Part shown: one piece after another, positions 1-64,000 of the stretch | How the letters are laid out: the number at the start of each line of letters is the position of its first letter | Position numbering within the stretch: position 1 is the first letter of the stretch | IMG/VR virus record: IMGVR_UViG_3300045999_011383 | Strand: one strand, 5' to 3' | Source: a virus | DNA: 64,000 bases | Notes under the pieces: model-generated | What the model was told of the DNA's origin: nothing | Seen by the model: the letters and a program-made list of their open reading frames with translations, nothing else | Databases searched by the model: none | Translations under genes and position numbers: made by a program

Positions 1-215
1 CCTAAATTTTCTGTTAAAAATTCATCTATTTCTACATATTCAAATTGATTATCTATGGTCAGGGTTAAAGTTTGGGTTGCTGTAGTTTGATTAAGTTGAC
101 TCCTGTTTCCCCTCTCGTCAACCCCACCCTCGAAAATCCGAGAAATAAAACTAGATTCATACTGTACCGCATTATCCCACTTTAACTTTAAAGAACTTGG
201 TGCAACTGCATACAT
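1..215 (-). CDS. hypothetical protein, first 71 codons only (gene runs off the left edge)
   Basis: ATG at 215..213 opens a stop-free reverse frame down to position 1 (MYAVAPSSLKLKWDNAVQYESSF...). It is absent from the ORF track because no stop lies in the window. Confidence 0.35.
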   Translation of the reverse strand, partial: MYAVAPSSLKLKWDNAVQYESSFISRIFEGGVDERGNRSQLNQTTATQTLTLTIDNQFEYVEIDEFLTENL

Positions 216-229
216 ATTTTAATGATAAA

Positions 230-252
230 GCTGTTGGTTATTAGCCAACAGC
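230..252 (-). terminator. hairpin downstream of the 377..886 gene (terminator or 5' UTR structure)
   Basis: GCTGTTGG-7 nt-CCAACAGC stem. On the minus strand it is followed by TTTATCATT. Confidence 0.3.
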
Positions 253-376
253 ACCCTTAATTTATCAGAGTTTGACATCTACAATTATATCACAAAAATC
301 AAACTTTAGCTACAGTTACAACTTCTAATGTTGATATTTAATCATGCCCTCTTGAGACTTGTTCCAAATATCATTT

Positions 377-886
377 TTAATCATCTGTTTCCTGGATGTT
401 TGAAAAGATAACCATTTCTAATTTAAGCTTACCGTCATCATGAACTGTTTTAAATGTCACCTCTTTTTCTTTGGTTTTCCAGCTTCTTCTAACGTATCTT
501 CTAAGCGCTCCTGTGGGAGTAATCGTATCACCCACAGAATTTGTTTTTACCGGAGCATCTTTGTACTTTTTGGTTAAGTATTCCAAATGGGTGCTAACAT
601 CAGTAGACAATAATATTATTTCATTTAATTTATTGCTGTCAAAAATATAGCAAACAACGTAAACAGCGTTATAGCCAGTCCAGTAAGTATTGTAAACCTC
701 TCTGCCTAACTTAAAGTCTTCACCGCAAGTACCTTTCATGATCTCAAGCTTGTTTGGTGCAACTTTAGACACCTGCTCCAGGGTCATTCCCCATTTAGCA
801 CCACCCCATTGAGCTTTTGCCGGGGACGTAGCCATCAATAGTAATGATAATCCAATTCCTAGTGTTTTTAATAACATATTTGTCAC
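377..886 (-). CDS. secreted protein of unknown function
   Basis: 169-aa ORF. N-terminal signal-like segment MTNMLLKTLGIGLSLLLMATSPAKAQ. Confidence 0.6.
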   Translation of the reverse strand: MTNMLLKTLGIGLSLLLMATSPAKAQWGGAKWGMTLEQVSKVAPNKLEIMKGTCGEDFKLGREVYNTYWTGYNAVYVVCYIFDSNKLNEIILLSTDVSTHLEYLTKKYKDAPVKTNSVGDTITPTGALRRYVRRSWKTKEKEVTFKTVHDDGKLKLEMVIFSNIQETDD

Positions 887-946
887 CTGGTTATGTTTGT
901 GCTAAAATCAAAAAATGCCAGGAAAGCAGACCTGGCAAAAAGCGGG

Positions 947-1435
947 CTAAATCTGAAGAAACAAGTTTAATGTGGGAATAGGCACGGGGAGATGAGAGCA
1001 AAAGTCTACCCCGTTTTTCTTTGCCCATCTTCTTAGTGTCCGCACAGATACAGACTTACCTAGCTGTCTCTGTAGCCAGTTCGGTACATCCTTTCCTAGT
1101 ACACCATCAATGCGTACTCCATTTCCCAACGCTTGATCCAATGCTACTTTTGTTGCAGGTTGGTTTAGGCGTGTAATTATTTCTTTTAAACTAATACGGG
1201 ACTGCCAACCAGCAGGGTGTTTGTTCCCTCGCTTTTGCTCACACCGCATATACGCAAGCATGAATAATCGCTGGGCATAAGTCTTGTCAACCATTGGTTC
1301 AGTGCCTTTCGGGTTTTTGCGACCGTCCGGTACTCGACATATACGCTTGTATTTCCGCCAGGTGCGATCGCATATTGCACCATTATAGAGTTCTACACAA
1401 TTAGCCCGTACCCAACGCTCAGGGTATTCATTCAT
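947..1435 (-). CDS. hypothetical protein
   Basis: 162-aa ORF in a co-oriented, tightly packed minus-strand gene string. Basic, with a helix-like SVRTLRRWAKKNGV segment. Confidence 0.5.
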   Translation of the reverse strand: MNEYPERWVRANCVELYNGAICDRTWRKYKRICRVPDGRKNPKGTEPMVDKTYAQRLFMLAYMRCEQKRGNKHPAGWQSRISLKEIITRLNQPATKVALDQALGNGVRIDGVLGKDVPNWLQRQLGKSVSVRTLRRWAKKNGVDFCSHLPVPIPTLNLFLQI

Positions 1436-1661
1436 AAACTACAATTGCCTCCATTAGTTCTTGTAATGTAGTAAAACTGTGAGAATTGCTACGGTATTTC
1501 TCCGCAGTGTCTAGAATTTTCTCAGCTATATATTCGTTTTCGCAAATAATAACCAATGCTTCTAAAACCTTTCTTGCTTGATGATTCTTAAGATCATTGC
1601 ACTCACTATTCAGGTATTGCAACATAGTCAACAATGGAACTTTCCACATACTTACCTCCAC
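1428..1661 (-). CDS. hypothetical protein
   Basis: 77-aa ORF overlapping both neighbours by a few nt (operon packing). Confidence 0.45.
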   Translation of the reverse strand: MEVSMWKVPLLTMLQYLNSECNDLKNHQARKVLEALVIICENEYIAEKILDTAEKYRSNSHSFTTLQELMEAIVVYE

Positions 1662-2137
1662 TCATCAGCCCAAATAAAATCAATACCAGCAGACAAGGCG
1701 CATTGCTGATCATCTCTGTTTACACCTACCATTAAAGCATGGGTTAGTGGTAGGGATGTATAATCCTCAATAAATTGGTGAATCATACCAGGCGCGGGCT
1801 TGCGGTAATTACGCCCAAAAGGTAACTCAACCCAAGCAGTATCACGATGACACCTATAAGCCGTACTTCCATCAAAGGTTGTACAGAAATTAACAGAACT
1901 TAAATTGGGTAACAATTCCATTGTGTAGATTTGTTCCTGAATACAAGATGATAATGTCTTTCTGCGTCCTTGTATTCCCACTTGGTTCGTAATTCCAGTA
2001 ATATCCCAATCCGAGTATTTACTAATGATGTCTGTGACACCTGGTATTAATTCCTGGTCTCGTGGGTTGAGAATAATATTACTTCCTGACTTAGATTGCC
2101 TAATGGCATTTAGGGACAAAAATAATATTTTACTCAT
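1652..2137 (-). CDS. HAD-superfamily phosphatase-like protein, catalytic motifs apparently degenerate
   Basis: HAD-like layout (ITGITNQ, YRKPAPGMI, MVGVNRDD). The DxDxT position reads FLSLNAI and the GDxxxD position reads GVNRDD. Confidence 0.45.
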   Translation of the reverse strand: MSKILFLSLNAIRQSKSGSNIILNPRDQELIPGVTDIISKYSDWDITGITNQVGIQGRRKTLSSCIQEQIYTMELLPNLSSVNFCTTFDGSTAYRCHRDTAWVELPFGRNYRKPAPGMIHQFIEDYTSLPLTHALMVGVNRDDQQCALSAGIDFIWADEWR

Positions 2138-2498
2138 CTTCTTTAGATTTTGTGAAGTTTAATCTTTTTCGTCTGCTGACATTTTTGTAGTGACCAAAAG
2201 ATTTCATCTGGATATCTTGTACTGATACTCCAAACTCAGCAGCCTTCTCTTTTTCGTGAGACTCAACTACTTGCTGTTCCTGTCTCCATAAAGTCGCTAC
2301 GGCCATTTTGATTACGTCCGTTATGTCCATGCCATAGCACGCACCTATTCTTAACACCTTGCGCTTTAACGCACTAGAGATTTTAGCGCGAACTTCCCTG
2401 GGTTCGTCACTAACTACTTTTTTGCCGTTGATCAACCCCCGGTCAGGATGGGTGGCAATATCCTTCTCAATCTCTTCTCTTGTCCGTGGCTTAGTCAT
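2130..2498 (-). CDS. hypothetical protein, possible ribbon-helix-helix DNA binder
   Basis: 122-aa ORF. The segment AKISSALKRKVLRIGACYGMDITDVIKMAVATLW resembles an RHH fold. Confidence 0.45.
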   Translation of the reverse strand: MTKPRTREEIEKDIATHPDRGLINGKKVVSDEPREVRAKISSALKRKVLRIGACYGMDITDVIKMAVATLWRQEQQVVESHEKEKAAEFGVSVQDIQMKSFGHYKNVSRRKRLNFTKSKEDE

Positions 2499-2629
2499 AT
2501 AGAACCTAAAACTATTATTTTCACTAATAGCACACTAATAGAGGAATATGCTATTTTTAAAATTAAAATCCCTCTAATTGTTGAGAGCAATTAGAGGGAT
2601 ATGTCACCCCGCACAGGAGCTAACTAATT

Positions 2630-2875
2630 ATGGCACGAATGAAGCTAATTGAACCAGTTTTACCCCAAAAAGAGGCAAAAGCAGCCGGACTAAATCCCGG
2701 CGATCGCGGCTACCAAAAGTTTTGTATCAACTGGGTTGAGCAAAAAATATCTAAATATTATGAAGGAACTGGGCTACAACCACCTGTAACCGCAACCGTC
2801 CAGAAATGGTTCTACGCCGACGAATTACCGGACTGGGTGGCTGTTTTCCTGCTGAATCTAGCTAAAAATAACTAA
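2630..2875 (+). CDS. hypothetical protein
   Basis: 81-aa ORF opening a plus-strand gene string, divergent from 2130..2498. Confidence 0.45.
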   Translation: MARMKLIEPVLPQKEAKAAGLNPGDRGYQKFCINWVEQKISKYYEGTGLQPPVTATVQKWFYADELPDWVAVFLLNLAKNN

Positions 2876-2986
2876 TCCAAAACCCCTTTAATTGTCAGCA
2901 AATGTGGGAAATCCCACATATCTATTGACGCTCTATTAGAGGGGTTTTATAGTAAGTACATACCGGACATGACCCGGACATGAGAG

Positions 2987-3277
2987 ATGAATCTACCAAA
3001 GATCAGCCGAAAAGAGGCGGGAGTAACTTTAAGCGTAAGCCAAAGACAAATACAGCGATATATCCGGTTTGGATTTGAAGTTTTAGGGGTGTTTGAAAAC
3101 TTTTTTAACGCCCAATCAGAGGAACTAAATGGCTTTCCTCTAACAGAAAAAGAACTTGCCGAACTAACTAAGATACAGCAGTTAATACGTAAGTACAAAA
3201 ACGTAAGAAACAGTCATCAACAAATCAAAAAGGAGTTTGATAGTGAGCAATGCACAAGTGATAATTTTAATCCGTAA
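2987..3277 (+). CDS. small HTH-like DNA-binding protein
   Basis: 96-aa ORF. RKEAGVTLSVSQRQIQRYIRFG looks like a helix-turn-helix. Confidence 0.45.
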   Translation: MNLPKISRKEAGVTLSVSQRQIQRYIRFGFEVLGVFENFFNAQSEELNGFPLTEKELAELTKIQQLIRKYKNVRNSHQQIKKEFDSEQCTSDNFNP

Positions 3278-3378
3278 ACCAGAAGGAGACGGCTATATAG
3301 AGTGGAGAACAGATGCACCGTTAAGCATCTTTACAGCCAAGGCTAAAAAAGAAATCAAACAAAAACTAGGAGTCACCA

Positions 3379-3924
3379 ATGAGCGTATTTAATATTATCA
3401 GAACTTACTTAACTCAAAATATTTCTGATGAAGAATTAGAAGCAAGAGCCATAGCGATCGCTAATGAAGTCGAGTTAGATTTAACCAGTATTTACGACCC
3501 TGAATCTGAAACCTTTAATGAGCCAAACGTCAAATTTATTGCTGAGGAAATTGATAAACAATCCGGGTCAATAGCATTAATTCCTAACAGCAACTCAATT
3601 GATTTAGTGACTGAAAAACCAGGAAAGAAAGCCCGAAATACCAAGAATAAAAGCACCGGGCATAATCCTATTGAGGATTTAAAGCCAGTTATCATACAAT
3701 TAAATCAAACAATATCTTCACGGGCAACAAACATGAAAAATATTGTTGCCAGAAAAGTTGAAGAAAAAGAGAATTCAATTGTAGATGATTTAGTTGGGCT
3801 GACTAACAACATGGAGTCAAATATTGTAGGAAAGTTTACGGCAGAACTCAAGAAGAGGTCGGAAGAAAACAAAAACTTTCTCGAAGAATTTGAGTCAGCT
3901 TTTGACGAGGCATGGGGTAATTAG
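3379..3924 (+). CDS. hypothetical protein
   Basis: 181-aa ORF, acidic and coiled-coil-like. GGAG lies upstream of the ATG. Confidence 0.5.
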   Translation: MSVFNIIRTYLTQNISDEELEARAIAIANEVELDLTSIYDPESETFNEPNVKFIAEEIDKQSGSIALIPNSNSIDLVTEKPGKKARNTKNKSTGHNPIEDLKPVIIQLNQTISSRATNMKNIVARKVEEKENSIVDDLVGLTNNMESNIVGKFTAELKKRSEENKNFLEEFESAFDEAWGN

Positions 3925-4090
3925 TGGCATTATTAGCCCTTCCTATTGGCTGGTAGCGGCCATATTTGCTCAATTGTTCATAGCATCAGGAATAGTAATT
4001 TATGCAGTTTCCCAGCCATCTAGAGACACAGGAGGATATCCAACAACCCCAGAAGAACCCACTAGAACTTACCGTGAAGCCCGGTGGTGA
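3890..4090 (+). CDS. possible small membrane protein
   Basis: 66-aa ORF with one hydrophobic span (YWLVAAIFAQLFIASGIVIYAV). It overlaps 4002..4403 in another frame, so one of the two starts is probably wrong. Confidence 0.3.
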   Translation: MSQLLTRHGVISGIISPSYWLVAAIFAQLFIASGIVIYAVSQPSRDTGGYPTTPEEPTRTYREARW

Positions 4091-4403
4091 GTTTGCAGTC
4101 AAAGGTTCTATTCCTGAAGATATCCTTGACAGGATCATCACGTCATCTGACTATCACAAAGATAAACAGTATCGCGCTGAAGAGCAAAGTCGGCGCGACG
4201 CAAAGTACCACAAAGATCAGCAGTATCGCATTGAACAACAGATTCAGCGCGATGCAACCATAACTAATATTTTCACTATTAGTTTTTTGGGGTTGACCTT
4301 TCTTGTATTAATTCTCTGTGCATATTTAAGTATCAACAAATCAACCAACCAGGAACATCAAAATGTTAGACAACATATTCGGGGGACTTGCGTCCAGCAA
4401 TAA
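4002..4403 (+). CDS. C-terminally membrane-anchored protein with an internal repeat
   Basis: Duplicated YHKD(K/Q)QYR(A/I)E(E/Q)Q..RDA motif, followed by the TM span IFTISFLGLTFLVLILCAYL. Confidence 0.45.
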   Translation: MQFPSHLETQEDIQQPQKNPLELTVKPGGEFAVKGSIPEDILDRIITSSDYHKDKQYRAEEQSRRDAKYHKDQQYRIEQQIQRDATITNIFTISFLGLTFLVLILCAYLSINKSTNQEHQNVRQHIRGTCVQQ

Positions 4404-4803
4404 TAAAACTGATCTAAAAGGAATTGGAACTAATGTCACAAAAATTGGGGACATGGGTAGTTCTTTAGCAAGAATTAAAGAGAGAATGATCCTTCCAGAA
4501 TCAGTTTCCGCCCAACAGGTTTTAAACGAAGCTAAACACACTGGAGAAATAGAAGCCCAATTAGAATTAGCAAGAGACATAGTTACCAGTAGAAGTCAGC
4601 AAATGGATCAGCTACTAAGGCTTCATGAGTTGAATGTTCAGCACACTCAAAAAGTAATGCAAGTTGATGAACGTTTAAGAGGGATTGAAGCTAGTCACGG
4701 TAAAGTTGTATCTAGGTATCAACTAGGCGCAGCAGAAACTCAAGTTAACTTAAACGCCTACGAAACAGTCTATACGGTTCAAGCTACGGAGATATTTTCA
4801 TGA
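4363..4803 (+). CDS. hypothetical coiled-coil protein
   Basis: 146-aa ORF with a 4-nt overlap onto the next gene. Confidence 0.5.
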   Translation: MLDNIFGGLASSNNKTDLKGIGTNVTKIGDMGSSLARIKERMILPESVSAQQVLNEAKHTGEIEAQLELARDIVTSRSQQMDQLLRLHELNVQHTQKVMQVDERLRGIEASHGKVVSRYQLGAAETQVNLNAYETVYTVQATEIFS

Positions 4804-5282
4804 TATTCAAGAGGAATAGTGAAGCCGACGCTACTCTATTCCGATTCTTTAATAAAGTTGGCTGGGGTGTGCTTTTGTACAATGCTTACACCCTGTACCC
4901 ACACTTTTACAACTTATTAAAGAGTGCGGAATATTGGCAAAGAATCTTTGCAAGTGCAGTAACAGTTGCTTTGATTTTGGGGATTGAATTATCTGTAACC
5001 ACGGTTTTATTTGACCCCAAAATATTAGTTAAGATTTTAGAAAAACCTAGAGCAGATAAAGAGGTGAAGCAAATATTTGATGCAGTGTTTTTTGTTGGTA
5101 TAACAGCTTTTTTGCTAATAGCAGCCTACACTTTCTGGACTGATTATCAAATCAATTTAAAACAGTTAGGCAATCCTTCCTTGATGTTTTTAAAGGTTTT
5201 GTGTGGGGTATTTGTTGTTGGTAGTGAATTAGCTTTTGGTTGTGCAAATGTCTTTTATTTAGCAAGCAAAGAGGAAGACTAA
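4800..5282 (+). CDS. multi-pass membrane protein
   Basis: 160 aa with about four hydrophobic spans. Confidence 0.55.
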   Translation: MIFKRNSEADATLFRFFNKVGWGVLLYNAYTLYPHFYNLLKSAEYWQRIFASAVTVALILGIELSVTTVLFDPKILVKILEKPRADKEVKQIFDAVFFVGITAFLLIAAYTFWTDYQINLKQLGNPSLMFLKVLCGVFVVGSELAFGCANVFYLASKEED

Positions 5283-5283
5283 G

Positions 5284-5379
5284 ATGTTAATCCCAGACAT
5301 CACAGGTATAATTACAATACTATTAATTGCACTGTTCTTAGGCATGATTTTGTACTTGCAATATGACATGAGAAGGTAA
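5284..5379 (+). CDS. possible 31-aa single-pass membrane peptide
   Basis: Hand-translated MLIPDITGIITILLIALFLGMILYLQYDMRR. It exactly fills the gap between two membrane-protein genes. Confidence 0.35.
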   Translation: MLIPDITGIITILLIALFLGMILYLQYDMRR

Positions 5380-5382
5380 GTA

Positions 5383-5670
5383 ATGGATAAAGAATTTTAC
5401 GGGGGGTTACTATTCTGTGGTTACGCAACCTTTCAGCTTCTAAGCTTTTTGTTAAAAGCATTTCCTGTTACCACTGGAGGGGCGATCGCACTAATATTTT
5501 TAGGATTATTACTAATAATAATTAGTGGCATTAATAACTGGTTAGGTTTGTACTACAAACATCACGGAATTCTCAATAAAACACAAAACATAGTAGGTTT
5601 TGCACCTATTTACACACTAGGAAGTTTAGCTTTATTTGCAGTCATGGTAGGAATTTATGCAGCATCTTGA
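5383..5670 (+). CDS. membrane protein
   Basis: 95 aa with three hydrophobic spans. Confidence 0.55.
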   Translation: MDKEFYGGLLFCGYATFQLLSFLLKAFPVTTGGAIALIFLGLLLIIISGINNWLGLYYKHHGILNKTQNIVGFAPIYTLGSLALFAVMVGIYAAS

Positions 5671-6166
5671 GAGAATTTTAAAACGACTAGAAACTTTGGC
5701 TTTGGACAACCCTGAACACATTATACTTGATGATTCCTGGTTAGATAATCTATGCGGTAGTTTAGTAGCACAAAAACAAAACTCAAGTCAAAATCAGTAT
5801 CCTCAACTAATAGTAACCGGGGAATTTGGCATTGGTAAATCAAGTTTGATTAAGATGATTCAGGAAAGAACTGGTTTCCACAGAGACGACATTTTGGAAA
5901 GACAAAGCCCACTAATTGCAAAAATTGGACTTACCAAAAAACAGCGAGAAAACATCTCTTTTATTGCAATGGGTACTCGTGTGATGGGGTACTTACTAGG
6001 CAGTCTTAATTACTGGAATATTAATCCAGAATTAGGTGTGCTTTTTGAAGAAGTACGGGATTTACTTGACAACGAATACATTCCTTGTGCATTGGTAATT
6101 CCCACGAATAAAGACCCTTACATAACATTAGCACCTAACCTACCAAAACCTTATGCAGATTCGTGA
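5657..6166 (+). CDS. short P-loop protein, truncated paralogue of the next gene
   Basis: Walker A GEFGIGKSS. Its N- and C-terminal blocks (DDSWLDNLCGS, ALVIPTNKDPYITLAP) match DDFWVDELCES and ALVIPTRGNPFVALIP of the 516-aa protein. Confidence 0.55.
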   Translation: MQHLERILKRLETLALDNPEHIILDDSWLDNLCGSLVAQKQNSSQNQYPQLIVTGEFGIGKSSLIKMIQERTGFHRDDILERQSPLIAKIGLTKKQRENISFIAMGTRVMGYLLGSLNYWNINPELGVLFEEVRDLLDNEYIPCALVIPTNKDPYITLAPNLPKPYADS

Positions 6167-7703
6167 AACCCCTTTTACCAAGGATAGAGACAACTTTCTC
6201 CCATTAATGATGACAGAACGATTATTAATGGGAACGCTGGCAATTACAGCCATAGCAGGTACTTTTTCCCCTGTATTATTTTCCCATCAAAATAACTCGG
6301 TTAAGTTGGTTCAGCAAATATTTGGATTATTCTCAGGTATTTGTTTTACTGGAGAATCTTATCGCAGGAAGCAAAAAGAAAAATTCTACAACTCCATAGA
6401 ACAGGCAAATTTAGCTATTGTCAACAATCAGCTTAAAGGGTCTTTTGCCTTTGAACAGTGTCGAACTCAGATTGATTCTAAGCGGGAATTAGCTTCTTAT
6501 GTCAACTTATTGCCAGAAATAGAACGACCCCGATGGACACAAGAATTTGGGCTACATGGCTTAGTTGAGTTACCGCAGATACAGCAAGCAGTCCTTGAAC
6601 AGCCTAAGCAGTTGCCCGGTTCTCGTAGTATTCCTAACCCAGAGGTTGCCACCATTGACGAACAATCAGTACAAGCAATTATCAATCCTAGCGTAAGACA
6701 ACTACTGCAAGAATTAGCATCTCAGTATCCTGAATATGTGCGGATAGATGATTTCTGGGTTGATGAATTGTGTGAAAGTTCATCTAGACAAAACATGAGC
6801 GATCGCGCCAATCATCACTTTAGTTTTTGGGGAGAAACCCAATCAGGGAAATCAACTTTAGCAGGTGTTTTTATCAATAAGATTGCTGCTAATTCACAAA
6901 GGCCAGCTTATGTGTTTTGTTCAGATCCCAAGAATTACTTAACAGCTTGGTTGTGTAAATTTAGCCGCAAGTTTGATGGGTTTAAAACCAATTTAGATCA
7001 TTGGGTTACTTTTGCCACGAAAGTTATAGATGCACGTCAGGATGAGTTTAAAAACAACCGCAAGGGTGAAGGATTAAGTGAAATATTCTTGGTTCAAGAC
7101 GAGGTTAATGTTGTTTATGGTGAGGGCAAAGGACTACTTGGACAAGTACCAAAAGAAACGGCAATGAACCTTTGCGCTATGTGGAATTATATTATTAATT
7201 TCACCGCAGCCATGAAAATTCACGGCATCTTTATGGGACAAAATCCATTAAGTACCTACACTGGTTTTTCCCGTCCTGCACTTAAAAATATTTGCTTTTT
7301 GGCATTGGGGAAAGTGTCCAATTATGTACTTACTAGAATGCCAGAATTGTTAAATGTCAAAGCAGAAATATCTGATTTGTTTAGTCAAGTGTGTGAACTC
7401 TTAGACAGGGAACAGGTGAGATATGCCCTGGTAATTCCTACTCGTGGTAATCCATTTGTAGCCTTAATTCCGGTATTTGATATTGATGCAATGGAACAGG
7501 TCAACGAACCCCAAGAAACTGCTCCTAAGCAAGACGCAGTTAACTATTACGAAATACTGATTGAATGGATTAAAGAATTAGAGAGATTCCCCACCAACGA
7601 TGAACTAAAAGCAGCCTGGAAACACTTGACCGAACAGGAACTAAATGATAACGGGATTGAGTTACTAGCGTCCAAATTAAAAGAGGAATGGGAAAATGAG
7701 TAA
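6153..7703 (+). CDS. membrane-anchored P-loop NTPase (FtsK/HerA/coupling-protein-like)
   Basis: Two N-terminal hydrophobic spans, Walker A GETQSGKST and Walker-B-like IFLVQDEVN. Confidence 0.55.
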   Translation: MQIRETPFTKDRDNFLPLMMTERLLMGTLAITAIAGTFSPVLFSHQNNSVKLVQQIFGLFSGICFTGESYRRKQKEKFYNSIEQANLAIVNNQLKGSFAFEQCRTQIDSKRELASYVNLLPEIERPRWTQEFGLHGLVELPQIQQAVLEQPKQLPGSRSIPNPEVATIDEQSVQAIINPSVRQLLQELASQYPEYVRIDDFWVDELCESSSRQNMSDRANHHFSFWGETQSGKSTLAGVFINKIAANSQRPAYVFCSDPKNYLTAWLCKFSRKFDGFKTNLDHWVTFATKVIDARQDEFKNNRKGEGLSEIFLVQDEVNVVYGEGKGLLGQVPKETAMNLCAMWNYIINFTAAMKIHGIFMGQNPLSTYTGFSRPALKNICFLALGKVSNYVLTRMPELLNVKAEISDLFSQVCELLDREQVRYALVIPTRGNPFVALIPVFDIDAMEQVNEPQETAPKQDAVNYYEILIEWIKELERFPTNDELKAAWKHLTEQELNDNGIELLASKLKEEWENE

Positions 7704-7899
7704 GAAGTTAGAGGGCTTTATCTTAGGGTCAGAACAGGGATTAATCCATAAGAATACTGGACTTTATGACATTATTTTCACCACCAAAATAAGGGAAGCA
7801 AGACTGTTTAATTCAAGACGTGAAGTTGACACTTTTAAAACATTAAGAGGATTAGATTTGATGCCACTAACTTGTTATCAAATCTGTCAACAAACATAA
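7696..7899 (+). CDS. hypothetical protein
   Basis: 67-aa ORF overlapping the previous stop codon. Confidence 0.45.
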   Translation: MSKKLEGFILGSEQGLIHKNTGLYDIIFTTKIREARLFNSRREVDTFKTLRGLDLMPLTCYQICQQT

Positions 7900-7916
7900 T
7901 GAATACTTTGCTGGCA

Positions 7917-7948
7917 AAAGAGTATATGAGTAATTGTATACTCTTTTT
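7917..7948 (+). terminator. rho-independent terminator
   Basis: AAAGAGTATA-10 nt-TATACTCTTT stem followed by TT. It lies just after the 7899 stop. Confidence 0.5.
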
Positions 7949-8059
7949 AAGCATTAAAAATTATCGTTATTTATGTTTGATTACCTATGCTAATATATTG
8001 TTGTATAATAACAAAAGTTCACTAATTTATTTTTTTAATTTTGGTTTAGAGCGAAGATT

Positions 8060-8878
8060 ATGTTTAGCCCACAGCAAGTATTAGACTACATAAAAACGCG
8101 GGGTGGCGATGTTGAACTAAGGGATTTAAACCACTTTGGCAATAGTTTAATCAAAAGATTAGAAGCAGCAAGATGTATTAAGATAACTGGTAGGGTAGGG
8201 GAACTTAAAGTATCTCTAATTTGCAGTAATTTTGACAGCAAGCAACAGAAAAATATTGAACCCACTGAAACCATTGTTCAACCCCCAAAACACCCTGAGA
8301 AGGCAAAATTAAAAAAGCCTAAAACACCATATAAGCGACTTAAACCCAAAAAAGAAAAAGCCCCAGGGATAAAAACTAAGTGTAAATTGTTAAGAGAATC
8401 AATACTTAATGAAATCAAAAAGTCCAATAAACCCATGTCCACAGAAGACATAAGAACGGCACTAACTTTAAATATGAGTGCAAAAAGGGTTTACTATCAT
8501 TTAAAAAGTCTTGAAAAACAAAATTTAATCACCTCATTTGATTGGCATATTATCTTTTGGGTAAGTATAGAGAAAAAAGACTTATTGAACAAAGCTCCCG
8601 CAATGTATGTACCAAGAGACAGAAACAAAGCCCTTGTTTTAGAAGTTTTAAAAACCGCAGATAAAGCGTTGTCTGTAAAAGATGTTGTTGCATTGTTGTT
8701 CTTTAAATTGTCCGCATATACAGTCAGAAGAATATTGTCAATACTTATTCAGGACGGCATTGCTCAAAGCAATGTTGTTCCTAGTAACAAAGAATTTTAC
8801 TATGCTTGTAACGACAACACAAAAGCAATAATAAGTTTGCAAAAATTAAAAAAAACAAAGTTTTCTCCCCTGAATTAA
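8060..8878 (+). CDS. multi winged-helix DNA-binding protein
   Basis: 272 aa with three wHTH-like segments (for example STEDIRTALTLNMSAKRVYYHLKSLEKQNLITS) and a Lys/Pro-rich linker. Confidence 0.5.
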   Translation: MFSPQQVLDYIKTRGGDVELRDLNHFGNSLIKRLEAARCIKITGRVGELKVSLICSNFDSKQQKNIEPTETIVQPPKHPEKAKLKKPKTPYKRLKPKKEKAPGIKTKCKLLRESILNEIKKSNKPMSTEDIRTALTLNMSAKRVYYHLKSLEKQNLITSFDWHIIFWVSIEKKDLLNKAPAMYVPRDRNKALVLEVLKTADKALSVKDVVALLFFKLSAYTVRRILSILIQDGIAQSNVVPSNKEFYYACNDNTKAIISLQKLKKTKFSPLN

Positions 8879-8964
8879 GTTAAGATCAAAATAGTTTTTG
8901 AACCTACTACTCCCATGTCAAATCAACACTCAAGTGAGTATGTTTCCCACCAAAAAGATGAATT

Positions 8965-9321
8965 ATGCAGTTGGGAACTATGAAAAATACTCAATCAAAA
9001 ATAGACTACAGTAAGCGATACGGAAATCCTAGAAAGTATCGCCAACAATGCGCGATCGCTCACAAGTCAACCCATGGGCTATGCTGTTATTGCATTACTA
9101 GCAAATCAGATGAATTACATCATGCCTACTACGGCAAGGATGTCATAGGAGAATCGGTATTTCCTGTTTGCTTACGTTGTCATCAAACTATCTGTCATGA
9201 CCCCAAGAATTGGATTATAGACCACAAAAATCAATTGTGGAAAAATAGAAACACCACCAAGTTTTTAGAAAGACTAAAATTAGGTTACAGGCTATTATAT
9301 GAAGGCATAAACCTGATATAA
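8965..9321 (+). CDS. HNH/Zn-finger nuclease-like protein
   Basis: CCYC...DELHHAYY...CLRCHQTICHD arrangement of Cys and His residues. Confidence 0.45.
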   Translation: MQLGTMKNTQSKIDYSKRYGNPRKYRQQCAIAHKSTHGLCCYCITSKSDELHHAYYGKDVIGESVFPVCLRCHQTICHDPKNWIIDHKNQLWKNRNTTKFLERLKLGYRLLYEGINLI

Positions 9322-9344
9322 TGTCAATGTGTAATAAGACCCCA

Positions 9345-9376
9345 GGATGGGAAACTGCGCTCCCATCTTTTTTTTA
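9345..9376 (+). terminator. rho-independent terminator
   Basis: GGATGGGA-8 nt-TCCCATC stem followed by a run of 9 T. Confidence 0.6.
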
Positions 9377-9445
9377 TTGCACACATTAATAAAAATAAAT
9401 GGTATAATAAAAAAGTCTTTTGGCTGTTACCCTGTTGTATAACCA

Positions 9446-9470
9446 CTCGCGCCTCCTCCGCGAGTTTTTT
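9446..9470 (+). terminator. rho-independent terminator (ends a possible short transcript)
   Basis: CTCGCG-7 nt-CGCGAG stem followed by TTTTTT. Confidence 0.5.
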
Positions 9471-9500
9471 ATTTTTAAAGTCATCTGGTAGAGGTAATTT

Positions 9501-10307
9501 ATGAAAAAAAATAACTTATTAATACAGTTGATGGTTCTGTCGTTGGTGCTACAAACGGCAATACATTCTGAAACCGGAATTACTAAAAAGGCAATTGCAG
9601 TAAATGAGTCATCTTTGATTAAAGCTCAAGCACCTGTTCCTCAAAAAACAGAAGTCCAGAATAAAGAAGATTACTATGAACTTCGTGATGCACTAAGATC
9701 CCTTGATATCATCAAAGCCTTAATAATTTTTTCTGGATGTATTTTTACAGCCATTGTATCCATGATGGGTGAGGCTTTGGTTAAGCAAGTTATTGAGCAA
9801 ATCAAAAATATTGTTATTGAAGTTGTTGGTAATCAACAGATGTTTAACAACATATCCTCTTCAGAAATTACAGAAATCAATGCAATGATGGAAAGGATTA
9901 GGTATGACTTAAAAGCAGTCAGAATATCTTTGTTTAAATTCCATCTAGACAACCATTCTATATTTTTAGAAGTAGCATCTAGTGGCAAACACTCAATGGC
10001 TAGTCGCCCGCCAATTTCTAGGCATTTTTTTGATAGTGCCATTAAACCTATGATTGATAATAAAATTTCCTACTCTTGCTGCGGTAGTGAAGGTGAGGTT
10101 TGTTCTACTTGGTTAAGCAGTAGAGACACGGGACGTTATGCTATATATTTATTTTATTATAAAGAAAATTTCGCTGGATTTATATTAGTTGAATGGAGTA
10201 AATCTTTCTTTGAAAATTGGTTTTTTAATGAAGACATGGGAAAATGTGAACCACAATTAAAGATGCTATCTGCTATGATCAGTGAAGCAATAAAGGACAA
10301 AAATTAA
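9501..10307 (+). CDS. signal/TM-anchored protein, paralogue of 30082..30813
   Basis: N-terminal signal-like sequence plus a TM span. The C-terminal domain aligns by eye with the 243-aa protein (MERIRYDLKAVRISLFKFH versus MREIRDFTQFNRVSLYFLD). Confidence 0.55.
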   Translation: MKKNNLLIQLMVLSLVLQTAIHSETGITKKAIAVNESSLIKAQAPVPQKTEVQNKEDYYELRDALRSLDIIKALIIFSGCIFTAIVSMMGEALVKQVIEQIKNIVIEVVGNQQMFNNISSSEITEINAMMERIRYDLKAVRISLFKFHLDNHSIFLEVASSGKHSMASRPPISRHFFDSAIKPMIDNKISYSCCGSEGEVCSTWLSSRDTGRYAIYLFYYKENFAGFILVEWSKSFFENWFFNEDMGKCEPQLKMLSAMISEAIKDKN

Positions 10308-10374
10308 ACTGTTGTAAAACCCTGGCAATGCACAATAAATCAATAGTAGAGCGAGCAACTACCAGGGTAAATAT

Positions 10375-11511
10375 TTAATCTCTTATTTGCACAGGCATGG
10401 TTAAATATGTCATTTTTAATCCACTTAACGGAGTAAAAATAACTGGTTGCAACTGATGATTTAAGTGAATTTGAATCTCTGCGGAAGATAACTCTTTAAG
10501 TCCTTCCAAAAGATATTTAACATTAAACCCGACTTCGATATCAGTACCAGAAACTTGGGCTGGTATTGACTCTATAGCACTACCCACATCTTGAGTTTCG
10601 CAGGACAAAATTACTAGTTGATTGTCCCTATCTAAAGACAATTTGACAATATTGTTTTTCTGACTAGCTAACACAGAAATCCGTTCTAAGGTGCTAATAA
10701 ATTGTTTTCTGTCTATTGTTACTTCTCGCTCAAATTGCCTGGGAATTAATTGATTATAAGCAGGATAATGACCTTCTAATGTGCGACTGGTTAATCTTTG
10801 GTTTCCACGCACAAATACTACTTGTACCGGATCTATGTAAATTTCAACCTGTTCAGGAGCAGAACCCTGGCTTAACATTTTTTGCAATTCTCGTAACGCT
10901 TTAGCAGGAATTGTCACCTCTGATTCTTGATCCTCGTCTGACTCACGACTGGTTTCCACTACCGCTAATCTGTGTCCATCGGTAGAGGCAAATTCTATAC
11001 TATCTCGCTTTAAGAAAAAATGCACACCAGTGAGAACCTGTTTAGTCTCATCAGAGCTAGTAGCAAATAAAGTACGTTGCAGTCCCTCGCTAAGTGCCGA
11101 AGCAGAAACCTCAATTGGTTCTACCTCGTGAACTGTTGGCAACTCAGGAAACTCATCAGCATTCATAGCACGGACTTGATAGCGACCGCTTTTAGGTTTT
11201 AAAGTGACGGTAATACCACCGCTTTCTTCTTCAGTGCTACTGATTGTAATGTCACCCTGGGGTAATTTAGAAACAATATCTAAGAGTAGTTTAGAAGGTA
11301 TGGTAATTTCACCACCCTGTAACACCTGAGCATCAAAAGTAGTACAAATGCCTAAACTTAAATCAAAGGAAGTTAATTCCACTTGATCAGTGTCGCTGTT
11401 AGCCTTTAACAAAATATTAGCAAGTACCGGATGAGTTGGGCGTGAAGGAACAGCACGACTAGCCAAAGAAAGATTGGCGTTAAGTTCAGATTGAGAGCAA
11501 ATTAATTTCAT
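10375..11511 (-). CDS. dnaN: DNA polymerase III beta sliding clamp
   Basis: 378 aa. Canonical N-terminus MKLICSQSELNANLSLASRAVPSRPTHPVLANILLKA, and a three-domain length. Confidence 0.9.
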   Translation of the reverse strand: MKLICSQSELNANLSLASRAVPSRPTHPVLANILLKANSDTDQVELTSFDLSLGICTTFDAQVLQGGEITIPSKLLLDIVSKLPQGDITISSTEEESGGITVTLKPKSGRYQVRAMNADEFPELPTVHEVEPIEVSASALSEGLQRTLFATSSDETKQVLTGVHFFLKRDSIEFASTDGHRLAVVETSRESDEDQESEVTIPAKALRELQKMLSQGSAPEQVEIYIDPVQVVFVRGNQRLTSRTLEGHYPAYNQLIPRQFEREVTIDRKQFISTLERISVLASQKNNIVKLSLDRDNQLVILSCETQDVGSAIESIPAQVSGTDIEVGFNVKYLLEGLKELSSAEIQIHLNHQLQPVIFTPLSGLKMTYLTMPVQIRD

Positions 11512-11640
11512 GATCTGTGGGAATGTTACTCGTATTAATACTATATTTAATAATAATATTAATTGATTAGTTTGTCAATAATACTCTCATTTTATGGTAT
11601 TATTTTTATAGAAATTAATAATTAAAATCAGCAAAAAACC

Positions 11641-13086
11641 ATGACCGAAAAACCAGGGGAATATACAGCCAAGTACAAGCCAACTCAATTAATTCAAGGA
11701 ACTGGACAGACTGCATTGATAACAGGATGGACTATCAAAGAAGCAGTCCAAAAACATTTGAGTAACCATGAATATGCAGTTATTGGGCAACTATACTCAC
11801 CCACAAGAGGGATTAACTTAGTGGTTCGGAATCTGCTATTAAATCCTCATGTTAGGTACTTAGTAATTCTCAATGGAACTAAGGAAGACAAAAACGCAGG
11901 TGGCTGTCAATGTTTAGCTGACTTTTTTCGTTATGGTTTCAATAAAGGTATTAGTGATATTGGTAGAAAAACCTGGGTAATTTCTTCTTCTATTACTGGC
12001 TATATTGACATCGAGATTGATATGAATGTTTTAAAAAAATTGCGTGAGTCTGTAGAAATCAAGGAAGTACAATCAATAGCCCAAGCTGTTGAAGCGGTCA
12101 GAGATTATGCAACTAAAAAACCCGTTGCACCTTGGGGAACACCCTTAGAATTTCCCATGAGTACAATTGAATCAAATACCCTACCAGGACCCCTCTATGG
12201 TCACAGAATAGAGGGTAAAACCATTGCGGAAACCTGGGTAAAAATCATCCATAGAATTAAAACAACCGGGGTGATCCGACCCACTAGCCATGATGGAACG
12301 TGGCAGGAATTGATAGATTTAATGGCAATTATTACCAATGAGCCTGATGATTTTTACTTTCCTGAACCCAACTATTTGCCAGTAGATAGAAGTTTTTTAC
12401 AAGAATATATTTCTCAGATATTAGAGGACGCGCCTAGTCAAGAAGGGATAAAATACACCTATGGACAAAGGTTACGTTCCTGGTTTGGTAAAGACCAGGT
12501 TCGACAGGTAATTGAAAAGCTAACCCATGACATTAATTCCGCCAGGGCTGTAATGTCTCTGTGGGATATTAAAGAAGACAACGATGAATCTAATCCCCCC
12601 TGTTTAAATCATATTTGGGTAAGGGTAGTCAGCGGTGAACTGTCTTTAACCGCAACCTTTCGTAGTAATGATATGTTCTCAGCATGGCCAGCCAATGCCA
12701 TGGGTTTAAGGGCTTTACAGAAATATATTTATAGTGCTTTATTGAGTTCCCATCAATCCCTCAAATTAGGTCCATTGATTACCATTAGTCAGAGCGCTCA
12801 TATTTATGATGATTGTTTTGAGAATGTCAGCAAGGTAATCTCATCTCAGTATGGTAAGATTGCCAAAAACCAGGATTACTCTGATCCTGTGGGGAATTTT
12901 ATTATTAGTAATCAAGAGGGTAAAGTCGTGGTTGAGCATACCACCCCTGGTTCAGGAGAGGTGGTTAATTGTTATTCAAATAAGTCCGCTTATAAGGTGT
13001 CACAAGAAATAATGAGAGATTGTCCAGGGTTGCAAAACTCCCATGCTATGTATTTGGGATGGGAGTTGTGCAAGTTAAAGTATTAA
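11641..13086 (+). CDS. thymidylate synthase / dNMP hydroxymethylase family enzyme with about 250-aa N-terminal extension
   Basis: ThyA-type motifs are present: PPCLNHIWV (catalytic Cys), FRSNDMFSAWPANAMGL and SQSAHIYDD. The N-terminal half is unassigned. Confidence 0.7.
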   Translation: MTEKPGEYTAKYKPTQLIQGTGQTALITGWTIKEAVQKHLSNHEYAVIGQLYSPTRGINLVVRNLLLNPHVRYLVILNGTKEDKNAGGCQCLADFFRYGFNKGISDIGRKTWVISSSITGYIDIEIDMNVLKKLRESVEIKEVQSIAQAVEAVRDYATKKPVAPWGTPLEFPMSTIESNTLPGPLYGHRIEGKTIAETWVKIIHRIKTTGVIRPTSHDGTWQELIDLMAIITNEPDDFYFPEPNYLPVDRSFLQEYISQILEDAPSQEGIKYTYGQRLRSWFGKDQVRQVIEKLTHDINSARAVMSLWDIKEDNDESNPPCLNHIWVRVVSGELSLTATFRSNDMFSAWPANAMGLRALQKYIYSALLSSHQSLKLGPLITISQSAHIYDDCFENVSKVISSQYGKIAKNQDYSDPVGNFIISNQEGKVVVEHTTPGSGEVVNCYSNKSAYKVSQEIMRDCPGLQNSHAMYLGWELCKLKY

Positions 13087-13201
13087 ATTGTGCTTTAGCG
13101 TTCTTGTTCTTCTTTCTTTTGTTCTTCCTTGAATGTTCGCCAATCATCGAGAACTTTAAACCATTTTTTCTCCAAACACCAAAAATTTAACTCTCAAAAA
13201 A

Positions 13202-14224
13202 CTAGGAAACCTTGATTTCAGCGATCGCTTCTTCTAAATGTTCCTGAATCACTAATCCCTCTCGCTCTAAAATCGCTCGTTTAGCTGCATCTTGGGCAAC
13301 CCTCACAGCTTGAGCCGCAGAAAAATCTTTCATCTGTTCAATAATTCTTGGCCAGTTGATAGATCCCACTTCAATTGCAGATAGTGTTTCCCTCAGTATA
13401 AATTCTAGTTCTTTTTCTCCCGGTTTGGGTACTGCAATCAGATCATCAAATCTCCTCCATAGGGCAGTATCCAAAGATTTATTCAAATTCGTAGCGGCTA
13501 CCATAAGCCCAGAAGAAGGTTGATATTCATCCAAAATTTGCAAAAATGTATTTACTACTCGCTTAATTTCTCCCACTTCCTGAGAATCTTCTCGTGTCTT
13601 AGCAATTGAGTCACATTCATCTAAAAATAATAAACATGGATTTTTTGCAGCATCCTCAAATACCAGTCTTAAATTACTGGCTGTCTCCCCTAAAAAAGAC
13701 GACACCATTGCATCAAAACGTACTTTTAACAGTGGTAAACCTGTATTCCAGGCTAAACGTTCTGCTCCTAATGTCTTTCCACACCCAGGCGGTCCATAAA
13801 GGAGAATTTTTTGCCGATAACGCAGCCCATGATGAGCTAGTCTATCTCTTGCTGCATACTCGCGCTCAATTCTTTGAAAACGCTTTTCAATTTTTTCAGG
13901 CAATACCATGTAATGACGTAGTTTATCCCTTGGTATGGTCGTTACCAAGGGAAGGTTAAAACGCTTACTGGTTGGTAATTCGCTTAAACCCTGTAAGTTT
14001 TCTCCTGTTGTTTGTGTGGCATTTGCAAGAAAGGAAACAGGTTTGATAGGGTCGGGAGATTGATCTCTGGGTTTCTTTTTAGCAATATTCTCTAACTGGT
14101 CAGCAAGGAGGGTATGCCCTTTACTGCGCTCTTCTTCTATGACCAGATATGCAAGTTTGTCAATCGCTTCTTGGTCTGAACTAGCGATCGCTCTGAAAAA
14201 CCTTTTGAGAATCTCTCCCTTCAT
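13202..14224 (-). CDS. classic-clade AAA+ ATPase
   Basis: Walker A GPPGCGKT, Walker B LLFLDECD, sensor VAATN and the second-region-of-homology motif ALWRRFD. Confidence 0.8.
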   Translation of the reverse strand: MKGEILKRFFRAIASSDQEAIDKLAYLVIEEERSKGHTLLADQLENIAKKKPRDQSPDPIKPVSFLANATQTTGENLQGLSELPTSKRFNLPLVTTIPRDKLRHYMVLPEKIEKRFQRIEREYAARDRLAHHGLRYRQKILLYGPPGCGKTLGAERLAWNTGLPLLKVRFDAMVSSFLGETASNLRLVFEDAAKNPCLLFLDECDSIAKTREDSQEVGEIKRVVNTFLQILDEYQPSSGLMVAATNLNKSLDTALWRRFDDLIAVPKPGEKELEFILRETLSAIEVGSINWPRIIEQMKDFSAAQAVRVAQDAAKRAILEREGLVIQEHLEEAIAEIKVS

Positions 14225-14270
14225 ATTGCCTCTCTCTGCAAAAATAGAAGTTTCTTATGTATGTAGTACA

Positions 14271-14299
14271 ATTATACTCTATAACTCAGTGGATGACAA
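14271..14299 (-). promoter_or_regulatory. sigma70-type promoter for the AAA+ gene
   Basis: On the minus strand: TTGTCA, 17 nt, TATAAT. It lies about 45 nt upstream of the ATG at 14224. Confidence 0.5.
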
Positions 14300-14323
14300 A
14301 TTGTATCATGATCTTGCCTTGCA

Positions 14324-14406
14324 TTGCAACTGGGCTTTGACTTGCAATTAACCCAGTCCCTCAAGGTCGGCTTCTTGCAATTAACCCAGTTCCCCAAGTC
14401 CGGTTT
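14324..14406. repeat. decayed CRISPR repeat remnants
   Basis: TTGCAACTGGGCTT (14324..14337) is the exact reverse complement of repeat positions 22-35. Two 30-bp units CTTGCAATTAACCCAGT(C/T)CC(T/C)CAAG(G/T)(T/C)CGG lie at 14341 and 14374. Confidence 0.55.
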
Positions 14407-15543
14407 GCTTCAACTATCCTCAGTCCCTAAGCCCAGTTGCAAGTGTCAAGGGGTTTATTTTCGAAACCCTTATATTTCCTACGTCGTTTCAACTATCCTC
14501 AGTCCCTAAGCCCAGTTGCAAGTGAAGGACGTGATTCTAATGCAGCAAAGAACATCTGTTTCAACTATCCTCAGTCCCTAAGCCCAGTTGCAAGACACAT
14601 TCTTTATCTTTTAAATATAGCTTATACCATCTGTAGTTTCAACTATCCTCAGTCCCTAAGCCCAGTTGCAAGAACACCTTACCACCTTTAAGGTAAGACG
14701 GCACTTTAGGTTTCAACTATCCTCAGTCCCTAAGCCCAGTTGCAAGACAGAATTGAGAGAACTTTCAAGCCATAAGAGAGTAGCGTTTCAACTATCCTCA
14801 GTCCCTAAGCCCAGTTGCAAGATTTTCAAAAATTTAAAAATGAATCTGGACATGAAGATGTTTCAACTATCCTCAGTCCCTAAGCCCAGTTGCAAGAATG
14901 CACATTAACAAAAAAAAACCATGAAAAACCGTTTCAACTATCCTCAGTCCCTAAGCCCAGTTGCAAGAAAACTTATCAGATACTTAATAAGGCTATAGGT
15001 TAGTTTCAACTATCCTCAGTCCCTAAGCCCAGTTGCAAGCTCCCATTTATACAGCTTACTAGCAGCGCAAATAGTTTCAACTATCCTCAGTCCCTAAGCC
15101 CAGTTGCAAGTCAAAAATCAACAGGAATTGGCCACTACTATTGAAGGATGTTTCAACTATCCTCAGTCCCTAAGCCCAGTTGCAAGATAAAGCCGTCCGG
15201 GGAGGCATGACTAATGAGGATGGTTTCAACTATCCTCAGTCCCTAAGCCCAGTTGCAAGTTGAGACAGTTAAACCCAAGGTACTTTAACCTAGTTTCAAC
15301 TATCCTCAGTCCCTAAGCCCAGTTGCAAGAAAGTATTAAAGAAATGCTCAAACTACCGGCATGTTTCAACTATCCTCAGTCCCTAAGCCCAGTTGCAAGT
15401 TGCTACATTTACCATACTTATGGAAACTGTCAATGTTTCAACTATCCTCAGTCCCTAAGCCCAGTTGCAAGTTACTTTGTAAGACGTTATGTAAGACGGC
15501 GATGGAGTTTCAACTATCCTCAGTCCCTAAGCCCAGTTGCAAG
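14407..15543. CRISPR. CRISPR array with 16 repeats of 37 bp and 15 spacers
   Basis: Repeat GTTTCAACTATCCTCAGTCCCTAAGCCCAGTTGCAAG starts at 14407 (this copy begins GCTT), 14486, 14558, 14636, 14710, 14785, 14860, 14931, 15003, 15074, 15150, 15223, 15293, 15363, 15435 and 15507. The spacers are unique and 33-42 bp long. Confidence 0.95.
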
Positions 15544-15886
15544 TCCCGGCTTTCAAAAGCTTTATAAGTCAAGGGTTTCAAAGGCAATTCTGGCGGACCT
15601 GCTAAAAAATCTCATTTCAGCCGCTTAAATCAGCTTGGGTCTTTAAAAGAAACTGAGCGAAACTCTTGCAATGTCATGGTTCTGGACTTTTGGCGAATGT
15701 CCAGGGTTTTTACCCTAGCTTTGATATGCCAAAAAGATGAGATAGTTGCCAGCCATAGTTCCGGCTGGTCTTTGGGGGTTGTCGCCTTCCCCCTTACTTT
15801 TTAGGGTAAAACCCTTACAAGTCATAAGCTAACATTACATTAGCTACCCGTCCAAACTGCGGTAATTTAATATTAACCTAGTCCTA
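15544..15886 (-). ncRNA. candidate leader / tracrRNA-like structured region (hypothetical)
   Basis: 343 nt with no ORF between the nuclease stop and the array. Hairpins at 15682..15704, 15703..15716, 15749..15768 and 15774..15793. GAGATAGTTG at 15739..15748 resembles the repeat end. Confidence 0.3.
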
Positions 15887-17761
15887 TTACTTTGTCAAGC
15901 GTTTTTTCTTAAATCTTTTAGGCTTTTGATAAACCAGCCTAACATTATGGTATTTGACCTCTCCCAATTCAAAACCACCATTCTGTTTATGATTTCTAGC
16001 AGCATTGGTATCAGCTTGTTGGGCAACGTCAAATAATTTACAGTCAGGGTTTTTACAGACAAATTCATACTGCGATCGCCTTTCCCCTTTCTGTCCGCAA
16101 CAATGGCATATTTGAGAGCTATAATTAGCAGGTGGTTCATGGAAGTTGCCACCTCTATTTTCTATTTTTTGCTTGGTTTTAGCTTTCAAGTCACCTAAAC
16201 ATCTTTGTCTCATAATCCAGTTTAAACCACGTTTAGCAGATGCACCATTGTGAGCATATCCCACACCCTCTGGTAATGCTTTTGGATCTACTTGTTTAAG
16301 TAAGTTGGTAACTTGTGTATCCTCCCAAGATATATGTTCATAAGTGCGAGATAATCTTGTGGATAACTTGTGATTAAAGGCATTAGAGGAATTAGCCCCG
16401 CGTTCGTGTAGACGGCTGATTTTTTGTTGTAACTTAGATTCATTCTTTGTCTTGATTCTAGAGGTCTTGTTGCCTAAGCTTTTCCATTTTTTATCATTAA
16501 TTAATTCAGCGTTGTCTAGACGTGATTGTAATTCCTCAATGTGAATTGAGATCCGCTCCCTAGTAAGGTTAGGAAGGAATAAAGCCCCATGATCTGTAGA
16601 CACTACAGCCTGTACCCCAGGGTCAATACCCGCACTCAGATTTTTACCTTTTAAAACTGATGACTGCTTAATTTGTTGCTCAATGAATTTCAGTTTTGAC
16701 TTGATATCTTGGTACTCTTCACTGTCTTCACCAAACTCTTTTTTTACCTTGGGTAACTTATTTGTTAGTACAGACTTTTCCTCTTGCAATGGGTGAGCAA
16801 CTACAATATTAATGTAGTATCCTGACTGCTGTTTGGTAATCATGTATGTCCGTGGCAAAACCTGAGAAAGATTCAATCTTTTTACCCAGTTTTTGTCAGC
16901 AATAGTGATGGGAGTAAGTCCGGTGACAGTAACTATGTTTTTGTCAATGTCAATCCTGTTAGGCGCACATTGATTATTAGATAAAGTTGCAATCTTGTCT
17001 ACATCTTTTTTGAATTTTGGCTTTCTACTGTTTATCCTTTTAGGATCTAAAAATGCCTTCCAAGATTCCTTAAAAAATGCTAACAGCCCGCCAATATAGT
17101 GGGAAGAAACCTGCAAGTCTGGTAAATTTTGGAATGCTCTTAAAGTATTTAATCCAGTCACGTTGTCAAGTTTTTCCAAAGTAGTCAGTTCCCTACCCTC
17201 ATACTTTCCACTAGGGAATGTGCGGTATTTGTGAGGGACTATTTCTATCCGTTGCCAGGGCTTATCGCCTTTAACTAATTTGTACCCCTTGACGTAAATA
17301 ACGCCTTTTTTGGTATTAACTGGAATATTGATATTTTCATCTCTCTTCCAATAATTCCCGCCTGTGGCTATTTGACAGGATAATCCTTCATAAGCACTAT
17401 TTCCAAGCCTTAATGGCACAGGAATAATGCCTTCCAAGCTAAATGGACTCCATCTGGTAAATATCTCAAATTCTTTCTTGCTAACTAATTCCTGTTCTTT
17501 TTTAGACAGCTTAGGCTTATCCTTGGTGGAATAGTAATCTTTAACTAATTGTTGTTGCTCAGGTTTAAGTTTTTCCAGTTTTTCAGTAGCCTTGGTTAAA
17601 TCTGCACTGCGTTTAGCAGCCCAAGCATACCAATCTACGCAGTGATTGTGTAGTTGGTTGGAAAGTGCTAAATTCCACAGCCATGTTAATTCATCTAAGT
17701 AGCGATCGCACACAGCCGCCTGTTCTGATGAGAGTTTGATTTTAATCTTAATTGTCTTCAT
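15887..17761 (-). CDS. TnpB/Cas12-family RNA-guided-nuclease-like protein (candidate type V effector)
   Basis: 624 aa. RuvC-I AGIDPGV, RuvC-II ISWEDT, Zn finger CHCCG...CKNPDC, RuvC-III QADTNAARN. TnpB-like N-terminus IKIKLSSEQAAVCDRYLDELTWLWNLAL. Confidence 0.85.
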   Translation of the reverse strand: MKTIKIKIKLSSEQAAVCDRYLDELTWLWNLALSNQLHNHCVDWYAWAAKRSADLTKATEKLEKLKPEQQQLVKDYYSTKDKPKLSKKEQELVSKKEFEIFTRWSPFSLEGIIPVPLRLGNSAYEGLSCQIATGGNYWKRDENINIPVNTKKGVIYVKGYKLVKGDKPWQRIEIVPHKYRTFPSGKYEGRELTTLEKLDNVTGLNTLRAFQNLPDLQVSSHYIGGLLAFFKESWKAFLDPKRINSRKPKFKKDVDKIATLSNNQCAPNRIDIDKNIVTVTGLTPITIADKNWVKRLNLSQVLPRTYMITKQQSGYYINIVVAHPLQEEKSVLTNKLPKVKKEFGEDSEEYQDIKSKLKFIEQQIKQSSVLKGKNLSAGIDPGVQAVVSTDHGALFLPNLTRERISIHIEELQSRLDNAELINDKKWKSLGNKTSRIKTKNESKLQQKISRLHERGANSSNAFNHKLSTRLSRTYEHISWEDTQVTNLLKQVDPKALPEGVGYAHNGASAKRGLNWIMRQRCLGDLKAKTKQKIENRGGNFHEPPANYSSQICHCCGQKGERRSQYEFVCKNPDCKLFDVAQQADTNAARNHKQNGGFELGEVKYHNVRLVYQKPKRFKKKRLTK

Positions 17762-18499
17762 GTCCGTCGTCTTCCTGTTGTTTTTGTCAATTGGTGTTGA
17801 TGTAAATAGCTGTTTTGTGCTATATTGTTAGTTGCCGCTCCCCCAAACTAGCGGCTAAGTACCTGGTAATAGAAACGTCGTTATTGGTACTAACCGCGTT
17901 TTTTGGTATTTATTTAGGATAGCACAAATTTGGTAATTTAAAAATATTTTTTATATTAAAAATTAGACATTAACTGATAGTTGCATACACCCCAAATCTT
18001 TACCCCAGTCATGTTTTAACTAATTCCTGCTTTCTTTTGTAAGACAATAATGTCAGACAATGTAAACAATGTAGACAAATAATCTTGTTTGAAAACAGCC
18101 ACAGAACCCGTCATTTTAACCACTGGGTTCTTATTACTTATTGACAATTAGTAGATTAATAAATGTCTGCTGATTAGGCAGACGGTATTGCACAGGTGAC
18201 AACCGAGTTATTAGTATAGCATCATAGCAAGTTATTTATACAACAATTAAACAATTGCAAAATTCCGTATACTTTAGGGTTGGCACTGGAAAACTATAAG
18301 GATATTATAGGGATATAGAGTATCTAAGCGGAATGCCCTTCATAAGAGGATTTGAGAAAAGAACTAACACCACAGATATCTGTTGTTCCTGAGACAAAGG
18401 TGCGCCTGCTGCGCTTAAACACTATTACAGAAAAAACAAATAGACTTTGTTTCAGAATTTATAAAGCAATTTTAAAGCGTACTTATTGCATAAATAAAA

Positions 18500-18532
18500 A
18501 AATACCCACTAAAGCGTGTTAGTGGGTAGTGG
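18500..18532 (-). terminator. terminator hairpin, identical 33-bp copy at 28483..28515
   Basis: ACCCACTAA-6 nt-TTAGTGGGT stem with an A-run on the plus strand (a T-run on the minus strand), downstream of the 18562 gene. Confidence 0.55.
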
Positions 18533-18561
18533 AAATAAGCTACTTCACTGGAATACTTGCA

Positions 18562-18813
18562 TTAAATTAACTCCAGCAAAATTGTTAATGCGGACTGGAT
18601 ACTGTTAATAGCATCTTTGATTAATGCCCGCTTTTGGGTTGCGGGTTTGTTTGGACTAGAAACTAATAACTCATCATTAGCTATTAGTTTCATGAATTTG
18701 GAAATGTTGGGGTCTTCACCCCACAGGCAGCCAAACTCCAAAGCTTTATTCTCTAGCTTGGCTTTGTCTTCCATTGAGATAGAGAGCGTGATGCTCTCTT
18801 GTTTTCTACTCAT
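18562..18813 (-). CDS. hypothetical protein
   Basis: 83-aa ORF with a 4-nt overlap onto the upstream gene. Confidence 0.5.
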   Translation of the reverse strand: MSRKQESITLSISMEDKAKLENKALEFGCLWGEDPNISKFMKLIANDELLVSSPNKPATQKRALIKDAINSIQSALTILLELI

Positions 18814-19319
18814 AGAGAAATATTCCCTTTATTTTCAATCCACCATTTTGCGGACGTGGGAATTTTCTTATTGTTTTTTAGTGCGATCGCAACATCATCT
18901 ATTGCTCTAACTGCTATAGATTTAGCCCATTTAATCTGCTTTTCAGAGCCTTCAAACTTTAGCGACTCTACATAATTAAGAGCATCTTCTCTGTTGCTTT
19001 CTGAGACTGGATCTTCTTCCTCGATCTCATAATCGCACGGAATACTATCTAAATTCTTTAAAACAGCACTGAAAATTATTTCATTTATAGGTACAGAAGA
19101 GAGAATAAAACTCTCTTCTCTGATTACCTCTAGAACTAAATCTTCAGCAATAGATTGATAGGTTTCACCTGGCTCTAACTGGAACTCAGAATTGCTCACT
19201 AAATATTCCACTACCTTTCTAACGGCTTTCTGGCATTCTGGATTTCTAAAATCCACACGAATCATTTGAAGCCCAGAAGTGTCAAATTTATTTAAAAGCC
19301 TTCTTTGTTTGATAGCCAT
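18810..19319 (-). CDS. hypothetical acidic protein
   Basis: 169-aa ORF, divergent from the RAMP operon. Confidence 0.5.
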   Translation of the reverse strand: MAIKQRRLLNKFDTSGLQMIRVDFRNPECQKAVRKVVEYLVSNSEFQLEPGETYQSIAEDLVLEVIREESFILSSVPINEIIFSAVLKNLDSIPCDYEIEEEDPVSESNREDALNYVESLKFEGSEKQIKWAKSIAVRAIDDVAIALKNNKKIPTSAKWWIENKGNISL

Positions 19320-19477
19320 GATACAATACCTTTAAACGATGTTTTACTTAGAGGCTTGGGCTTGCTCCCCTTGCCTCTATATTTATATCATTACACAATA
19401 TTTTATCCTTGTCAATAGCAAAGTGTCCGTATTTTAAATATTTTGTACTGAACTTTTGAAGTTGTAAATTGTACAAC

Positions 19478-19579
19478 ATAAAAAGAAGTAAACGACGTAA
19501 CCGACATCAACTAAAACAGCAACTAAGAAAATTAGATGCGATCGCACTTAAACAAATCCATAGCAGCTTGGGGGGATAA
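19478..19579 (+). pseudogene. start-less fragment related to the N-terminus of the 30825..31118 protein
   Basis: Hand translation IKRSKRRNRHQLKQQLRKLDAIALKQIHSSLGG* versus MKTKRQARRHRHLLKKQLRELDAIAKKQINNNYNLAASSWGG. No ATG, and a stop lies just upstream. Confidence 0.35.
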
Positions 19580-19785
19580 ACCCGACATATCTAAGCTTTT
19601 AAGTAGATAGCCCAACGGGAAATACTGCTTTCTTGTTCTGATAAACCCACCAAAAAACAAAGTCCTTTAATTAAAGAAGCGATCGCGCTTATTCAAAAAG
19701 GATTGTCAATTTTAATAGAATTAATTTAGTTTTTAAAGCGCTCTTGACAGGGCGTTTTTTGTTGTTTAAAAACTTAATTTAATTG

Positions 19786-19815
19786 TTGATTAATTGTTAA
19801 TCAATGTGTTATACT
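19786..19815 (+). promoter_or_regulatory. possible promoter of the RAMP operon
   Basis: TTGATT, 18 nt, then TGT-TATACT (extended -10). It lies about 40 nt upstream of the GTG at 19853. Confidence 0.35.
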
Positions 19816-19852
19816 AAATCAAGATTAAATTACTTTAGTTTGGGAAAGTAAA

Positions 19853-20371
19853 GTGACAACCAATCATTACGGAATGCCACAGACACGAGACAAGTGTTAT
19901 GGCGTGGCTGCTTGTTTAAGTTATTGGGTTTTTAAATGCCGTGACAGGAAACGTAGTCCAGCCATGGGAACTAAAACCTGGACATATTTGGAATCTTCTA
20001 TCAAGAATTGTGCAGAAATATCCACAAATTTAGAAGATTATCTACAAAATCTTTGTGATAAATTGATATCGCAATTAAGACCTGTAGAGCTAACCAAAAT
20101 TATTCAACCAACTCAGAGAATACTGAGAATTAATGAAGATGCAACTGAAATCAAGGAACTACCAATAGATCGAAGTTTGGTTTTTATGGGGTGGCTTGAC
20201 TTGCTTGCCGATATTGAACCCCACGGATTTAGTGAGTGGGACGTAATGGAATTGTTAAGAACAAAAACAGGAGTTATTCAAGTAATTTGTCGTCTGCGAT
20301 TTGAAGAAGATAGAAGTGTGGGGCTTGATGAACCAGAAGAATTTATTGAGGTAGAGGTGACAAATGTTTGA
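19853..20371 (+). CDS. first gene of the RAMP operon, possible small-subunit (Cas11-like) protein
   Basis: 172 aa with a GTG start after GGGAAAG. The 8-nt overlap with the next gene and the size fit, but I saw no diagnostic motif. Confidence 0.3.
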   Translation: MTTNHYGMPQTRDKCYGVAACLSYWVFKCRDRKRSPAMGTKTWTYLESSIKNCAEISTNLEDYLQNLCDKLISQLRPVELTKIIQPTQRILRINEDATEIKELPIDRSLVFMGWLDLLADIEPHGFSEWDVMELLRTKTGVIQVICRLRFEEDRSVGLDEPEEFIEVEVTNV

Positions 20372-21497
20372 TAATTATAATATTTTTGACAGAGAGAAAT
20401 TAACCCTGCATTGCTTAATCACGCTACAGACACCATTGAGCCATATAGGCGAAGTGTCTGGCAATGTTAGCAATCTGAAAACTACTAAGTTATTGGACTT
20501 TGAAGGTAATCCTAGAAGTGTTTTTGTCTATTCTGGTAATGCAATCAGAAACGGTATTTTGCGCCGGGTAGGAGTGGCAGCAGCACTCACGGAATTAGGA
20601 ATTAAGGTAAATCCAGATACTCACCATACAATGTTTGCTGGCGGGCGAATTGATGGGGGGACAGCTTCGGATATGGAACTGGATAAAAAGATCCGGGTCT
20701 TTATGCCTTGGCTATCAGTATTGGGAACAGCCAAACCCATAGGTGTTTTTGGGACTAAAGAAGCCCAGATGGTAGCTGGTAGAAGTAATATTGGCAGTGG
20801 TTATTTAGTCTGCTATGAGTCAGCAGAATACGTTTACAACCAACTCCCAGCAGTTTTACCACCGGAAATACAGCCAACTATGGCCTTATTAATTGAAGCT
20901 AAAACCAGACTTTCTTCCGACCCTTTTGTATCCACAAAATCAGAAGACTTAACTAACTGGAATCAAGCAAAATCAGAATGTTTGCCACTGATCAAAAAAG
21001 CAATGAAAACATGGACTGAATACTTAACAATTGATCAGACAACTCGCAGAGATAGCACTTTAGATCCCAACTTACTCAAATTTCTACCATCAGAAGTACA
21101 AGCACAATTAACAGGTGATGGTAAAACTAAAGAAAAAACTAAATCAGATCAGATGATTGCGTCTGACAGGCTGATCATGCCCGGTGCTAAACTTTATTCT
21201 CGATGGGATCTAACTTGTACTCAAATAGAAGAGGGATGGATATTTGATACTTTACTCAAGTTTTCAGAATCACCTTATATTGGTGGTAAAGGCAATCGTG
21301 GCAATGGCAGGGTTCATCTTGATTTCTGGTTTCAGTCTGACCATGAACGGGGGTTATTGTGTTCTCTGAAAGATGGAATTATGGGAGATAGGTTTCTTAA
21401 TTCCCATCAAAAATATCGGGAATATATCAATCAGTATCAGCAGTTTTTAAGTGAAGCAAAAACATCCAAGGAATTAAGGAAGTTGTTAGGTGAATAA
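20364..21497 (+). CDS. RAMP protein, Cas7/Csf2-like backbone subunit
   Basis: 377 aa. N-terminal LHCLITLQTPLSHIG, then YSGNAIRNGILRR, and a C-terminal glycine-rich loop YIGGKGNRGNGRV typical of RAMPs. Confidence 0.6.
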   Translation: MFDNYNIFDREKLTLHCLITLQTPLSHIGEVSGNVSNLKTTKLLDFEGNPRSVFVYSGNAIRNGILRRVGVAAALTELGIKVNPDTHHTMFAGGRIDGGTASDMELDKKIRVFMPWLSVLGTAKPIGVFGTKEAQMVAGRSNIGSGYLVCYESAEYVYNQLPAVLPPEIQPTMALLIEAKTRLSSDPFVSTKSEDLTNWNQAKSECLPLIKKAMKTWTEYLTIDQTTRRDSTLDPNLLKFLPSEVQAQLTGDGKTKEKTKSDQMIASDRLIMPGAKLYSRWDLTCTQIEEGWIFDTLLKFSESPYIGGKGNRGNGRVHLDFWFQSDHERGLLCSLKDGIMGDRFLNSHQKYREYINQYQQFLSEAKTSKELRKLLGE

Positions 21498-22176
21498 TTT
21501 AAAAGTCACTGCATATTTGTCTACACCGATTGGTGTCTATGACAATTGGAGTCCTTCTTTGGAGGGACTTCTTACCTATAGATTACTAGAAGAAAATAAT
21601 CTATTGTCTCCCAATCCCACCGCAGAGCAAGTAGCAAAGGTTCAGAATTTTTTAGTAAATGAATTACCGCTTAAACAGAATACAATAATGAATGATAAGT
21701 ATTTCTGTGTAAGTTCACCTTGCTATGTGGTTCAAGGTGAGGCTACTGATAAATATCGGAAAAGATGGGACAATCACGAAAATAATCTGAACTGGGGAAA
21801 AAGAAAGCCTAAATTCTTGACGGGTGAAGGTGCAGAAAAGTCCTATGATTTACCGCTATACACTCGTTTAACAAATAGTATTAGTTGGTTTGTAACAGGC
21901 GACAGAACCAAGATTGACGCTCTATTGTCACCTGTTACCCATATTCAGAAAAAACGAAGTTATGGCAATGGTGAAGTTAAGCAATGGCAACTAGAAATAG
22001 TTTATGACGACTATCATTTGTGGCGAGATAATAAACTAATGCGTCCTATGCCCGTGAAGTTAATATCACAAAAAATAGATAATCCTCAAATGATTTGGGG
22101 ATGGAAAAGCCCGTCTTGGTTAGCAGAAAATAAAGAACTTTGTTATATGCCAAAGGACAATGTGATTTATGCTTAG
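21490..22176 (+). CDS. RAMP protein, Cas5/Csf3-like
   Basis: 228 aa. LKVTAYLSTPIGVYDNWSPSLEGLLTYRLL N-terminus and a KKRSYGNGEV glycine loop. Overlaps both neighbouring genes. Confidence 0.5.
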   Translation: MNNLKVTAYLSTPIGVYDNWSPSLEGLLTYRLLEENNLLSPNPTAEQVAKVQNFLVNELPLKQNTIMNDKYFCVSSPCYVVQGEATDKYRKRWDNHENNLNWGKRKPKFLTGEGAEKSYDLPLYTRLTNSISWFVTGDRTKIDALLSPVTHIQKKRSYGNGEVKQWQLEIVYDDYHLWRDNKLMRPMPVKLISQKIDNPQMIWGWKSPSWLAENKELCYMPKDNVIYA

Positions 22177-22915
22177 TAATGGCTCTGGGGTTCAATACCC
22201 TTGGTTGAAAAAGAAAATTACTAAAGCTATTAATTTCATTAATCAGTGGCTAGAACAATGCAACTATCAGGTTTATGCAAGTATTTCCGGTGGTAAAGAT
22301 AGCTTAGTAATGTCTCATTTGATCAGGAAAGTTTACCCTGATTGCCCGTTAGTTTGGGTAAATCAAGGGCTGTTAGCAGAATGGGATGATTGTATTGAAT
22401 TATTGGAATACTTGAAAACTCAAAACTGGAACATTATTGAGCTTTGTCCAGTTCGTGATTTATGGCATTTATACATAGATCACGGAGTTCCGTTAGAGGG
22501 TACGATGGATACAAAAGTAGATAAATTAATCAACCAAAAATTGATTTATGATCCATTGCAAGAATACCAAGAAATCAACAATATCAAAGGGTACGCATGG
22601 GGAATAAGGAAGCAAGAAAGCAAAAACAGAGCATTTTATCTTAACAAGTACGGTGAAGTTCATGAACTAAAAAATGGGTTAATTTGTTGCTCGCCTATTG
22701 CTCACTGGACTACAGAAGAAATATGGCAGTACATAGATATGTACTCACTCAAATACCCAGCAATTTATGACATTAACAAAATGACAGTCAGGAATGGTTG
22801 CCCGATTGGAACTACAGGAGCAAACTGGGGTAGATTAGCTGAATTAAAAAGATATTACCCCAATATTTACAACCAATTTGTTGATAAATTCCCACAAATA
22901 TCGAACTATGTCTAA
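22169..22915 (+). CDS. PAPS-reductase/CysH-like PP-loop protein
   Basis: PP-loop SISGGKDS and WGIRKQESKNR. I saw no C-terminal ECGLH motif (it reads RNGCPIG instead). Confidence 0.8.
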   Translation: MLSNGSGVQYPWLKKKITKAINFINQWLEQCNYQVYASISGGKDSLVMSHLIRKVYPDCPLVWVNQGLLAEWDDCIELLEYLKTQNWNIIELCPVRDLWHLYIDHGVPLEGTMDTKVDKLINQKLIYDPLQEYQEINNIKGYAWGIRKQESKNRAFYLNKYGEVHELKNGLICCSPIAHWTTEEIWQYIDMYSLKYPAIYDINKMTVRNGCPIGTTGANWGRLAELKRYYPNIYNQFVDKFPQISNYV

Positions 22916-23666
22916 TTGCTACCTTTGCGCTAAACCAGCATCAAATCCACTAGAATTATCCAATACTTTCACCATGCACTCATCGGCTAAGTGTCCAGAC
23001 TCTAAGCTGCTGTGCGATCGCTGCTATTCTACAATTTCTGGTAATCAAAAGCAGTTATGGTATTGGAATGAAGGTAAAAATAAGTGGTCAAAACTGTGGG
23101 GACGATCTTTGTCCAGGGTGTACCAAGGCGATACTTTAATAGCACCAATAATTAAAGGCACTCACACTGAAGGCAAAGATACTTTCAGTGTGGTTAGAAA
23201 CTTATTGACGCGGGTAGAAATCAGGGAATATTTATTAAATCCTCCTGAGCCACCGTTCACTATCGCTATAGCAGAATCAGGACAAAAACACATTATCCCA
23301 TGGGCATTAGAAGCGCGTAGCTGTAACTTTTTTCCAATTCAATTTGAGTTAGACACGGTTTATATTGACAACAGATTCAAGGAATCTTTGCAAGTATATG
23401 AACAACTAATGGGATTAGGGTTTAGTAAGTCTGAAATTGATTCAGGAAACTACAGAAGCGATAGATTGATGAAAGTGTTTGATAAATTTTGGGAACTTGA
23501 GGAATCCATAAAAGCCATTAGAGGGACTAGATTAATGGAATTAATAAATTACGTCGCTCAACTACAATCAAGTGCCGTCGTGGCGGAAATAAAGCCAATT
23601 CCTGTAATTCCTGTTTCTCCCACGAGTCCAGACAAATCAAATCCAGTTCAGTTATCGTTGTTTTAG
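22908..23666 (+). CDS. Zn-ribbon protein, Csf1-like large-subunit candidate, with C-terminal clamp-binding motif
   Basis: The ATG at 22908 overlaps the cysH-like stop (ATGTCTAA). N-terminal CYLC...CPDSKLLCDRC. The C-terminus is NPVQLSLF followed by the stop. Confidence 0.45.
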   Translation: MSNCYLCAKPASNPLELSNTFTMHSSAKCPDSKLLCDRCYSTISGNQKQLWYWNEGKNKWSKLWGRSLSRVYQGDTLIAPIIKGTHTEGKDTFSVVRNLLTRVEIREYLLNPPEPPFTIAIAESGQKHIIPWALEARSCNFFPIQFELDTVYIDNRFKESLQVYEQLMGLGFSKSEIDSGNYRSDRLMKVFDKFWELEESIKAIRGTRLMELINYVAQLQSSAVVAEIKPIPVIPVSPTSPDKSNPVQLSLF

Positions 23667-23699
23667 CAAAAACCCTTATAATTCCGATCCGTTAAAAAT

Positions 23700-23774
23700 A
23701 ACGCTGGAGTCTTTAAAATCAACGCTGGAGTCAGCAAAGATAACGCTGGAGTCCTTAAAATTAACATTGGAGTC
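23700..23774. repeat. four 21-bp-phased iterons AAC(G/A)(C/T)TGGAGTC
   Basis: Cores at 23700, 23721, 23742 and 23763. They are followed by the AT-rich tandem AACAATCTTAATT x2 (23805..23830). The same core occurs at 41848..41901. Confidence 0.7.
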
Positions 23775-23854
23775 GTTAATTTTAAGGTTTCATCTATATT
23801 ATTAAACAATCTTAATTAACAATCTTAATTAAGAGTCTCTAGTTTAAGTACAAA

Positions 23855-23886
23855 TAAAAATGCTCACCAAGGTGCATGGTGAGCAT
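23855..23886 (-). terminator. rho-independent terminator after the C5-methyltransferase operon
   Basis: ATGCTCACCA-7 nt-TGGTGAGCAT stem. On the minus strand it is followed by TTTTTATTT. Confidence 0.6.
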
Positions 23887-23930
23887 AATATGTTGAAACC
23901 TACTCAATGCAAGTATAGCAAATTTAACCC

Positions 23931-24920
23931 TTAAATTGCATTTTTAATAGCCTGACAAATTCGTTGCATAAGCAATGGGGGAATGGAATTTCCAATTCCC
24001 CTAACATCAACCGCAGACTTACCCGACCATTTATAAGAATCAGGAAAAGATTGTATTCGTGCTAACGCATGGGTGCTTAAACTCTTGCAAGTATCACCAC
24101 AGACAATATCAATTATTTTAGAGCGATTGCCATTGTGTCCATCGTCACCTAACACTGCACGAATAGTCCAACATGGTTCTAATGGTGTTTTGACCTTGGG
24201 TTTGCCACGGTATCCAATTCGTTCTACTAGTACCATTGAGTCGCCATAGGGTGCTACAGCGTCCTTCTGTCGGGGTGTTATCTGTGATTCAGTGAAGTGG
24301 GGAATCAGATCACAAATCGCTTCATGCCACCCAATCCAGTTTTTCCTAAATAGATTAATTTGCCCATTAATTGCTTTTCCATACTCAGGAATAATGCAAG
24401 GAAAGTCAAACCCATCAGATACGGCAATACTTAAAAACCGTTTTCGGGATTGAGGTACACCGTAATCAGCAGCATTGTAAATACCTTTGCCAATCCGATA
24501 TCCTTTGTCTATTAAAAATGCTTCAAAGTCCAGATAAACCTTTGATTTAGAATAACCGGGGACGTTTTCTAAAACTATAAATTCAGGTTCATATAAGCTG
24601 TAAAATTCATGGGTTGCACTCAATATATTAGCACGAACGCTATCTTTATTGGTAGCCACATTAACCACTGAAAAGTCTTGACAAGGTGGTGAAGTTTGGT
24701 GAACTAAAATATCGCCATTCCGGTCTTTTTTGGTGGGAATATTTAAATTCCTGAAGTTAACTTTGGCAATATCTTCTATTAATACATCCCCACAATTAGT
24801 TTGATAAAGTTCTGCTATTCTAGGATCAAACTCAATAGCAGATATTGGTTTTAATAAAGCAGACATTGCACCTATAGTTGAGCCACCGCATCCTGAAAAA
24901 TGAGTAGAGTAATAAATCAT
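23931..24920 (-). CDS. DNA (cytosine-5) methyltransferase
   Basis: Motif I FSGCGG, IV PPCQDFS, VI LENVPG, VIII QSRKRF, X GNSIPP. Confidence 0.9.
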   Translation of the reverse strand: MIYYSTHFSGCGGSTIGAMSALLKPISAIEFDPRIAELYQTNCGDVLIEDIAKVNFRNLNIPTKKDRNGDILVHQTSPPCQDFSVVNVATNKDSVRANILSATHEFYSLYEPEFIVLENVPGYSKSKVYLDFEAFLIDKGYRIGKGIYNAADYGVPQSRKRFLSIAVSDGFDFPCIIPEYGKAINGQINLFRKNWIGWHEAICDLIPHFTESQITPRQKDAVAPYGDSMVLVERIGYRGKPKVKTPLEPCWTIRAVLGDDGHNGNRSKIIDIVCGDTCKSLSTHALARIQSFPDSYKWSGKSAVDVRGIGNSIPPLLMQRICQAIKNAI

Positions 24921-25180
24921 TTATGTTTCACCTGTATTGCACCTTGAATTATCAAAAATCTCCAATCAATATTGTCCCTAATTCTGTTAGAATTACGCTT
25001 ACACATAAACCAACTTTGAGATAATGTTCCACGCCAAAATATTGTATCTAAAATCATAACAAAATACTCTATGCCCAGAAGTTTTAAATAAAACCCACCG
25101 GGCTTTAAGTTAACCACAAAGATGGTTTGTCCACCTTTTTCTATTACAAAACCTATGTCTTTAGTTCTTTGAATTTTCAT
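24917..25180 (-). CDS. hypothetical protein
   Basis: 87-aa ORF with a 4-nt overlap onto the methyltransferase gene. Confidence 0.45.
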   Translation of the reverse strand: MKIQRTKDIGFVIEKGGQTIFVVNLKPGGFYLKLLGIEYFVMILDTIFWRGTLSQSWFMCKRNSNRIRDNIDWRFLIIQGAIQVKHK

Positions 25181-25201
25181 GTTTTTAGATCAATAAGTAA
25201 G

Positions 25202-25447
25202 CTATAAAACATCATAACAAAATAAATTCCACATCCAAGTTTTGCCATTTTTAACAATTTCTTGGGGTCTATCAATTACTGTATCAAAATTTCTGCCACG
25301 ACAGTTTTTATTGCTTCTCCAGGTTTGCACCATTCTTTGTTCCGAACATTCTCTATCCAAGGATTTCATGCGTCCCCAGCAGCCATCAGCATCCTTAAAA
25401 TAGCTACCACAAATACCAAACATTCGCCCATTTTTTAATGTTATCAT
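25202..25447 (-). CDS. hypothetical Cys/Trp-rich protein
   Basis: 81-aa ORF in the same operon orientation. Confidence 0.4.
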   Translation of the reverse strand: MITLKNGRMFGICGSYFKDADGCWGRMKSLDRECSEQRMVQTWRSNKNCRGRNFDTVIDRPQEIVKNGKTWMWNLFCYDVL

Positions 25448-25548
25448 TTTGCCACTGTACTACTATTGTTAAAAACAACAAAACCGCTAGGTGAGCGGTA
25501 ATGTTGCGGCAGTTCTACGACGACCCCTAGACTGTGTCTATTTAGATT

Positions 25549-26712
25549 TTAGCACATACTTAGTTGGGTTTCATTGTTTGCAAGTGAAGCGCAAATATCG
25601 TACATCTCAGCCCATACGTAATCATCTTTTGCAATTGACGACAAAGGCTGTCCTGCGTATTTTGCTTGCATAGATATTTGAAAATATCTAGTTAACATTT
25701 TTTTGATCAAACTTATCTTGGTTTTCTCGCTTACTTGCAATCTGTAGTCCCCTGTTTCAGTTTTTTCTACAAAAACTCTAAAACCAGAAATTATCGGGAA
25801 AACCAAAGATTGCTGAGTTATCACACAGGTAAGTATTTCATGGTTAGGCAACTTGGTATATTTCCTAGCGTCGTTTCCACTTTTTGTAAACCTTGTTCCT
25901 GTAGCACTAGAATGATGCTGTTCTTCTAGCCTTTTGAATATTTTAGACTGAATATCTATAGCGTCGTGAACTAACGAAAAAAGTTTTTTTGGTACTAAGT
26001 CTCGACGTATAGAATTAGCGGCGTGTATTGAAAGCTTTGGATGCTTCTTTTTGCTGGTATTGGACGGAGAATAACTTGGATCTAGTGCCAAAATAAGACT
26101 GCAAATCCTGGCAATTGTACAGCACCCATCAACATTTGTTGTCTGCACTCCAAATTGTCCTTCGTGATAAATAATTCTGTACTTTTCAAGCTGCGGCTTC
26201 ATCCAGTCATAGTCACCGCTATAATTTGCTAAACTCATTTTTGAGACGGCTTTACTGGTATTTAATGCGATCGCCTTTTCTTTTAATTCAATTTCATCAA
26301 AACCTGAATAGATTATGATGTTTACAAAAACTTGAGAAATATCTATCTCTTTAAAATTAGCAGCCACGCAAAAAGCTAATAGCCGATGACCACCATCTAA
26401 CAATCCATCGGAATCTTTAAACGTCAATCTAATCAAACTTGCAGTAATTTTTGAGCAATCAGCAGCAAGATGAAGTGGTGAACTAATAACCGAAACACCC
26501 TTTTTTAAGGACTCAATTATTGACTCGGTAACAGAGTTTTTTGTCGGTCTTCTTACGTTGGCAGTTAGCGGGATTTTCCATAAAAGATGAGATTCGCTTT
26601 TACCGTTAGCTTCAACTAAATCCTTAAGAGTAGTTGATACATGATACTCTTTTCCCTGTTGAACTGGAAATTCATTTAACGACCGGATGTTTAAACTAAT
26701 AGCGTGTGCCAT
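25549..26712 (-). CDS. DGQHR/ParB-nuclease-fold (DndB/DUF262-like) protein
   Basis: 387 aa. SDGLLDGGHRLLAF resembles the DGQHR/DGQQR motif. The assignment is tentative. Confidence 0.45.
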   Translation of the reverse strand: MAHAISLNIRSLNEFPVQQGKEYHVSTTLKDLVEANGKSESHLLWKIPLTANVRRPTKNSVTESIIESLKKGVSVISSPLHLAADCSKITASLIRLTFKDSDGLLDGGHRLLAFCVAANFKEIDISQVFVNIIIYSGFDEIELKEKAIALNTSKAVSKMSLANYSGDYDWMKPQLEKYRIIYHEGQFGVQTTNVDGCCTIARICSLILALDPSYSPSNTSKKKHPKLSIHAANSIRRDLVPKKLFSLVHDAIDIQSKIFKRLEEQHHSSATGTRFTKSGNDARKYTKLPNHEILTCVITQQSLVFPIISGFRVFVEKTETGDYRLQVSEKTKISLIKKMLTRYFQISMQAKYAGQPLSSIAKDDYVWAEMYDICASLANNETQLSMC

Positions 26713-26821
26713 AATTGGATGGTGGTTTAATTGATTTCACATCAATAAAATATTTTATTGATGTGAATTTACTTATAATAATATCATAAATTAATTTATT
26801 TGTTAAAAAAATAAACGGTTT

Positions 26822-26853
26822 TTAAAATACCCACTAATACGCTTTAGTGGGTA
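26822..26853 (-). terminator. terminator hairpin, variant of the ACCCACTAA family
   Basis: TACCCACTAA-6 nt-TTAGTGGGTA stem with a T-run on the minus strand, after the 26867 stop. Confidence 0.5.
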
Positions 26854-26866
26854 CAAAAGATTCAAG

Positions 26867-27493
26867 CTAAATCTTTTTCAGTGCATCCCAAGGGTCAATC
26901 CCGCATTCCATATAGGTCGTTAATCGAGTTTGACAACGTTCTAATTTGTTTAACGTCTCAAAGTCCGTAAAGTCTCGCTGACCGTTCTCTAATCCAATTT
27001 TAGCTTGCATGAAGGAAACAAATCGGGCATATTCCCAAGGTTCTTTAAATCCGTATTGTTGAAGCTGATTAGTCAATGGGCGGAAATCATGCCTGGTGTT
27101 GAATCTTGCAGTCAACCAACGCTGTCTTTCTTCTGCTTCATGCTTGACCCCAAAGGCATCGCAAAACAACTGATAAAGCGACTGGTTCACCAATATCCGG
27201 GTCATGATCTGGGCTTTCTGATTCCCTTTAAAAGCCAACTCAGCAATCAAGTTTCCAAATACTTCTAGTGGAATAGCATTTATACCTTTAGGGTTAAGTG
27301 ATGTCTTGAGTTTGGCGAACTGGAAACTCTTGTCTAGTAAGCTTTTGATGTCTCTTGATGCTTGGTTTTTGTCGAACTGAAAACAGCTACTTAATTGAGG
27401 AACACCTACGTAATATTCCCCACTTTCGGACATTAATCCTTCAAGAGAAAGATTTTTGCCAAACTTGACTTCTGTTATAATTGCAGTTATCAT
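26867..27493 (-). CDS. hypothetical protein
   Basis: 208-aa ORF. I recognised no motif. Confidence 0.5.
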   Translation of the reverse strand: MITAIITEVKFGKNLSLEGLMSESGEYYVGVPQLSSCFQFDKNQASRDIKSLLDKSFQFAKLKTSLNPKGINAIPLEVFGNLIAELAFKGNQKAQIMTRILVNQSLYQLFCDAFGVKHEAEERQRWLTARFNTRHDFRPLTNQLQQYGFKEPWEYARFVSFMQAKIGLENGQRDFTDFETLNKLERCQTRLTTYMECGIDPWDALKKI

Positions 27494-27545
27494 GGTGATA
27501 TATCTTGATATGAAATACCATAAGCAGCGCTGAAACTTTGCTTAT

Positions 27546-27600
27546 GGTATTTTAATTATAACACTTAATCGCAAATATAACTACAGTTGTTGATATAATA
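27546..27600 (+). repeat. 55-bp promoter-containing direct repeat, copy 1
   Basis: GGTATTTTAATTATAACACTTAATCGCAAATATAACTACAGTTGTTGATATAATAA, containing TGATATAAT (extended -10). It matches 29346..29400 at 52 of 55 positions. Confidence 0.7.
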
Positions 27601-27627
27601 AAAGAATATTTTTATTAAGTACAGGGC

Positions 27628-28482
27628 ATGATTAATCAAGTAATTCATGGTGATTGTTTTGAAGTTTTGAAAACTATTCCTGATGGTTCTATTGACGCTG
27701 TAATCACAGATCCGCCTTACATGACAACTGATTTAAACTTTGATAAAACAGGCTTTGATGTTGACTTATTCTTAAAATTATTATTACCAAAACTTAAAAG
27801 TGATGGACAATTAGCTGCATTTGGGAGTATTGAATTACTTGCTAAGTTTAGCGGTATTTATCCTATTAGATGGTCAGGAATGTGGTTAAAACCGAGAGGA
27901 GTGATGAGAACTCATACAGCCAAGAAACCTATGAGCAAAAGCGAACCTTACTGTATATTTGCTCACCCAAAACATAAAGTATCAAACCTTGTTTATAACA
28001 AAATATTATTGCCAGGAGAGCCTTATGAAAAAAAACAAAAAAATACTGGCTATATTAGAGACGGCAAAAATCAAATAGATAGAGCAAATACTTCTGCATG
28101 GACTAAGGACGGGTATATCTCAAAAAACCTGGGTACAAGACAACAAACAGATGTTATTGAATCTCCGTTCAAAGGCTGCATGAAACATCATGAACGAACC
28201 ATTCACCCCACACAAAAGCCTGTAGCACTGATATCTACATTGGTTCAGTGGATAACCAACCCCGGCGATACAGTCCTTGACCCTTTTGCTGGTAGTGGTA
28301 CAACAGCACTAGCCTGTAAAGAACTCAACAGAAACTATATCTGCATTGAGAAGGAACGGGAATATATTGACATTATTCATCAACGCCTAAACACACCCAT
28401 AGCTGAAAGGGGATTAACTGTAGAGGAACAGGTAGAGATTGAGAAAACTAAGTCACCTTATCAACAGTTGTCATTGTTTTAG
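27628..28482 (+). CDS. beta-class N6A/N4C DNA methyltransferase with C-terminal clamp-binding motif
   Basis: DPPY (VITDPPYM) lies before FxGxG (DPFAGSGTT). The C-terminus is YQQLSLF followed by the stop. Confidence 0.85.
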   Translation: MINQVIHGDCFEVLKTIPDGSIDAVITDPPYMTTDLNFDKTGFDVDLFLKLLLPKLKSDGQLAAFGSIELLAKFSGIYPIRWSGMWLKPRGVMRTHTAKKPMSKSEPYCIFAHPKHKVSNLVYNKILLPGEPYEKKQKNTGYIRDGKNQIDRANTSAWTKDGYISKNLGTRQQTDVIESPFKGCMKHHERTIHPTQKPVALISTLVQWITNPGDTVLDPFAGSGTTALACKELNRNYICIEKEREYIDIIHQRLNTPIAERGLTVEEQVEIEKTKSPYQQLSLF

Positions 28483-28515
28483 AAATACCCACTAAAGCGT
28501 GTTAGTGGGTAGTGG
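28483..28515. terminator. terminator hairpin between convergent genes
   Basis: Identical over 33 bp to 18500..18532. Confidence 0.5.
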
Positions 28516-28526
28516 TAATTTACGGA

Positions 28527-29270
28527 CTATTCAAACACTCTATTAACCCTTCTTCCTGATTCAGAGCATATATTACGGCATTGATTAAAACCATTAGCTG
28601 CATTATCATCTATCTTTTCAGATGCGATCGCTTCTGCTAATCCCACAGCCATTAATTCAACCCTGGAAAGTCCATCTCTGAGTTTGGTAATCCCACGACT
28701 TTGCTTGACCTCTTTGGCTGTTCCCCCAAGCAAGGGTTTGTAAATCTCATTGGTGCAGATTGCATATTCGTGGGGTGCAGTAACACCATGTTCTTTCAGT
28801 GTGTCAGTAAATTGCACCCTGGTTTCTAGTCCTTCTATGCGCTGCTGAATCCACTCTTCAGTATGTCCTTGTTTTTGCCATCCCTTTTTAGCACGTTCCC
28901 TACCGCGCTTATATGCTAACTCTGGGTTTACCTCCTCTTCTATGCGCTCTTTAACCCAATCATAAAACTGAGATTTGAGAGAAGGGGACAAATATCCGGC
29001 ATAATCAATGGCCAATTTCCAGTGAGCTAGTGTTTTACCGTTGCGTCCTCTTGTAACTTTAAAAACATCTGATAATCTGATATTATCTTTTAGTCTTTTG
29101 CTGTCAAGGATTTGATTGATTAGCATATCCGTACTGGGAAGTAATCGCCACTTAGCAGGGGTTTGGCTTTCGGGTCTTCCTGCCATTTCCCATAACTTAG
29201 TAAGATTAATAAAATCCTGATCAATTTCTACAGAAATCCCATTGTGGATAAAAGCTGATATATTAGACAT
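28527..29270 (-). CDS. KilA-N domain protein
   Basis: FIHNGISVEIDQDFINLTKLWEMAGRPESQTPAKWRLLPST fits a KilA-N domain. I prefer the ATG at 29270 to the GTG at 29330 used in the ORF track. Confidence 0.55.
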   Translation of the reverse strand: MSNISAFIHNGISVEIDQDFINLTKLWEMAGRPESQTPAKWRLLPSTDMLINQILDSKRLKDNIRLSDVFKVTRGRNGKTLAHWKLAIDYAGYLSPSLKSQFYDWVKERIEEEVNPELAYKRGRERAKKGWQKQGHTEEWIQQRIEGLETRVQFTDTLKEHGVTAPHEYAICTNEIYKPLLGGTAKEVKQSRGITKLRDGLSRVELMAVGLAEAIASEKIDDNAANGFNQCRNICSESGRRVNRVFE

Positions 29271-29345
29271 GATTAGCCTACTTTGTCTAGGTTGGTTGCC
29301 AGTGATATCGCCGTTGGGAATGCTGACCACATTCTTAACGGTGCT

Positions 29346-29400
29346 GGTATTTTAATTATAACACTTAATCGCAAATATGACTACACTTATTGATATAATA
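29346..29400 (+). repeat. 55-bp direct repeat, copy 2
   Basis: Exactly 1800 bp from copy 1. It is followed by a degenerate copy of the methyltransferase 5' end (ATGGGTAATCAAAGG versus ATGATTAATCAAGTA). Confidence 0.7.
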
Positions 29401-29556
29401 ATCATGTACTTTTATTGATAGCCATGGGTAATCAAAGGACTACAATCCAGGCTGATTAATAACTGAAGATTTAGGTGGTTTTATTCCCCAGTAGATGCTT
29501 TTAAATAATTGACAAAAAAATTCTTCTGCATATTGTTAAGTGATTTTTGTGGCTAG

Positions 29557-29946
29557 TCAATCTTCAATAAATGATAGATAAAACTCGCCTGAGAACTTCC
29601 ATCCATCAATCCTGGAATAGGTATTGCCATAGGAAAAGATATCTTTTTTGAATATTTTAATAAAGCATTTACCATGTTTTTCCTCTTGGTAATCTTCAAT
29701 AAAAACACCATTTAAACCAGCAATTGAAGGGCAAAATCTGACATAAGGAGGAGACATGACAACTGCTAGTTTGGGAGTAGTCAGGGGAGGGCTGGCGCAT
29801 TTGTAAGTTATTACTCCATACTCAGCTAATATATTAATAGCTGTCTCACCCCCAATCAGCCCTACATCTTTTGCCTTTTGTAATGCGTAGTCCCAGTCAA
29901 TCAAAACAGCTACATTGGTGTTTTTGAATGGATTTAAAGTTTTCAT
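29557..29946 (-). CDS. hypothetical protein
   Basis: 129-aa ORF. Confidence 0.45.
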   Translation of the reverse strand: MKTLNPFKNTNVAVLIDWDYALQKAKDVGLIGGETAINILAEYGVITYKCASPPLTTPKLAVVMSPPYVRFCPSIAGLNGVFIEDYQEEKHGKCFIKIFKKDIFSYGNTYSRIDGWKFSGEFYLSFIED

Positions 29947-30081
29947 AGTTTTAGTTTTGGGAATGTTGATACCATTCCTGATGTGCGCTGGTTATCATTG
30001 TAGCACACAGATAGAAAATATGGCTAGATTCTGTTACAATAGATTTGGATGACTTGATTTAGTAGTTAGCGGTCAGGGTCG

Positions 30082-30813
30082 TTGGGAACAACTGGGATAT
30101 TCTTGACGACACTGATTTTATTAAGCAGGTTTTTTATGACAAAAGCCACTCAAGGTCAAGCACAAAGCATTTTTTATTCTACCAACACTCATATATTTGT
30201 TGGTAATTCACTGATGGTTGTGTTGACAGTTTTGTTGGTATACTTAATATATTTATGCCACAGTAAAATTATTCCATCGTTGCAATCGTTGGATAATAAA
30301 GCTTTTAGAAAAAATAATAACAGGCCACGATTATCCCCAGCAGAAGAAGCAAAGGTTAAGGGATACATGAGAGAGATAAGAGATTTTACACAATTTAATC
30401 GCGTATCTCTCTATTTCTTGGATTTACCTTATTTATCCGAAGAATCTGTACAAGCGGAATCTTACACTTTGTGGATAGAAGCATCTAAAAGTATTCCTAT
30501 GCGAAAAGATACTAAATTATCTTTTGCTTATATAAGTGAAGAGCTTAATCGTGCAATACCAGCAAGAGTTAAGTACAGATACTACCAGTACGCTAAAAAT
30601 GGCTTGGTGTGTCAGCAATGGTTAACAGATCGCAAAACAGCAAGTTATACATTCTATATAATTCACAAATTCTCGTTTTTGCTATTAGAAAGAACCTCTG
30701 GCAACATTTTGAATAATCTTTTAAGACACAAAGAAAAAGATGATTACCTTAATCTTTGTGAATCTATTGAGTCTATTATTGCTCCCAAACTCAATCCTAT
30801 TGGTAGGCTGTAG
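30082..30813 (+). CDS. TM-anchored protein, paralogue of 9501..10307
   Basis: TTG start (an internal ATG lies at 30136). It has hydrophobic N-terminal spans and a C-terminal domain similar to the 268-aa protein. Confidence 0.5.
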   Translation: MGTTGIFLTTLILLSRFFMTKATQGQAQSIFYSTNTHIFVGNSLMVVLTVLLVYLIYLCHSKIIPSLQSLDNKAFRKNNNRPRLSPAEEAKVKGYMREIRDFTQFNRVSLYFLDLPYLSEESVQAESYTLWIEASKSIPMRKDTKLSFAYISEELNRAIPARVKYRYYQYAKNGLVCQQWLTDRKTASYTFYIIHKFSFLLLERTSGNILNNLLRHKEKDDYLNLCESIESIIAPKLNPIGRL

Positions 30814-30824
30814 TCATCTGATAA

Positions 30825-31118
30825 TCAACACCAATTTCTTTCTCCTGGGCATTTCTTGACGTTTTTACAAGGTAGTTTATAACCTGATATATGCCCAGCC
30901 CATCTACTATTTTCATCTGCCCAAGTGCAACTAATATCAGCATTCAGCAGGTAGTGTGGTCTGATAGTTATACCACACCCTGGGCAACGATTTCCGCCCC
31001 AAGAACTAGCAGCAAGATTGTAGTTATTATTAATTTGTTTTTTAGCGATCGCGTCCAATTCCCTAAGCTGCTTTTTAAGTAAATGGCGATGTCTGCGGGC
31101 TTGTCTTTTTGTTTTCAT
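30825..31118 (-). CDS. basic, Cys-rich small protein
   Basis: The ATG at 31118 overlaps the upstream stop (TAATG). The protein starts MKTKRQARRHRH and has CPGCG and C-terminal Cys residues. Confidence 0.5.
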   Translation of the reverse strand: MKTKRQARRHRHLLKKQLRELDAIAKKQINNNYNLAASSWGGNRCPGCGITIRPHYLLNADISCTWADENSRWAGHISGYKLPCKNVKKCPGERNWC

Positions 31119-31429
31119 TACACATTGCGATCCAATGACATTACACAATTAAAGCTAGTAGTCAATGTTGCTTTAATGGATCTATCCAAAGATTTGAGAT
31201 AAGCATACATCAAGAAACAAGCAGCGTTAAAGTTCATTCTTGACTCACTAGGAATTGAATAAACAATTTGGCCATTAATTGTCACCAAGCCACGGTAAAC
31301 GTCGTTTGAGCCGCAAATCAGAACACAATGGCGTGCTGTTTGCAACGCAAAATTAACTTGATTGCCATCAACCTTAAAATTGTCCTGGGTGCAGACAAAG
31401 TACCTAGACGCTGTTTCTAACAAGTCCAT
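31118..31429 (-). CDS. hypothetical protein
   Basis: 103-aa ORF, translationally coupled to its neighbours. Confidence 0.5.
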   Translation of the reverse strand: MDLLETASRYFVCTQDNFKVDGNQVNFALQTARHCVLICGSNDVYRGLVTINGQIVYSIPSESRMNFNAACFLMYAYLKSLDRSIKATLTTSFNCVMSLDRNV

Positions 31430-31431
31430 GC

Positions 31432-31653
31432 TTATTCCTCTTGCTTAAATGGCTCATCAAACCCCCACTGATGAGCTAAAAGTTTTTCGTAGCTTAATCT
31501 TTGGATCTCGTGATGCCTAAACAGATTAATCAAAACCTGTTGAGTTTGTTCATGGGACATCTGCCTAACCTGTTGCTCAAATGCAACTATCTTAAATTGT
31601 GAAGCAAGTGGTAATTCTTCAAATTGGCTCATAATAAGATCCCAGACATACAT
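31432..31653 (-). CDS. hypothetical protein
   Basis: 73-aa ORF. Confidence 0.45.
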   Translation of the reverse strand: MYVWDLIMSQFEELPLASQFKIVAFEQQVRQMSHEQTQQVLINLFRHHEIQRLSYEKLLAHQWGFDEPFKQEE

Positions 31654-31882
31654 CTAAAACTTCACCCAACACTTCATCAAAAATTTCCTCTACAGTCGCA
31701 CCCTGTTGAAGTTTACAACCCCAATAATCAACGACAGAATCTAAGTCCTGTGGCGACCAAAGATCAAGGGACGCGAGCTTTTTTCTTAACAGATCCTTTT
31801 GCCAATTAAACCAAAAATTATCAATCATATTTAATTCCCAAACTATTAAACATATTATTACAAATTTCTGATAAAATAGCAA
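31619..31882 (-). CDS. hypothetical protein
   Basis: 87-aa ORF. The true start may be the internal Met at 31828 (MIDNFWFNWQ). Confidence 0.4.
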   Translation of the reverse strand: MLFYQKFVIICLIVWELNMIDNFWFNWQKDLLRKKLASLDLWSPQDLDSVVDYWGCKLQQGATVEEIFDEVLGEVLDVCLGSYYEPI

Positions 31883-31905
31883 GTGAATTTTACGCAGGTG
31901 TCATC

Positions 31906-32451
31906 ATGAAATACGTTAATCACATTAATGCAATCTCTAAAGAAATAAGGTTTAAGCCGTTAAATACGATTGAAATAAAGATAATTGAATCATTGTGTTT
32001 AGGCGGAACGTACCTGGAGATAGCTACGGAAATAAACTACGACCACGGGTACATCGGACAATTAGCCCGTCAGATTTACGGATTGATTGGACAAAAACAC
32101 AAGGTAAAAATCAAAAGAGATAACTTTGTAGCTGTATTAGATTCAGTCATGGGAGGGGAATTAGAGGATGATTTCTATGGCTGTCATGGGATTAATCCTA
32201 AAAGTATTTTTAATGCCAATGTTCTTGAATTTAAGCAAAGCGAGATATTAATTAACGTGACTACTTTTTGGAAATTTGACGCTAAAAATGAATGCTTAGT
32301 TTTAAAGACTAAACACCCAATAGTCTTAAAGTTAAGTGACTTAAAAACCAACCCATTTAACACGATTTTAAATGCAACTAGACAAGAGCAAATGTCAGGA
32401 GATGCGCTACTAGAATTGTTTAAAATCTTGGATAATTATTTCGATAAATAA
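31906..32451 (+). CDS. LuxR/GerE-type HTH protein
   Basis: LNTIEIKIIESLCLGGTYLEIATEINYDHGYIGQLARQIYGLIG. Confidence 0.5.
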   Translation: MKYVNHINAISKEIRFKPLNTIEIKIIESLCLGGTYLEIATEINYDHGYIGQLARQIYGLIGQKHKVKIKRDNFVAVLDSVMGGELEDDFYGCHGINPKSIFNANVLEFKQSEILINVTTFWKFDAKNECLVLKTKHPIVLKLSDLKTNPFNTILNATRQEQMSGDALLELFKILDNYFDK

Positions 32452-32506
32452 CCTATTTATTGATAAAATGATAATGTTTTAAAAAACCTACATCACGGCA
32501 TTTACT

Positions 32507-33058
32507 ATGAGGATAAGTGAGCTTCCAATAGAGACACTACAGATTATTTTGAAAGGGAGAACCTGCGATTTGGTTGATAGACTAAATCTCCCAAGACACA
32601 CAATTGATTACATCAGAAGAACAATTAAGAAGGGGATAGCAAGGGTAGATTATTCAAAGCTAGACATAAATGCTACCCCTCAAAAAATAACAAACAAGGT
32701 CATTGAGGCTCGACCTTGGAGCAGAGAATCAGATAATTTTCTGTTAGAAAAATCAGGCTTAAAAGACTTAAAACACATAGCTCATTTTCTGAGAAGAAGC
32801 CTGGAAGACGTAGAGGCGCGGATGCAATACTTAATAAAAATAGAACAGGAAAAGCATCCAATTGAACAAATACTTGCTAATCACCCCAACCTATTGCCAG
32901 GGCAGATTGAACAGGCTCGAAGCATATACAAGTACAGTCCAGCGGGCGTGGCGGAATATTGCAAGGTAGTGAGTGCTTATAAAAGTCGCCGGGCTGAACT
33001 AAATAAAACTTTTTCCAAGGAAAGTTGGGAACAATTACGAAAGAAATTACAAAGGTAG
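32507..33058 (+). CDS. hypothetical protein
   Basis: 183-aa ORF. Confidence 0.5.
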   Translation: MRISELPIETLQIILKGRTCDLVDRLNLPRHTIDYIRRTIKKGIARVDYSKLDINATPQKITNKVIEARPWSRESDNFLLEKSGLKDLKHIAHFLRRSLEDVEARMQYLIKIEQEKHPIEQILANHPNLLPGQIEQARSIYKYSPAGVAEYCKVVSAYKSRRAELNKTFSKESWEQLRKKLQR

Positions 33059-33290
33059 TGACGAGTCAAAAGCCTTATCCTGACTAGGTTTTAGCGGTAG
33101 TGACGGGAAATGCTAACCTACATCCCTATATATAGGATCATTTTCCTTCCTTGGGGTGTTGGTGGGGGGGGGACGGGAATGGGAAGGGATGTGACTCTAA
33201 AAATCCTTTCTTTTACGCAATAAGACCTTAGTTCTCCCGTCACTATCCTTAAAACCCTTACAGAGAAAGACTTTTGACCCGTCACCGCTT
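33054..33290. repeat. about 65-bp imperfect inverted repeat around a G-rich core
   Basis: The arms at 33054..33118 and 33225..33290 each carry two (T)AGTGACG(A/G)G sites 42 bp apart. The core contains GGGGTGTTGGTGGGGGGGGGACGGGAATGGGAAGGG. Confidence 0.55.
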
Positions 33291-33382
33291 CTAACATTTG
33301 ACCTGCCACAGTTGAGTGAAGGATGACTCAAAAATATTTTTAAGCAAGTTTAGTGTATATATAAAATTATTTATTTTCGGTG

Positions 33383-33411
33383 TTGACGGTTGTTTCTTTA
33401 TGCTTTATTAT
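33383..33411 (+). promoter_or_regulatory. sigma70-type promoter
   Basis: TTGACG, 17 nt, TATTAT. It lies 30 nt upstream of the ATG at 33441. Confidence 0.5.
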
Positions 33412-33440
33412 AGAAATACAACGCAACGGGTAAACACAAA

Positions 33441-33959
33441 ATGACTAAGCTAACATTTGGAAAACACAAAAATGAAGATATTGCTAACGTTCCCACAGAG
33501 TATCTAGAGTGGGGAAAGTCAAAGCTAGACTCTCCTAAGTGGAGAGAAGCTTTTGCTTCAGAGATCAAAAGAAGGCGGGATGAAGAAAAAGAGAAAAAAG
33601 CTTACATTAAGGCTAATATTAATACACAAGAGGTTTTAAACCTCTTATACGAAGAGGCGGAAAAAGAACTCTTCCTTGGCGATGATGAAGATGAAGTTAT
33701 GAGAATAACATCCAAGGATGTACAGCGTTTATTCACGGAAAAAGTTAACCGCGTAAAAGCGGAAATAGAACTGGAAAAATTAGATGCTCAGTTTTGCTCC
33801 AAATGGGGCATTACGGAAAAGCAGTTAAATCTAATACATGACTTATCCTTTCATGATGAGTTGACCCCCAACAGATTTTCTACCACTGAAAAATATGAGT
33901 CTGCTTGCGAGTATCTACAGGCACGGGAAGACCTGCTAGGAATTATGTGGAGTTTGTAA
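33441..33959 (+). CDS. hypothetical protein (DUF3820-like N-terminus)
   Basis: MTKLTFGKHKNEDIANVPTEYLEWG matches, from memory, the FGK(Y/H)KG..PxxYLxW pattern. Confidence 0.45.
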   Translation: MTKLTFGKHKNEDIANVPTEYLEWGKSKLDSPKWREAFASEIKRRRDEEKEKKAYIKANINTQEVLNLLYEEAEKELFLGDDEDEVMRITSKDVQRLFTEKVNRVKAEIELEKLDAQFCSKWGITEKQLNLIHDLSFHDELTPNRFSTTEKYESACEYLQAREDLLGIMWSL

Positions 33960-34048
33960 AAAGTTCCACATAATTTAATTACTAGCAAATAAGCCAGTTC
34001 CTAGCTGGTTTATGACACAGAAATCAGCTAAAAAATGGATAGACAACC

Positions 34049-34552
34049 GTGCAATTTAAGTCGTTAACATATAAAGCAGTTCATGCCTACACAAGTTACA
34101 ACAAGCTTTCAATTACAGAAGCAGATAGGATAGCTTCTGTAAATTTCAATGATATCCCTGATGTCATTGAGACAGACTTAGGCAATATCTATATTGCCGA
34201 TGATGTCTATATAATAGACGCTTGCGAAAACCCAGGAAAGACCTGGAATCACAACAAAAAAAGTGATTGGTACACGCACGTACCAACCGGGGTTAAAGTA
34301 AAAAAAGAGAGTAAAAAGTCCCCTAACTACAACAAACCCAACGGAGAAGGGGTTTGTGAGACAACCCTAACGGTCAAAATTCCGTTACCCTCCAAGAGAG
34401 GGCAGAACCCCAACTCTCATCATAATCGGACCAAGACGGGAAATATCTCCCGTAGCATCAGATTATCCGCAGAGGAATGGGAACTCCTGGGACTACTGGG
34501 AAATGGCAGTCACTCCCAGGGAATCAGAAACATCTTAAATTCCCGCAACTAA
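34049..34552 (+). CDS. hypothetical protein
   Basis: 167-aa ORF with a possible RHH-like C-terminus. Confidence 0.45.
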   Translation: MQFKSLTYKAVHAYTSYNKLSITEADRIASVNFNDIPDVIETDLGNIYIADDVYIIDACENPGKTWNHNKKSDWYTHVPTGVKVKKESKKSPNYNKPNGEGVCETTLTVKIPLPSKRGQNPNSHHNRTKTGNISRSIRLSAEEWELLGLLGNGSHSQGIRNILNSRN

Positions 34553-34559
34553 CTCAAAA

Positions 34560-34589
34560 CCCTGTAAGTCAATTACAGGGTTTTATTTT
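34560..34589 (+). terminator. rho-independent terminator
   Basis: CCCTGTAA-5 nt-TTACAGGG stem followed by TTTTATTTT. Confidence 0.65.
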
Positions 34590-34597
34590 GTCCTTAA

Positions 34598-34789
34598 TCA
34601 ATCGTGCCGTTGACAAGTTTTTAACGCAAATGCGTTGTTTCAGCCGCGTTTCTAGCAGTGTCAATCGTGCCGAATAATGATTCTACCATTATCAATCGTG
34701 CCGTTTGTTCCTGGGGATTTTAAGAAGGGTAGCGTGAACCTATTGCTGTACAAGGGTTTTAGCCAGTGACAAGTGAACGGCACGATTGA
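34598..34789. promoter_or_regulatory. cluster of four TCAATCGTGCCG 12-mers (3 direct, 1 inverted)
   Basis: Exact copies at 34598, 34661 and 34692 on the plus strand and 34778..34789 on the minus strand, within a non-coding stretch. Confidence 0.5.
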
Positions 34790-34841
34790 ATCATGAAATC
34801 AAAAGTGCCTGTTTTTGGGGTTTTTGAGTTCTTATTCCCAT

Positions 34842-34878
34842 AAAAAACGCGATCGCTCAACAGAAAAGCGATCGCGTT
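34842..34878 (-). terminator. rho-independent terminator built from two HIP1 sites
   Basis: AACGCGATCGCT-9 nt-AGCGATCGCGTT stem of 12 bp. On the minus strand it is followed by TTTTTT. It lies downstream of the 35021 stop. Confidence 0.65.
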
Positions 34879-35020
34879 AAAGGTGTTTTCAGAAGGTACT
34901 ACTAGTATAGCAAATTAGTTCAGTGGTTGCCCAGTCAGTTCTTTGTGGTATGCTATATATGAGGTGAACGCTGACTTCATGTCATGTGCTTAAACAACTT
35001 TTGTTTGTTTAAGCCTAGCC

Positions 35021-35686
35021 TCATGGCTTATGAATTAATGTTGACGCTGAACAATCTTTCCCTAATTTAATATCAAAGATAGCGTCGTAGCATTGCCGAC
35101 CGCTGTTCATGACTGGTTTTCCGTTCTTAAACTGCGGAACACCTTGGATTGTTTTTTGGCACTTACTCATAGGAATACCTTCCTTAAGGTAATCCACTCT
35201 ATCCGCGATCGGATAGATGTGACGAATATGTGCGTTCAAAGATTCCCAAGCTTTAGCTCTTCCTTGAGAGCAATTCCAATCCAGTGGCATTAGAAATAGT
35301 AGTCGGGAATTGGGGCTATTATTAAGTAGTTCCAAGGATTTAGCAACTGCTTCAACACACAGAGAAAAAGGCGGGTTAGTGATGATAAGGTCGCATCCCC
35401 ATATAGAGACATCCTTAAAAAAATCACCATTTACCCATGTAGCTGACTTGGCTTTTTCTTTCCCTTGCAAGAATCGGGAATACTTGATTTCTATACATTC
35501 TATTGAGCGATCGCTCGGTAGGTATTTAGCTATCTGCCCAGAACCAGCAAAGGGTTCTAGTATTTGTTTGTCCGTGGGTAAGACCAGTCTAGACATAGCG
35601 ACAGCAAGCCAGTCAGGTGTCTCATAGTCGTCGTTTGTGAAGTCACTCGTGGTGACTTGTTCTTGAAAAAGTGCTAATTGGTTCAT
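35021..35686 (-). CDS. N6-adenine DNA methyltransferase with N-terminal clamp-binding-like motif
   Basis: Motif I EPFAGSG lies before motif IV ITNPPFS. The protein starts MNQLALFQ. Confidence 0.8.
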   Translation of the reverse strand: MNQLALFQEQVTTSDFTNDDYETPDWLAVAMSRLVLPTDKQILEPFAGSGQIAKYLPSDRSIECIEIKYSRFLQGKEKAKSATWVNGDFFKDVSIWGCDLIITNPPFSLCVEAVAKSLELLNNSPNSRLLFLMPLDWNCSQGRAKAWESLNAHIRHIYPIADRVDYLKEGIPMSKCQKTIQGVPQFKNGKPVMNSGRQCYDAIFDIKLGKDCSASTLIHKP

Positions 35687-35825
35687 AGTAAAAAAAGCAG
35701 TTTAATGACGTGCTTAGGTCAAAAGTTATTTATTAAAGTCCACTCAAAAAACTCAATCTTGAGTGTTACAGGCTGCCTAAGCAGCTTGTATTCAAAGGCG
35801 GATCATGAGAGATCCGCGTTTTCAA

Positions 35826-36056
35826 CTAAAAAACATCAACTACAGGATTACCCCTGCCCCAGCGGGCTGACCAGGAAAGCCCCGACCAAGTAGTGACACG
35901 GGTAATTTTCCCGTTCTCTACTTTAATACTTGCTTGCTCTGTGGGTATTTCCCCAAAGTGAAATACGTCACTCTCAGGAAACTCAGTCCCTATCAAGGTA
36001 CGAAGTGCTTCAGCACTCTTCCAGTTAGCAATTATGAATTGTTTAATATCGTCCAT
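35826..36056 (-). CDS. hypothetical protein
   Basis: ATG at 36056 preceded by AGGAGA. The ORF-track GTG start at 36167 would translate through the intergenic repeat. Confidence 0.5.
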   Translation of the reverse strand: MDDIKQFIIANWKSAEALRTLIGTEFPESDVFHFGEIPTEQASIKVENGKITRVTTWSGLSWSARWGRGNPVVDVF

Positions 36057-36079
36057 GTCTGTCTCCTGTGGGGTGTAAT

Positions 36080-36149
36080 GTAAATTTGGCTTCCCACTAC
36101 TACCAAGGGGTAGTTTCGGACGGTAGCCAGCCGTCCTCGTCAGGTGGGG
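36080..36149 (-). repeat. 70-bp intergenic repeat, copy A
   Basis: GTAAATTTGGCTTCCCACTACTACCAAGGGGTAGTTTCGGACGGTAGCCAGCCGTCCTCGTCAGGTGGGG, about 90 percent identical to 36497..36567. Confidence 0.7.
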
Positions 36150-36150
36150 A

Positions 36151-36387
36151 TTAAAAGTGTTTAACACCCCTTCTTTTTCTGACTTTTTCTACATCGCTGT
36201 AGAAAGACTCTCTAGCATCAAAACTAACACGATTACTGCGGGCAAAAGCCGCAGCTTTTGCAGGACAGTTGAAGAAGTGAAAAGAACAACAGCGTTCCTT
36301 GTTTGCGTCAAGGTACTCAATTTGGATCTCCCAAAATTTTTGCTCTGGAGTTTTGTCCAAGTAGCTCGGTCTTTCTAATGCTTTCAT
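36151..36387 (-). CDS. hypothetical protein
   Basis: 78-aa ORF. Confidence 0.5.
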   Translation of the reverse strand: MKALERPSYLDKTPEQKFWEIQIEYLDANKERCCSFHFFNCPAKAAAFARSNRVSFDARESFYSDVEKVRKRRGVKHF

Positions 36388-36496
36388 GATTGTCTCCCTG
36401 TTGTTCTTTGATATTTCTATCTTATTCTATAAAGAAACAATTGTCAATACTGAAATTAGAATTATTTTATTTGACAAGTGTTTTTATTATAGTGGG

Positions 36497-36567
36497 GTAA
36501 ATTTGGCTTCCCACTACTACCAGGGTGGTAGTTTCGTCCGGTAGCCAGCCGTCCTCGTCAGGCGGGG
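36497..36567 (-). repeat. 70-bp intergenic repeat, copy B
   Basis: Lies immediately after the stop of the 409-aa gene. Confidence 0.7.
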
Positions 36568-37797
36568 TTAGGCTGTTTGCAGCCACTTCTCGAAAGACTT
36601 GATTGGGAAGCCTTTCTTCTGTTGAAGAATTTTGTACTCTTGATATTGCTCTTTTTGAGCAGCAAGCAGTTCACCTACTCGCTTGCGTTCAGCTAACAGG
36701 CTGTTTATGTGGTTCATGACTACATCCCGGTTTGAACCCAAAGATTTAGATTCGCGGGTACGTTCAGCCAACCCACGAGTACGGTCTTCGCATTGCTGCC
36801 ACGCTGTTCCGTCTTGGCTATCCCACCAGAAAGAGTAGATGTAATCATCGCCAACCCAGAAACGATTAACACTACCCTTGGAATCAACTTCTTTTTGAAA
36901 CCAATCAGGCATGGGTGTAGCCAGTTTAGCAGCTTCTTCAGCTGCTATTTTTGCCAGTCTATCCTGCTCCCAACGAGCGCGGATAGACTCTATCTTGAAT
37001 ACTAAGTCTGCAAAAGAAAGATTTTCGCGCTTACAATAGTCGCGCACATACCCTTGCATTGATGCAAGGATTTGTTCTTCAGTGTTAATCCGAAGAAGAT
37101 CAACCTTTTCTTCACACCACAGAGTACGCCCATCTGCATGGGCGTACTCCCAGACGGTATAGTAGGTTTTATCTGAGTAGATGTCCCCTGAAAAACTTAG
37201 GGACTGATTGTAAGTTGATTTAGTTTTTTCCTTTCCTGTGGGAACAAAGGTTTCCCCCCAGTATTTTCTGGGGAGGTTATGGCAGTAGATGTCTACTGCC
37301 GCTTCAAGTGACTTTTGATTAAACATAGCGCACGGTGCGGCGCTATGATGATACTTATGCCAGTCGTCTAAACAGGTCAAACCTGCTTGGATTTCTTTTA
37401 GCAGAGGATCAGTGGTTAGTGTTTCCTGGACTTCATCCCAGGAGACACATTGCCACAGTCTGTCAGAATCGCTATCAATATCGCCATAGATAGCGACTTC
37501 TAAGTCGTACCAATCCAAATCTTCTGGATTGGTGTCTACTTGAATAATGTCTATTAATCCAGAGGTGTTTAGAACTCCATTTAAGATTACAGCTAATTTT
37601 TTTTGAATTTCAGGATGAAGTTCTGTAACGTTAATTTTAAACATTTTTGTCTCCTCTTGTACCTGTTCCTGTTCCTCTAATTGAGCGTCAATACTGATTA
37701 ACTCATCTACCCAGCGGTAGATGTTTTGCTGACCTCTCCCGACGCGGGAGATCAAATTTACTAGCACTTCTCTTCTTTTTAGCAAGTCCATGTCCAT
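36568..37797 (-). CDS. hypothetical protein
   Basis: 409-aa ORF. GGAGGG lies upstream of the ATG. Confidence 0.55.
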   Translation of the reverse strand: MDMDLLKRREVLVNLISRVGRGQQNIYRWVDELISIDAQLEEQEQVQEETKMFKINVTELHPEIQKKLAVILNGVLNTSGLIDIIQVDTNPEDLDWYDLEVAIYGDIDSDSDRLWQCVSWDEVQETLTTDPLLKEIQAGLTCLDDWHKYHHSAAPCAMFNQKSLEAAVDIYCHNLPRKYWGETFVPTGKEKTKSTYNQSLSFSGDIYSDKTYYTVWEYAHADGRTLWCEEKVDLLRINTEEQILASMQGYVRDYCKRENLSFADLVFKIESIRARWEQDRLAKIAAEEAAKLATPMPDWFQKEVDSKGSVNRFWVGDDYIYSFWWDSQDGTAWQQCEDRTRGLAERTRESKSLGSNRDVVMNHINSLLAERKRVGELLAAQKEQYQEYKILQQKKGFPIKSFEKWLQTA

Positions 37798-37829
37798 AAC
37801 CCTCCCGCGTCGTCTGTTTCTATATTTCC

Positions 37830-37858
37830 ATTATGTATGGATAGAATTATTTTGTCAA
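37830..37858 (-). promoter_or_regulatory. near-consensus sigma70 promoter overlapping the stop codon of the upstream small gene
   Basis: On the minus strand: TTGACA, 17 nt, CATAAT. The TGA stop of 37855..38061 lies inside the -35 hexamer. Confidence 0.55.
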
Positions 37859-38061
37859 GTCTTTTCCAAAACTTTTTTTTCGCTTTCCAGAAAAGCAGCC
37901 ATACCCCTTGCTACGTCTGGGTTTCGGGCGAGCCTCTCAATTAGCTCACCAAAGGCTATACATAAATGGTCGGCATAGCATTGATATACACATTTAGCTG
38001 TCGGGGTAAGCCTAAGCGTAAGTTTTGCCTTGTTTTTAGCGTAGTCTGATTGTCGTGCCAT
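37855..38061 (-). CDS. small regulator-like protein, member of a 3-copy family
   Basis: 68 aa. ARNPDVARGMAAFLESEKKVLEKT aligns with the 44082 and 41056 proteins. Confidence 0.55.
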   Translation of the reverse strand: MARQSDYAKNKAKLTLRLTPTAKCVYQCYADHLCIAFGELIERLARNPDVARGMAAFLESEKKVLEKT

Positions 38062-38069
38062 AGTCTTCC

Positions 38070-38387
38070 TTAATTGTTGGTGTCCATCAATTCTATCATT
38101 ACATTATCTTGCTTACTGCTCAAATATTCAGCATACTTGGCAGTTGTTAAAGAGATTAAGCGTTGCTGCTCTATGAGTGGTAGTCCCAAGACCAAATATT
38201 GATCCAACTCAAAACCAGGACGGCAGCCCAAAGCCAAGCATAACTCTATGTATTTCTCTAATCCTGGAGATACCTTACCTGACTGCCATTCACTAAGCGT
38301 GCCTTGAGACACGCCGGATAACTTTGCGGCTTTATTTGTGCTTTGAGCGCGTTTGCATATACTAGTAATCAATGCGCCTAAGTTCAT
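38070..38387 (-). CDS. XRE/Cro-C1-type HTH regulator
   Basis: AAKLSGVSQGTLSEWQSGKVSPGLEKYIELCLALG. Confidence 0.7.
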   Translation of the reverse strand: MNLGALITSICKRAQSTNKAAKLSGVSQGTLSEWQSGKVSPGLEKYIELCLALGCRPGFELDQYLVLGLPLIEQQRLISLTTAKYAEYLSSKQDNVMIELMDTNN

Positions 38388-38995
38388 AACAACCTGATGT
38401 AGAAATCATCTCCACTGGCAATATCTATGAAGTTGTAGATATCCAGTACGCTACCAGTATTGTCCTCAAAGAGTTCAGTATCAGCGATCGCTTCTAAGGT
38501 ATTGAAACTAGGAATAACCCGACCACTTTCAATAGTCCAAATGGTTCTAGAAATCAAGGAAAAATCTTGAGAAGAACACATATCTGCTAATACTTGCTTA
38601 GTGATTCCCCTCTTTTCCCTAGTGGATTTAATCAATCCCCCTAGTCTGTACAACCCGTCCCTGACCCATCTTTTTCTTTGCTTGGGTACGGGAAAATCAG
38701 CGTAAGGTGTTTGGCTAATAATATCTATGCACTCATAAATGCCTAAGAGCCTACCTGAATCATCACGAAGTAAACCTGATGCTGCTATGGCTTCTATTAG
38801 GTTATACGCAGGACAAGTTTTCCCTTGTTCCATCTGCTTTAGCGCGGTGTAACTAACCGCAAAAAACTTGTCAGAACATATCTGCGAGAAGTACCGCAGA
38901 CTCATTTTTGCATCCTGGCGAGAACGTTTGACCATTGCTCCCAGTTTGGCCATTCCCTCTTTTGTCCATTTTTTTCTGTACCCTGTTCTGTTCAT
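38384..38995 (-). CDS. tandem double-HTH repressor-like protein
   Basis: Two XRE-like halves (SYTALKQMEQGKTCPAYNLIEAIAASGLL and ISRTIWTIESGRVIPSFNTLEAIADTELF). Confidence 0.6.
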   Translation of the reverse strand: MNRTGYRKKWTKEGMAKLGAMVKRSRQDAKMSLRYFSQICSDKFFAVSYTALKQMEQGKTCPAYNLIEAIAASGLLRDDSGRLLGIYECIDIISQTPYADFPVPKQRKRWVRDGLYRLGGLIKSTREKRGITKQVLADMCSSQDFSLISRTIWTIESGRVIPSFNTLEAIADTELFEDNTGSVLDIYNFIDIASGDDFYIRLL

Positions 38996-39052
38996 AATTT
39001 TTACCGTTCACATATTCACACAAAAATATCATAAATTTTTGTAATTCTCTTA

Positions 39053-39092
39053 TGTATCACAAGATATTATGGTATTATGATATCGTGATACA
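39053..39092. promoter_or_regulatory. operator-like inverted repeat in the divergent switch region
   Basis: TGTATCAC, 24 nt, GTGATACA. The spacer carries two TATTAT boxes. It lies 14 nt upstream of the ATG at 39106. Confidence 0.5.
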
Positions 39093-39105
39093 CGAATAAG
39101 GAGAA

Positions 39106-39297
39106 ATGAATTTAATAAAAATCAAAGCTAGAGACAAACGACAGATTAGGATTGACCCTAAGTTGCACCAAAGAATTAAGATTTTAGCCGCAGAACATCA
39201 CACTGAAATAGGTTTGTTGGCTGAAGAATTAATTCTTTTAGGCATAAAAAGTTTGAAAGATGAAAGTACAGGACATGATCAAAAATCATCGTGGTAG
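39106..39297 (+). CDS. ribbon-helix-helix (CopG/Arc-like) protein
   Basis: RQIRIDPKLHQRIKILAAEHHTEIGLLAEELILLGI. Confidence 0.5.
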   Translation: MNLIKIKARDKRQIRIDPKLHQRIKILAAEHHTEIGLLAEELILLGIKSLKDESTGHDQKSSW

Positions 39298-39637
39298 TGG
39301 TCGTTTAGAAGCTTACGCAATGGCTTTCTCAGAAGAGGTTAGTCAATGGTTTCAGGTTGGTTTAAAGTTCTTTGAAAGCGATCGCACTATAGCTAAGATT
39401 GAGTATCTTGATTCAGTAGTAGAGCCAACAATAGAGTTTGATTGTCAAGAGTTGCTTGAAGAATATCCATTGTCTGTTGCCAGCAATAACTACAACGGAA
39501 AAACCATTATTATTCAATTTCCGTATATATGGATTATAAAGCCAAGTGATTCAATTTTTTGGAGTAGTGAAATGGGAAAAAAAGATGCTCAATTCATATT
39601 AAGAAAAACAGGTCGCATTAAGTCAGTATCTAACTAA
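39260..39637 (+). CDS. hypothetical protein
   Basis: 125-aa ORF. The start is uncertain because it overlaps the previous gene. Confidence 0.4.
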   Translation: MKVQDMIKNHRGSGRLEAYAMAFSEEVSQWFQVGLKFFESDRTIAKIEYLDSVVEPTIEFDCQELLEEYPLSVASNNYNGKTIIIQFPYIWIIKPSDSIFWSSEMGKKDAQFILRKTGRIKSVSN

Positions 39638-39889
39638 ATGATACCACCATTAAGATTGCCACCAAAGGATTTTGCTGTACTACCGCGCCCAACTAATCCC
39701 CAACCTTGGGAACGGATATCAAAGCCAGCTTATTGGTTTGGAGACAGGCTAAGAACAAATCTAGGATGGGGGATATGTTCAGGGGTCAAGCGTATAAGTA
39801 CAGGGGATTGGCTTTACTACATTGATCTAGACGACACCTTTTGTCCACATCCGTTTGCAGAATCAGAAATTAAGGAGAAATTAAAATGA
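39638..39889 (+). CDS. hypothetical protein
   Basis: 83-aa ORF that abuts its neighbours. Confidence 0.45.
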   Translation: MIPPLRLPPKDFAVLPRPTNPQPWERISKPAYWFGDRLRTNLGWGICSGVKRISTGDWLYYIDLDDTFCPHPFAESEIKEKLK

Positions 39890-40410
39890 GACAAATTACC
39901 AAAATCAAAGCAAAAAGAAACGATGATACAGAAATGGTGGCAATTACTTACGCCATTTTTAATGAAGATGGTGAGGAGCAAAAAACCGTGACTGTACGTA
40001 GCAAAGAAGAAGCGTCGGACAGTTTTTATCAGGCACTAGACAGCCTAAGAAGCGTTTTGATAGATGCAGTGGGATTAGATGCTGATATTTGGAAAGAAGG
40101 ATTAGTTACTGATTTTGCAATCAAAGATAAAGAGGATTTGGTAAGTCTTGGCATTGGCGGAAAGTGTGAGATACAAGGCAGATTTGTCACTGTTTCCACT
40201 AAAGATGTATTGATTGAGAAATCTGCTTATGAACACAAGATTGTGTCTGCGGTACTAGTTGAAGCTTCTGAATATTTAGATGGTGAACGCAATGGCTGGA
40301 AACAGTCCTCTTTATTCACAATGGAAAACCCAGGCAATAGTGATGAAGACGAAGATGAAGGCGGTGAAGCAGAAGAAGAAAAAGTGGCGGAACTAGCTAT
40401 TGGTTTTTAA
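39886..40410 (+). CDS. hypothetical protein with a strongly acidic tail
   Basis: The C-terminus is WKQSSLFTMENPGNSDEDEDEGGEAEEEKVAELAIGF. Confidence 0.5.
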   Translation: MRQITKIKAKRNDDTEMVAITYAIFNEDGEEQKTVTVRSKEEASDSFYQALDSLRSVLIDAVGLDADIWKEGLVTDFAIKDKEDLVSLGIGGKCEIQGRFVTVSTKDVLIEKSAYEHKIVSAVLVEASEYLDGERNGWKQSSLFTMENPGNSDEDEDEGGEAEEEKVAELAIGF

Positions 40411-40494
40411 TTTCTGCATAAAAAAACTCCGTTGTTTAACGGAGTTTAACGGGATAAACAAAAGGTGCTTACACTTATTATCTTATCAAAAAAA

Positions 40495-40701
40495 ATGGAA
40501 CAAACAACAATCAAAGAAAGTGATTACAAAGTAGGGGATAAAGTTGAGTACAAACACCCTAGCAATGGGTGGCTGAAAGGTATTTTTATTGGTTTCCATA
40601 CCCCAGGATTAGCCCCTCCGGGGTGTAGATGGAGTTTTATAGAGATTCGTATCAACGGGAAAATACACAAGGCTTATTCTTTAAATCAGATTAGAAAATG
40701 A
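40495..40701 (+). CDS. hypothetical protein
   Basis: First ATG (MEQTTIKESDYKVGD) within the 40465 ORF. Confidence 0.45.
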   Translation: MEQTTIKESDYKVGDKVEYKHPSNGWLKGIFIGFHTPGLAPPGCRWSFIEIRINGKIHKAYSLNQIRK

Positions 40702-40925
40702 AAAGCTGTTTAAATTGTACCCTGTCAGGGTTTGTCATCGAGAAGCATGGCGAAATTTACACCTACGAAGGCGACTGCAACGATACTTATTTCCCTCTCA
40801 CGGAAATAATCAAAGTCCTAAAGTGTAAAAAAGATGATAAGCAAGAATTAAAAGATGAGCTAGAACCAATATTTGCAAAAGTCGGAAGCAAGTGCAGGTT
40901 TTACGATCCTGTATCCCAACAATAA
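40698..40925 (+). CDS. hypothetical Cys-containing protein
   Basis: 75-aa ORF with a 4-nt overlap. Confidence 0.45.
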   Translation: MKSCLNCTLSGFVIEKHGEIYTYEGDCNDTYFPLTEIIKVLKCKKDDKQELKDELEPIFAKVGSKCRFYDPVSQQ

Positions 40926-40933
40926 AAGCTAGT

Positions 40934-40960
40934 AGCCACCTAAGCAGGTGGCTTTTGTTT
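40934..40960 (+). terminator. rho-independent terminator
   Basis: AGCCACCT-4 nt-AGGTGGCT stem followed by TTTTGTTT. Confidence 0.65.
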
Positions 40961-41055
40961 GCTCATTTTTACTTAGTATATAAAAATCTTTTATGGTACT
41001 ATTCCCAAGTTACTAGCGATTAAGTTATTATAGTTTTGTTGAAACTCAAAAAATT

Positions 41056-41244
41056 ATGGCAAACAAAAACGCTGTGCCACCTAAATCGGCACAATTTAAA
41101 CCCGGATGGAAATCAGGTAAAACCAAAGCTATTAAAGTTCCAATAGCTTTGGAGAAGGAAATTAGAGCGATCGCTCTAATACTGGACGGAAACCCGGAAA
41201 GCTTCCAAAAAATACTAGAATTTGCCAAAACACTGGCAAAGTAG
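41056..41244 (+). CDS. small regulator-like protein, divergent member of the 3-copy family
   Basis: 62 aa. KVPIALEKEIRAIALILDGNPESFQKILEFAKT. Confidence 0.45.
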   Translation: MANKNAVPPKSAQFKPGWKSGKTKAIKVPIALEKEIRAIALILDGNPESFQKILEFAKTLAK

Positions 41245-41250
41245 TATAAT
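41222..41250 (+). promoter_or_regulatory. sigma70-type promoter overlapping the stop of 41056..41244
   Basis: TTGCCA, 17 nt, TATAAT. The TAG stop lies inside the spacer. Confidence 0.55.
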
Positions 41251-41330
41251 ATATAAAAAGCCACCGCACTGTTGTCAGCAGCACGATGGCAGCCCCTACT
41301 CACGTCTTTATAACTAGGAGCATCTTAATC

Positions 41331-41387
41331 ATGAATCATCTTTTGGTTTTTGTCAATAAACTGTTGCACGCCCGTGGAGGTGTGTAA
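41331..41387 (+). CDS. possible 18-codon leader ORF coupled to the initiator gene
   Basis: MNHLLVFVNKLLHARGGV. Its TAA overlaps the initiator ATG (TAATG), and AGGAG lies upstream. Confidence 0.3.
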   Translation: MNHLLVFVNKLLHARGGV

Positions 41388-42562
41388 TGGGAAAACACTT
41401 AATAAGACACTACGGACGGTATATTTATCGTCATGAAGATTATCAGGCGATTTGTCAAGGGGATGACTGCGCCGCACAAGTTCTTAGTTTATTTGAGTTC
41501 TGGACCAGTTGCCGAATAGAAGAGATTCGGCGTGTACAAAGCTACAACGATCAAAACAAGAAAAATACTTCTCTTGTTTTGCAAGTACCAACGATGTGGT
41601 TGTACGAAACCACTGAAGATATAAGCATAGGCATATTAAATGCCTATGGCGACTCGTCCATAAGGAAGTCAGTTAAAAAGCTTCTTGACTGGGGGTTTCT
41701 TGATTCAAGAAATTCTAAGCACAATTTTGATCGAACTAAAGAATACAGATTTAACACTGATGTGATTCAATCAGCACTAGATCAGTGGAACAATCAAAAT
41801 CAAGATGTAAACGCTGAAAGCATTGATAAATCCGATCCGTTAAAAACAACGTTGGAGTCGGTGAAAAAAACGTTGGAGTCGGTGAAAAAAACGTCGGAGT
41901 CGGTGATTTTAGAGGATGATCTATATTCTTCTAACATTCAAATTAAACAATCAGATTTAACAGCAGGGGTGAAAAGACCAGAAGTAGAAAATCAACTTGT
42001 GGATTTAAACCCAAACCACTCTAGAACTTTTGATTTAAAAGGAAGTCTTTCCCATAACCCGATAACCCCTCCAGAGGGTCAATTTGCGCCCGCCGCCCCG
42101 GCGCGTCTTGACAAAGCGAATATTACTGAACCATTTGGAAGGCCGCGCAAGACGGCTAAAGAAATAGCCTGGGAATGGCTACCAGATGGACCGTGGAAGA
42201 AAGAAGGGCAACTGGATAATGAGTTCTGGCAATGGCTCGCGTTGCAGTGGATGTCGCAGTTTGGCACTGATATCCATCAGGCGAGGGCTAACGTCTACAG
42301 CCACTTCAAAAAGGACACTAACAACCTAGAAATCCGATGGAAGGAATATTCCATCAAAACCAAAAAAGAGGTGGCTGTAACACCCCTTCCTGAAATTGTA
42401 TTAACGTGGCTGCCTATGCAGCATCAGGTCGTATGGGAACAGTACATCAACTGCAAGAGCCTAGAAGAATTTTATAGCAAGCGCAGTTGGAATCAAGCGT
42501 ATTTGGAGTACGCATTAATCAATCAAGCCAACTTTGATTGGTCTAAACATTTATCTGCATAA
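41387..42562 (+). CDS. replication initiator (lambda O-like logic: iterons inside the gene)
   Basis: 391 aa with a wHTH-like N-terminal half. It contains 3 phased iterons that encode TLESVKK repeats, and it lies directly upstream of dnaB. Confidence 0.55.
   Translation: MGKHLIRHYGRYIYRHEDYQAICQGDDCAAQVLSLFEFWTSCRIEEIRRVQSYNDQNKKNTSLVLQVPTMWLYETTEDISIGILNAYGDSSIRKSVKKLLDWGFLDSRNSKHNFDRTKEYRFNTDVIQSALDQWNNQNQDVNAESIDKSDPLKTTLESVKKTLESVKKTSESVILEDDLYSSNIQIKQSDLTAGVKRPEVENQLVDLNPNHSRTFDLKGSLSHNPITPPEGQFAPAAPARLDKANITEPFGRPRKTAKEIAWEWLPDGPWKKEGQLDNEFWQWLALQWMSQFGTDIHQARANVYSHFKKDTNNLEIRWKEYSIKTKKEVAVTPLPEIVLTWLPMQHQVVWEQYINCKSLEEFYSKRSWNQAYLEYALINQANFDWSKHLSA
41848..41901. repeat. three 21-bp-phased iterons AACG(T)(T/C)GGAGTC inside the initiator gene
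   Basis: Cores at 41848, 41869 and 41890. The flanking CCGATCCGTTAAAAA also precedes the 23700 cluster. Confidence 0.7.
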
Positions 42563-42582
42563 CAATACCCAGGTCAACTACC

Positions 42583-43920
42583 ATGTTTACTCAAGAAACT
42601 TTAGTACCGCCTCAAAGCATTGAGGCTGAAGAAGCTATTTTAGGCGGAATCTTACTAGATCCCGAAGCGATCGCGCGAGTATCTGATCTCTTACCCTCTG
42701 AAGGGTTCTATGTTGATGCACACGCAGTCATTTATAAGGCTGCTTTACACCTTCATGCTCAACACAAACCTACAGATTTATTGTCTATGGCTAATTACTT
42801 AGCCGATAATGAACAACTAACAAGAGTTGGCGGTAGAAATAAATTAGCCACTTTAATAGACCGTACCGTTTCGGCTGTTAATATTGACGCTTTAGCAGGG
42901 TTGGTTGTGGAAAAATACCAGCGACGACAGCTAATTAAGACCCTTAATGAGTCATTAAGAATAGCATGGGATGCTTCTTTGTCTGTCCATGAAGCCGTTG
43001 AAGAGTGTCAACGGAAGATTCTGGACATAAGCACTACCGAAGCAAAGTCAGAATTAGTCCATATCAGCAGTGCCGTTACTTCTTTGTACACAGAGAAGTA
43101 TGAAATCCAAAAAGGGGAACGACCCGCCCCTATCAAGACGGGATTTTATGATCTGGACAACCGATTAGGAGGGTTGCATAAAAAATTACTTTACATCTTG
43201 GCTGGGAGGCCAAGCATGGGTAAAACCGCTTGTGCTATGGCGATCGCCTGGCACGTTGCTAACTCTTTAAAGGAAAATGTTTTTGTATTTTCCCTGGAAA
43301 CATCTAAGGAAGATTTAGCGGTTAGGTTAGCCGCTAAGATCACCCGAACCTGTCTGAACCAGTTCGTAAAAAACCAACTCACTCAAAACGAGTGGAATGA
43401 GTTTTTCAATTTAACTCAGTCGCAAATATTGGCTGATTCAAGGCTGTTTGTTTGTGACAATTTCAGTATTTCTCCTATGGAAATGAGAAATACAATTAGG
43501 CAAAAAAGAGCCAGGACTGGGGACGTGGGACTGATTGTGGTTGATCACCTCACCCTGCTTGCTAGGAATGACAAGTCCAATGGCAGGGACTTTCGGATCA
43601 AAGTTGGCGACACCAGCCGAATGCTCAAGGAATTAGCGGGAGAACTTAATTGTCCGGTGCTGGCTTTGTCTCAATTGAATCGAGCCACTGAAAGCCGGAC
43701 AGACAAGAGGCCTACCATGGGTGACTTATCCGAAAGCGGGAACATTGAGCAAGATGCAGACGCTATCACGATGATCTATCGTGATGAATACTACAATAAA
43801 GAAACCACAGACGTAGGTGTAGCTGAATTGATTACCACAAAGGCACGTAACGCCGAAACGGGAACAGACAGGTTGCTGTTTGATGGCCAGTATTCAGAGT
43901 TTAAGAACTTAGCTTACTAG
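42583..43920 (+). CDS. dnaB: replicative DNA helicase
   Basis: N-terminal PPQSIEAEEAILGGILLDPEA, Walker A GRPSMGKT, Walker B IVVDHL, and LSQLNR. Confidence 0.9.
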   Translation: MFTQETLVPPQSIEAEEAILGGILLDPEAIARVSDLLPSEGFYVDAHAVIYKAALHLHAQHKPTDLLSMANYLADNEQLTRVGGRNKLATLIDRTVSAVNIDALAGLVVEKYQRRQLIKTLNESLRIAWDASLSVHEAVEECQRKILDISTTEAKSELVHISSAVTSLYTEKYEIQKGERPAPIKTGFYDLDNRLGGLHKKLLYILAGRPSMGKTACAMAIAWHVANSLKENVFVFSLETSKEDLAVRLAAKITRTCLNQFVKNQLTQNEWNEFFNLTQSQILADSRLFVCDNFSISPMEMRNTIRQKRARTGDVGLIVVDHLTLLARNDKSNGRDFRIKVGDTSRMLKELAGELNCPVLALSQLNRATESRTDKRPTMGDLSESGNIEQDADAITMIYRDEYYNKETTDVGVAELITTKARNAETGTDRLLFDGQYSEFKNLAY

Positions 43921-43948
43921 TACATCAATAAAAGTAAATAATTACCAA

Positions 43949-43980
43949 TTACCCACTTTGGTATAAGTGGGTAATTTTAT
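43949..43980 (+). terminator. rho-independent terminator
   Basis: TTACCCACTT-6 nt-AAGTGGGTAA stem followed by TTTTATTT. Confidence 0.65.
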
Positions 43981-44081
43981 TTGTACATCTATAAACATAT
44001 TTTTATTCCTATAGGCATTTAACATTTGATTTTATCATGCTAGATTGATTGTATCCATACACAATCACAAAGCGAGAATTT

Positions 44082-44288
44082 ATGAGCGGAAAGCCAAAAT
44101 ACGGTGAGGTCAAGATTCCTAAGCAAATCATGATTACTAATGACGCTAAACAAATCTATCGTGCTTATGCACGCTCTATAGGCACTAACAACAATGACTT
44201 AATTGAGCAAATGGCGCGAAACCCTGATGTATTAAGGGGTTTAGCCGATTTTGTGGAAAACAGAAAAAAGTTTTCCAAAACCACTTGA
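44082..44288 (+). CDS. small regulator-like protein, member of the 3-copy family
   Basis: The first ATG (MSGKPKYGE) gives 68 aa, the same length as 37855..38061. ARNPDVLRGLADFVENRKKFSKTT. Confidence 0.55.
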   Translation: MSGKPKYGEVKIPKQIMITNDAKQIYRAYARSIGTNNNDLIEQMARNPDVLRGLADFVENRKKFSKTT

Positions 44289-44313
44289 CACTTCCATCTT
44301 GTAATGATATTAT
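44285..44313 (+). promoter_or_regulatory. consensus-like sigma70 promoter overlapping the stop codon
   Basis: TTGACA, 17 nt, TATTAT. The TGA stop of 44082..44288 lies inside the -35 hexamer. Confidence 0.55.
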
Positions 44314-44396
44314 AGATATATAAACAAAAACGACCGCCCCTCCGACCAAGAAGTAAGCAGCCGTTTTGTTAGTCCCATACACAGGAATAACTTATC

Positions 44397-45203
44397 ATGA
44401 CACATCCAAAGTATTCTGTCAAGTTTTTACTCAAGAAAGGAATTAGCTACTGTAAGATGGTAGCTAAAGATTTAGGTGTCATCCCAGAGGGTGACAAAAG
44501 ACAATCGTTCACCTGGGCTGATGCCATAGTCAGTCACCAGGCTAATTTACAGCCTGAAAAAGTTGAAAAACAGCAGGTTGTTATTGAATACATCAAAGGT
44601 TTGACAACCTGCGACTTGGCAGCGTATGTCGTCAAAGATTTGGATGGAAACATCATAAGAGACGATTTCCGCACTTACGCAGCCGCAGAGCGATGGGCTG
44701 CTAGTAGATTTGAAGTCATAGACCGAGAGACTTTTGTCCAGCAAAAGATTATTGATCTTCTTGAAAATCAAATTCAAGAAACAAAAGAAAAGATAATAAT
44801 TCATGAAATAGACTTCGGTTACGCTGAAGTCCGCAGAGGACAAGACGTTGTGGCCACTATTAGCCATAACTTTGACAATGGTAGCTGGGAAGTCCAGTTA
44901 AAAGGGCGATTTGAAAGCTTTTTGACTTACGCAGAGGCGGAAGCCTTTGCAATTAATTACATAGATGAGCGGGGTAGTGGTAGGGTTATGCCGCTAAAAA
45001 AAGAACCAAATTATACCCTCGAAGATCAGCAGATCAGTGATCCGCTCGGTGAGCGCTACACCGTTCGCCTTAAAGGACATTTAGCCGGGAATATCTGGCT
45101 TGACATTAATAAGGGATGGACATTGGGTAGTAGTCACTACTACCCAGAGCCTTTGGCGGCTGCCAAAGCACTAGCAAAACTAACAAGAAAGGAATTAGTG
45201 TGA
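44397..45203 (+). CDS. hypothetical protein
   Basis: 268-aa ORF. Confidence 0.5.
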   Translation: MTHPKYSVKFLLKKGISYCKMVAKDLGVIPEGDKRQSFTWADAIVSHQANLQPEKVEKQQVVIEYIKGLTTCDLAAYVVKDLDGNIIRDDFRTYAAAERWAASRFEVIDRETFVQQKIIDLLENQIQETKEKIIIHEIDFGYAEVRRGQDVVATISHNFDNGSWEVQLKGRFESFLTYAEAEAFAINYIDERGSGRVMPLKKEPNYTLEDQQISDPLGERYTVRLKGHLAGNIWLDINKGWTLGSSHYYPEPLAAAKALAKLTRKELV

Positions 45204-45367
45204 TGATAACAAAAACGAGGGCTTATCAAGAAGCTCTGCAAAATGCAGGAATAAATGAAAATTTAGCCCGTAATGCAGCCGTCGTGCTACGCGTTGACGA
45301 GTTTGGAAAACCCCGTACAGAGAGGGGTCAAAGGGTTATAGACAAACTACACAACAGTGCTAAATGA
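45203..45367 (+). CDS. possible 54-aa protein
   Basis: Its ATG overlaps the upstream TGA (TGATG). Hand-translated MITKTRAYQEALQNAGINENLARNAAVVLRVDEFGKPRTERGQRVIDKLHNSAK. Confidence 0.4.
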   Translation: MITKTRAYQEALQNAGINENLARNAAVVLRVDEFGKPRTERGQRVIDKLHNSAK

Positions 45368-45594
45368 GATTATTCAACTTATGTGATGAGACTTTTGTTC
45401 TCATCATAAAAACAGTGAAACTACTGGGAATAGTGGTATACTATCCAGTAGTTCTAAGCTCCAAAGAACCCTTTCTTTACGAGCAATATCAGAGGACAAA
45501 AGACTCTGATTACCTTCCTTTTTAATCCGAAGGCTGGGTGCGATGCCTTTATATCCGCACACTTGAAACAATTAAAGGACTAATCAAGGAACAC

Positions 45595-46737
45595 ATGGCT
45601 ACACTATTGGAACAATTCAAAGATCACACTATTGCATCAACTCAAATACCTTATTGTCAAATAATTTCCCCGCCCAACCTGGTTGCGGGCAAACTCTCTA
45701 AATGGGAGAATTTAATAGGCGAAATAGGCTTTTTTATTAAAGCCACAGAAGCTGAAAAAGCTGGATTTATGCCAGATGATACTTGGCAGCCCTACGAAGC
45801 TTCCCTGGGGTCTGGGACTGAAGTTGGTTTTATCACGCAGTCTCCAAAGTTTGCCATTATTCATAAGTCAAACCGAGAAATTCAATATCGTCCATCAAAA
45901 GACGATAGATACACCTTCGTAGGTTTGGCCTGGGAAAATGGCGCAGAAACGCCATTACTAGCAACCGCCAAAGCAGACAAAAACCACTATAAAGTGGTTG
46001 TTAGGCATCTTGTGCTTTTTTTAGGCAAAGATGATAAACCTCTGCACACCAGTCCAATTCAATACACTGCAAAAGGGGCGTTTGCTGCGTCTTTATATGC
46101 AGAAACAAAAGACCTTTATGAAAAGGTAGGCAAAACTTATTTTGCCAGACTTAAAATGGCTGGTAAGCCTTGTTCAGGTGGATTACTGTCGCCTTTCGCC
46201 TTGGCTTTTGTTAAAATTAATATGGAAATCGGATTCCAGCGCAACCATGAAAAAGAATCTCCGTTTTGCATACCTGTAGGGATAAAAATCCCTACAGTAG
46301 AGAACATTGGGATCTCGACGGAGTTTTACCGGAAAGCCGGAAATAGAAAAATTGTGTTTACTGGAGTCCCATTAGAGGACGTACTGTTGTCAATGTCCTC
46401 TGAAGCAGGAAAAGTAATAGCTCAGTGGTATTCTGAGCATCAATCATTTTCCAAGCCACGCAAAGAAATTCAAGTTTTTGAAGGCTGTGTTGAGTTTTCT
46501 CAAATATTAAAAAACGACTCAACAGGGGTTTTAGCCCTTTCCAAAGAAAACAAAAAATTTAATATTCCTGAAAATCTAGCCCACATTGCCATGGGCGGAA
46601 AGTGGGAAGTTATGGGGACCGTTGATGGTGATACAGTTATCGTCAAAACCGCAGAAGCGTTTGACGATGGTTACAGCCCTTTTGTTAAATCAGAATTTGC
46701 TGATGAATCAACGGCAGAAGATGATTACGGATTTTAG
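45595..46737 (+). CDS. hypothetical protein
   Basis: The first ATG follows AAGGA (MATLLEQFKD). The ORF-track start at 45538 is non-ATG. Confidence 0.55.
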   Translation: MATLLEQFKDHTIASTQIPYCQIISPPNLVAGKLSKWENLIGEIGFFIKATEAEKAGFMPDDTWQPYEASLGSGTEVGFITQSPKFAIIHKSNREIQYRPSKDDRYTFVGLAWENGAETPLLATAKADKNHYKVVVRHLVLFLGKDDKPLHTSPIQYTAKGAFAASLYAETKDLYEKVGKTYFARLKMAGKPCSGGLLSPFALAFVKINMEIGFQRNHEKESPFCIPVGIKIPTVENIGISTEFYRKAGNRKIVFTGVPLEDVLLSMSSEAGKVIAQWYSEHQSFSKPRKEIQVFEGCVEFSQILKNDSTGVLALSKENKKFNIPENLAHIAMGGKWEVMGTVDGDTVIVKTAEAFDDGYSPFVKSEFADESTAEDDYGF

Positions 46738-46808
46738 TTAAATTTAAATCATGTGATTGCACCCCAACGCGATCGCATGATTGGTAAAAAATGCAAGAAA
46801 GGAACAAG

Positions 46809-47021
46809 ATGAAAATATACCGACTTGACGAAAGCGTACCCAAGCCCGATTGGTGGCGCGAAGAAGACAACCTGAATGGGAGTAACCCAAAGAAAAAGAT
46901 ATGGGTTGAAGAAGCCGTCATGATTTTCGGGCAAATAGTTTACACCGAAAAATATAAATTGATATCCCGAAAAGAATGGAAGCGAAATGAAAAACATCGC
47001 CAACATAAAAACAGGTATTGA
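46809..47021 (+). CDS. hypothetical basic protein
   Basis: The MKIYRLDE start follows AAGGA. The plus strand fits the surrounding operon. Two overlapping minus-strand ORFs are rejected. Confidence 0.4.
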   Translation: MKIYRLDESVPKPDWWREEDNLNGSNPKKKIWVEEAVMIFGQIVYTEKYKLISRKEWKRNEKHRQHKNRY

Positions 47022-47051
47022 ATAGGGAAACAAAGCTTAAATTAATCATGC

Positions 47052-47108
47052 GATCGCGTGATTGGTAAAGAGGGAAAAACAGTGATCGCTCTTTTGTTGG
47101 GCGATCGC
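47052..47108 (+). repeat. 57-bp HIP1-containing intergenic repeat, copy 1
   Basis: GATCGCGTGATTGGTAAAGAGGGAAAAACAGTGATCGCTCTTTTGTTGGGCGATCGC, matching 48214..48270 at 55 of 57 positions. Confidence 0.7.
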
Positions 47109-47128
47109 ACTACCAGGAGAAAGCAAAA

Positions 47129-47395
47129 ATGATTGACATTGAAGAATTAATTTCATTTGACAATTACAAAACAGTGGGATATTACACTAGATCCCATGCA
47201 GACAAAAACTTTTTCTTAGAAGCTTTACTGAAGGAAAATGATTTCAACAAAGAGCCGGAGGTAAGTGATGTCAAACATGAATACTGGAAAATTGATGAGG
47301 AAATAGACGATGATTTAAAAGAATATTATTCTTTATCAGAGGAAGAAGATCCTCACTCATTCCCAATCACTGTGATTTATTTAGATCACCACTAG
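47129..47395 (+). CDS. small, highly acidic protein
   Basis: 88 aa, rich in Asp and Glu (EIDDDLKEYYSLSEEEDPH). Confidence 0.5.
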   Translation: MIDIEELISFDNYKTVGYYTRSHADKNFFLEALLKENDFNKEPEVSDVKHEYWKIDEEIDDDLKEYYSLSEEEDPHSFPITVIYLDHH

Positions 47396-47468
47396 TAAAA
47401 CTGAAAAGCAGAGACAACTATGGCTAGTACAAAAACAGGTATTGAATGAACAGGATTGGAGATTGAAC

Positions 47469-47831
47469 ATGAACATTGACTTAATAGAGCAAACCATTAA
47501 ATCGAGTCTGAGTTTTTACAGCACGGTCTTGAGTCCTGAGTTCGCCTCAAATAGCCAAGACCCTAATCATTCAATAAAGTTAAACTTGGTTAGAGAAGCT
47601 TTAGCCCTAAAAGCTGAAGCTGAATCTGAAAATATTGCTTGGGAAACAGCAGTGTTGATGATGGATGTTTACAAGGCAAGAAAGACTTATTCCAGAAGCG
47701 ATGAAGACGATTTTTTATTCAGTCTTCTGATGCTGAAGATGGGAAACGAACTGGGAATAAGTGTGGTATTAAGTTTTGCCCCTAACGTTATTTCGATTGC
47801 CAAACTATACAATAATAAGGAGTTGTACTAA
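47469..47831 (+). CDS. hypothetical protein
   Basis: First ATG (MNIDLIEQ) after GGAG. The ORF track starts at a TTG at 47442. Confidence 0.45.
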   Translation: MNIDLIEQTIKSSLSFYSTVLSPEFASNSQDPNHSIKLNLVREALALKAEAESENIAWETAVLMMDVYKARKTYSRSDEDDFLFSLLMLKMGNELGISVVLSFAPNVISIAKLYNNKELY

Positions 47832-48175
47832 TGTACAATTTACAGGACATTCCGCATTACGAACGCTCAGTGCTTTATCATATCATTAAAATAAGTTTAA
47901 ATGAGCAAATAGTATTAATGGATAAAGAGGCAACTTCAGAAAGATGGAATTTCATAAAACTCCATTATCAAGTTTTGGAGAAATTAACTGACATCACCTC
48001 TCCGTTAATGGTTGTTCAAGAGGAACTGGATTTCATGGTATTTATCGGGCGAATACTGGTGAACACTAGCTCACCAGTATTAGAGCAAAATAGACGATTA
48101 GTGTCTATGTTTGTTACGAAATGGACTTCTCGTGACTGGCTTCAAAGCCAAGCGAAAAAAGCATTTAGTGTATAA
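47831..48175 (+). CDS. hypothetical protein
   Basis: 114-aa ORF. Its ATG overlaps the previous stop (TAATG). Confidence 0.5.
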   Translation: MYNLQDIPHYERSVLYHIIKISLNEQIVLMDKEATSERWNFIKLHYQVLEKLTDITSPLMVVQEELDFMVFIGRILVNTSSPVLEQNRRLVSMFVTKWTSRDWLQSQAKKAFSV

Positions 48176-48213
48176 GAGACAAAACTTAAAATGATTATGC
48201 GATCGCACAACGT

Positions 48214-48270
48214 GATCGCGTGATTAGTAAAGAGGAAAAAACAGTGATCGCTCTTTTGTTGGGCGATCGC
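48214..48270 (+). repeat. 57-bp HIP1-containing intergenic repeat, copy 2
   Basis: See copy 1. A partial third copy (GCGATCGCATGATTGGTAAA) lies at about 46762..46785. Confidence 0.7.
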
Positions 48271-48292
48271 GCTCACAGCAACCAAGGAAAGA

Positions 48293-48487
48293 ATGCAGTA
48301 TATTGGATACCTTTTGATTGGCGATGAAAAAATAAAAGTTGTTGTTAAGCAAGGGAAGGCGTATCGCTCTTTAAAAATTAGACAATCTGGAGCAGACGGT
48401 GATTTTTTAGCTAATGAAAGTGATCAGTTTTCTAATTATCCCTCTCTGATCAGGGAGCTAAAAATGGGAAGGCAGATTTCAGTTTAA
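48293..48487 (+). CDS. hypothetical protein
   Basis: 64-aa ORF. Confidence 0.4.
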   Translation: MQYIGYLLIGDEKIKVVVKQGKAYRSLKIRQSGADGDFLANESDQFSNYPSLIRELKMGRQISV

Positions 48488-48508
48488 AAATAAGTTAACA
48501 GAGGTAAT

Positions 48509-49267
48509 ATGGCTAGTGTAAATACAGGCATTGAATGGACAGATAAAACCTGGAATCCTACCACAGGTTGCGACAAAGTTAGCCCAGGTTGCTTACATTG
48601 TTACGCAGAGACTTTAACTAACCGATTCCCCAAATCTTTTCCTTATGGATTTGATTTAACGCTATATCCAGAAAGACTGAAAGAGCCTTTAAAATGGCGT
48701 ACTCCCAGTAGAATCTTTGTTAATAGCATGAGTGACTTATTCCACAAAAAAGTACCCTTAGATTTTATTCAAGAGGTCTTTAAAGTCATTCAGGCTACCC
48801 CTCACCATGTCTATCAAATATTAACAAAAAGACCGGAGCGATTAGTTGAATTATCACCACATCTAGAGTTTCATAAAAATATCTGGTTAGGTGTATCAGT
48901 GGAAAATCAAAGTTATGTTTCTCGTATTGACTTACTGCGTCAAGTACCAGCAAATGTGCGGTTTCTGTCTTGTGAGCCATTGCTAGGTTCATTAAACCTT
49001 GACCTCACAGGCATTGATTGGGTCATTGTTGGTGGGGAATCTGGACAAAAACACCGTCCGATGAAAATTGAATGGGCTGAAAGTATCCGTGATCAATGTC
49101 AAAAAGCAAAAGTAGCATTTTTCTTTAAACAAGTTGGTGGTAAAACTCCTAAGTCTGGAGGTAGTCTTTTAAGCGGACAATTGTTACAGCAAATGCCCGC
49201 TGCTTGGGAAAAACACCAAGCTACTGCTTGGCTTAAACAGCCTAAGCAAGTTGCTTTGTTTAACTAG
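48509..49267 (+). CDS. phage Gp37/Gp68-family (DUF5131-like) protein
   Basis: Signature N-terminus GIEWTDKTWNPTTGCDKVSPGCLHCYAE. The C-terminus is KQVALFN. Confidence 0.75.
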   Translation: MASVNTGIEWTDKTWNPTTGCDKVSPGCLHCYAETLTNRFPKSFPYGFDLTLYPERLKEPLKWRTPSRIFVNSMSDLFHKKVPLDFIQEVFKVIQATPHHVYQILTKRPERLVELSPHLEFHKNIWLGVSVENQSYVSRIDLLRQVPANVRFLSCEPLLGSLNLDLTGIDWVIVGGESGQKHRPMKIEWAESIRDQCQKAKVAFFFKQVGGKTPKSGGSLLSGQLLQQMPAAWEKHQATAWLKQPKQVALFN

Positions 49268-49325
49268 TTCAAAAGGGTAGGTAGCCGCCAAGCAAAACCT
49301 ACCCTATATCACACAGGAAGTGACC

Positions 49326-49454
49326 ATGAAAAAATACCAAATTCTATTGCTGTTAATAGCAACTTTAACAATTTTTAACATTGCCAGTCCTGTACCGGCA
49401 GCCCGTGACGATCAGACGGGTGAGTGCATTAAAAAAGGTAAGTGTAAAGACTAA
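49326..49454 (+). CDS. 42-aa secreted peptide candidate
   Basis: AGGAAG lies 7 nt upstream. MKKYQILLLLIATLTIFNIASPVPAARDDQTGECIKKGKCKD, followed by a strong terminator. Confidence 0.5.
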   Translation: MKKYQILLLLIATLTIFNIASPVPAARDDQTGECIKKGKCKD

Positions 49455-49460
49455 TACAAA

Positions 49461-49486
49461 ACCCGCTAGTAGTAGCGGGTTTTTTT
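49461..49486. terminator. bidirectional rho-independent terminator
   Basis: ACCCGCTA-4 nt-TAGCGGGT stem followed by TTTTTT, with an A-rich stretch upstream. It lies between convergent genes. Confidence 0.75.
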
Positions 49487-49495
49487 AATGATTAA

Positions 49496-49990
49496 TTACG
49501 GATTAGCGATCGCACTAATTTGATGTATGCGTTTTACTAGTAGTCCGTTGTCTATTTCCGCTTGCTGTTTTTCCAGTTCTAATGCGTTTAGTTGCTCGCT
49601 CAATTGTTTTAGCTGTAGTAGGGATTGTCCATACTTGTCCTGAGTTTCAAGTAAGTCTGTCTGTAATTTTTCCTTCTCAGATTGCAGTTCATTAATCTGC
49701 GTTTGTAGTTGCAGATTGTGTTTGAAGCTGATGATTCCCCTTACTTCATCTAAGCTGCAATCATAATTAGGGACTACCCAAGATTCAATAGGAAGAAAAG
49801 CACCATCACGAGATAAAGAGTAGTCCACCAAAAATACCCTGTCTTGAGGTGTGGGTGGCAATTCAATGGTAATTTGCCCTTCATTAATTTCATAGGTATT
49901 AATGCCCGCCGTTACCCCAAGAAATGGAATATTTGGCTTGAGTCTAACAAAGCCTCGCTGAATATCTAATGACCCTGATATTTTGACCAT
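49496..49990 (-). CDS. tail-module protein with a C-terminal coiled coil
   Basis: 164-aa ORF, last gene of the minus-strand structural string. Confidence 0.5.
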   Translation of the reverse strand: MVKISGSLDIQRGFVRLKPNIPFLGVTAGINTYEINEGQITIELPPTPQDRVFLVDYSLSRDGAFLPIESWVVPNYDCSLDEVRGIISFKHNLQLQTQINELQSEKEKLQTDLLETQDKYGQSLLQLKQLSEQLNALELEKQQAEIDNGLLVKRIHQISAIANP

Positions 49991-49991
49991 C

Positions 49992-50624
49992 TTAACCTCT
50001 TATCCTTGCAACTGCGGGGAAACCACCAAATTTAAGTGTGTGTCCATGATACTGCTTACACATCTCTAAATCCTTGCGACAGGCTCTTTTGTCCGGTGTC
50101 GTTGTTTGTCCAAAGATATCAAAATGTACATTAGTGGGTGCTTGGCAATCACCATCACTCAAAGTGTACTGACATCTTTTAGAGTAAGTCCGGGCTGGTA
50201 GCTTTTTCCTTTCTAGGGAATAGGGAGAAAGGGCAAAGCTGAATTGATTTTGATACTCACCTGTATACTGAGATATCTCTAGTAGGAGCGGAAAAAACTG
50301 ACTACTATCTGCTGTGGGTTGTCCGTCTAAAAACATTGGTAATGTTTGTTTAACAATGACTTCAGCCTTAATAACTTCGTGAGCATCAATAATGTCGCCT
50401 ACTAATCCAGAAATATCGGATACAATCAAGGAAGTACGCGCCTCAACGCTTTCCCCACTTCTACCAAAGCTCCCTAGTTGACAGGGGTAGCCTTGGTAGA
50501 AAACACCGCCAAAGGATACCGAGCCATAATTGCAGATTTTAATATCAAAGTCATTGGTTTTGATTTGAATTAAATCAATTAAAACCTCAGAATCTAATGA
50601 TTGGTTGGCTGCTATTAATGTCAT
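49992..50624 (-). CDS. minor tail protein L-like
   Basis: 210 aa with a C-terminal four-Cys cluster (CQYTLSDGDC...CRKDLEMC) and an FGGFP ending, as I recall for lambda gpL-type proteins. Confidence 0.5.
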   Translation of the reverse strand: MTLIAANQSLDSEVLIDLIQIKTNDFDIKICNYGSVSFGGVFYQGYPCQLGSFGRSGESVEARTSLIVSDISGLVGDIIDAHEVIKAEVIVKQTLPMFLDGQPTADSSQFFPLLLEISQYTGEYQNQFSFALSPYSLERKKLPARTYSKRCQYTLSDGDCQAPTNVHFDIFGQTTTPDKRACRKDLEMCKQYHGHTLKFGGFPAVARIRG

Positions 50625-51061
50625 GATTGCGATTTTAAATCCTCAATCTCGTGGACATAAACAACATCAAAACCTGCTAATTCTACGTCACTTGTTTCTA
50701 TAAAAGGTTGATAATTTGGGTCGGGTTCAGTGCGTTGCAATAAGGCAAAAATAGCATTAAAAGTTTCTTCTGAAATTAACTCACCTTCTTTCAAGATCGC
50801 AAGATTTGTTAATGCAAAATCAATTGATCTACTTTGGATTGATTCTACAAATCTTTCGTAGGTTTTTGTTTCTACAACTTTTATTGTATTCTCGTCAATC
50901 CCAATTTTAATTATGTCTTCCAGTGTGGGAACTATTGGTATTTGCTCCTGTGGTTTAGGGTTGGGAATTAACTTTTTTTCATTCAATTTTCCAGTTAGTT
51001 CCCTGGCGGATAATTCAGGAAATTGTGCAATTTGAGAAAGTAGCCATTGTTGTTTTGTCAT
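50621..51061 (-). CDS. hypothetical tail-module protein
   Basis: 146-aa ORF with a 4-nt overlap. Confidence 0.45.
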   Translation of the reverse strand: MTKQQWLLSQIAQFPELSARELTGKLNEKKLIPNPKPQEQIPIVPTLEDIIKIGIDENTIKVVETKTYERFVESIQSRSIDFALTNLAILKEGELISEETFNAIFALLQRTEPDPNYQPFIETSDVELAGFDVVYVHEIEDLKSQS

Positions 51062-51073
51062 AGTTTTAAATTT

Positions 51074-51826
51074 TTAAATATATGGGGGTGAGAATTTAAA
51101 AGGATGGTTGTTTGCTAAGTTGTCGGCTGTACCCCACCTCCAAGCGAAGTAGCCCTCAATCTGCTGGCGGCTTGCAGTGGAGAGGGCAGACCTGATTAGC
51201 AAAAGTTCCGAAATGTTTGCGTCAAGAAATTGGGGGAACCAAGACCTCCTCCCAATTTCTATTGTGCTGTCAATATTAGTGTTTATGATGTTTGGAGTCG
51301 CCGTTGTTTGCTGCAACAAAGTCCCATTTCTGTGTGCTTGTCTAATTCCAGCATCAAAAGTGTAGTTCTGTATATCCGCGCTGGAAGTATAAGGGATATT
51401 AACTGGAGCAGTATTATTGATCCAAAAGGCTCCGCCCGACTCGATGCTAAATTGTGAACCGTTGTTACCGGCGGTATTGATTAGAGTCCCGGAAGTACCT
51501 CTTATGACGGTTGATACTGTCAAACCACTCAGTCCAGAAATTAAACCGCTCCACCCCGAAGAAGACAAAAAATCATCCAAACCATCAAACGATAGGGATG
51601 GCTTTCCGTTTAGTCCATCAGGTGTGTATGTCGGCTGATTTGCTTTGGTTGCTTGTGTTGCGTGCCTGTTATTTCCTGATATATCGCTCCACTGAGAAGC
51701 CGTTGTACCATCAAGAATTACGCTACCTGACTCCATTGTGCTAAACCATGCAGCAATATTAATTCCTGGTATTTTGTCAGGAGTCAATAGCCTTCTCGTT
51801 ATCACAATCAATTTACTATTTCTCAT
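51074..51826 (-). CDS. LamG/concanavalin-like domain tail fibre-associated protein
   Basis: WSDISGNNRHATQATKANQPTY...GKPSLSFDGLDDFL. The ATG at 51826 lies 1 nt after the upstream stop. Confidence 0.5.
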   Translation of the reverse strand: MRNSKLIVITRRLLTPDKIPGINIAAWFSTMESGSVILDGTTASQWSDISGNNRHATQATKANQPTYTPDGLNGKPSLSFDGLDDFLSSSGWSGLISGLSGLTVSTVIRGTSGTLINTAGNNGSQFSIESGGAFWINNTAPVNIPYTSSADIQNYTFDAGIRQAHRNGTLLQQTTATPNIINTNIDSTIEIGRRSWFPQFLDANISELLLIRSALSTASRQQIEGYFAWRWGTADNLANNHPFKFSPPYI

Positions 51827-51827
51827 A

Positions 51828-52682
51828 TTATGCCAAGAAAGAATTGATAGTGATTGTACCTGTTTCTGCACTGCTTGTGGGTGTAAATGCGTTTGGAGTT
51901 ACTGCGTATGCCCACAAAGAAGTGCTATTTGCGGCTAATTTAACCTGCCTGTTGATGTTTGATGCCATAGCAAAAAAGCTACCACCACCTCTCATCGTTG
52001 CAATTGATAAGGTAATTCCATCTTCAGTTAAGTGAAAGTCTCTATCAGCAGATGCACCATTAAAAACAAGATTGTCAGCGATCGCGGATGGAGGTGAAGC
52101 ACTGTATAAATAAATTACAAGGCTAGTCATCCCGCTGGGAGGCGTGGAAGTATTGAACATTATTTTTATATTATTAATAAAAATATTACCCCCACTAGAA
52201 CCAACATTTGACAGTTCGATTATTGAGCCATATACGTCATTAGCTGTATAAGCAGTTGCTCCCGATGGTCTTTGAATAGTTGCGGTACTAGCAAATCCAG
52301 TTCCGTTGCTTAATGCCCTAGAGATAGCAGACAGCCATCCCAGGATACCTCCCCCACCCGCGGGCATGGTTGCATCAGTGATTTGAGTACCAAAACTAAT
52401 TTGATTCGTTACGTCTACTGGTAATCTGTTATTTATCGGTGAAGGTAATCTGTCGGTAATTGTTTTCCAAATAGCTGATACCCACCCCAGGATACCTCCC
52501 CCACCCGCGGGCATGGTTGCATCGGTGATTTGAGTACCAAAGTCTACAGTAGTAGTACCACCTCCCCCTGTACCACCACCCTCTACTTGAACGATGGGAA
52601 TATAAGGAGAATCAGGCGTACCTTCTCCTGTGGCCTTGACATATTCCGCCGTTCCTCTTACTCCTAAAATAGGCTGATTCAT
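51828..52682 (-). CDS. tail fibre/receptor-binding candidate with an internal 49-codon duplication
   Basis: FGTQITDATMPAGGGGILGW occurs twice (DNA copies at 52339..52394 and 52486..52541, 55 of 56 identical). The N- and C-termini are paralogous to 54192..54779. Confidence 0.55.
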   Translation of the reverse strand: MNQPILGVRGTAEYVKATGEGTPDSPYIPIVQVEGGGTGGGGTTTVDFGTQITDATMPAGGGGILGWVSAIWKTITDRLPSPINNRLPVDVTNQISFGTQITDATMPAGGGGILGWLSAISRALSNGTGFASTATIQRPSGATAYTANDVYGSIIELSNVGSSGGNIFINNIKIMFNTSTPPSGMTSLVIYLYSASPPSAIADNLVFNGASADRDFHLTEDGITLSIATMRGGGSFFAMASNINRQVKLAANSTSLWAYAVTPNAFTPTSSAETGTITINSFLA

Positions 52683-52729
52683 TGCTTTATTTTACAAGAA
52701 TATTGGTTCAATGTTAGCACAAAATCATA

Positions 52730-53656
52730 TTAATTTGCTACTCTCATTAATATGTAATCTCCTGTTAGATCCTGTGCATTAGTGTTACCTAATCTACCAA
52801 CTACAACACAATGAATTACGCCATGGTTTTTGTATGCTGATGTGGCATTAGCCATATTTAAAGATACAATATCCCCTAATTGAGGGGCTGGTTCAGTGCC
52901 GTCAACTTTCCATTTAAAAACATTAGGAATATAGCCTAGCGGGACTGTATTTAAAGTTGGTCGCCTAAGATATAATTCAACCTCGCTTTGGGTGGCTGTA
53001 CCGTTAATTTTTGTGTGAGCATAATTAGCGATCGCCCCTGTAGTTGCCACCAAAAGATTGTCTACTAAAGTTCCTGCTGAACACTGATTTTGGAGTAACG
53101 AATTAGAAAATCCCTCAGATGCTCTGCCAGTATAAAAACAATAGGAATTAAGTGGAAAAGCAAAATCTGAATTACTCAAAACTCCATTACTAAAAAAGTA
53201 ATAATTAAGTGCATTTTTAAATATAAAAATGCTAAAAGATGAATTGTTTGCAACCATCCAACAAATTATTTGAGAATTTGTTGACGGGTTCATCAGAGCC
53301 GTACTACCATAAACCCTGGTTAAATTTTCGTGAAATATAACAGATGCTGCATCCGGCGGATCAAAGCCTATCGAACGCATAAGAAAAATAAATCTAGTTG
53401 TATTTGGGTTAACAATACCAGGCCAAGAATTGAAGCCAGGTGTGGTTATAGTTCCAGCAAGGGTTTCTTGAGTAATATTTGGCCTCCAATCAATTCTAAA
53501 AAAGAAGTTAGAAGCATCAAAAAAAGTCCCATTAGCTCTATCATTAGAACCCAGTGCTTGCCTGATACAAGTTAATATTTCAGCCCAGTTAATAGGCGTA
53601 GTCCCAAATTTACTACCTATATAATAATTTCCAAAGGCATCATTAAAAATAGTCAT
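52730..53656 (-). CDS. hypothetical tail-module protein
   Basis: 308-aa ORF. Confidence 0.5.
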   Translation of the reverse strand: MTIFNDAFGNYYIGSKFGTTPINWAEILTCIRQALGSNDRANGTFFDASNFFFRIDWRPNITQETLAGTITTPGFNSWPGIVNPNTTRFIFLMRSIGFDPPDAASVIFHENLTRVYGSTALMNPSTNSQIICWMVANNSSFSIFIFKNALNYYFFSNGVLSNSDFAFPLNSYCFYTGRASEGFSNSLLQNQCSAGTLVDNLLVATTGAIANYAHTKINGTATQSEVELYLRRPTLNTVPLGYIPNVFKWKVDGTEPAPQLGDIVSLNMANATSAYKNHGVIHCVVVGRLGNTNAQDLTGDYILMRVAN

Positions 53657-54186
53657 GATAAAGCCCCTTTGCTTTGCTCTTCAAAGCTTAATGATTGTAT
53701 TAAGGTAAGTGTATTTTTGTTTTGTTCTTCAAAATTTAGTAAACTAACTTGCTGGGATATAAATATTTTTTGTTCTGTAAAGGTTGCGGTTATTTCCCAT
53801 AAGTTAGCTCCTTGATTTGTGGCACTCCATTTATCACAGATAAAATCTTTATACCCAAAAGCATCACTAGGTCGCCATTGAAATCTAGCAAAACCCCCGT
53901 ACTGTTTGAATGTAGATACAATCTCATCTTTTAAGATTGTACTTAAATCGGGAATTGCTATTTCATAAGTTGCTCTCACAGAATCAGGGTTAATTACTGT
54001 TTGGCTGTAATTGTCTCCTAATTTAGTAGTCTGCTGAAATATTGTTTTGCTACCAGAATAACTCCATTTTATAGGTGGTAAACTCAAGATAGGTGCATTG
54101 GAACTGGGTGGCGGAAAAAATGTTGTACCACTTATTGCACCCTTGCTTTGTTGCTCAAACTCTAGCGCGGCTATTGGATTAATCAT
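53653..54186 (-). CDS. minor tail protein M-like
   Basis: LGDNYSQTV...TYEIAIPDLS...FKQYGGFARFQWRP...FICDKWS...WEITATFTEQ parallels lambda gpM (FGDGYSQ...HGGWKSFLWTP...CAKWS...EFEQ, from memory). Confidence 0.6.
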   Translation of the reverse strand: MINPIAALEFEQQSKGAISGTTFFPPPSSNAPILSLPPIKWSYSGSKTIFQQTTKLGDNYSQTVINPDSVRATYEIAIPDLSTILKDEIVSTFKQYGGFARFQWRPSDAFGYKDFICDKWSATNQGANLWEITATFTEQKIFISQQVSLLNFEEQNKNTLTLIQSLSFEEQSKGALS

Positions 54187-54191
54187 GTTGA

Positions 54192-54779
54192 CTACTTAGC
54201 GTATAATCGAACTATAAAACTACTACTAGCATTATGACTAAAGGCAGATAAACTTACCAAGTATCCCCATAGAGACGTACTGGCATTGGACAACTTAAAC
54301 ATTGAATTAATCAAGATTGTTTCAGTTACAACTGTTCCCCCGCCCCTGGCTAAGTTTGCAGTTAAGGCAATTCCATTTAATGTTAACAAGGATGCTCTGT
54401 TGTTGGTAGGAACACTAAATAATTCATTGTTAGCAAATGTGGTTGCAGGACTAGAATTGAATAAGTACAGCGCAAAATCGCTCATACCAGTGGGTAGGGT
54501 TGCTAAGTCAAAGACAATGCTCACACTAGTTAATTCAATGATCCCCCCACTATTTCCAATATTAGGAATTTGGAATAAGTTGCCATAAACTTTGTTAATA
54601 TCATAAGCTGTTGTTGTGGCTGGTTTAGTGACAGTAACCTCAGAAAAATATTTAGGATTACTGACAACTAAGTTATTAGCAACTGTAAATGCTGGTATGT
54701 AAGGCGTGGCTAAACTGCCATCGCCATCTGCCTCTCTGTACTGTGTGTTTCCATTTGGACCAATATAAGGCTGTGCCAT
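54192..54779 (-). CDS. tail fibre/receptor-binding paralogue
   Basis: 195 aa that aligns by eye with both ends of the 284-aa protein (SLWGYLVSLSAF versus SLWAYAVTPNAF). Confidence 0.5.
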   Translation of the reverse strand: MAQPYIGPNGNTQYREADGDGSLATPYIPAFTVANNLVVSNPKYFSEVTVTKPATTTAYDINKVYGNLFQIPNIGNSGGIIELTSVSIVFDLATLPTGMSDFALYLFNSSPATTFANNELFSVPTNNRASLLTLNGIALTANLARGGGTVVTETILINSMFKLSNASTSLWGYLVSLSAFSHNASSSFIVRLYAK

Positions 54780-57265
54780 TAAAATTCTCCTGCAAAGAAT
54801 GAGTTGTTTTTGTTATTAAAAGAAGAGACTAACTTAGCACCAAGATTATTAGCTTGAATAAAGATACTAACCTTGTTATTTGTGGTTACAGCCGCTATTC
54901 TGACAATATAATCGCCAATGGTTAAATTGTCCCATCTAGCTGAAAGTTCCGCTGTTTCTAATATGCTATTCCATTCAGATCCTTCACTTTTTTTGTATTG
55001 TATTCTGTAGTTTTTGATGTAAGGTTCTTCTATCAATCTTACACTATTAATACTTCCTGTGACTGGACTTGGTGCGGAATTTGAAACAGTAAAACTAAAT
55101 TGAGTATTACTGATCTTTGTAATAATAAATCTGCTGTTGTAAGCTGATTGATCCGCTCCACTAATTTGAATTAAATCATTGGTTTGATAGTTGTGATTGG
55201 CTGTTGTGGTCGCGATCGCACTACCATTAAAAACAGTCAGACTGGAAACACTAAGCTTAGTTCCAAAATCTTCCCTATAAGGTCGTTGCCATGAAGCTAG
55301 TAAAGAATAAGTATCAATATTATTGATGCTAATTTTTATTAGCTCTACAGAAAAATTATTAGGTGGTGCAACTTCTGTCGGTAGTGGGTTTTGATTGATA
55401 TCTTTGGGTATCTTGATTCCTGTTTCTACTTGGGTAAAAAAATCTTCACTGTAGGTTTTTGCGGTTACTTCAAACAAGGATCTATTTTCAGAATCAGGTG
55501 CTACATCTGTGATCCTATATAGCTTTACCCTGCTAATTTCATCTACTATCTGCCATGGTGAGTGAACAATCGGTAATGTGGTCAATGGTGTACTGAGATT
55601 AATTTCCGTGAAAGTTCCTGCGGGGTTAGCGATCGCTCTCTCAATTACGGATTCATCAGGAAGGGTTAAATAAATCTTTTTTCCTGTATTTGCAGTCAGT
55701 GTGATAGGTGCGTCTAAAGTAATTTTATTGGCTGTGACCGCAGACACCAATCCCCCAACTCTGACTTTGTTCCTAGCGGTATCAGATACTTGAATCACAT
55801 CACCGGGTTGAAAAAACATAGCCCGCGCCCTAATCTTGCAGGTCAAGGTAATGACGTTAGGTAAAGAGCTTAAAATAGTCCTGCGTCCTGATCTAATAGC
55901 AGCGGCTCGCCTAGTTTCTCCTAATAGTGCATATTCTTCCGTTTGATATCCATACCTATCAATAGAAGCTGGTTCTTCAACAATCTCTGGGACTAACTCC
56001 CAGTCCTCAATAGTTGACTGATAAGATACCTTGGCTACAGTAGTTACAGTATTGAGTTCCCTGGTTTGATAAACAAATTTTCCTTCCTCTACATCTGCGT
56101 TAGTCAGTATTTTTGGTAAGGCACTCATTGGGCGCTCCTGCCAAAAGCTGATTTGTGAGCCATTCCAATAAGGCTTTGCGTACATTGTGGAACAAACAGC
56201 CCGCACCATTTCTAACACCGATTCCTGCCCGCCAGAACCCAGGATGGTGTTAAATAAAAACCTTCTTTCCGTTCCTCCGCCGCCGTCAGAAACAAATTGG
56301 TTGTTGTACACACTGCATTGATAGAGTGCAAATTTATCAATGTAAGATTCCGGTATACCTAATCTAAATCTGGGGTTAGTCAGTAAATAGTAAACAATCC
56401 AGGCGGGATCTGCGGTTGCTTTAGTGGGTGTGTACAGCGTTCCATTCCAGCCGCCATTAAAGTCTGTCCCCCTGTCGGTTGCGTTGATGGTTGCATTGCT
56501 GGGTATTTTGCAATCCTTGATGCCTTTAACCTTTACCCAAACTTCTGGAGTTGACTGGAAGGTTTTAGCGGGGAATCCCAGTGCCAGTAGCGCAGTATTT
56601 GAGTATAAAACCTGGTCTTCAGTTATTTCCGTGTAATCAGCCCATTTTACAACTACGGTTTCTTTATCTTCTCTGTCATCAGGGTTAGGCGGCTCTACTG
56701 GACCAGTTTTTTTGACTCTAACTTCAAAATAATCCTTGCTAGAATCAACAGGAAATATAAATTCAAAGGTCACAAAATCTGGATAGCGGACAATCATGCA
56801 CTTAGAAATTCGGTCAACAAAAACACCGTTAACTCCTTCCTTAATGGCAACGCTAAAACAAATATCTGTTTTTAATCTGTCACCACTTTTGTTAACAAAT
56901 TCCGCTAAAAAACTAAGTCTAATTTTGATTTTGTTAATGTCAGCATTTGTAATGCTTCTGGTTATTCCAACTCCATCATTTTTGACGACTAAATTAACTG
57001 GGTTGACATTGTACGTGCCACTAAAGTTAAAACTTCCATTCATTGAAGACATCCACGGCAGCACCGGATTTTTCCCCCCGTTGCTACTGTCTATGTTTAC
57101 ATCCTTAAAATTGGGACTGCCGTTATTGTTAATATAGGGGGTTTTATCAAAATAGACATCCTTAGCTGATTCAATGCCTTCTATTTCACCTTCACAAATT
57201 CCTAACAATAACTTAACAGTATCATCAGTAGTTCCGGTAATAGGATCAATAATTGGTTTAGACAT
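54779..57265 (-). CDS. host-specificity / central tail fibre protein J-like
   Basis: 828 aa, positioned after the K and I homologues. The size and layout are typical of gpJ-type tip proteins. Confidence 0.7.
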   Translation of the reverse strand: MSKPIIDPITGTTDDTVKLLLGICEGEIEGIESAKDVYFDKTPYINNNGSPNFKDVNIDSSNGGKNPVLPWMSSMNGSFNFSGTYNVNPVNLVVKNDGVGITRSITNADINKIKIRLSFLAEFVNKSGDRLKTDICFSVAIKEGVNGVFVDRISKCMIVRYPDFVTFEFIFPVDSSKDYFEVRVKKTGPVEPPNPDDREDKETVVVKWADYTEITEDQVLYSNTALLALGFPAKTFQSTPEVWVKVKGIKDCKIPSNATINATDRGTDFNGGWNGTLYTPTKATADPAWIVYYLLTNPRFRLGIPESYIDKFALYQCSVYNNQFVSDGGGGTERRFLFNTILGSGGQESVLEMVRAVCSTMYAKPYWNGSQISFWQERPMSALPKILTNADVEEGKFVYQTRELNTVTTVAKVSYQSTIEDWELVPEIVEEPASIDRYGYQTEEYALLGETRRAAAIRSGRRTILSSLPNVITLTCKIRARAMFFQPGDVIQVSDTARNKVRVGGLVSAVTANKITLDAPITLTANTGKKIYLTLPDESVIERAIANPAGTFTEINLSTPLTTLPIVHSPWQIVDEISRVKLYRITDVAPDSENRSLFEVTAKTYSEDFFTQVETGIKIPKDINQNPLPTEVAPPNNFSVELIKISINNIDTYSLLASWQRPYREDFGTKLSVSSLTVFNGSAIATTTANHNYQTNDLIQISGADQSAYNSRFIITKISNTQFSFTVSNSAPSPVTGSINSVRLIEEPYIKNYRIQYKKSEGSEWNSILETAELSARWDNLTIGDYIVRIAAVTTNNKVSIFIQANNLGAKLVSSFNNKNNSFFAGEF

Positions 57266-57270
57266 AATAT

Positions 57271-58242
57271 TTATGGATAAACTTGAGATTGTACCAAAAT
57301 CGTTAGCTGCTTATAGTGCATTTTAGCTAGACTGATGAAATTTGAGTAATAATCTAATTCCTCTTCACTATAGCCATCTGGATTGCAATATAGCTTTGTA
57401 TCACCAATATTAAATGGACTCGTTGTAACAAATTTTGTGGGAAAATTTATGCCATCTTCCTGATAAGGATCATAGTAAGAAATAAATGGTTTGTTACCAG
57501 AAAACCGCACTAGTTGTAATATTTCTCCAGTCGGAATAGTGGATTTTAACGTTGTAGTTTTCACAGTAAAGGTAACTACATGGCTTGGATCTGGATAATT
57601 TGTGCTATCTTCCTCATAATCTTCTATCAGCAAAACTGGACATTTGGCATAATCCGCGTAGTCCTGTTCTTTGGTTGCTGGATCGGAAAACGGAAAAGTT
57701 GGTGAACTAATTTCCTGTGACAATACTTGAAAGTTTTTTACCAGTACGTCACCAAAAACCAGTGGTATAGGTGTTCCTTCTTTGGTATTGTAGCCTGATG
57801 CTTGAAAGAAGGTTGATCTAGCTTCTTCATTTTTCTTAGGATTGCCGTTAATCAAAGAACTAAGCAGCGATGTAGCACCGCTTAATATCAAAGATATGCC
57901 TAGCCCGGTTGCTGCTCCTGTAGCTACCAGTGCAATACCAATACCAATCATGGCGATACTGGTTAAGGTGCGTCCTGAACTTTCAATTACTGGGGTAATT
58001 TCTACTACGCATCCGGTAACAGGCAGTACAACAGATGGGGAATCTTCTATGATATAGCGTTCCCAATTGTTGCCCTTCACTACCATTGTGTAGTGCCACT
58101 CAGATCCTAATACGTAGTGCCTAAAGTCAGGGAAATTACAGCACAGAAAATTAACAACCTCTTGGGGTGTATTTAGTTCCCCTTTTATTTCCGGTGCAAA
58201 TTCAACACCTAAGATCCCATTTAACTTTATTGTTGTTAGCAT
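57271..58242 (-). CDS. tail assembly protein I-like
   Basis: 323 aa, between the K-like and J-like genes, with a central Gly/Ala-rich hydrophobic segment. Confidence 0.5.
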   Translation of the reverse strand: MLTTIKLNGILGVEFAPEIKGELNTPQEVVNFLCCNFPDFRHYVLGSEWHYTMVVKGNNWERYIIEDSPSVVLPVTGCVVEITPVIESSGRTLTSIAMIGIGIALVATGAATGLGISLILSGATSLLSSLINGNPKKNEEARSTFFQASGYNTKEGTPIPLVFGDVLVKNFQVLSQEISSPTFPFSDPATKEQDYADYAKCPVLLIEDYEEDSTNYPDPSHVVTFTVKTTTLKSTIPTGEILQLVRFSGNKPFISYYDPYQEDGINFPTKFVTTSPFNIGDTKLYCNPDGYSEEELDYYSNFISLAKMHYKQLTILVQSQVYP

Positions 58243-59012
58243 AAGCGTTTTAATCGGTAGTGAGCCACAGTTCTTTGCCTTAGATATCTTCCATAAGGTT
58301 CAATCTTGCTACAGGATTGTGGAGACATTGAGTGTAAGATTAGATTCTGTTCTGCATCAACTAATACTGCGGCGTGATTTGGTTCTGTTCCATCTCTAAG
58401 CGCGATCGCAAAGATGTCATGTTGCTTAATTTTCATGCCTGGTGGCATAAGCATTAATTCTCTATTAACATCAAGTGGACACTTATAGTTTTTACTGGGA
58501 AAATTGTCAGTATTAGTTCGAGTAAATTCCCCAAGGTCAACCCCAAGTACGCCTAAGCAATACCTTCTGACTATTGAGAAACAATCAGAACGTCCCCACT
58601 GAAAGGGTATGTTTTGATAAAATTCTGTTTGTTTAGGATTAAGTTGTGTATATTTAAGCGGAAACGGGTTAGGGTTGTTAGGTTCGTAGTAGTCCCAAGC
58701 GTCTGAGTGTGGATGATACAAGATGATAGGTTTTTGAGTTTGGTGACTCATCTCAATATCAGTATGGGTGAAGTGATTGGGATGGGAATCTAAGTGAGTA
58801 TGCCAAAATGCCTTGACATTATCATAGCTAAATTTTGACAAGTCCCTATGATCTATCCTGCTATTATTTACCGGATCTGGATGCACGTTTTTCAGTGCAA
58901 CAACACTGGTTTTTAGCAAGCCACCTAGCACCAATCCACAGGACTCAATTTGAATATCAGCCTGGGAATTAAGGATATTTTTAATTTGTTCTTTGATTAA
59001 ATTATTAATCAT
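58236..59012 (-). CDS. tail tip protein K-like (JAB/MPN plus NlpC/P60)
   Basis: JAMM-like HTHLDSHPNHFTHTD, then the NlpC/P60-like GRSDCFSIVRRY with downstream His residues. Confidence 0.7.
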   Translation of the reverse strand: MINNLIKEQIKNILNSQADIQIESCGLVLGGLLKTSVVALKNVHPDPVNNSRIDHRDLSKFSYDNVKAFWHTHLDSHPNHFTHTDIEMSHQTQKPIILYHPHSDAWDYYEPNNPNPFPLKYTQLNPKQTEFYQNIPFQWGRSDCFSIVRRYCLGVLGVDLGEFTRTNTDNFPSKNYKCPLDVNRELMLMPPGMKIKQHDIFAIALRDGTEPNHAAVLVDAEQNLILHSMSPQSCSKIEPYGRYLRQRTVAHYRLKRLC

Positions 59013-59083
59013 CTTTGATCGGAAAAAGTCGGATTTTACTTATTAGATATGATAGCATATCTAATATTAATTAATAAAAAAAT

Positions 59084-60994
59084 ATGCTAAACACAACATT
59101 ATTATCACCCGCAGTTCAGGCACTTGTTTCCACTTGGATTGGGGTAATTAGACAATCTGATCAGAACCCAGTAGATAAATATGCAGAAATGCTTAAAGAG
59201 TCCCCTGTGGCTTCAGCAGCTAACGATCTGCGGACACTTTTGGGTGTTTCAATGATGGGAAAGTATCAGCACTTTGATGAGAATATTCAGGAATTTGTAT
59301 TAACTTCCATCAACAGAATGGATGGGAGTTGGTCAAACGTGATTGCTGAAATCCTAACCTTTGTTCCCTTTGGTAGGTCGTTCTCAGAAGTCAGTTATGC
59401 CATTAAAAAACGCAAAGCTTATTTGGATAAAATCAGAACCATTGACCCTCGCTACTATTGGTTTGAAGGCTATTCTGGCAACATCAAGCAAGTCCACTAT
59501 TTAAAAAATGTTGATATTTATATTCCCTATGAGAATGGCATTCATTTAATTAATCAGCCATACCTAGCATTGGGTGGCGATCCCTATGGAGTAGCAACCT
59601 GTCGTAAAGCTTACCCCTTCTGGCAATTAACTAAAATCATCAATGCCTGTTTAGCAATCATTAGTGAAACCCAGGGTAAGATGCTGGTTGGTAAAACAGA
59701 CACAGCAAATAATTCGGCGGTTATGATTAACCCGGATACAGGTTCACCCTACTTAGATCCTGTGACGGGAGAGCCTAAGCTGTATAACCAAGGTTACGTA
59801 ATGTCTAAAAATCTTGCTGAAAGCAGGACTAATGCTTTTGCAGTAATTGATATTGCCGATGAGATATTTGCGGTTGCCAACGAAACCAATGGTGATTTTT
59901 GGATTAATATACTTAGTTACTTAGAGTCCATGATTATGCTATCGTGGCTAGTGCCTAAAACTGTTACAGGTATGGGCATGAGTGGTAGTGGTGACAGTAA
60001 TCTCAACTCTGGTCACAGAAATATCTTAGAACTGGTAATCAAGTCACAGATGGAATTAGTGGGAGACACCTTAATTGAAAAGGTGATCCGTCCCATGATT
60101 GAATTTAACTTTGGTGAGCAAAAAGACTACGGTATTTTCCCCGTCAAAACTCAAGACAATGAAGACGCGATCGCTCTTTTAAGTGTTGTCAATAATTGCG
60201 TGACCAGTGGTACTTTCAGCGGCGAGGATTTAGCAGTAGTTAACCGGATGAGGGAACTAGCAGGAATTGTTCCTTTAGAGTCACTAGAAACCAGTGTAGA
60301 CACAGAGGAGAACGTAGCTGAAAAAAAGTATAGTTCCTGGGCAACTAAGTCTGCCCAGGAATCAAACAGCTTTTACTGGAATGCTAATAGCCAACAATAC
60401 CACTATGCAAACGGCAATAAGAAAGGGCAATTTGTCAGAGAGAAGGATGTAGTCAGAATTACAAAGAAAGCCATAGAATACGAATTACAGGCAGGCAACA
60501 AAATCACTAAAGATTTGCTATCAGGTAAAATTAATGTCAGTACGTGGGAACAGAAGACAGCCCAATCCATCAGGAATTTAGCCATCTACCAATACTCATT
60601 AGGTATAGGTGGCATCAAACAAATGGATTGGCGAGACCATGCCGAAATAAGTGGTAAGGTAAACTTGCAATACCAATATCTGCGTGGTTTTTCCCGTGAC
60701 ATCATCCAGGGTAATCTGTCAGAAGCGCAGATACTAGCTAGGGTGCAGATGTACTACAACAAAACCAGACACTTCTATGAAGATGGCAGGCTAGAAGGTC
60801 ACGCAAGAAATGGGTTCTTGTGGGAAAGAAGGGTTTTAGCAGCTTTCCATAGTTGCGATGATTGTGTGCGTTATAGTGGTGTAGGTTGGGTAAAGATTGG
60901 AACGTTGCCCAACCCAGGAGAAAATTGTCAATGTCGGGCAAATTGCAAATGCGTCAAATACTACTCAAAATCACCAATTTTACCCAGTCTCTAG
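59084..60994 (+). CDS. portal-like protein fused to a MuF/SPP1-gp7-like head-morphogenesis domain
   Basis: 636 aa. The N-terminal ~400 aa look portal-like by general appearance only. The C-terminus, CDDCVRYSG...ENCQCRANCKC, resembles the MuF HxNCRC ending. Confidence 0.45.
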   Translation: MLNTTLLSPAVQALVSTWIGVIRQSDQNPVDKYAEMLKESPVASAANDLRTLLGVSMMGKYQHFDENIQEFVLTSINRMDGSWSNVIAEILTFVPFGRSFSEVSYAIKKRKAYLDKIRTIDPRYYWFEGYSGNIKQVHYLKNVDIYIPYENGIHLINQPYLALGGDPYGVATCRKAYPFWQLTKIINACLAIISETQGKMLVGKTDTANNSAVMINPDTGSPYLDPVTGEPKLYNQGYVMSKNLAESRTNAFAVIDIADEIFAVANETNGDFWINILSYLESMIMLSWLVPKTVTGMGMSGSGDSNLNSGHRNILELVIKSQMELVGDTLIEKVIRPMIEFNFGEQKDYGIFPVKTQDNEDAIALLSVVNNCVTSGTFSGEDLAVVNRMRELAGIVPLESLETSVDTEENVAEKKYSSWATKSAQESNSFYWNANSQQYHYANGNKKGQFVREKDVVRITKKAIEYELQAGNKITKDLLSGKINVSTWEQKTAQSIRNLAIYQYSLGIGGIKQMDWRDHAEISGKVNLQYQYLRGFSRDIIQGNLSEAQILARVQMYYNKTRHFYEDGRLEGHARNGFLWERRVLAAFHSCDDCVRYSGVGWVKIGTLPNPGENCQCRANCKCVKYYSKSPILPSL

Positions 60995-60996
60995 AT

Positions 60997-61176
60997 ATGA
61001 AAGAAGATTTAATACCATTAACACTAGGCTTATTCAGTGCATTGATTGTAGTTACGGTTCTTGTGACACCAAACACAAACGACAGTAAAGTCAACGGTGC
61101 ATACAACGTGGCACTGGCATTAGGATCAGGAGCAGCAGGGATGGCAGCCCCCAGAGGAGGTAAGAAAAGTGACTAA
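60997..61176 (+). CDS. small membrane protein
   Basis: The ATG lies 3 nt after the portal stop (MKEDLIPLTLGLFSALIVVTVLV). Confidence 0.4.
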   Translation: MKEDLIPLTLGLFSALIVVTVLVTPNTNDSKVNGAYNVALALGSGAAGMAAPRGGKKSD

Positions 61177-61324
61177 CTTTAAACCTAATTTTGAAGAATT
61201 GCCACCTTTAGAGGAGCTAATAGAAACACTCAAGATTAATGAGAGCGTAGTTCAGGAAGTAATTACAGAGTTTGTTCAGAACCCCCCGATTCCTGAATTA
61301 GCAAATCTACCCTTAGCGGAATAA
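61169..61324 (+). CDS. possible 51-aa protein
   Basis: A GTG overlaps the previous stop. Hand-translated VTNFKPNFEELPPLEELIETLKINESVVQEVITEFVQNPPIPELANLPLAE. Confidence 0.3.
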   Translation: MTNFKPNFEELPPLEELIETLKINESVVQEVITEFVQNPPIPELANLPLAE

Positions 61325-61330
61325 ACACAG

Positions 61331-61352
61331 AAGCGGGATTTACCCGCTTTTT
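61331..61352. terminator. bidirectional terminator between convergent genes
   Basis: AAGCGGG-5 nt-CCCGCTT stem followed by TTTTT. Confidence 0.7.
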
Positions 61353-61353
61353 A

Positions 61354-64000
61354 TTACCGCTTATAAGGATTACCTCTACTGATAGAACCACCGGGTCTTA
61401 ATTCCCTGCGAATACCATCGCTCACAAGTGCCTGTACAGTCTGTGACAACCTGTTAGAATCAACCTCTGAATCATTGCCACTTACGGATACACTGACAGG
61501 GACATTAACGGTAGTAGTATTGCCAATCCTTGAGGCCATCTCACCTTTACCACCACCGACTATACCACCATCAGCAAAACCAGTAATACCAGATTGCAAT
61601 CTATTCCAAACAGCCGTTTCCCTGTGATTAAGAATACGCTCACCTTCAGAAGCTACTATCAAGTGGGGTGTCTTACCAGTGAGAGAGCGTTCTTTGTTCA
61701 TTGCTCCCACAATCCCCCCGTTAGCAAAATTCTGGATTTTACCCAGGGTATCTTTATCAATCATGCCACCCTTAGCAAATCCTGATAGAGTGGCTGTACC
61801 AAAATCACTGGCCACAAAAGTAGAAGGATCTACAAAATCCATGCCAGTGGGAACAAAAGAGTTAATACCTCCTAAGTTCATTAGCCCAAAAGACATATCA
61901 CCTCCCATGCCGGCAAAATCAGAAATATCAGACGTATTCCCCTTGTCCTTACCTTCCCCGCCTTCCTTCTGTCTAGCGGTGTTTGCTGCATCTTGAAGTG
62001 CGTAGGCAGCTTTTTCTAATTCGTGAGCAGATTTAGACAATAGTTGAACAGACACGGCTGCTTGTTGTAGTTGCAATGCTGCTGCGCTTAACCCCTGGGT
62101 TGGTGGTTGTATCCAACTAAAGAGCGCATTAGTCATGTACTTGGATGCAATTTCAGCTAAACTATCAAGGATACTATTAGCTATTCCTTTCCAAAGCTTA
62201 TCCAGTGAATCAGCCCAACTATCTCCTTCTTTGTTCCAAATAAATTCTTTAAAGGCACTCTTAAAGCCACCTGTGAAAGACTTGAGAACTTGGCTAAACT
62301 CTGAATATTGAATCTTAATAGCTTCTGATTTTAATGCCATTTCCGCATCTAAATTTTCTCTAAGCGCGATCGCATTTTCATTGCTGATTTTCATATTTTC
62401 AACATCTTGTTCTAGTTGCATCTTCTTCTGTGCGTACTCATGGCTTAAATTAATTTGGGCTATCTGCTTATCAATTCTTTCCCCAGCCAGGTCAAGTCCT
62501 AGTGCCTTAGCAATATTACCTTTACTCTCTAATACAGTTTTAGCGGAATCAGATACTTTGATCCTAGTATCTAATTCTGTTTTTTGATTTTGTAGTTCAC
62601 CCTTGCGAGTATCGCGCTCAGATTGTTTTCTAATTGCACCTAACTCAAGTCCACTGTTTACTTTGAGAGCATCTATGCGTTGTTGCCTTTGTTCTGCGGT
62701 GAGTTTAGTATTGTTTTGGGTGTCAAGGATTTCTCTATTAAGTCTGTTTAATGCACTTTCCTGTTCCAGGGTAGCCCGCTTAGAAATATTAGCAACATCT
62801 ACCATGCCATCTGCGGCTGTGGCTGCAAACATCTTTGCCTGTAAATCTAAGTTTTTAATACCAACATCCTCAATCAAGATTTTGACATCTAAAGCATTTA
62901 TTTCTCGTTCAATTTGTTTGGCTAAATTGTCAGTATTGTACTGCATATCAACTTTTTCCATCCCTAATTTATAGGTTGTTTCAATCGCCTTTCTTCTGCG
63001 CTCAAAGTCCTCTTTAGTCATTGATCCCCGCTTAGTTCTCTGTTGCTCTAGTAATTCATTCTCAGATTTTAGTTTTTGATTTTGTAAACTAGCGATCGCT
63101 ACTACCCGCTCCATTGATGGTATCTGCAATATATCTTTATTTAATGGGAACGATTTTTCTTTTTGTTTAAGCAACTCTAATTGACTTTGCAGTACGCCTA
63201 TATCAATACCAAGATTGTCAGACATACGAGTGTTTTGTGATATTTTTTGCCTAAAAATAAAATCATCTTTAAGCCGTTGTAGGATCATAGGCTTGTTTTT
63301 TATCAGGGCATTTAATTGGTTTTGGGCTGACTGGGCTTCTTTGGTATTGGAACTTTGCAAAGCACTATAGAGTTTTTGCAGTTCTTTCCCGTCCGTTTTT
63401 ATGCCAAGTGATTGAAGTCGCTTAACCAAAGTGTTAATTTCTTCTCCAGACAGATTGGGCATTCGAGATGCGCGAACAATCTTTCTGAGACTATTACTTT
63501 CTTCATCTATCCTGAGTGATTCCTCTGCGTATGCTAAATCAAATTTTTTCTGTTCAGTAGCAGCAGGGTCACTATCAAGAAGTATCTTCCTAGTAGTTAG
63601 TTCACGTCGTCGTCTACGTAGGTCTGTATCATCTTTTTTGTTTTCAGTCTCTATTCTTAATTTTCTCAGATCCGTTAGTGCTTTGATTATGGCAGCCCTC
63701 TCCTGTTCCTTTGAGAGTCTAATTTGTTCCTTTGTTAACTGTGTCTTTGTCTGTGCATTAGCAGTGGGTGCTTGAGGGATAAGTTGTTGTTGTGTTTTGG
63801 AATCAAGTTTTTCCCCTCTTATCTGTTTTTCTGTTAGTTTTCTAGCAGTGTCTTGAGGGGTTTCTGTTGGTTTTTCTTCTCTCTTTCGTGCTTCTTCTCT
63901 CTTTCGTGCTTCTTCTCTCTTTCGTGCTTCTTCTCTCTTTCGTGCTTCTTCTCTCTTTCGTGCTTCTTCTCTCTTTCGTGCTTCTTCTCTCTTTCGTGCT
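61354..64000 (-). CDS. tail tape measure protein, 5' end outside the window
   Basis: I translated 63463..64000 by hand in the frame of the 702-aa ORF and found no stop and no Met, so the gene is at least 882 codons. It has long coiled-coil content, a Gly-rich C-terminal part, and sits before the tail-tip genes. Confidence 0.7.
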   Translation of the reverse strand, partial: ARKREEARKREEARKREEARKREEARKREEARKREEARKREEKPTETPQDTARKLTEKQIRGEKLDSKTQQQLIPQAPTANAQTKTQLTKEQIRLSKEQERAAIIKALTDLRKLRIETENKKDDTDLRRRRRELTTRKILLDSDPAATEQKKFDLAYAEESLRIDEESNSLRKIVRASRMPNLSGEEINTLVKRLQSLGIKTDGKELQKLYSALQSSNTKEAQSAQNQLNALIKNKPMILQRLKDDFIFRQKISQNTRMSDNLGIDIGVLQSQLELLKQKEKSFPLNKDILQIPSMERVVAIASLQNQKLKSENELLEQQRTKRGSMTKEDFERRRKAIETTYKLGMEKVDMQYNTDNLAKQIEREINALDVKILIEDVGIKNLDLQAKMFAATAADGMVDVANISKRATLEQESALNRLNREILDTQNNTKLTAEQRQQRIDALKVNSGLELGAIRKQSERDTRKGELQNQKTELDTRIKVSDSAKTVLESKGNIAKALGLDLAGERIDKQIAQINLSHEYAQKKMQLEQDVENMKISNENAIALRENLDAEMALKSEAIKIQYSEFSQVLKSFTGGFKSAFKEFIWNKEGDSWADSLDKLWKGIANSILDSLAEIASKYMTNALFSWIQPPTQGLSAAALQLQQAAVSVQLLSKSAHELEKAAYALQDAANTARQKEGGEGKDKGNTSDISDFAGMGGDMSFGLMNLGGINSFVPTGMDFVDPSTFVASDFGTATLSGFAKGGMIDKDTLGKIQNFANGGIVGAMNKERSLTGKTPHLIVASEGERILNHRETAVWNRLQSGITGFADGGIVGGGKGEMASRIGNTTTVNVPVSVSVSGNDSEVDSNRLSQTVQALVSDGIRRELRPGGSISRGNPYKR
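63873..64000 (-). repeat. perfect 18-bp tandem repeat, at least 7 copies, encoding (ARKREE)n in the tape measure gene
   Basis: CTTCTTCTCTCTTTCGTG units start at 63873 (1 mismatch), 63891, 63909, 63927, 63945, 63963 and 63981, and continue to the window edge. Confidence 0.9.

Follow-up and report, generated by a model that had tools for sequence, protein, structure and literature searches.

A very probable tracrRNA gene and array leader between cas12p and the CRISPR array of a phage-borne type V-P locus

What is encoded in a gap that separates a nuclease gene from a CRISPR array when both are carried by a virus? The question is raised by positions 15544-15886 of the window, by which we mean the whole 64,000-nt stretch analysed here (IMG/VR virus record IMGVR_UViG_3300045999_011383). 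These 343 nt lie between the cas12p stop codon (15889-15887) and the first repeat of the array (15543-15507). A preliminary description had called the gap an ORF-free spacer, and zero minus-strand ORFs of at least 60 aa occur within 15544-15886. From hairpins seen by eye, it had proposed that the nuclease strand might carry a tracrRNA- or omega-RNA-like scaffold, or a leader. Both the scaffold and the leader parts of that proposal proved sound: in the Cas12p family, a tracrRNA defined by experiment is encoded at precisely this place, and the lower part of the gap is leader. Its coordinates and sequence strings were correct throughout, apart from the length of one arm in a long-range stem. We conclude with high confidence that 15544-15886 belongs to a type V-P CRISPR-Cas12p locus carried by a phage, and that its minus strand holds first the tracrRNA gene and then the array leader of that locus. 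The element is already known, being the tracrRNA of a published CRISPR subtype, type V-P. The features discussed below are as follows.

15887..17761, minus strand: cas12p, type V-P effector, 624 aa (phmmer against PDB, Pfam, NCBIfam)
15870..15898, minus strand: predicted tracrRNA promoter (promoter scan, 10/12 matches)
15737..15863, minus strand: tracrRNA core, predicted start A15863 (covariance model R1 and covariation counts)
15862-15859/15851-15848, minus strand: core helix 1
15854..15857, minus strand: GUUU in the helix 1 loop, nt 7-10, predicted pseudoknot partner of repeat AAAC (published numbering and invariance)
15845-15840/15832-15827, minus strand: core helix 2
15822-15819/15799-15796, minus strand: core helix 3
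15815-15811/15807-15803, minus strand: core helix 4
15793-15789/15778-15774, minus strand: core helix 5
15768-15762/15755-15749, minus strand: core helix 6
15738..15748, minus strand: anti-repeat, directly 3' of the last helix (ungapped pairing table of 10 modules; duplex predictions)
15677..15736, minus strand: probable tracrRNA 3' extension, as in the published 185-nt design (position of nt 185 in the related locus L002)
15604..15676, minus strand: upstream part of the leader, an eroded repeat-like segment (conservation)
15544..15603, minus strand: repeat-proximal part of the leader (homology among loci)
14407..15543, minus strand: CRISPR array, 16 repeats of 37 nt (repeat finder)

The nuclease, the array and related loci

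The nuclease ORF of the preliminary description (15887-17761, minus strand, 624 aa) is Cas12p, also named "Cas12 hacker", of type V-P. In a phmmer search against PDB, residues 1-615 matched the Cas12p entries 9JFS and 9JG3 with 1268 bits, which is lower than the 1415.6 bits of the L002 protein, the closest to 9JFS. Domain searches returned a Cas12f1-like TNB domain from Pfam and TnpB-family matches from NCBIfam, and alignment revealed that the RuvC motifs are kept, with an intact triad. Our first guess had been Cas12k/CAST, given the cyanobacterial look of the locus and the size of the protein. We rejected it because the PDB matches and the published work identify Cas12p, the RuvC triad is intact, and no Tn7-like genes were seen among eight neighboring ORFs scanned against Pfam. 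Cas12p has been described as a phage-associated, tracrRNA-dependent nuclease with host thioredoxin as its activator (Wang et al., bioRxiv 10.1101/2025.01.20.633832; structures PDB 9JFS and 9JG3; journal version Nat Microbiol 2026, doi 10.1038/s41564-025-02224-z, as listed in PMC13728456). The published ortholog binds a tracrRNA together with a crRNA and needs the tracrRNA for cleavage, and expression of the tracrRNA in E. coli was low (bioRxiv 10.1101/2025.01.20.633832).

Protein-guided searches yielded 11 IMG/VR loci, 8 metagenome loci and 1 Cuspidothrix MAG locus, with Cas12p proteins 69-88% identical to that of the window. The order cas12p, tracrRNA, array is common to all of them. The tracrRNA start sequence lies 18-32 nt past the stop codon in all loci extending far enough, with the exception of L008 and L009, where it sits inside a longer ORF that runs 24 nt into the RNA; an array follows downstream in all loci reaching far enough. 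The MAG locus (L021, Cuspidothrix sp. contig JBJTUF010000062.1) places a Cas12p locus with tracrRNA and array in a cyanobacterial MAG. Its cas12p frame stops after 235 codons even though tblastn aligns residues 1-617, which suggests a frameshift or an assembly error. A virus record that shares 43% of sampled words with the window has zero scaffold copies and only a distant TnpB-like gene.

Read in the minus sense, the repeats of the window array each end in GAAAC, and the array closes at 14407 with a variant repeat. This orientation agrees with the AAAC repeat end in the published work and with the anti-repeat and pseudoknot pairing described below. One protospacer was found for the array, and it is imperfect: the spacer at 14523-14557 (minus strand) matches Aphanizomenon phage vB_AphaS-CL131 (MG209611.1, 63137-63170) at 31/34 bases. 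The protospacer sits inside a TnpB-like "transposase" gene of that phage. With TCA in place of GTN as the 5' flank, the PAM offers no independent check on how the array is oriented. The match suggests that phages infecting Nostocales are rivals. Just past the variant repeat, 14341-14406 holds two tandem 33-nt units that are 85% alike; short motifs of the repeat recur in them, and they may be trailer-end repeats in decay. Elsewhere in the window, 19853-23666 (plus strand) is a five-gene operon with overlapping junctions, the second ORF of which has a weak match to Csf2 (type IV Cas7).

Structure of the RNA and its pairing with the repeat

Statistics computed within the window are at chance level, and the decision therefore rests on comparison across loci. 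As a single sequence, the core folds with z = -1.6, which is not significant; the 343-nt gap folds with z = -1.5, and 7/100 shuffles fold equally well. Thermodynamic significance was absent on either strand, for the core and for the whole gap. An 8-nt perfect complement to the repeat arose in 185/2000 shuffles (9%), a frequency that is not significant within the window alone and that bears out the caution of the preliminary description about a match of 8-10 nt. Across related loci, by contrast, the signal does rise above chance, through compensatory changes in two of the stems named there and an anti-repeat that co-varies with the repeat.

Covariation shows the predicted folding of the ~127-nt core into six helices. 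We took the structure from the window and imposed it on 10 distinct cores that MAFFT had aligned by sequence alone; the same alignment served to build covariance model R1. In this alignment, 92.3% of cells pair, compared with 84.0 +/- 1.1% for shuffles and 28-48% for slid controls. Compensatory change on both sides was found in 10 of the 31 pairs across the 10 distinct loci, and the covariation score (0.316 vs 0.159) was reached by 0/500 shuffles. A model-fitted alignment of 17 distinct sequences, biased by construction toward the imposed structure, has 95.5% of its cells paired and compensatory changes in 22/30 pairs. R1 scores the window core at 135.5 bits (E 2.7e-34), and the single-sequence fold of the window recovers five of the six helices. 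Identity of the core is 115/127 aligned positions to L002 and 118/127 to L004. The helices contain many G-U cells, and one pair is G-U in every locus; an RNA read from the plus strand would have A-C at these places, which fixes the RNA to the minus sense. Rfam had zero matches in 13000-19500 at E up to 1, with only a chance miRNA match elsewhere, which argues that this is not another known RNA class.

Among the stems named in the preliminary description, those at 15774-15778/15789-15793 and 15749-15754/15763-15768 are present and carry compensatory changes, at the coordinates of helices 5 and 6. The remaining three lie beyond the core. The stem at 15682-15687/15699-15704 can form in the window, but its pairing is lost in L002 and L004, the closest relatives, and it is mutually exclusive with the conserved long-range stem; that at 15703-15707/15712-15716 is likewise present in the window but only partly kept across loci (61% paired). 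The long-range pairing itself (15688-15694/15728-15734) exists and is conserved, with 7 bp rather than the 8 suggested, the distal arm having five A's. What had been missed was the 5' half of the RNA (15796-15863), its promoter and the GUUU loop.

The predicted promoter has a -35 element, TTGACA (15898-15893), that lies within the last cas12p codons, a 17-nt spacer and a -10 element, TAATAT (15875-15870), for 10/12 matches in the promoter scan; it thus spans the cas12p stop codon. Both hexamers are kept in the three relatives scanned, around a 17-18-nt spacer of changing sequence, and the same hexamers are visible by eye at the remaining loci. This conserved sequence suggests that a sigma-70-type promoter starts the RNA at about 15863, A15863 being seven bases past the -10 element and thus the predicted start.

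How well does such an RNA fit the one that has been studied? In the published work, the tracrRNA is 185 nt long in the sgRNA, with 118 nt resolved plus a 10-nt stretch of repeat; it forms six stems, and its G7-U10 form a pseudoknot with crRNA positions -4 to -1, AAAC (bioRxiv 10.1101/2025.01.20.633832). We judged the fit through this numbering, tested on L002. Counted from the predicted start, nt 7-10 of the window RNA are GUUU (15857-15854). When L002 is numbered from the corresponding start, nt 118 coincides with base six of the anti-repeat, and nt 185 falls just past the conserved CCAGAACC block. The 10 resolved repeat bases are then explained in that locus by six anti-repeat pairs together with the four of the pseudoknot. 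Because three independent numbers fit, we place the 5' end at 15863 and equate 15677 with the 3' end of the published RNA. Our six helices resemble the six published stems by count and order, rather than through a mapped one-to-one numbering.

The pairing with the repeat provides a second line of comparison. The GUUU loop is invariant at all Cas12p loci. In Cylindrospermopsis phages the loop is GUUC and the repeat ends in GAAC, and so the pseudoknot itself co-varies. The anti-repeat pairs with repeat positions -5 onward, and a weaker extension is predicted to about 15727. In the window, it forms eight Watson-Crick pairs and one G-U, ungapped, with repeat positions -5 to -13, while in every module its positions 1-7 pair ungapped with repeat positions -5 to -11. 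Across five repeat families, the anti-repeat and the repeat change jointly (pairing table of 10 modules): anti-repeats begin 5' with CAACUAU, CAGCC, CAGAC, CAAUCC or CAGUCC, each opposite its matching repeat. When duplexes were compared in a matrix of cognate and non-cognate combinations, the predicted duplex of the window had -18.7 kcal/mol over 22 nt, and the cognate duplex of L010, where complementarity spans nearly the whole repeat, had -42.8 kcal/mol. The pairing script mis-anchored the second modules of L005 and L007, introduced below; read by eye, they have a different repeat and a matching, G-U-rich anti-repeat. The preliminary description had singled out the 10-mer at 15739-15748, equal to the minus-sense repeat end minus one G, as an anti-repeat. 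That pairing holds, and the 10-mer marks the true start of the repeat:anti-repeat duplex, abutting the last helix and co-varying with the repeat.

From these features a sequence of events can be proposed. The promoter across the cas12p stop codon would give rise to an RNA from about 15863, and the first ~127 nt of this RNA would form the six helices. The GUUU of the helix 1 loop would form a pseudoknot with the last four repeat bases, AAAC, of each crRNA, and the bases from 15748 onward, right after the last helix, would pair with the repeat just upstream of that AAAC. The RNA probably includes the conserved hairpin that follows and extends to about 15677, which would make it the counterpart of the 185-nt tracrRNA in the published work, and the remainder, 15676-15544, would serve as an array leader made of eroded repeat-like pieces. 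By analogy with the published ortholog, Cas12p loaded with the tracrRNA:crRNA hybrid may cut spacer-matching DNA at a GTN PAM, with thioredoxin as the activator.

Relation to known RNAs and the rest of the gap

The resemblance to the published Cas12p-1 tracrRNA extends from its location, flanked by cas12p and the array and sharing their strand, to the 5' end, the GUUU:AAAC pseudoknot and the helix order, as judged through the published numbering. The window has the neighbors of a type V-P tracrRNA, namely a Cas12p ortholog and an array on one strand, as well as GUUU at nt 7-10 in helix 1 that is complementary to the terminal AAAC, an anti-repeat that pairs upstream of AAAC and a multi-helix scaffold. 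The last 17 nt of the repeat are identical to those of an L002-type locus. There are also differences of detail. Helices 2 and 4 contain substitutions, with pairing kept. From its eighth base onward the anti-repeat departs from that of L002 and is the same as that of L004, and L002 lacks a repeat-proximal stretch of ~60 nt that is present in the window leader.

Two other RNAs are alike in part. The Cas12k RNA of type V-K CAST systems shares the position between effector and array, pseudoknot pairing to the repeat's 3' end, a GTN PAM and a cyanobacterial setting. Cas12p and Cas12k share a PI-domain layout and partial RNA similarity, and the Cas12k RNA is larger and more complex (bioRxiv 10.1101/2025.01.20.633832). 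In contrast to Cas12k, which is RuvC-inactive and resides in a Tn7-like CAST, the window effector retains its RuvC triad; with Cas12p as the best structural family and the RuvC motifs kept, the RNA does not belong with type V-K tracrRNAs. The omega-RNA of TnpB (ISDra2-type) is likewise a scaffold 3' of a TnpB-fold nuclease with a pseudoknot beside the guide, and stems 1-4 and 6 of the published tracrRNA resemble it (bioRxiv 10.1101/2025.01.20.633832). It differs from the window RNA, which has its own predicted promoter and whose guide comes in trans from a 16-repeat array through an anti-repeat instead of being fused in cis; the window RNA is therefore not an omega-RNA. No transposon ends or tnpA were noticed at the locus.

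Downstream of the core, the 3' extension carries the long-range hairpin (15734-15728/15694-15688) and the conserved CCAGAACC block (15685-15678). The hairpin is 94% paired but missing from L005 and L007. It is near-invariant, with almost zero covariation, and for that reason covariation does not prove it. Farther along, every full-length module keeps a 23-nt block (15626-15604) with a U-run at 15609-15604, regardless of which repeat it has. The stretch homologous to 15676-15604 resembles the repeat of its own locus in L017 and L010. The repeat-proximal leader consists of a repeat-like tail that ends in GAAAC at 15575 and a 31-nt segment (15574-15544); it is homologous in L004, L005, L007, L008, L017, L018 and L021 and absent from L002 and L010-L012, loci among which L002 and L010 have a first repeat that begins 4-8 nt past the conserved U-run. 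The 31-nt segment is not an ordinary spacer, because it is conserved between loci. We infer that 15736-15544 acts as the 3' extension and as a leader with fossil repeat pieces. On a parallel reading, the fossil-repeat blocks in 15676-15544 may be still-functional RNA parts rather than dead leader.

Two further ideas about the leader were considered. The leader might hold a regulatory crRNA that targets the phage itself, but this was unsupported within the 64 kb: the best matches of the 31-nt segment and of the post-block sequence were 16/20 and 14/20, and neither was GTN-flanked. Likewise, a repeat and leader that copy a host array, so as to be extended by host Cas1-Cas2, were unsupported by a search of 301 genomes of the Cuspidothrix family with the repeat and leader, which gave no repeat match and only weak 20-28-nt matches.

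Where transcription starts and stops bears on how the gap should be divided. We consider it rather unlikely that the single conserved promoter drives one long transcript of tracrRNA, leader and pre-crRNA that is later cut up. Pattern scans of the window and three relatives found no canonical intrinsic terminator on the sense strand and no convincing separate array promoter between 15863 and the first repeat, the best being a 9/12 site in L010; the closeness of the first repeat to the U-run in L002 and L010 points the same way. Such scans are crude, however, and cyanobacterial and phage promoters often stray from consensus. Moreover, the U-run at 15609-15604 may terminate transcription with a weak hairpin, and a conserved GACA-containing block at ~15675 could be a -35 element.

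Less probable still is an omega-RNA-style origin, in which the scaffold lacks a promoter of its own and is cut out of the cas12p mRNA's 3' UTR, in the manner of TnpB omega-RNAs. Its location directly 3' of the nuclease gene, the likeness of stems 1-4 and 6 to the TnpB omega-RNA and the overlapping ORF of L008 and L009 fit such an origin, but they must be set against a near-consensus promoter 7 nt upstream of the conserved 5' end at every locus. The detached second modules of L005 and L007 have this promoter too, as do the dispersed copies of the Cylindrospermopsis phages, with no nuclease gene upstream, and the guide is supplied in trans rather than fused to the scaffold. As for the gap being an AT-rich CRISPR leader and nothing else, with chance hairpins and a Cas12p that works with crRNA alone, we find this scarcely credible. 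It would explain why fold energy and the 8-nt complement are at chance level within the window, yet it runs against the published structure and biochemistry that show a tracrRNA (bioRxiv 10.1101/2025.01.20.633832), against the strong covariation and against an anti-repeat that co-varies with the repeat.

Hosts and dispersal of the RNA module

For the window, the preferred reading of a type V-P tracrRNA gene followed by a leader would settle which RNA the nuclease needs and supplies coordinates for guide design: 15863 for the start, 15857-15854 for the pseudoknot, 15748 for the beginning of the anti-repeat and 15677 for the end equivalent to the published one. The tracrRNA finding itself holds no new biology, but the comparative by-products could merit a study of their own, namely anti-repeats that are swapped in step with repeats on a fixed scaffold and the presence of two modules per nuclease. 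The hosts of Cas12p phages were left undetermined in the published work (bioRxiv 10.1101/2025.01.20.633832). The Cuspidothrix MAG locus, the spacer against an Aphanizomenon phage and the Cylindrospermopsis phages place them with Nostocales hosts; the closest cultured relatives of the window infect Cylindrospermopsis.

Using R1, we found second tracrRNA modules, each with its own promoter and array, at L005 874-998 (minus strand), at L007 405-529 (minus strand) and in genome G003. The second module lies ~4-5 kb upstream of cas12p, on the opposite strand, with a different repeat. Because a complete 95-kb genome has one cas12p, one nuclease appears to serve two tracrRNA-array modules. In L007 (~6440-6480), a spacer of the first array matches part of the tracrRNA gene of the second module in that genome, with one mismatch in ~39 nt as read by eye. 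It could be a self-match or a shot at the tracrRNA of a rival phage, and its flank is not GTN.

The same model detected 12 scaffold copies in CrV-01T (L001, MH636380.1), a Cylindrospermopsis raciborskii virus, and 10 in phage Cr-LKS4 (OQ625504.1), at 44-81 bits. Both are cultured cyanophages, and each encodes a single Cas12p-like "transposase" that keeps the RuvC motifs and shares 45% identity with the protein of the window. Every copy is dispersed and sits behind its own -10 element; no mention of these copies was found in the literature searched. Two modules per cas12p in the 95-kb relative and 10-12 dispersed scaffold genes raise the tentative possibility that scaffold, anti-repeat and array form a portable, multiplying RNA module and not a fixed companion of the nuclease. 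The many dispersed copies in cultivable cyanophages matter because a culturable host-phage pair exists for testing. In six of the CrV copies, an anti-repeat to the phage's GAAC-ending repeat is followed by a full or truncated repeat tail and unique sequence. A scaffold fused in this way to a truncated repeat tail and unique sequence would look like a natural sgRNA, midway between an omega-RNA and a tracrRNA:crRNA pair. The copy at 49563-49688 of the CrV record has its hairpin in cis, like a natural single-guide RNA.

Follow-up and report, generated by a model that had tools for sequence, protein, structure and literature searches.

A Cas12p orthologue, a predicted tracrRNA and a CRISPR array on a 64-kb cyanophage sequence

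The 64,000-nt stretch of viral DNA analyzed here (IMG/VR record IMGVR_UViG_3300045999_011383; the window) carries a gene for a compact RuvC nuclease, followed by a predicted promoter and tracrRNA and by a CRISPR array. The features, in window coordinates, are:

15887..17761, minus strand: cas12p gene, an ORF with an ATG start encoding 624 aa
Cas12p domains: WED/REC with a thioredoxin-binding (TB) insertion, PI helices, RuvC, and zinc finger
15870..15898, minus strand: predicted tracrRNA promoter of sigma-70-like type (TTGACA-17 nt-TAATAT), which overlaps the stop codon of cas12p
15664..15863, minus strand: putative tracrRNA of ~200 nt, with its 5′ end, ACCGCAGUUUGG, at 15863
14407..15543, minus strand: CRISPR array of 16 repeats of 37 nt (in gene sense, CTTGCAACTGGGCTTAGGGACTGAGGATAGTTGAAAC) and 15 spacers
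14523..14557, minus strand: spacer 2, a match to C2c8/V-U2 effector genes of rival cyanophages within the part that encodes RuvC-III
14324..14406, plus strand: array debris, with part of the array repeat in inverted orientation and two copies of a second repeat type

An earlier note, made from the sequence alone, had described the 624-aa ORF with the TnpB/Cas12 motif set and an apparently intact D-E-D triad, and both descriptions held exactly. RuvC-I reads GIDPG (D380), RuvC-II reads WED, with E480 the catalytic residue, RuvC-III reads ADTNAARN (D584), and the zinc finger has the form C552-x2-C555 ... C569-x4-C574. Comparison of 28 family members revealed that D380, E480, D584, C552, C555, and C574 are invariant and that C569 is retained in at least 90%. 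The gene is single-copy in the 64-kb window, and re-measurement again placed the array 343 nt from its 3′ end. Scanning window ORFs of at least 100 aa (excluding those nested inside longer ORFs) with Pfam or NCBIfam uncovered no TnpA, Cas1, Cas2, Cas4, or Cas6, nor tnsB, tnsC, or tniQ. No IS ends are present; the earlier note had likewise seen no TnpA and no obvious IS200/605 ends nearby.

The Pfam and NCBIfam domains of the protein are only TnpB-type (Cas12f1-like_TNB, a weak OrfB_IS605, and guided_TnpB), with the guided_TnpB HMM scoring 91.4 bits (cutoff 100) and IS200_TnpB 36.9 bits (cutoff 425). The best-scoring curated family is C2c8 (V_cas_c2c8, NCBIfam), at 187.6 bits (E 4e-55, cutoff 350). 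When we searched the PDB with the family profile, TnpB, Cas12f, and Cas12m were matched and no Cas12k chain was matched at E <= 1. We rejected a Cas12k-like nuclease-dead effector, given the intact triad, the lack of Tn7 genes in the window, and the lack of a Cas12k PDB match.

A phmmer search of the PDB with the window protein retrieved 9jfs_A, 'Cas12p', at 1268 bits, with window residues 1-615 aligned. Cas12p, also named "Cas12 hacker", is type V-P (PDB 9jfs and 9jg3; Wang et al., bioRxiv 10.1101/2025.01.20.633832). Published Cas12p is of phage origin, is 500-700 aa long, depends on a tracrRNA (185 nt) that joins a 37-nt repeat through an AAAC:UUUG pseudoknot, recognizes a GTN PAM, and cuts dsDNA when activated by host thioredoxin (bioRxiv 10.1101/2025.01.20.633832). 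It binds TrxA via W44/Y45/W47, TB.a residues, and C127, and the K332A substitution lowers activity only slightly (bioRxiv 10.1101/2025.01.20.633832). The window protein and 9jfs are identical at 541 of 613 positions (88.3%), with one 2-aa indel. The 9jfs protein itself is encoded, without a single difference (613/613), by contigs L008 and L009. The window triad D380/E480/D584 maps one-to-one onto the published D378/E478/D582, and 26 of the 28 published functional residues that we checked are identical, the exceptions being L51R and K332N. Thirteen of the 14 TrxA-contact residues from the preprint are kept, C129 included and L51R excepted, as are all seven basic residues of the TB.b loop; 26 of 27 family members keep C129. 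The PAM contacts D199, N263, and Q264 are conserved, and published K332 corresponds to N334.

Thus, the window locus is very probably a type V-P CRISPR-Cas (Cas12p) system carried by a cyanophage. The earlier proposal of a TnpB-derived compact type V effector on a phage is supported by this 88% orthology. The same note had left the subtype undecided and perhaps new, but the PDB match assigns it to the known type V-P. With 88% identity to a Cas12p that is already published and solved, the locus confirms a known system and is not a new one.

A promoter scan found 10 of 12 matches at 15898-15870, with transcription predicted to start ~6 nt past the promoter, at the A of ACCGCAG. A similar order of promoter and scaffold, TTGACA-17-TATAAT and then ACCGCAG, occurs at the locus of the 45%-identical homologue Cr-LKS4, where two such units of 364 nt stand in tandem and may be natural single-guide RNAs. 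Judged from sequence, this promoter would drive the tracrRNA, whose 3′ end is likewise a prediction; a U-run lies at 15609-15604. Sequence conservation across orthologous loci extends to the intergenic region, with CCGCAGTTTGG and ACCGCAGTTTGG (15863-15852, minus strand) invariant in 12 loci. The latter includes GUUU at 15857-15854 (tracrRNA positions 7-10), the predicted pseudoknot partner of the repeat 3′ AAAC. The anti-repeat is split between 15749-15738 and 15673-15664, conserved hairpins are also present, and 15 of the 25 predicted scaffold pairs show compensatory changes. Across the 12 loci, anti-repeat and local repeat covary, and the anti-repeat:repeat duplexes (-22 to -44 kcal/mol) track the differing local repeat sequences. 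The window tracrRNA agrees with the published 185-nt tracrRNA and its AAAC:UUUG pseudoknot. No Rfam family matched anywhere in the window, and no tRNAs were found in it.

The array has spacers of 33-42 nt and a repeat that ends in AAAC. Its leader side adjoins the tracrRNA, and its most distant repeat (14407) is mutated. Three features set its orientation: the repeat has AAAC at its 3′ end, orthologous loci keep the order gene-tracr-array, and the distal repeat is degenerate. In the debris beyond the array, an inverted fragment of the same repeat (14324-14337) is accompanied by two degenerate, spacerless copies of the second repeat type (CTTGCAATTAAC...). In L008, this second repeat forms an intact 28-copy array adjoining a V-U2 gene.

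Scanning 185,579 bacterial and archaeal species, one genome each, revealed only seven cas12p loci in four assemblies, all cyanobacterial. All orthologous loci with enough flank have a CRISPR array, except that of Cr-LKS4. For orthologues of at least 50% identity with enough flank, the array follows the gene on its strand after 288-396 nt, with a conserved tracrRNA between. In more distant orthologues, the array either follows after 522 nt or lies upstream in divergent orientation. Thus, where the earlier note had named a multi-copy IS605/IS607 TnpB with ends, or orthologues without arrays, as grounds for abandoning its proposal, we found a single-copy gene of a rare family with arrays at the informative loci save Cr-LKS4. 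A megablast search with the 11-kb locus gave no match in phage and plasmid collections. None of the genomes of the 185,579 species contains the 26-nt repeat core, so none of them has a host array that shares the window repeat.

Spacer 2 matches L008 at positions 11324-11358 (33/35, E 1.5e-9) and Aphanizomenon phage CL131 (31/34, E 8e-3 in a 2.3-Gb phage set). The mismatches with CL131 fall at synonymous codon positions. The targeted genes score as genuine C2c8 with the family HMM, and the crRNA of spacer 2 is antisense to their mRNA. The other 14 of 15 spacers matched nothing in the 2.3-Gb phage collection or the orthologous loci examined. Searches of IMG/VR did not find cores of 26-27 nt from spacers 11 and 15, and the 31-nt core of spacer 2 was found neither there nor in a JGI metagenome set. 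The spacers of the L008 and L021 arrays had no match in the phage set, and an L004 spacer matches the L013 cas12p gene perfectly. Of three protospacer 5′ flanks, all from imperfect or near-self protospacers (GCA, TTG, and GTT), one fits GTN.

The phage most likely uses Cas12p against competing mobile elements. Since 14 of 15 spacers lack a match, the reading of inter-phage competition rests on one spacer with two to three mismatches. A more specific proposal is that Cas12p cassettes of cyanophages (probably of Nostocales) serve in phage-versus-phage warfare on rivals' CRISPR effector genes and travel with a type IV-B-like module. It draws on the match of window spacer 2 to a V-U2 effector gene and of the L004 spacer to the L013 cas12p gene, and we put it forward tentatively, as a rather unlikely reading.

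Phage genes in the window, which confirm the phage context, include those for tail protein L, TipJ, a Mu-type portal, DnaB, and an NblA homologue. The host is a cyanobacterium, probably of the Nostocales. A type IV-B-like module (csf2, csf3, cysH-like, and csf1) lies 2.6 kb from cas12p and also accompanies cas12p in L004, L006, and L008. The CysH-like subunit of this module comes from a family of thioredoxin clients. We found no CGPC-type motif of a phage thioredoxin in any frame of the window and no thioredoxin domain in the window ORFs scanned against Pfam; the phage therefore probably depends on host thioredoxin.

A mechanism can be proposed that starts from the layout of one strand, with cas12p, a tracrRNA of ~200 nt with its own predicted promoter, and the 16-repeat array in that order. 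The tracrRNA anti-repeat would pair with the repeat, and its 5′ GUUU would form a pseudoknot with the terminal AAAC of the repeat. The resulting dual guide of tracrRNA and crRNA would load into Cas12p. By homology with the published orthologue, window Cas12p would share the 5′ GTN PAM, cleavage pattern, and thioredoxin dependence: a single RuvC site would cut both DNA strands, and the enzyme would be active only once host thioredoxin had bound a hydrophobic pocket and Cys129 in the REC/TB insertion. One spacer would direct the complex to a gene of related cyanophages, that for their type V-U2 effector. Under the tentative warfare reading given above, host thioredoxin might serve both CRISPR modules of the phage, or the two modules might use crRNAs in common.

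Because the protein has only TnpB-type domains in Pfam and NCBIfam and its homologues are labelled 'transposase' in public sources, we considered whether it is a common TnpB of the IS200/IS605 type, a transposon nuclease guided by omega-RNA, that lies beside an unrelated array by chance. Against this, a tracrRNA and an array accompany the gene in all informative orthologous loci save Cr-LKS4, despite differing repeats, and the anti-repeat covaries with the repeat. The lack of TnpA, the single copy, the seven loci among 185,579 species, the guided_TnpB score under cutoff, and 88% identity to a biochemically validated crRNA/tracrRNA-guided nuclease argue the same way. Array linkage, covariation, and Cas12p orthology effectively refute a chance neighbor, and we give this explanation almost no credence. 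It is also very unlikely that the protein belongs to subtype V-U2 (C2c8), the array-associated TnpB-like group that is common in cyanobacteria and was reported on cyanophage CL131. C2c8 is the top curated family, the ecological niche is shared, and identity to the CL131 V-U2 effector is 29% across WED/RuvC with D/E/D aligned, but the score of 187.6 bits is far under the cutoff of 350, whereas the genuine C2c8 proteins of CL131 and of the L008 neighbor reach 450.8 and 487.6 bits. Moreover, the window protein has two large insertions that C2c8 lacks (REC/TB, ~35-215, and PI, ~330-375), and its array is oriented the other way relative to the gene than in C2c8 loci. Since Cas12p and C2c8 adjoin each other in L008 with separate arrays, the two are distinct systems.

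The remaining alternative concerns the array, which could also or mainly serve another effector, either the Csf type IV-B-like complex or a host Cas6-dependent type I-D/III system, with Cas12p as a co-user. Type IV-B complexes typically have no array of their own, and the type IV-B-like module is nearby and recurs with cas12p in the three other contigs. The repeats end in a cyanobacterial-type ...TTGAAAC handle, two of the three protospacer flanks fall outside the Cas12p GTN PAM, and an antisense spacer 2 crRNA would suit RNA-targeting systems too. However, covariation of anti-repeat and repeat ties the array to Cas12p, Cas6 was not found in the window, and the repeat core was not found in the host species scanned. 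In addition, L003, L014, L016, L020, and L021 have no similarity to the window type IV region within flanks of ~6-8 kb per side. We consider such shared use improbable and favor an array that serves Cas12p.

Earlier work had discovered Cas12p, assayed it, and solved its structure, so the locus by itself is no new discovery; its value lies in its context. The preprint states the hosts of Cas12p as undetermined (bioRxiv 10.1101/2025.01.20.633832). The window supplies a near-complete 64-kb phage setting for a close Cas12p orthologue and indicates that the natural hosts, which the original study was unable to assign, are cyanobacteria and probably Nostocales, thereby pointing experimenters to the native thioredoxin cofactor. 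The cyanobacterial host, C2c8 as the closest curated family, the spacer 2 target, and the nearby type IV-B-like module all go beyond the preprint. The spacer matches are a first hint of Cas12p arrays aimed at the CRISPR effector genes of other phages.

Compared with published Cas12p, the window protein shares the domain order, triad, zinc finger, and TrxA pocket with its Cys, and the loci share the gene-tracrRNA-array layout, a 37-nt repeat ending in AAAC, and the GUUU pseudoknot partner. The two carrier phages are related: shared regions of the window and of the contig with the published gene have 80-91% nucleotide identity. The repeats differ at 5 of 37 positions, with the anti-repeat changing accordingly, the spacers differ, and the window protein carries the L51R and K332N substitutions. 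The window cassette is also inverted relative to the type IV-B-like module, and of the partner V-U2 gene and array in the published contig, the window retains only the two degenerate repeats.

C2c8/V-U2 (Shmakov et al. 2017; vB_AphaS-CL131, PMC6293099) shares the TnpB-like RuvC and zinc-finger core, the cyanobacterial/cyanophage niche, and an adjoining array without adaptation genes. Window Cas12p is ~160 aa longer through its REC/TB and PI insertions and differs in having a separate tracrRNA with a predicted promoter and the opposite array orientation. Cas12p looks like a V-U2-like core plus thioredoxin-binding and PAM-interacting insertions. Cas12k-type cyanobacterial repeats, which are 37 nt and end in GTTGAAA(G/C), resemble the window repeats. 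Like Cas12p, Cas12k (V-K) has a GTN PAM, a two-helix PI domain, and a long tracrRNA between gene and array (bioRxiv 10.1101/2025.01.20.633832), but its RuvC, in cyanobacterial CRISPR-associated transposons, is inactivated, whereas that of the window protein is intact. TnpB with its omega-RNA (IS200/IS605, e.g., ISDra2) shares the WED-RuvC-zinc-finger core, and its RNA gene starts at the 3′ end of the protein gene, as at the window locus. Stems 1-4 and 6 of the Cas12p tracrRNA are counterparts of omega-RNA stems (bioRxiv 10.1101/2025.01.20.633832). Unlike TnpB, window Cas12p has no transposase or transposon ends and is not multi-copy, and its guide would come from a CRISPR array via a separate tracrRNA rather than from an omega-RNA.

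The nuclease gene beside the CRISPR array belongs to a system that is already known, having been biochemically characterised and structurally solved as Cas12p. In a PDB sequence search the dominant match was 9jfs_A/9jg3, 'Cas12p' (943.8 bits with a family profile, 1268.4 bits with the single protein), while TnpB, Cas12f, Cas12m and TranC scored far below it and no Cas12k chain was among the matches. The window protein is identical to the Cas12p portion of the PDB chain at 541 of 613 positions (88.3%), and two IMG/VR contigs, L008 and L009, encode the exact published protein. This orthology supports the earlier note's reading of a Cas12-like effector. That note had left the subtype undecided between an existing and a new one; HMM and sequence searches place the protein in V-P, which, being already published, is not new. 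The cassette consists of the following features:

15887-17761, minus strand: cas12p ORF, ATG start, 624 aa
15898-15870: promoter-like site TTGACA-17-TAATAT, recognised from sequence only, overlapping the cas12p stop codon and preceding the start motif
15749-15738 and 15673-15664: split anti-repeat, its halves separated by an insertion of ~60 nt, as in the closest relatives
14407-15543, read on the minus strand: CRISPR array, 16 repeats of 37 nt and 15 spacers of 33-42 nt
14523-14557: spacer 2, whose sequence matches the part of a C2c8/V-U2 effector gene that encodes RuvC-III
14324-14406: array debris beyond the last repeat, comprising part of the array's repeat in inverted orientation plus two degenerate, spacerless copies of the L008 second-array repeat

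Translation of the ORF recovered both the length and the full signature described in the earlier note: RuvC-I GIDPG with D380, RuvC-II WED with E480, RuvC-III ADTNAARN with D584, and a zinc finger, C552xxC555...C569xxxxC574. Published work describes 'Cas12 hacker' as a phage-encoded family of twelve members of 500-700 aa, with hosts undetermined; it reports for Cas12p the catalytic residues D378/E478/D582, staggered dsDNA cleavage and trans activity, a GTN PAM like that of ShCas12k, a 185-nt tracrRNA and 37-nt repeat with a conserved AAAC:UUUG pseudoknot, and activation by host thioredoxin, which docks in a hydrophobic REC/TB pocket with C127 among its residues (Wang et al., bioRxiv 10.1101/2025.01.20.633832). 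When the published functional residues were mapped to the window protein, 26 of the 28 checked were identical, the exceptions being L51R and K332N; K332A affects Cas12p only slightly (bioRxiv 10.1101/2025.01.20.633832). The thioredoxin-reactive cysteine, C129 in the window protein, is kept in 26/27 family members.

We considered three other assignments. Pfam found only a zinc-ribbon domain of the TnpB/Cas12f type and, weakly, OrfB_IS605; among NCBIfam families guided_TnpB came second, its 91.4 bits falling short of the cutoff of 100. An IS200/IS605 TnpB was nevertheless rejected, as the gene is single-copy in the window, scores under the family cutoffs and has no TnpA. A scan of window ORFs of at least 100 aa, excluding those nested in longer ORFs, detected no TnpA, Cas1, Cas2, Cas4, Cas6, Tn7 protein or thioredoxin. 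Cas12k was rejected because the RuvC domain is intact and Tn7 genes are absent. The best NCBIfam family was V-U2 C2c8, but at 187.6 bits against a cutoff of 350; membership was rejected on this score and on two large insertions, which correspond to the TB/REC and PI domains. Cas12p and C2c8 are also distinct because L008 encodes the two together, with a separate array for each. In L008 the stretch 8930-12662 contains a second array (28 repeats, CTTGCAATTAACTCAGTTCCCCAAGTCCGGTTTCACC) and, adjoining it in convergent orientation, a genuine C2c8/V-U2 gene (587 aa; NCBIfam 487.6 bits), so that two type V systems lie back to back in one phage.

The region between gene and array is conserved among loci whose repeats differ. 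It opens with the motif CCGCAGTTTGG, invariant in 12/12 downstream-array loci, and tracrRNA transcription in the window is predicted to start at 15863. The independently predicted start, ACCGCAGUUUGG, has GUUU at positions 7-10, agreeing exactly with the published one. RNAalifold of 12 sequences predicted hairpins with compensatory double changes in 15 of 25 pairs. About 135-170 nt past the stop codon, an anti-repeat complements each locus's local repeat and changes along with it (-44.5, -40 and -36 kcal/mol at loci L015, L026 and L021); for L020 and L021 pairing is strongest in a segment further on, ~225-270 nt past the stop codon. Because of this tracrRNA and anti-repeat layout, we read the locus as gene, tracrRNA and array in that order on the minus strand, with which the mutated far-end repeat (14407) agrees.

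A protein search returned 56 homologues, almost all from 40-100-kb contigs or Nostocales-named entries (Anabaena, Sphaerospermopsis, Nostocaceae, Scytonema). A 45%-identical homologue is encoded by Cr-LKS4 and RM-2018a, cultured cyanophages of Cylindrospermopsis; that of Aphanizomenon phage CL131, at 29% identity, was termed a putative V-U2 effector by the phage's authors (PMC6293099). A pattern-based scan yielded 12 loci in IMG/VR and only seven, in four assemblies, all cyanobacterial, among 185,579 bacterial and archaeal species (one genome per species). The 26-nt core of the window repeat was absent from all cellular genomes searched.

At every locus of at least 50% identity with enough downstream sequence, a same-strand array lies 288-396 nt past the stop codon; the 343-nt gap given in the earlier note matches the measured distance. 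At one 37%-identical locus the array is 522 nt downstream. Repeats vary in sequence, yet every one is 37 nt long and terminates in ...TGAAAC in gene sense. Orthologues lacking arrays, which the earlier note had thought would count against an effector, were not the pattern found: among the loci examined, arrays stand at all informative ones except Cr-LKS4. The gene-array pairing is not chance adjacency. Four ~40%-identical homologues in one Leptolyngbyaceae assembly (L022-L025) have a divergent tracrRNA and array upstream. Their ~2.3-kb modules are 86-89% identical between contigs with otherwise unrelated flanks, showing that the cassette travels from one genomic background to another.

In Cr-LKS4 (L001), two tandem 364-nt units (7902-8630) lie upstream of the 668-aa homologue, each with a TTGACA-17-TATAAT promoter, a scaffold starting ACCGCAGTTCGG and a divergent ~150-nt tail. 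The scaffold hairpin shows compensatory changes relative to the window tracrRNA. In this cultured phage they may represent natural single-guide units or omega-RNA-like ones.

Spacer 2 matches L008 at 33/35 positions (E 1.5e-9) and CL131 at 31/34 (E 8e-3 against 2.3 Gb), the CL131 mismatches falling at synonymous codon positions. Both targets are genuine C2c8 genes (487.6 and 450.8 bits against the cutoff of 350). An exact protospacer for spacer 2 was absent from IMG/VR and the metagenome set, and the other spacers searched gave no matches. A spacer of the sister contig L004 (10295-10330) matches cas12p of L013 perfectly (7025-7060; 36/36) and L004's own cas12p (9025-9060) with one mismatch; its protospacer has the 5′ flank TTG, not GTN. 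The only three protospacers available have 5′ flanks GCA, TTG and GTT; one of these fits the published GTN, so natural targets do not corroborate that PAM. From these few alignments, we tentatively suggest that the arrays of related cyanophages may target one another's CRISPR effector genes.

The window is phage DNA, encoding minor tail protein L, a TipJ-like protein, a Mu-type portal and DnaB helicase, along with methyltransferases, KilA-N, DnaN and a thymidylate-synthase-like protein. Other features concern the host and a neighbouring module:

31459-31614, minus strand: small ORF, NblA homologue (40% identity to NblA of L004, E 2e-8)
19853-23666, plus strand: type IV-B-like module, 2.6 kb past the cas12p 5′ end, with no array of its own and no Cas6
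20364-21497, plus strand: Csf2/Cas7, weak match
21490-22176, plus strand: Csf3/Cas5, weak match
22169-22915, plus strand: PAPS-reductase/CysH-like gene, clear domain match
22878-23666, plus strand: Csf1, weak match

NblA, a protein of phycobilisome degradation, is typical of cyanophages and identifies the host as a phycobilisome-containing cyanobacterium. The host group is probably the Nostocales. The type IV-B-like region is 90.8% identical in nucleotides to the matching L008 region, and L004 and L006 likewise have it close to cas12p. Thioredoxin counts PAPS reductases among its clients and is also required by Cas12p; this overlap may be coincidence or shared dependence. Relative to the L008 arrangement, the cas12p-tracrRNA-array cassette is inverted with respect to this module, and the second-type debris copies lie, with respect to cas12p, the other way round from those repeats in L008. 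The debris and the inversion look like rearrangement scars after loss of a V-U2 system.

Directly beyond the debris, an AAA+ ATPase (13202-14224, minus strand) has as its best match IteA, an anti-phage ATPase, at 226 bits (below the cutoff, 510). Two sets of tandem 21-nt repeats have the common core ACG(C/T)TGGAGTC: the set at 23692-23779 follows the type IV-B-like module, and the set at 41843-41906 lies inside the gene (41387-42562) that immediately precedes the one for the DnaB helicase. They resemble iterons and may be origin or regulator-binding sites. A perfect 18-nt tandem repeat, TTCTTCTCTCTTTCGTGC, occupies 63874-64000 in at least seven copies and continues off the window's right end. 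A 481-aa protein (11641-13086, plus strand) joins an N-terminal MtrA-like region (tetrahydromethanopterin S-methyltransferase subunit A) to a C-terminal thymidylate-synthase-like domain, an odd fusion for a phage nucleotide-metabolism gene.

What the locus adds is a host assigned to the cyanobacteria, probably to the Nostocales, together with a connection to V-U2, spacers that match effector genes and the adjacent type IV-B-like module. The main text of the preprint uses neither 'V-U' nor 'type IV' (bioRxiv 10.1101/2025.01.20.633832). C2c8 is the nearest curated family to the window protein; the V-U2 protein of CL131 lacks the entire region of the thioredoxin-reactive cysteine. Judged from alignments rather than phylogeny, Cas12p reads as a V-U2-like core with putative thioredoxin-binding and PAM-interacting insertions. 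Leaving the PAM aside, the window locus shows all the testable defining features of Cas12p (type V-P), with enzyme activity predicted by homology to the published orthologue.

Follow-up and report, generated by a model that had tools for sequence, protein, structure and literature searches.

A probable type IV-B Csf cassette with a putative clamp-binding Csf1 tail on a cyanophage

What might a tailed phage gain from a CRISPR-Cas effector cassette that comes without a nuclease, a helicase, Cas6 or any adaptation gene? Here, we analysed such a cassette, five ORFs on the plus strand at 19853-23666 (ORF listing) of a 64,000-nt viral DNA stretch, referred to as the window. The first-pass annotation had likened it to type IV-B CRISPR-Cas and placed it in a cyanophage. 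Both views were borne out, the former by type IV profile matches for four subunits together with a PF01507 enzyme, and we are highly confident that the operon is of type IV-B. As best explanation, with a probability of roughly 0.55, we propose a functional type IV-B Csf cassette with a clamp-docked mechanism on a tailed cyanophage; the identity is solid, the mechanism inferred. The clamp motif on Csf1 and the adjoining Cas12p system thus offer two concrete handles on the role of type IV-B.

In the search with Csf profiles that had been proposed for this operon, the Cas11, Csf2, Csf3 and Csf1 candidates all matched type IV models. The 377-aa product, taken at first sight for a RAMP protein of the Cas7/Csf2 kind, carries the motif SGNAIRNGILRR at residues 57-68 and GGKGNRGNG at 307-315. 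Foldseek with its AlphaFold model returned type IV Csf2 chains at ranks 1-33 (best E 2e-9) instead of a non-Cas fold, and the top match of the family profile among PDB sequences was the IV-B Csf2 of 7jhy (9e-4). It is a long form with about 90 additional, mostly helical residues (about 160-250) compared to ordinary Csf2 proteins (260-350 aa), which align to it over two separate parts (query 15-160 and 250-325). The Cas5/Csf3-like 228-aa product likewise kept its assignment: it also matches NCBIfam TIGR03116 over its full length (2.7e-9, under the family cut-off), and Pfam Csf3 PF27782 is recorded for an identical protein. The 248-aa product is indeed a PP-loop protein of the PAPS reductase family without the ECGLH tail. 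SGGKDS and RKQESKNR are both present, S40, G42, K43, D44, S45, R147, E150 and R154 are invariant among homologues, and the family alignment contains no conserved cysteine, the C of RNGCPIG being P in most homologues. These features agree with the published description of the type IV-B 'CasCysH' (PMC8175902); weaker matches were obtained to BrxP, DndC and SspD, and the cysH slot is swapped between near-identical operons. The last product begins, as noted early on, with a CxxC...CxxC zinc ribbon of the Csf1 kind (nt 22917-23024), whose four cysteines (C4/C7 and C36/C39) do not vary across 17 aligned homologues. Next come a linker rich in proline and, at the C-terminus, QLSLF (nt 23649-23663); the ORF is extensible upstream to a TTG at 22878.

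For the designation of the 172-aa protein as Cas11-like, the evidence is weaker. It matched the three PADLOC profiles with E 2.5e-6, 1.2e-4 and 5.7e-3 and the cas11-position ORF of the Rhodovastum (proteobacterial) IV-B cassette with 73% hhalign probability (E 3e-5). Its AlphaFold model is all-helical with eight helices (pLDDT 81), and searches of the PDB by fold and sequence yielded no significant match. Homologues are mostly 170-172 aa long, while gene callers choose an ATG at 19874 (165 aa). DinG, RecD, Cas10, Cas6 and Cas1 were all absent among the about 45 window ORFs scanned, and the gene content is therefore that of subtype IV-B.

At the junctions ATGTTTGA, GTGAATAA, ATGCTTAG and ATGTCTAA, the start of one gene and the stop of its predecessor overlap by 8 nt, precisely as first described, and the five genes are translationally coupled. 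A promoter-like site lies 37 nt ahead of the operon, itself preceded by a terminator-like hairpin (19735-19758), and a GGGAAAG ribosome-binding site stands ahead of the GTG start. The iteron-like block downstream is a copy, at 76% identity, of the stretch 41834-41965 inside a DnaD-like helicase-loader gene; it also directly follows csf1 in the related loci L011 and L012 and is absent in more distant relatives. The hairpin beyond it has its T-run on the minus strand only.

Table 1 Features of the window discussed in the text.
Feature	Position	Strand	Basis and remarks
DNA polymerase III β sliding clamp (DnaN), phage-encoded	10375..11511	-	three Pfam clamp domains, E 4e-35 to 2e-25
CRISPR array	14407..15543	+	16 repeats (37 nt, GTTTCAACTATCCTCAGTCCCTAAGCCCAGTTGCAAG) and 15 spacers (33-42 nt)
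Cas12p ('Cas12 hacker') type V effector, 624 aa	15887..17761	-	PDB 9jfs/9jg3 alignment
Promoter-like site	19786..19815	+	TTGATT, 18 nt, TATACT, upstream TG; consensus scan and sequence only
cas11-like small subunit, 172 aa, GTG start	19853..20371	+	three PADLOC typeIV_Cas11 profiles
csf2 (Cas7 backbone subunit), 377 aa	20364..21497	+	PADLOC Csf2_0_IV 9e-35
csf3 (Cas5), 228 aa	21490..22176	+	PADLOC Csf3_0_IV 2.5e-40, full length
cysH-like PP-loop ATP pyrophosphatase ('CasCysH'), 248 aa	22169..22915	+	Pfam PF01507 6e-18
csf1 (Cas8-like large subunit), 252 aa from ATG	22908..23666	+	PADLOC Csf1_0_IV 5e-21
Iteron-like block	23682..23835		four 21-nt repeats (core AACGCTGGAGTC), then AT-rich 13-nt repeat
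Terminator-like hairpin, ten bp	23860..23886		between convergent csf1 and dcm
N6/N4 DNA methyltransferase ending QQLSLF	27628..28482	+	Pfam PF01555 2.6e-31

Conservation of the cassette extends over a large clade of phages. Of 36 related loci, nearly all contain the same five genes in the same order, with Csf2 identities down to 46%, and the 8-nt overlaps are kept over this range. Measured against L011, a relative with unsaturated dS taken as reference, dN/dS was 0.07 for cas11, 0.08 for csf2, 0.18 for csf3, 0.015 for the cysH-like gene and 0.13 for csf1; purifying selection acts on each of the five. Related operons were found on at least 26 IMG/VR viral contigs, and metagenomes yielded 300 Csf2 homologues. 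In one locus (L036), a deletion joins residues 1-50 of csf2 to the end of csf1.

The window encodes tail J, tail assembly, a Mu-type portal and DnaB, and hence belongs to a tailed phage. The cyanobacterial signature HIP1 (GCGATCGC) occurs 39 times (0.3 expected), and metagenome bins bearing homologues carry the names Dolichospermum, Sphaerospermopsis and Cylindrospermopsis. The carrier is thus best explained as a tailed phage of filamentous, Nostocales-type (bloom-forming) cyanobacteria. The first-pass annotation knew of no type IV-B from cyanophages; for viruses at large the type is not new, as it was reported from the archaeal Fuxivirus (PMC10848311) and, in a passage of the same paper, is cited for 'several lytic phages'. 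Genes for Dcm, the N6/N4 methyltransferase, an AIPR-like protein (weak Pfam match), an IetA-like ATPase and Cas12p neighbour the operon. In the relative L005, an AcrVA2-like gene lies 3' of csf1 with a 4-nt overlap. Such surroundings are those of genetic conflict and speak for the role proposed below.

The terminal QLSLF of Csf1 matches the published consensus of the β-clamp-binding motif. Of 63 distinct Csf1-like ORFs, 14 carry such a terminal motif, compared to 8 of 1552 other ORFs, and the strict background matches (4/4) all fall on homologues of the phage's DNA methyltransferase; another methyltransferase-like ORF begins with MNQLALF. The motif is placed after a poorly conserved proline-rich linker and recurs in distant viral Csf1 proteins, with examples from distant IV-B cassettes of canonical gene order (RQLSLF in L098, RQLTLFEA in L094, and also L097, L100 and L095). 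Of the distinct Csf1 variants, about three quarters are without this tail, among them the close relatives L003 and L005 and the plasmid copies from Gloeobacter, Rhodococcus and Rhodovastum. Since most variants lack it, clamp binding is not essential to type IV-B generally. We lean slightly towards genuine clamp binding by the tail in this lineage, with the phage DnaN as candidate partner. Tn7 TnsE is a β-clamp-directed mobile-element protein, and we propose a parallel in which clamp contact steers a mobile-element machine to replicating DNA; the two proteins share no homology, and the analogy is supported by the terminal QL[SD]LF-type motif only.

How could such a cassette act? By homology to the complex of Mycobacterium sp. 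JS623 (PDB 7jhy), RNA would be wrapped by multiple Csf2 subunits together with a minor filament of Cas11, and Csf3 and Csf1 would cap the filament. The co-translated CysH-like protein would, judged by its sequence, be an ATP α-hydrolase (adenylating enzyme) and not a sulfonucleotide reductase. The flexible Csf1 tail with its QLSLF-COOH end may dock the complex of this lineage on the β clamp, either that of the host or the phage DnaN, which would enrich the complex at replicating DNA. We speculate that such a device, coupled to replication and without a nuclease, serves counter-defence by the phage or competition among mobile elements, and that it acts on nascent nucleic acid through PP-loop chemistry or by simply occupying it. 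Modification of nucleic acid at the fork by the CysH-like enzyme is a tentative and rather doubtful part of this proposal.

Alternatively, the filament might form on small RNAs, including host crRNAs, with no sequence preference, and help the phage against CRISPR or other guide-dependent systems, with the CysH-like enzyme as an accessory. The binding of heterogeneous RNA by the JS623 complex in E. coli (PMC7937560) fits such a sponge equally well; the phage-borne, counter-defence surroundings (methyltransferases, the AcrVA2-like gene in the L005 operon) and the lack of array and Cas6 in most loci also speak for it. However, the strictly linked and strongly constrained CysH-like enzyme (dN/dS 0.015) and the clamp-type Csf1 tail would be left unexplained, and five genes would be an unusually high price for an anti-CRISPR (PMC7038947). 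We regard this explanation as unlikely.

Type IV-B usually lacks an array, as the first-pass annotation had stated; here, a genuine 16-repeat array and the cas12p gene lie 2-5 kb upstream, and the locus is therefore not array-free. The Cas12p homologue aligns to 'Cas12p' of PDB 9jfs/9jg3 over its full length (residues 1-615, 1268 bits) and is roughly 90% identical to the published phage nuclease. Short anti-repeat matches in the 340-nt gap between array and cas12p (15546-15886) suggest that it probably encodes a tracrRNA. One spacer matches a gene of sibling phages, which points to use of the array in phage-phage conflict. Could the Csf complex then load crRNAs from the Cas12p-associated or host arrays and, like type IV-A, bind or silence rival phages or host genes in an RNA-guided, nuclease-free manner? 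The short distance and the spacer match speak for this, as does the presence of the Csf operon 0.9-8 kb upstream in 9/9 long IMG/VR contigs with Cas12p, a pairing that survives an inversion in the window; moreover, a Gloeobacter plasmid relative holds cas6 within its operon, and crRNA scavenging by IV-B has long been proposed (PMC8175902). The nine co-occurrences, however, stem from one phage lineage and are therefore not independent, and most operons of the clade (Csf2 identity 46-65%, some 79-80%) have neither Cas12p nor an array within 10 kb. The phage has no Cas6, Cas12p needs and works with a tracrRNA, its authors report no confident predicted contact with neighbouring ORFs (both bioRxiv 10.1101/2025.01.20.633832), and co-expression of I-E crRNAs did not lead to their loading by the JS623 complex (PMC8175902). 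A hybrid system of this kind appears quite improbable to us.

We consider it very unlikely that the cassette is a minimal derivative of type III or type I: type III is thought to be ancestral to type IV and Csf2 has Csm3 matches, but these are weak (PADLOC 0.017; Foldseek from rank 34 onwards), the strong Cas7, Cas5, Cas8 and Cas11 profile matches are type IV models only, the large subunit, with 252 aa and a zinc ribbon, is a Csf1 and neither Cas10 nor Cas8, and the cysH-like gene is a IV-B hallmark. A clear match to another class 1 type, which the first-pass annotation had considered as counter-evidence, thus did not emerge. We practically dismiss an inactive, passively carried CRISPR-Cas remnant, to which the missing nuclease, helicase and adaptation module and the L036 fusion would fit, as it is contradicted by the strong purifying selection on 5/5 genes, the retained overlaps and gene order and the hundreds of metagenomic homologues.

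How does the proposed clamp-docked IV-B cassette compare with known systems? The published Cas12p system (bioRxiv 10.1101/2025.01.20.633832; PDB 9jfs), which relies on the host factor thioredoxin, has its close homologue in the window and belongs to the same phage lineage, but constitutes a class 2 (type V) system in its own right, and its paper mentions type IV 0 times. Type IV-A (Csf complex plus CasDinG; PDB 8rc2, 8s35, 7xfz) provides the nearest solved folds to Csf2 (Foldseek E 2e-9) and likewise interferes with rival mobile elements without a nuclease, whereas it has DinG, Cas6/Csf5 and an own array, usually without Cas11 or cysH; our operon is devoid of its defining genes DinG and Cas6/Csf5. 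Fuxiviridae (PMC10848311) and Skermania phage SPI1 (Orf40-44, KR011061.1, unannotated), in which we found a Csf2 homologue and a CysH-like protein with SWSGGKDS, share a IV-B effector module with CysH-like gene in a viral genome, but differ in their archaeal or actinobacterial hosts and canonical gene order; Fuxivirus has a two-repeat mini-array, and the Csf1-position protein of SPI1 has neither the CxxC pairs nor the clamp motif. The IV-B locus of the Mycobacterium sp. JS623 megaplasmid (PDB 7jhy; PMC7937560) shares Csf1, Cas11, Csf2, Csf3 and a linked cysH-like gene, is equally without DinG, Cas6 and adaptation genes and supplies the top PDB sequence match to the Csf2 profile, albeit at very low similarity (E 9e-4, profile). 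It resides on an actinobacterial plasmid instead of a phage of a cyanobacterial host, its order is csf1-cas11-csf2-csf3 with cysH outside compared to the fully overlapping cas11-csf2-csf3-cysH-csf1, and its Csf2 has 300 aa compared to 377 aa with the extra helical region. The Gloeobacter morelensis plasmid pGMOR1 (NZ_CP063846.1, 77.4-82.5 kb) differs by a cas6 (Cmx6-type) between csf2 and csf3, a cupin gene 3' of cysH, a Csf1 without QLSLF tail and its nature as a linear plasmid, not a phage. Nevertheless, no annotated replicon gave a closer match than its cassette, whose products are all labelled hypothetical proteins, with a 49.6% identical Csf2, a matching Cas11-like protein (hhalign probability 100%) and the same order cas11-csf2-...-csf3-cysH-...-csf1.

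The five overlapping genes claimed in the first-pass annotation are all present exactly as described, co-directional on the + strand, and at every junction (ATGTTTGA, GTGAATAA, ATGCTTAG and ATGTCTAA) the start codon lies 8 nt inside the preceding gene's end, as had been proposed. A promoter-like site, placed by a consensus scan, lies upstream of the GTG start of the operon, as does a ribosome-binding site, and a hairpin lies 3' of csf1. Employing L011, a relative with unsaturated synonymous divergence, as reference for the window, we obtained dN/dS values of 0.07, 0.08, 0.18, 0.015 and 0.13 in operon order. Of 36 related loci, nearly every one keeps the five-gene set and its order, even where Csf2 identity has dropped to 46%. 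The five reading frames are real genes, and the operon's gene content and translational coupling, the selection acting on it and its genomic setting are all directly observed. Two relatives depart from the pattern: one cassette (L024) holds two Csf1-like reading frames (5523-6215 and 7868-8665), and in another (L036, 10001-10419) codons 1-50 of csf2 run straight into the 3' portion of csf1 as the result of a deletion.

Coordinates of the Csf operon and of other features of the window discussed in the text
Feature	Coordinates	Strand	Evidence or remark
DnaN clamp of the phage	10375-11511		
481-aa protein	11641-13086	+	
IetA-like AAA ATPase	13202-14224	-	2.5e-79
Two tandem 33-nt units	14341-14406		
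CRISPR array	14407-15543		16 repeats of 37 nt
624-aa ORF (Cas12p)	15887-17761	-	PDB 9jfs, 1268 bits
cas11-like ORF	19853-20371	+	ORF listing; GTG start
csf2	20364-21497	+	ORF listing
csf3	21490-22176	+	ORF listing
cysH-like	22169-22915	+	ORF listing
csf1	22908-23666	+	ORF listing
AIPR-like protein	25549-26712	-	weak Pfam hit on record
N6/N4 DNA methyltransferase	27628-28482	+	sequence; ends ...QQLSLF
KilA-N/PDC-S13 protein	28527-29330	-	
Methyltransferase-like ORF	35021-35686	-	sequence; starts MNQLALF
DnaB	42583-43920		
PDC-M41B/M30B ORF	48509-49267	+	PADLOC 3e-104

Searches with Csf1, Csf2, Csf3, Cas11 and CysH profiles matched four subunits to type IV models (PADLOC) and the enzyme to PF01507, in agreement with the identities first read from motifs. 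The 377-aa protein, held to be Cas7/Csf2-like, matched Csf2_0_IV (9e-35); with its AlphaFold model (pLDDT 73) as Foldseek query, PDB ranks 1-33 are type IV Csf2 chains (best E 2e-9) and not non-Cas folds, with Csm3 next, and its family profile had the IV-B Csf2 of the Mycobacterium sp. JS623 complex (PDB 7jhy) as top match among PDB sequences. The supposedly Cas5/Csf3-like 228-aa protein matched Csf3_0_IV over its full length (2.5e-40), with Pfam PF27782 (Csf3) among the precomputed hits for an identical protein, and the last protein, described as zinc-ribbon Csf1-like, matched Csf1_0_IV (5e-21) with C4, C7, C36 and C39 invariant. Matches to the NCBIfam csf1, csf2 and csf3 equivalogs stayed under their cut-offs (Csf2 against TIGR03115: 29 bits, cut-off 130), and the Csf proteins are thus divergent members. 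A Pfam profile scan of the five operon proteins gave a single match, a PAPS-reductase domain in the fourth protein (6e-18), and every homologue bearing a name in our searches is annotated just 'hypothetical protein'.

Csf2 is of a long form: ordinary Csf2 proteins (260-350 aa) align in two stretches and skip residues ~160-250, and a search of a library clustered at 50% identity matched it to 20 clusters at E <= 1e-30, whose full-length members are mostly 380-445 aa. A conserved aspartate in the candidate 'catalytic loop' of Csf2 (residues 24-45, nearly invariant, low model confidence) was considered and rejected, as the stretch has E30 and no aspartate. The weakest of the operon assignments is Cas11. 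Its protein matched typeIV_Cas11 (PADLOC, 2.5e-6) and has an all-helical predicted model, but Foldseek against the PDB returned noise only (best E 1.8), its profile had zero matches among PDB sequences, and hhalign, at 73% probability and E 3e-5, aligned the family with the cas11-position ORF of a IV-B cassette from Rhodovastum and not with that of Rhodococcus.

For the function of type IV-B systems, reviews point to the cysH-like gene and to the unseen Csf1 and Csf3 subunits. In the 248-aa protein, which indeed belongs to the PP-loop PAPS-reductase family (PF01507, 6e-18), the SGGKDS PP-loop, R147, E150 and R154 are all invariant; it has zero conserved cysteines, and the ECGLH tail is absent as had been noted, the alignment to E. 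coli CysH stopping before it. A true assimilatory PAPS/APS reductase (CysH) was therefore rejected, given the missing catalytic ECGLH cysteine and a TIGR00434 score of 47.9 bits under a cut-off of 165. Thioredoxin binds both Cas12p, the neighbouring type V nuclease, and classical CysH, whose cysteine forms a mixed disulfide with it. A thioredoxin link between the CysH-like protein and Cas12p was considered but found no support, since the former is without the mixed-disulfide cysteine, nor did the window show a gene for thioredoxin. The features read from the sequence match those described by Taylor et al. for 'CasCysH', namely a linked cysH-like gene, a PP-loop SGGxDS and a missing catalytic cysteine (PMC8175902).

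The enzyme itself is exchanged between closely related operons. In L013, a relative sharing 95% Csf2 identity with the window, the csf3-csf1 interval (11806-13207) holds a SWGKDS-type enzyme and a 230-aa protein in place of the SGGKDS type, and tblastn with the window's enzyme as query gave no match in that operon. The same variant, ~30% identical to the window's enzyme, occurs in L015 (13364-14915; Csf2 84-85% identical), and a third relative (L003, 11859-12933) combines a SWGKDS-type enzyme with a cupin gene; the latter two loci are 79-85% identical to the window. SWGKDS-type enzymes measure 234-238 aa and are accompanied by either the 230-aa protein, which has an HDLHH motif, or a cupin gene. 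Since the enzyme is swapped between such close relatives, the cysH slot behaves like a swappable module, and a swap between near-identical operons is what an exchangeable effector would be expected to show.

Csf1 ends in SPDKSNPVQLSLF-COOH, a poorly conserved proline-rich linker followed by QLSLF (...NPVQLSLF). We take QL[SD]LF, as found at this end, to be the consensus β-clamp-binding pentapeptide. Scanning IMG/VR with a Csf1 profile yielded 69 loci. Across all loci of the analysis, the motif ends 14 of 63 distinct complete Csf1-like ORFs under a relaxed definition (10 of 63 strict), compared to a background of 8 (strict: 4) among 1552 other distinct ORFs; all four strict background matches are homologues of the N6/N4 DNA methyltransferase of the window. 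This methyltransferase ends in QQLSLF and a methyltransferase-like ORF begins with MNQLALF, so that clamp-binding-type motifs stand at the very ends of these proteins too, in a phage with a DnaN of its own. The motif also terminates Csf1 in distant high-GC viral cassettes of the canonical order csf1-csf2-csf3-cysH, e.g. RQLSLF in L098 and RQLTLFEA in L094, whose neighbouring genes are type IV Cas8, Cas7 and Cas5 by PADLOC. It is missing from about three quarters of distinct Csf1 variants and from all three plasmid Csf1 copies read; a tblastn search for a plasmid Csf1 with the motif, using the L098 protein as query, had Gloeobacter as sole match. The terminal motif fits the consensus of β-clamp clients, and from this we infer that the tail docks on the clamp. 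Our literature search found no paper tying clamp-binding motifs to Cas proteins. Recurring in distant viral IV-B systems, the tail offers a specific and cheaply testable handle.

Upstream of the operon, a CRISPR array is followed by a 624-aa protein that aligns over its full length to PDB 9jfs, 'Cas12p'. Cas12k (CAST), considered for the shape of the repeats, was rejected, as the protein is Cas12p and no Tns genes were found. Cas12p is a phage-encoded 'Cas12 hacker' requiring host thioredoxin and a tracrRNA; its structure is solved, and the preprint describing it never mentions type IV and is silent on neighbouring Csf genes (bioRxiv 10.1101/2025.01.20.633832). Eleven loci in IMG/VR contain Cas12p, and all nine on long contigs also have a Csf operon, located 0.9-8 kb upstream in the same orientation; the window has the two in divergent orientation. 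The linkage is suggestive rather than demonstrated, for these nine contigs form a single lineage, with Csf2 identities of 78-95%, and in the wider clade the majority of Csf operons show no Cas12p and no array within 10 kb. The window array is most likely part of the type V system because it adjoins Cas12p and has repeats of the Cas12p lineage, arrays with related repeats following Cas12p in L011-L013. The 340-nt gap between array and cas12p contains short anti-repeat matches (15741-15748 and 15665-15671) and probably encodes the tracrRNA. Spacer 2 (14523-14557) matches sibling phages at 33 of 35 nt (L012, 19511-19545) and at 29 of 30 aligned nt (L014, 13631-13660), in each case within the part of a second, different Cas12/TnpB-like gene (547-611 aa) that codes for RuvC-III, and the bases beside the target differ from the published GTN PAM. 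The CRISPR system of one phage hence seems to target the effector gene of another. Just before the array lies a tandem pair of spacerless 33-nt units (CTTGCAATTAACCCAGT...) resembling the repeat of a second, 28-repeat array in L012 (17117-19098), the companion of its second Cas12-like gene; they are probably the remnant of a lost second system.

Phage genes (lambda-J-like tail protein, tail assembly protein, Mu-type portal, DnaB, DnaD-like loader and DnaN), an excess of the HIP1 octamer GCGATCGC (39 observed, 0.3 expected in the window), operon homologues on 26 IMG/VR viral contigs (8-95 kb long) and further homologues in metagenome bins labelled Dolichospermum, Sphaerospermopsis and Cylindrospermopsis make the proposed label 'cyanophage' well supported, and reveal a large IV-B clade among phages whose hosts are bloom-forming cyanobacteria. 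A search of 185,579 species-representative genomes found a homologue on two short metagenome-assembled-genome contigs only. Csf2 had no tblastn match in 50,697 phage records, megablast with 12-30 kb of window sequence found no near-identical record in the GenBank phage and PLSDB plasmid collections, and Rfam and tRNA scans were empty. Genes for IetA-like, AIPR-like, KilA-N/PDC-S13 and PDC-M41B/M30B proteins are defence-type, and the 481-aa protein, with thymidylate-synthase-like and pterin-binding DUF4346 domains and a weak MtrA-like N-terminus, may perform nucleotide modification or hypermodification chemistry. In a 74-kb relative (L005), an AcrVA2-like gene (PF26125; 13429-14238) shares 4 nt with the 3' end of csf1, so this anti-Cas12-type gene appears to be on one transcript with the Csf genes.

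Several repeats were observed along the window. Iteron-like 21-nt repeats with an AT-rich repeat (23682-23835) directly follow csf1 and form a 76%-identical copy of 41834-41965, a block inside the DnaD-like helicase-loader gene that is likely the replication origin by analogy to lambda gene O. The copy after csf1 is shared by L011 and L012 and absent from more distant relatives; origin-like iterons were thus rejected as a general feature of such operons. Two intergenic repeat pairs of 65-72 nt with 88-92% identity (27545-27616/29345-29416 and the GATCGC-rich 47052-47116/48214-48278) may be shared promoter or regulatory elements, and an 18-nt unit (TTCTTCTCTCTTTCGTGC), repeated perfectly in tandem 7 times or more (63874-64000), continues past the window end.

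What could such a cassette do for a phage? By homology to 7jhy, Csf2 and Cas11 would form a filament on RNA with Csf3 and Csf1 as caps, while the residues of the CysH-like enzyme suggest ATP α-hydrolysis (adenylation) instead of sulfonucleotide reduction. We hypothesise that virus-borne IV-B is replisome-tethered: docked by its QLSLF-type tail, Csf1 would ride the β clamp as the methyltransferases of the phage appear to, thereby placing the RNA-loaded filament and the CysH-like enzyme on newly replicated DNA, and in the Cas12p lineage the cassette may cooperate with the adjacent type V array. We put the probability of this tentative joint reading at roughly one in three. The role we favour is replication-coupled and nuclease-free, serving phage counter-defence or competition between mobile elements. 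Scavenging of crRNAs by the Csf complex, a published and possible alternative for which the Cas12p array would be the source here, does not account for both the constrained enzyme and the Csf1 tail; nor does the likewise possible published proposal of a non-specific guide-RNA sponge. If the replisome-tethered reading is true, IV-B function would be replication-coupled, i.e. modification, protection or blocking of nascent DNA. Together, clade, tail, cysH swap and Cas12p vicinity make the RNA cargo and the site of action of IV-B directly testable.

Judged by its predicted gene content the operon is of subtype IV-B, having a probable Cas11, a cysH-like gene and no helicase. DinG, RecD, a Cas10-like HD protein, Cas6/Csf5 and Cas1/Cas2 were not found among ~45 window ORFs, including some but not all small ones, scanned with Pfam, PADLOC, NCBIfam or PHROGs. 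Subtype IV-A was rejected, with no CasDinG or Cas6 found and DnaB as sole helicase among the scanned ORFs. The expectation that IV-B is usually arrayless, as are 97.8% of its loci (PMC7937560), holds for most related loci, where no array lies within 10 kb, but not for the window with its 16-repeat array 4.3 kb upstream. As first pointed out, the order cas11-csf2-csf3-cysH-csf1 departs from csf1-cas11-csf2-csf3 of JS623; since a Rhodovastum plasmid cassette already has cas11-csf2-csf3-(85 aa)-cysH, the real difference is csf1 in last position and cysH inside the coupled unit. Among annotated replicons, the Gloeobacter morelensis plasmid pGMOR1 (NZ_CP063846.1; Csf2 49.6% identical) comes closest; its Csf genes are all annotated 'hypothetical', and its cassette has cas6 and cupin genes of its own, the cas6 (9207-9998 of locus L048, type I-MYXAN Cmx6) sitting between csf2 and csf3. 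No CRISPR array was found within 8 kb of that cassette; a second gene of the PAPS-reductase family and a Dcm gene are close to it. Skermania phage SPI1 (KR011061.1; 2837-6470 of locus L118), an isolated actinophage with unannotated IV-B-like Orf40-44, whose Csf2 homologue shares 35% identity with the L098 protein and whose CysH-like loop reads SWSGGKDS, is a possible cultured model. IV-B has been reported in viruses before, in Fuxivirus (PMC10848311) and, as cited there, in 'several lytic phages'; in line with the first-pass claim, our literature search found no paper pairing 'type IV-B' with 'cyanophage'. The system is best described by its distinguishing features: a cyanophage clade, a long Csf2, an embedded cysH, csf1 in last position with a clamp-type tail, and a Cas12p neighbourhood.
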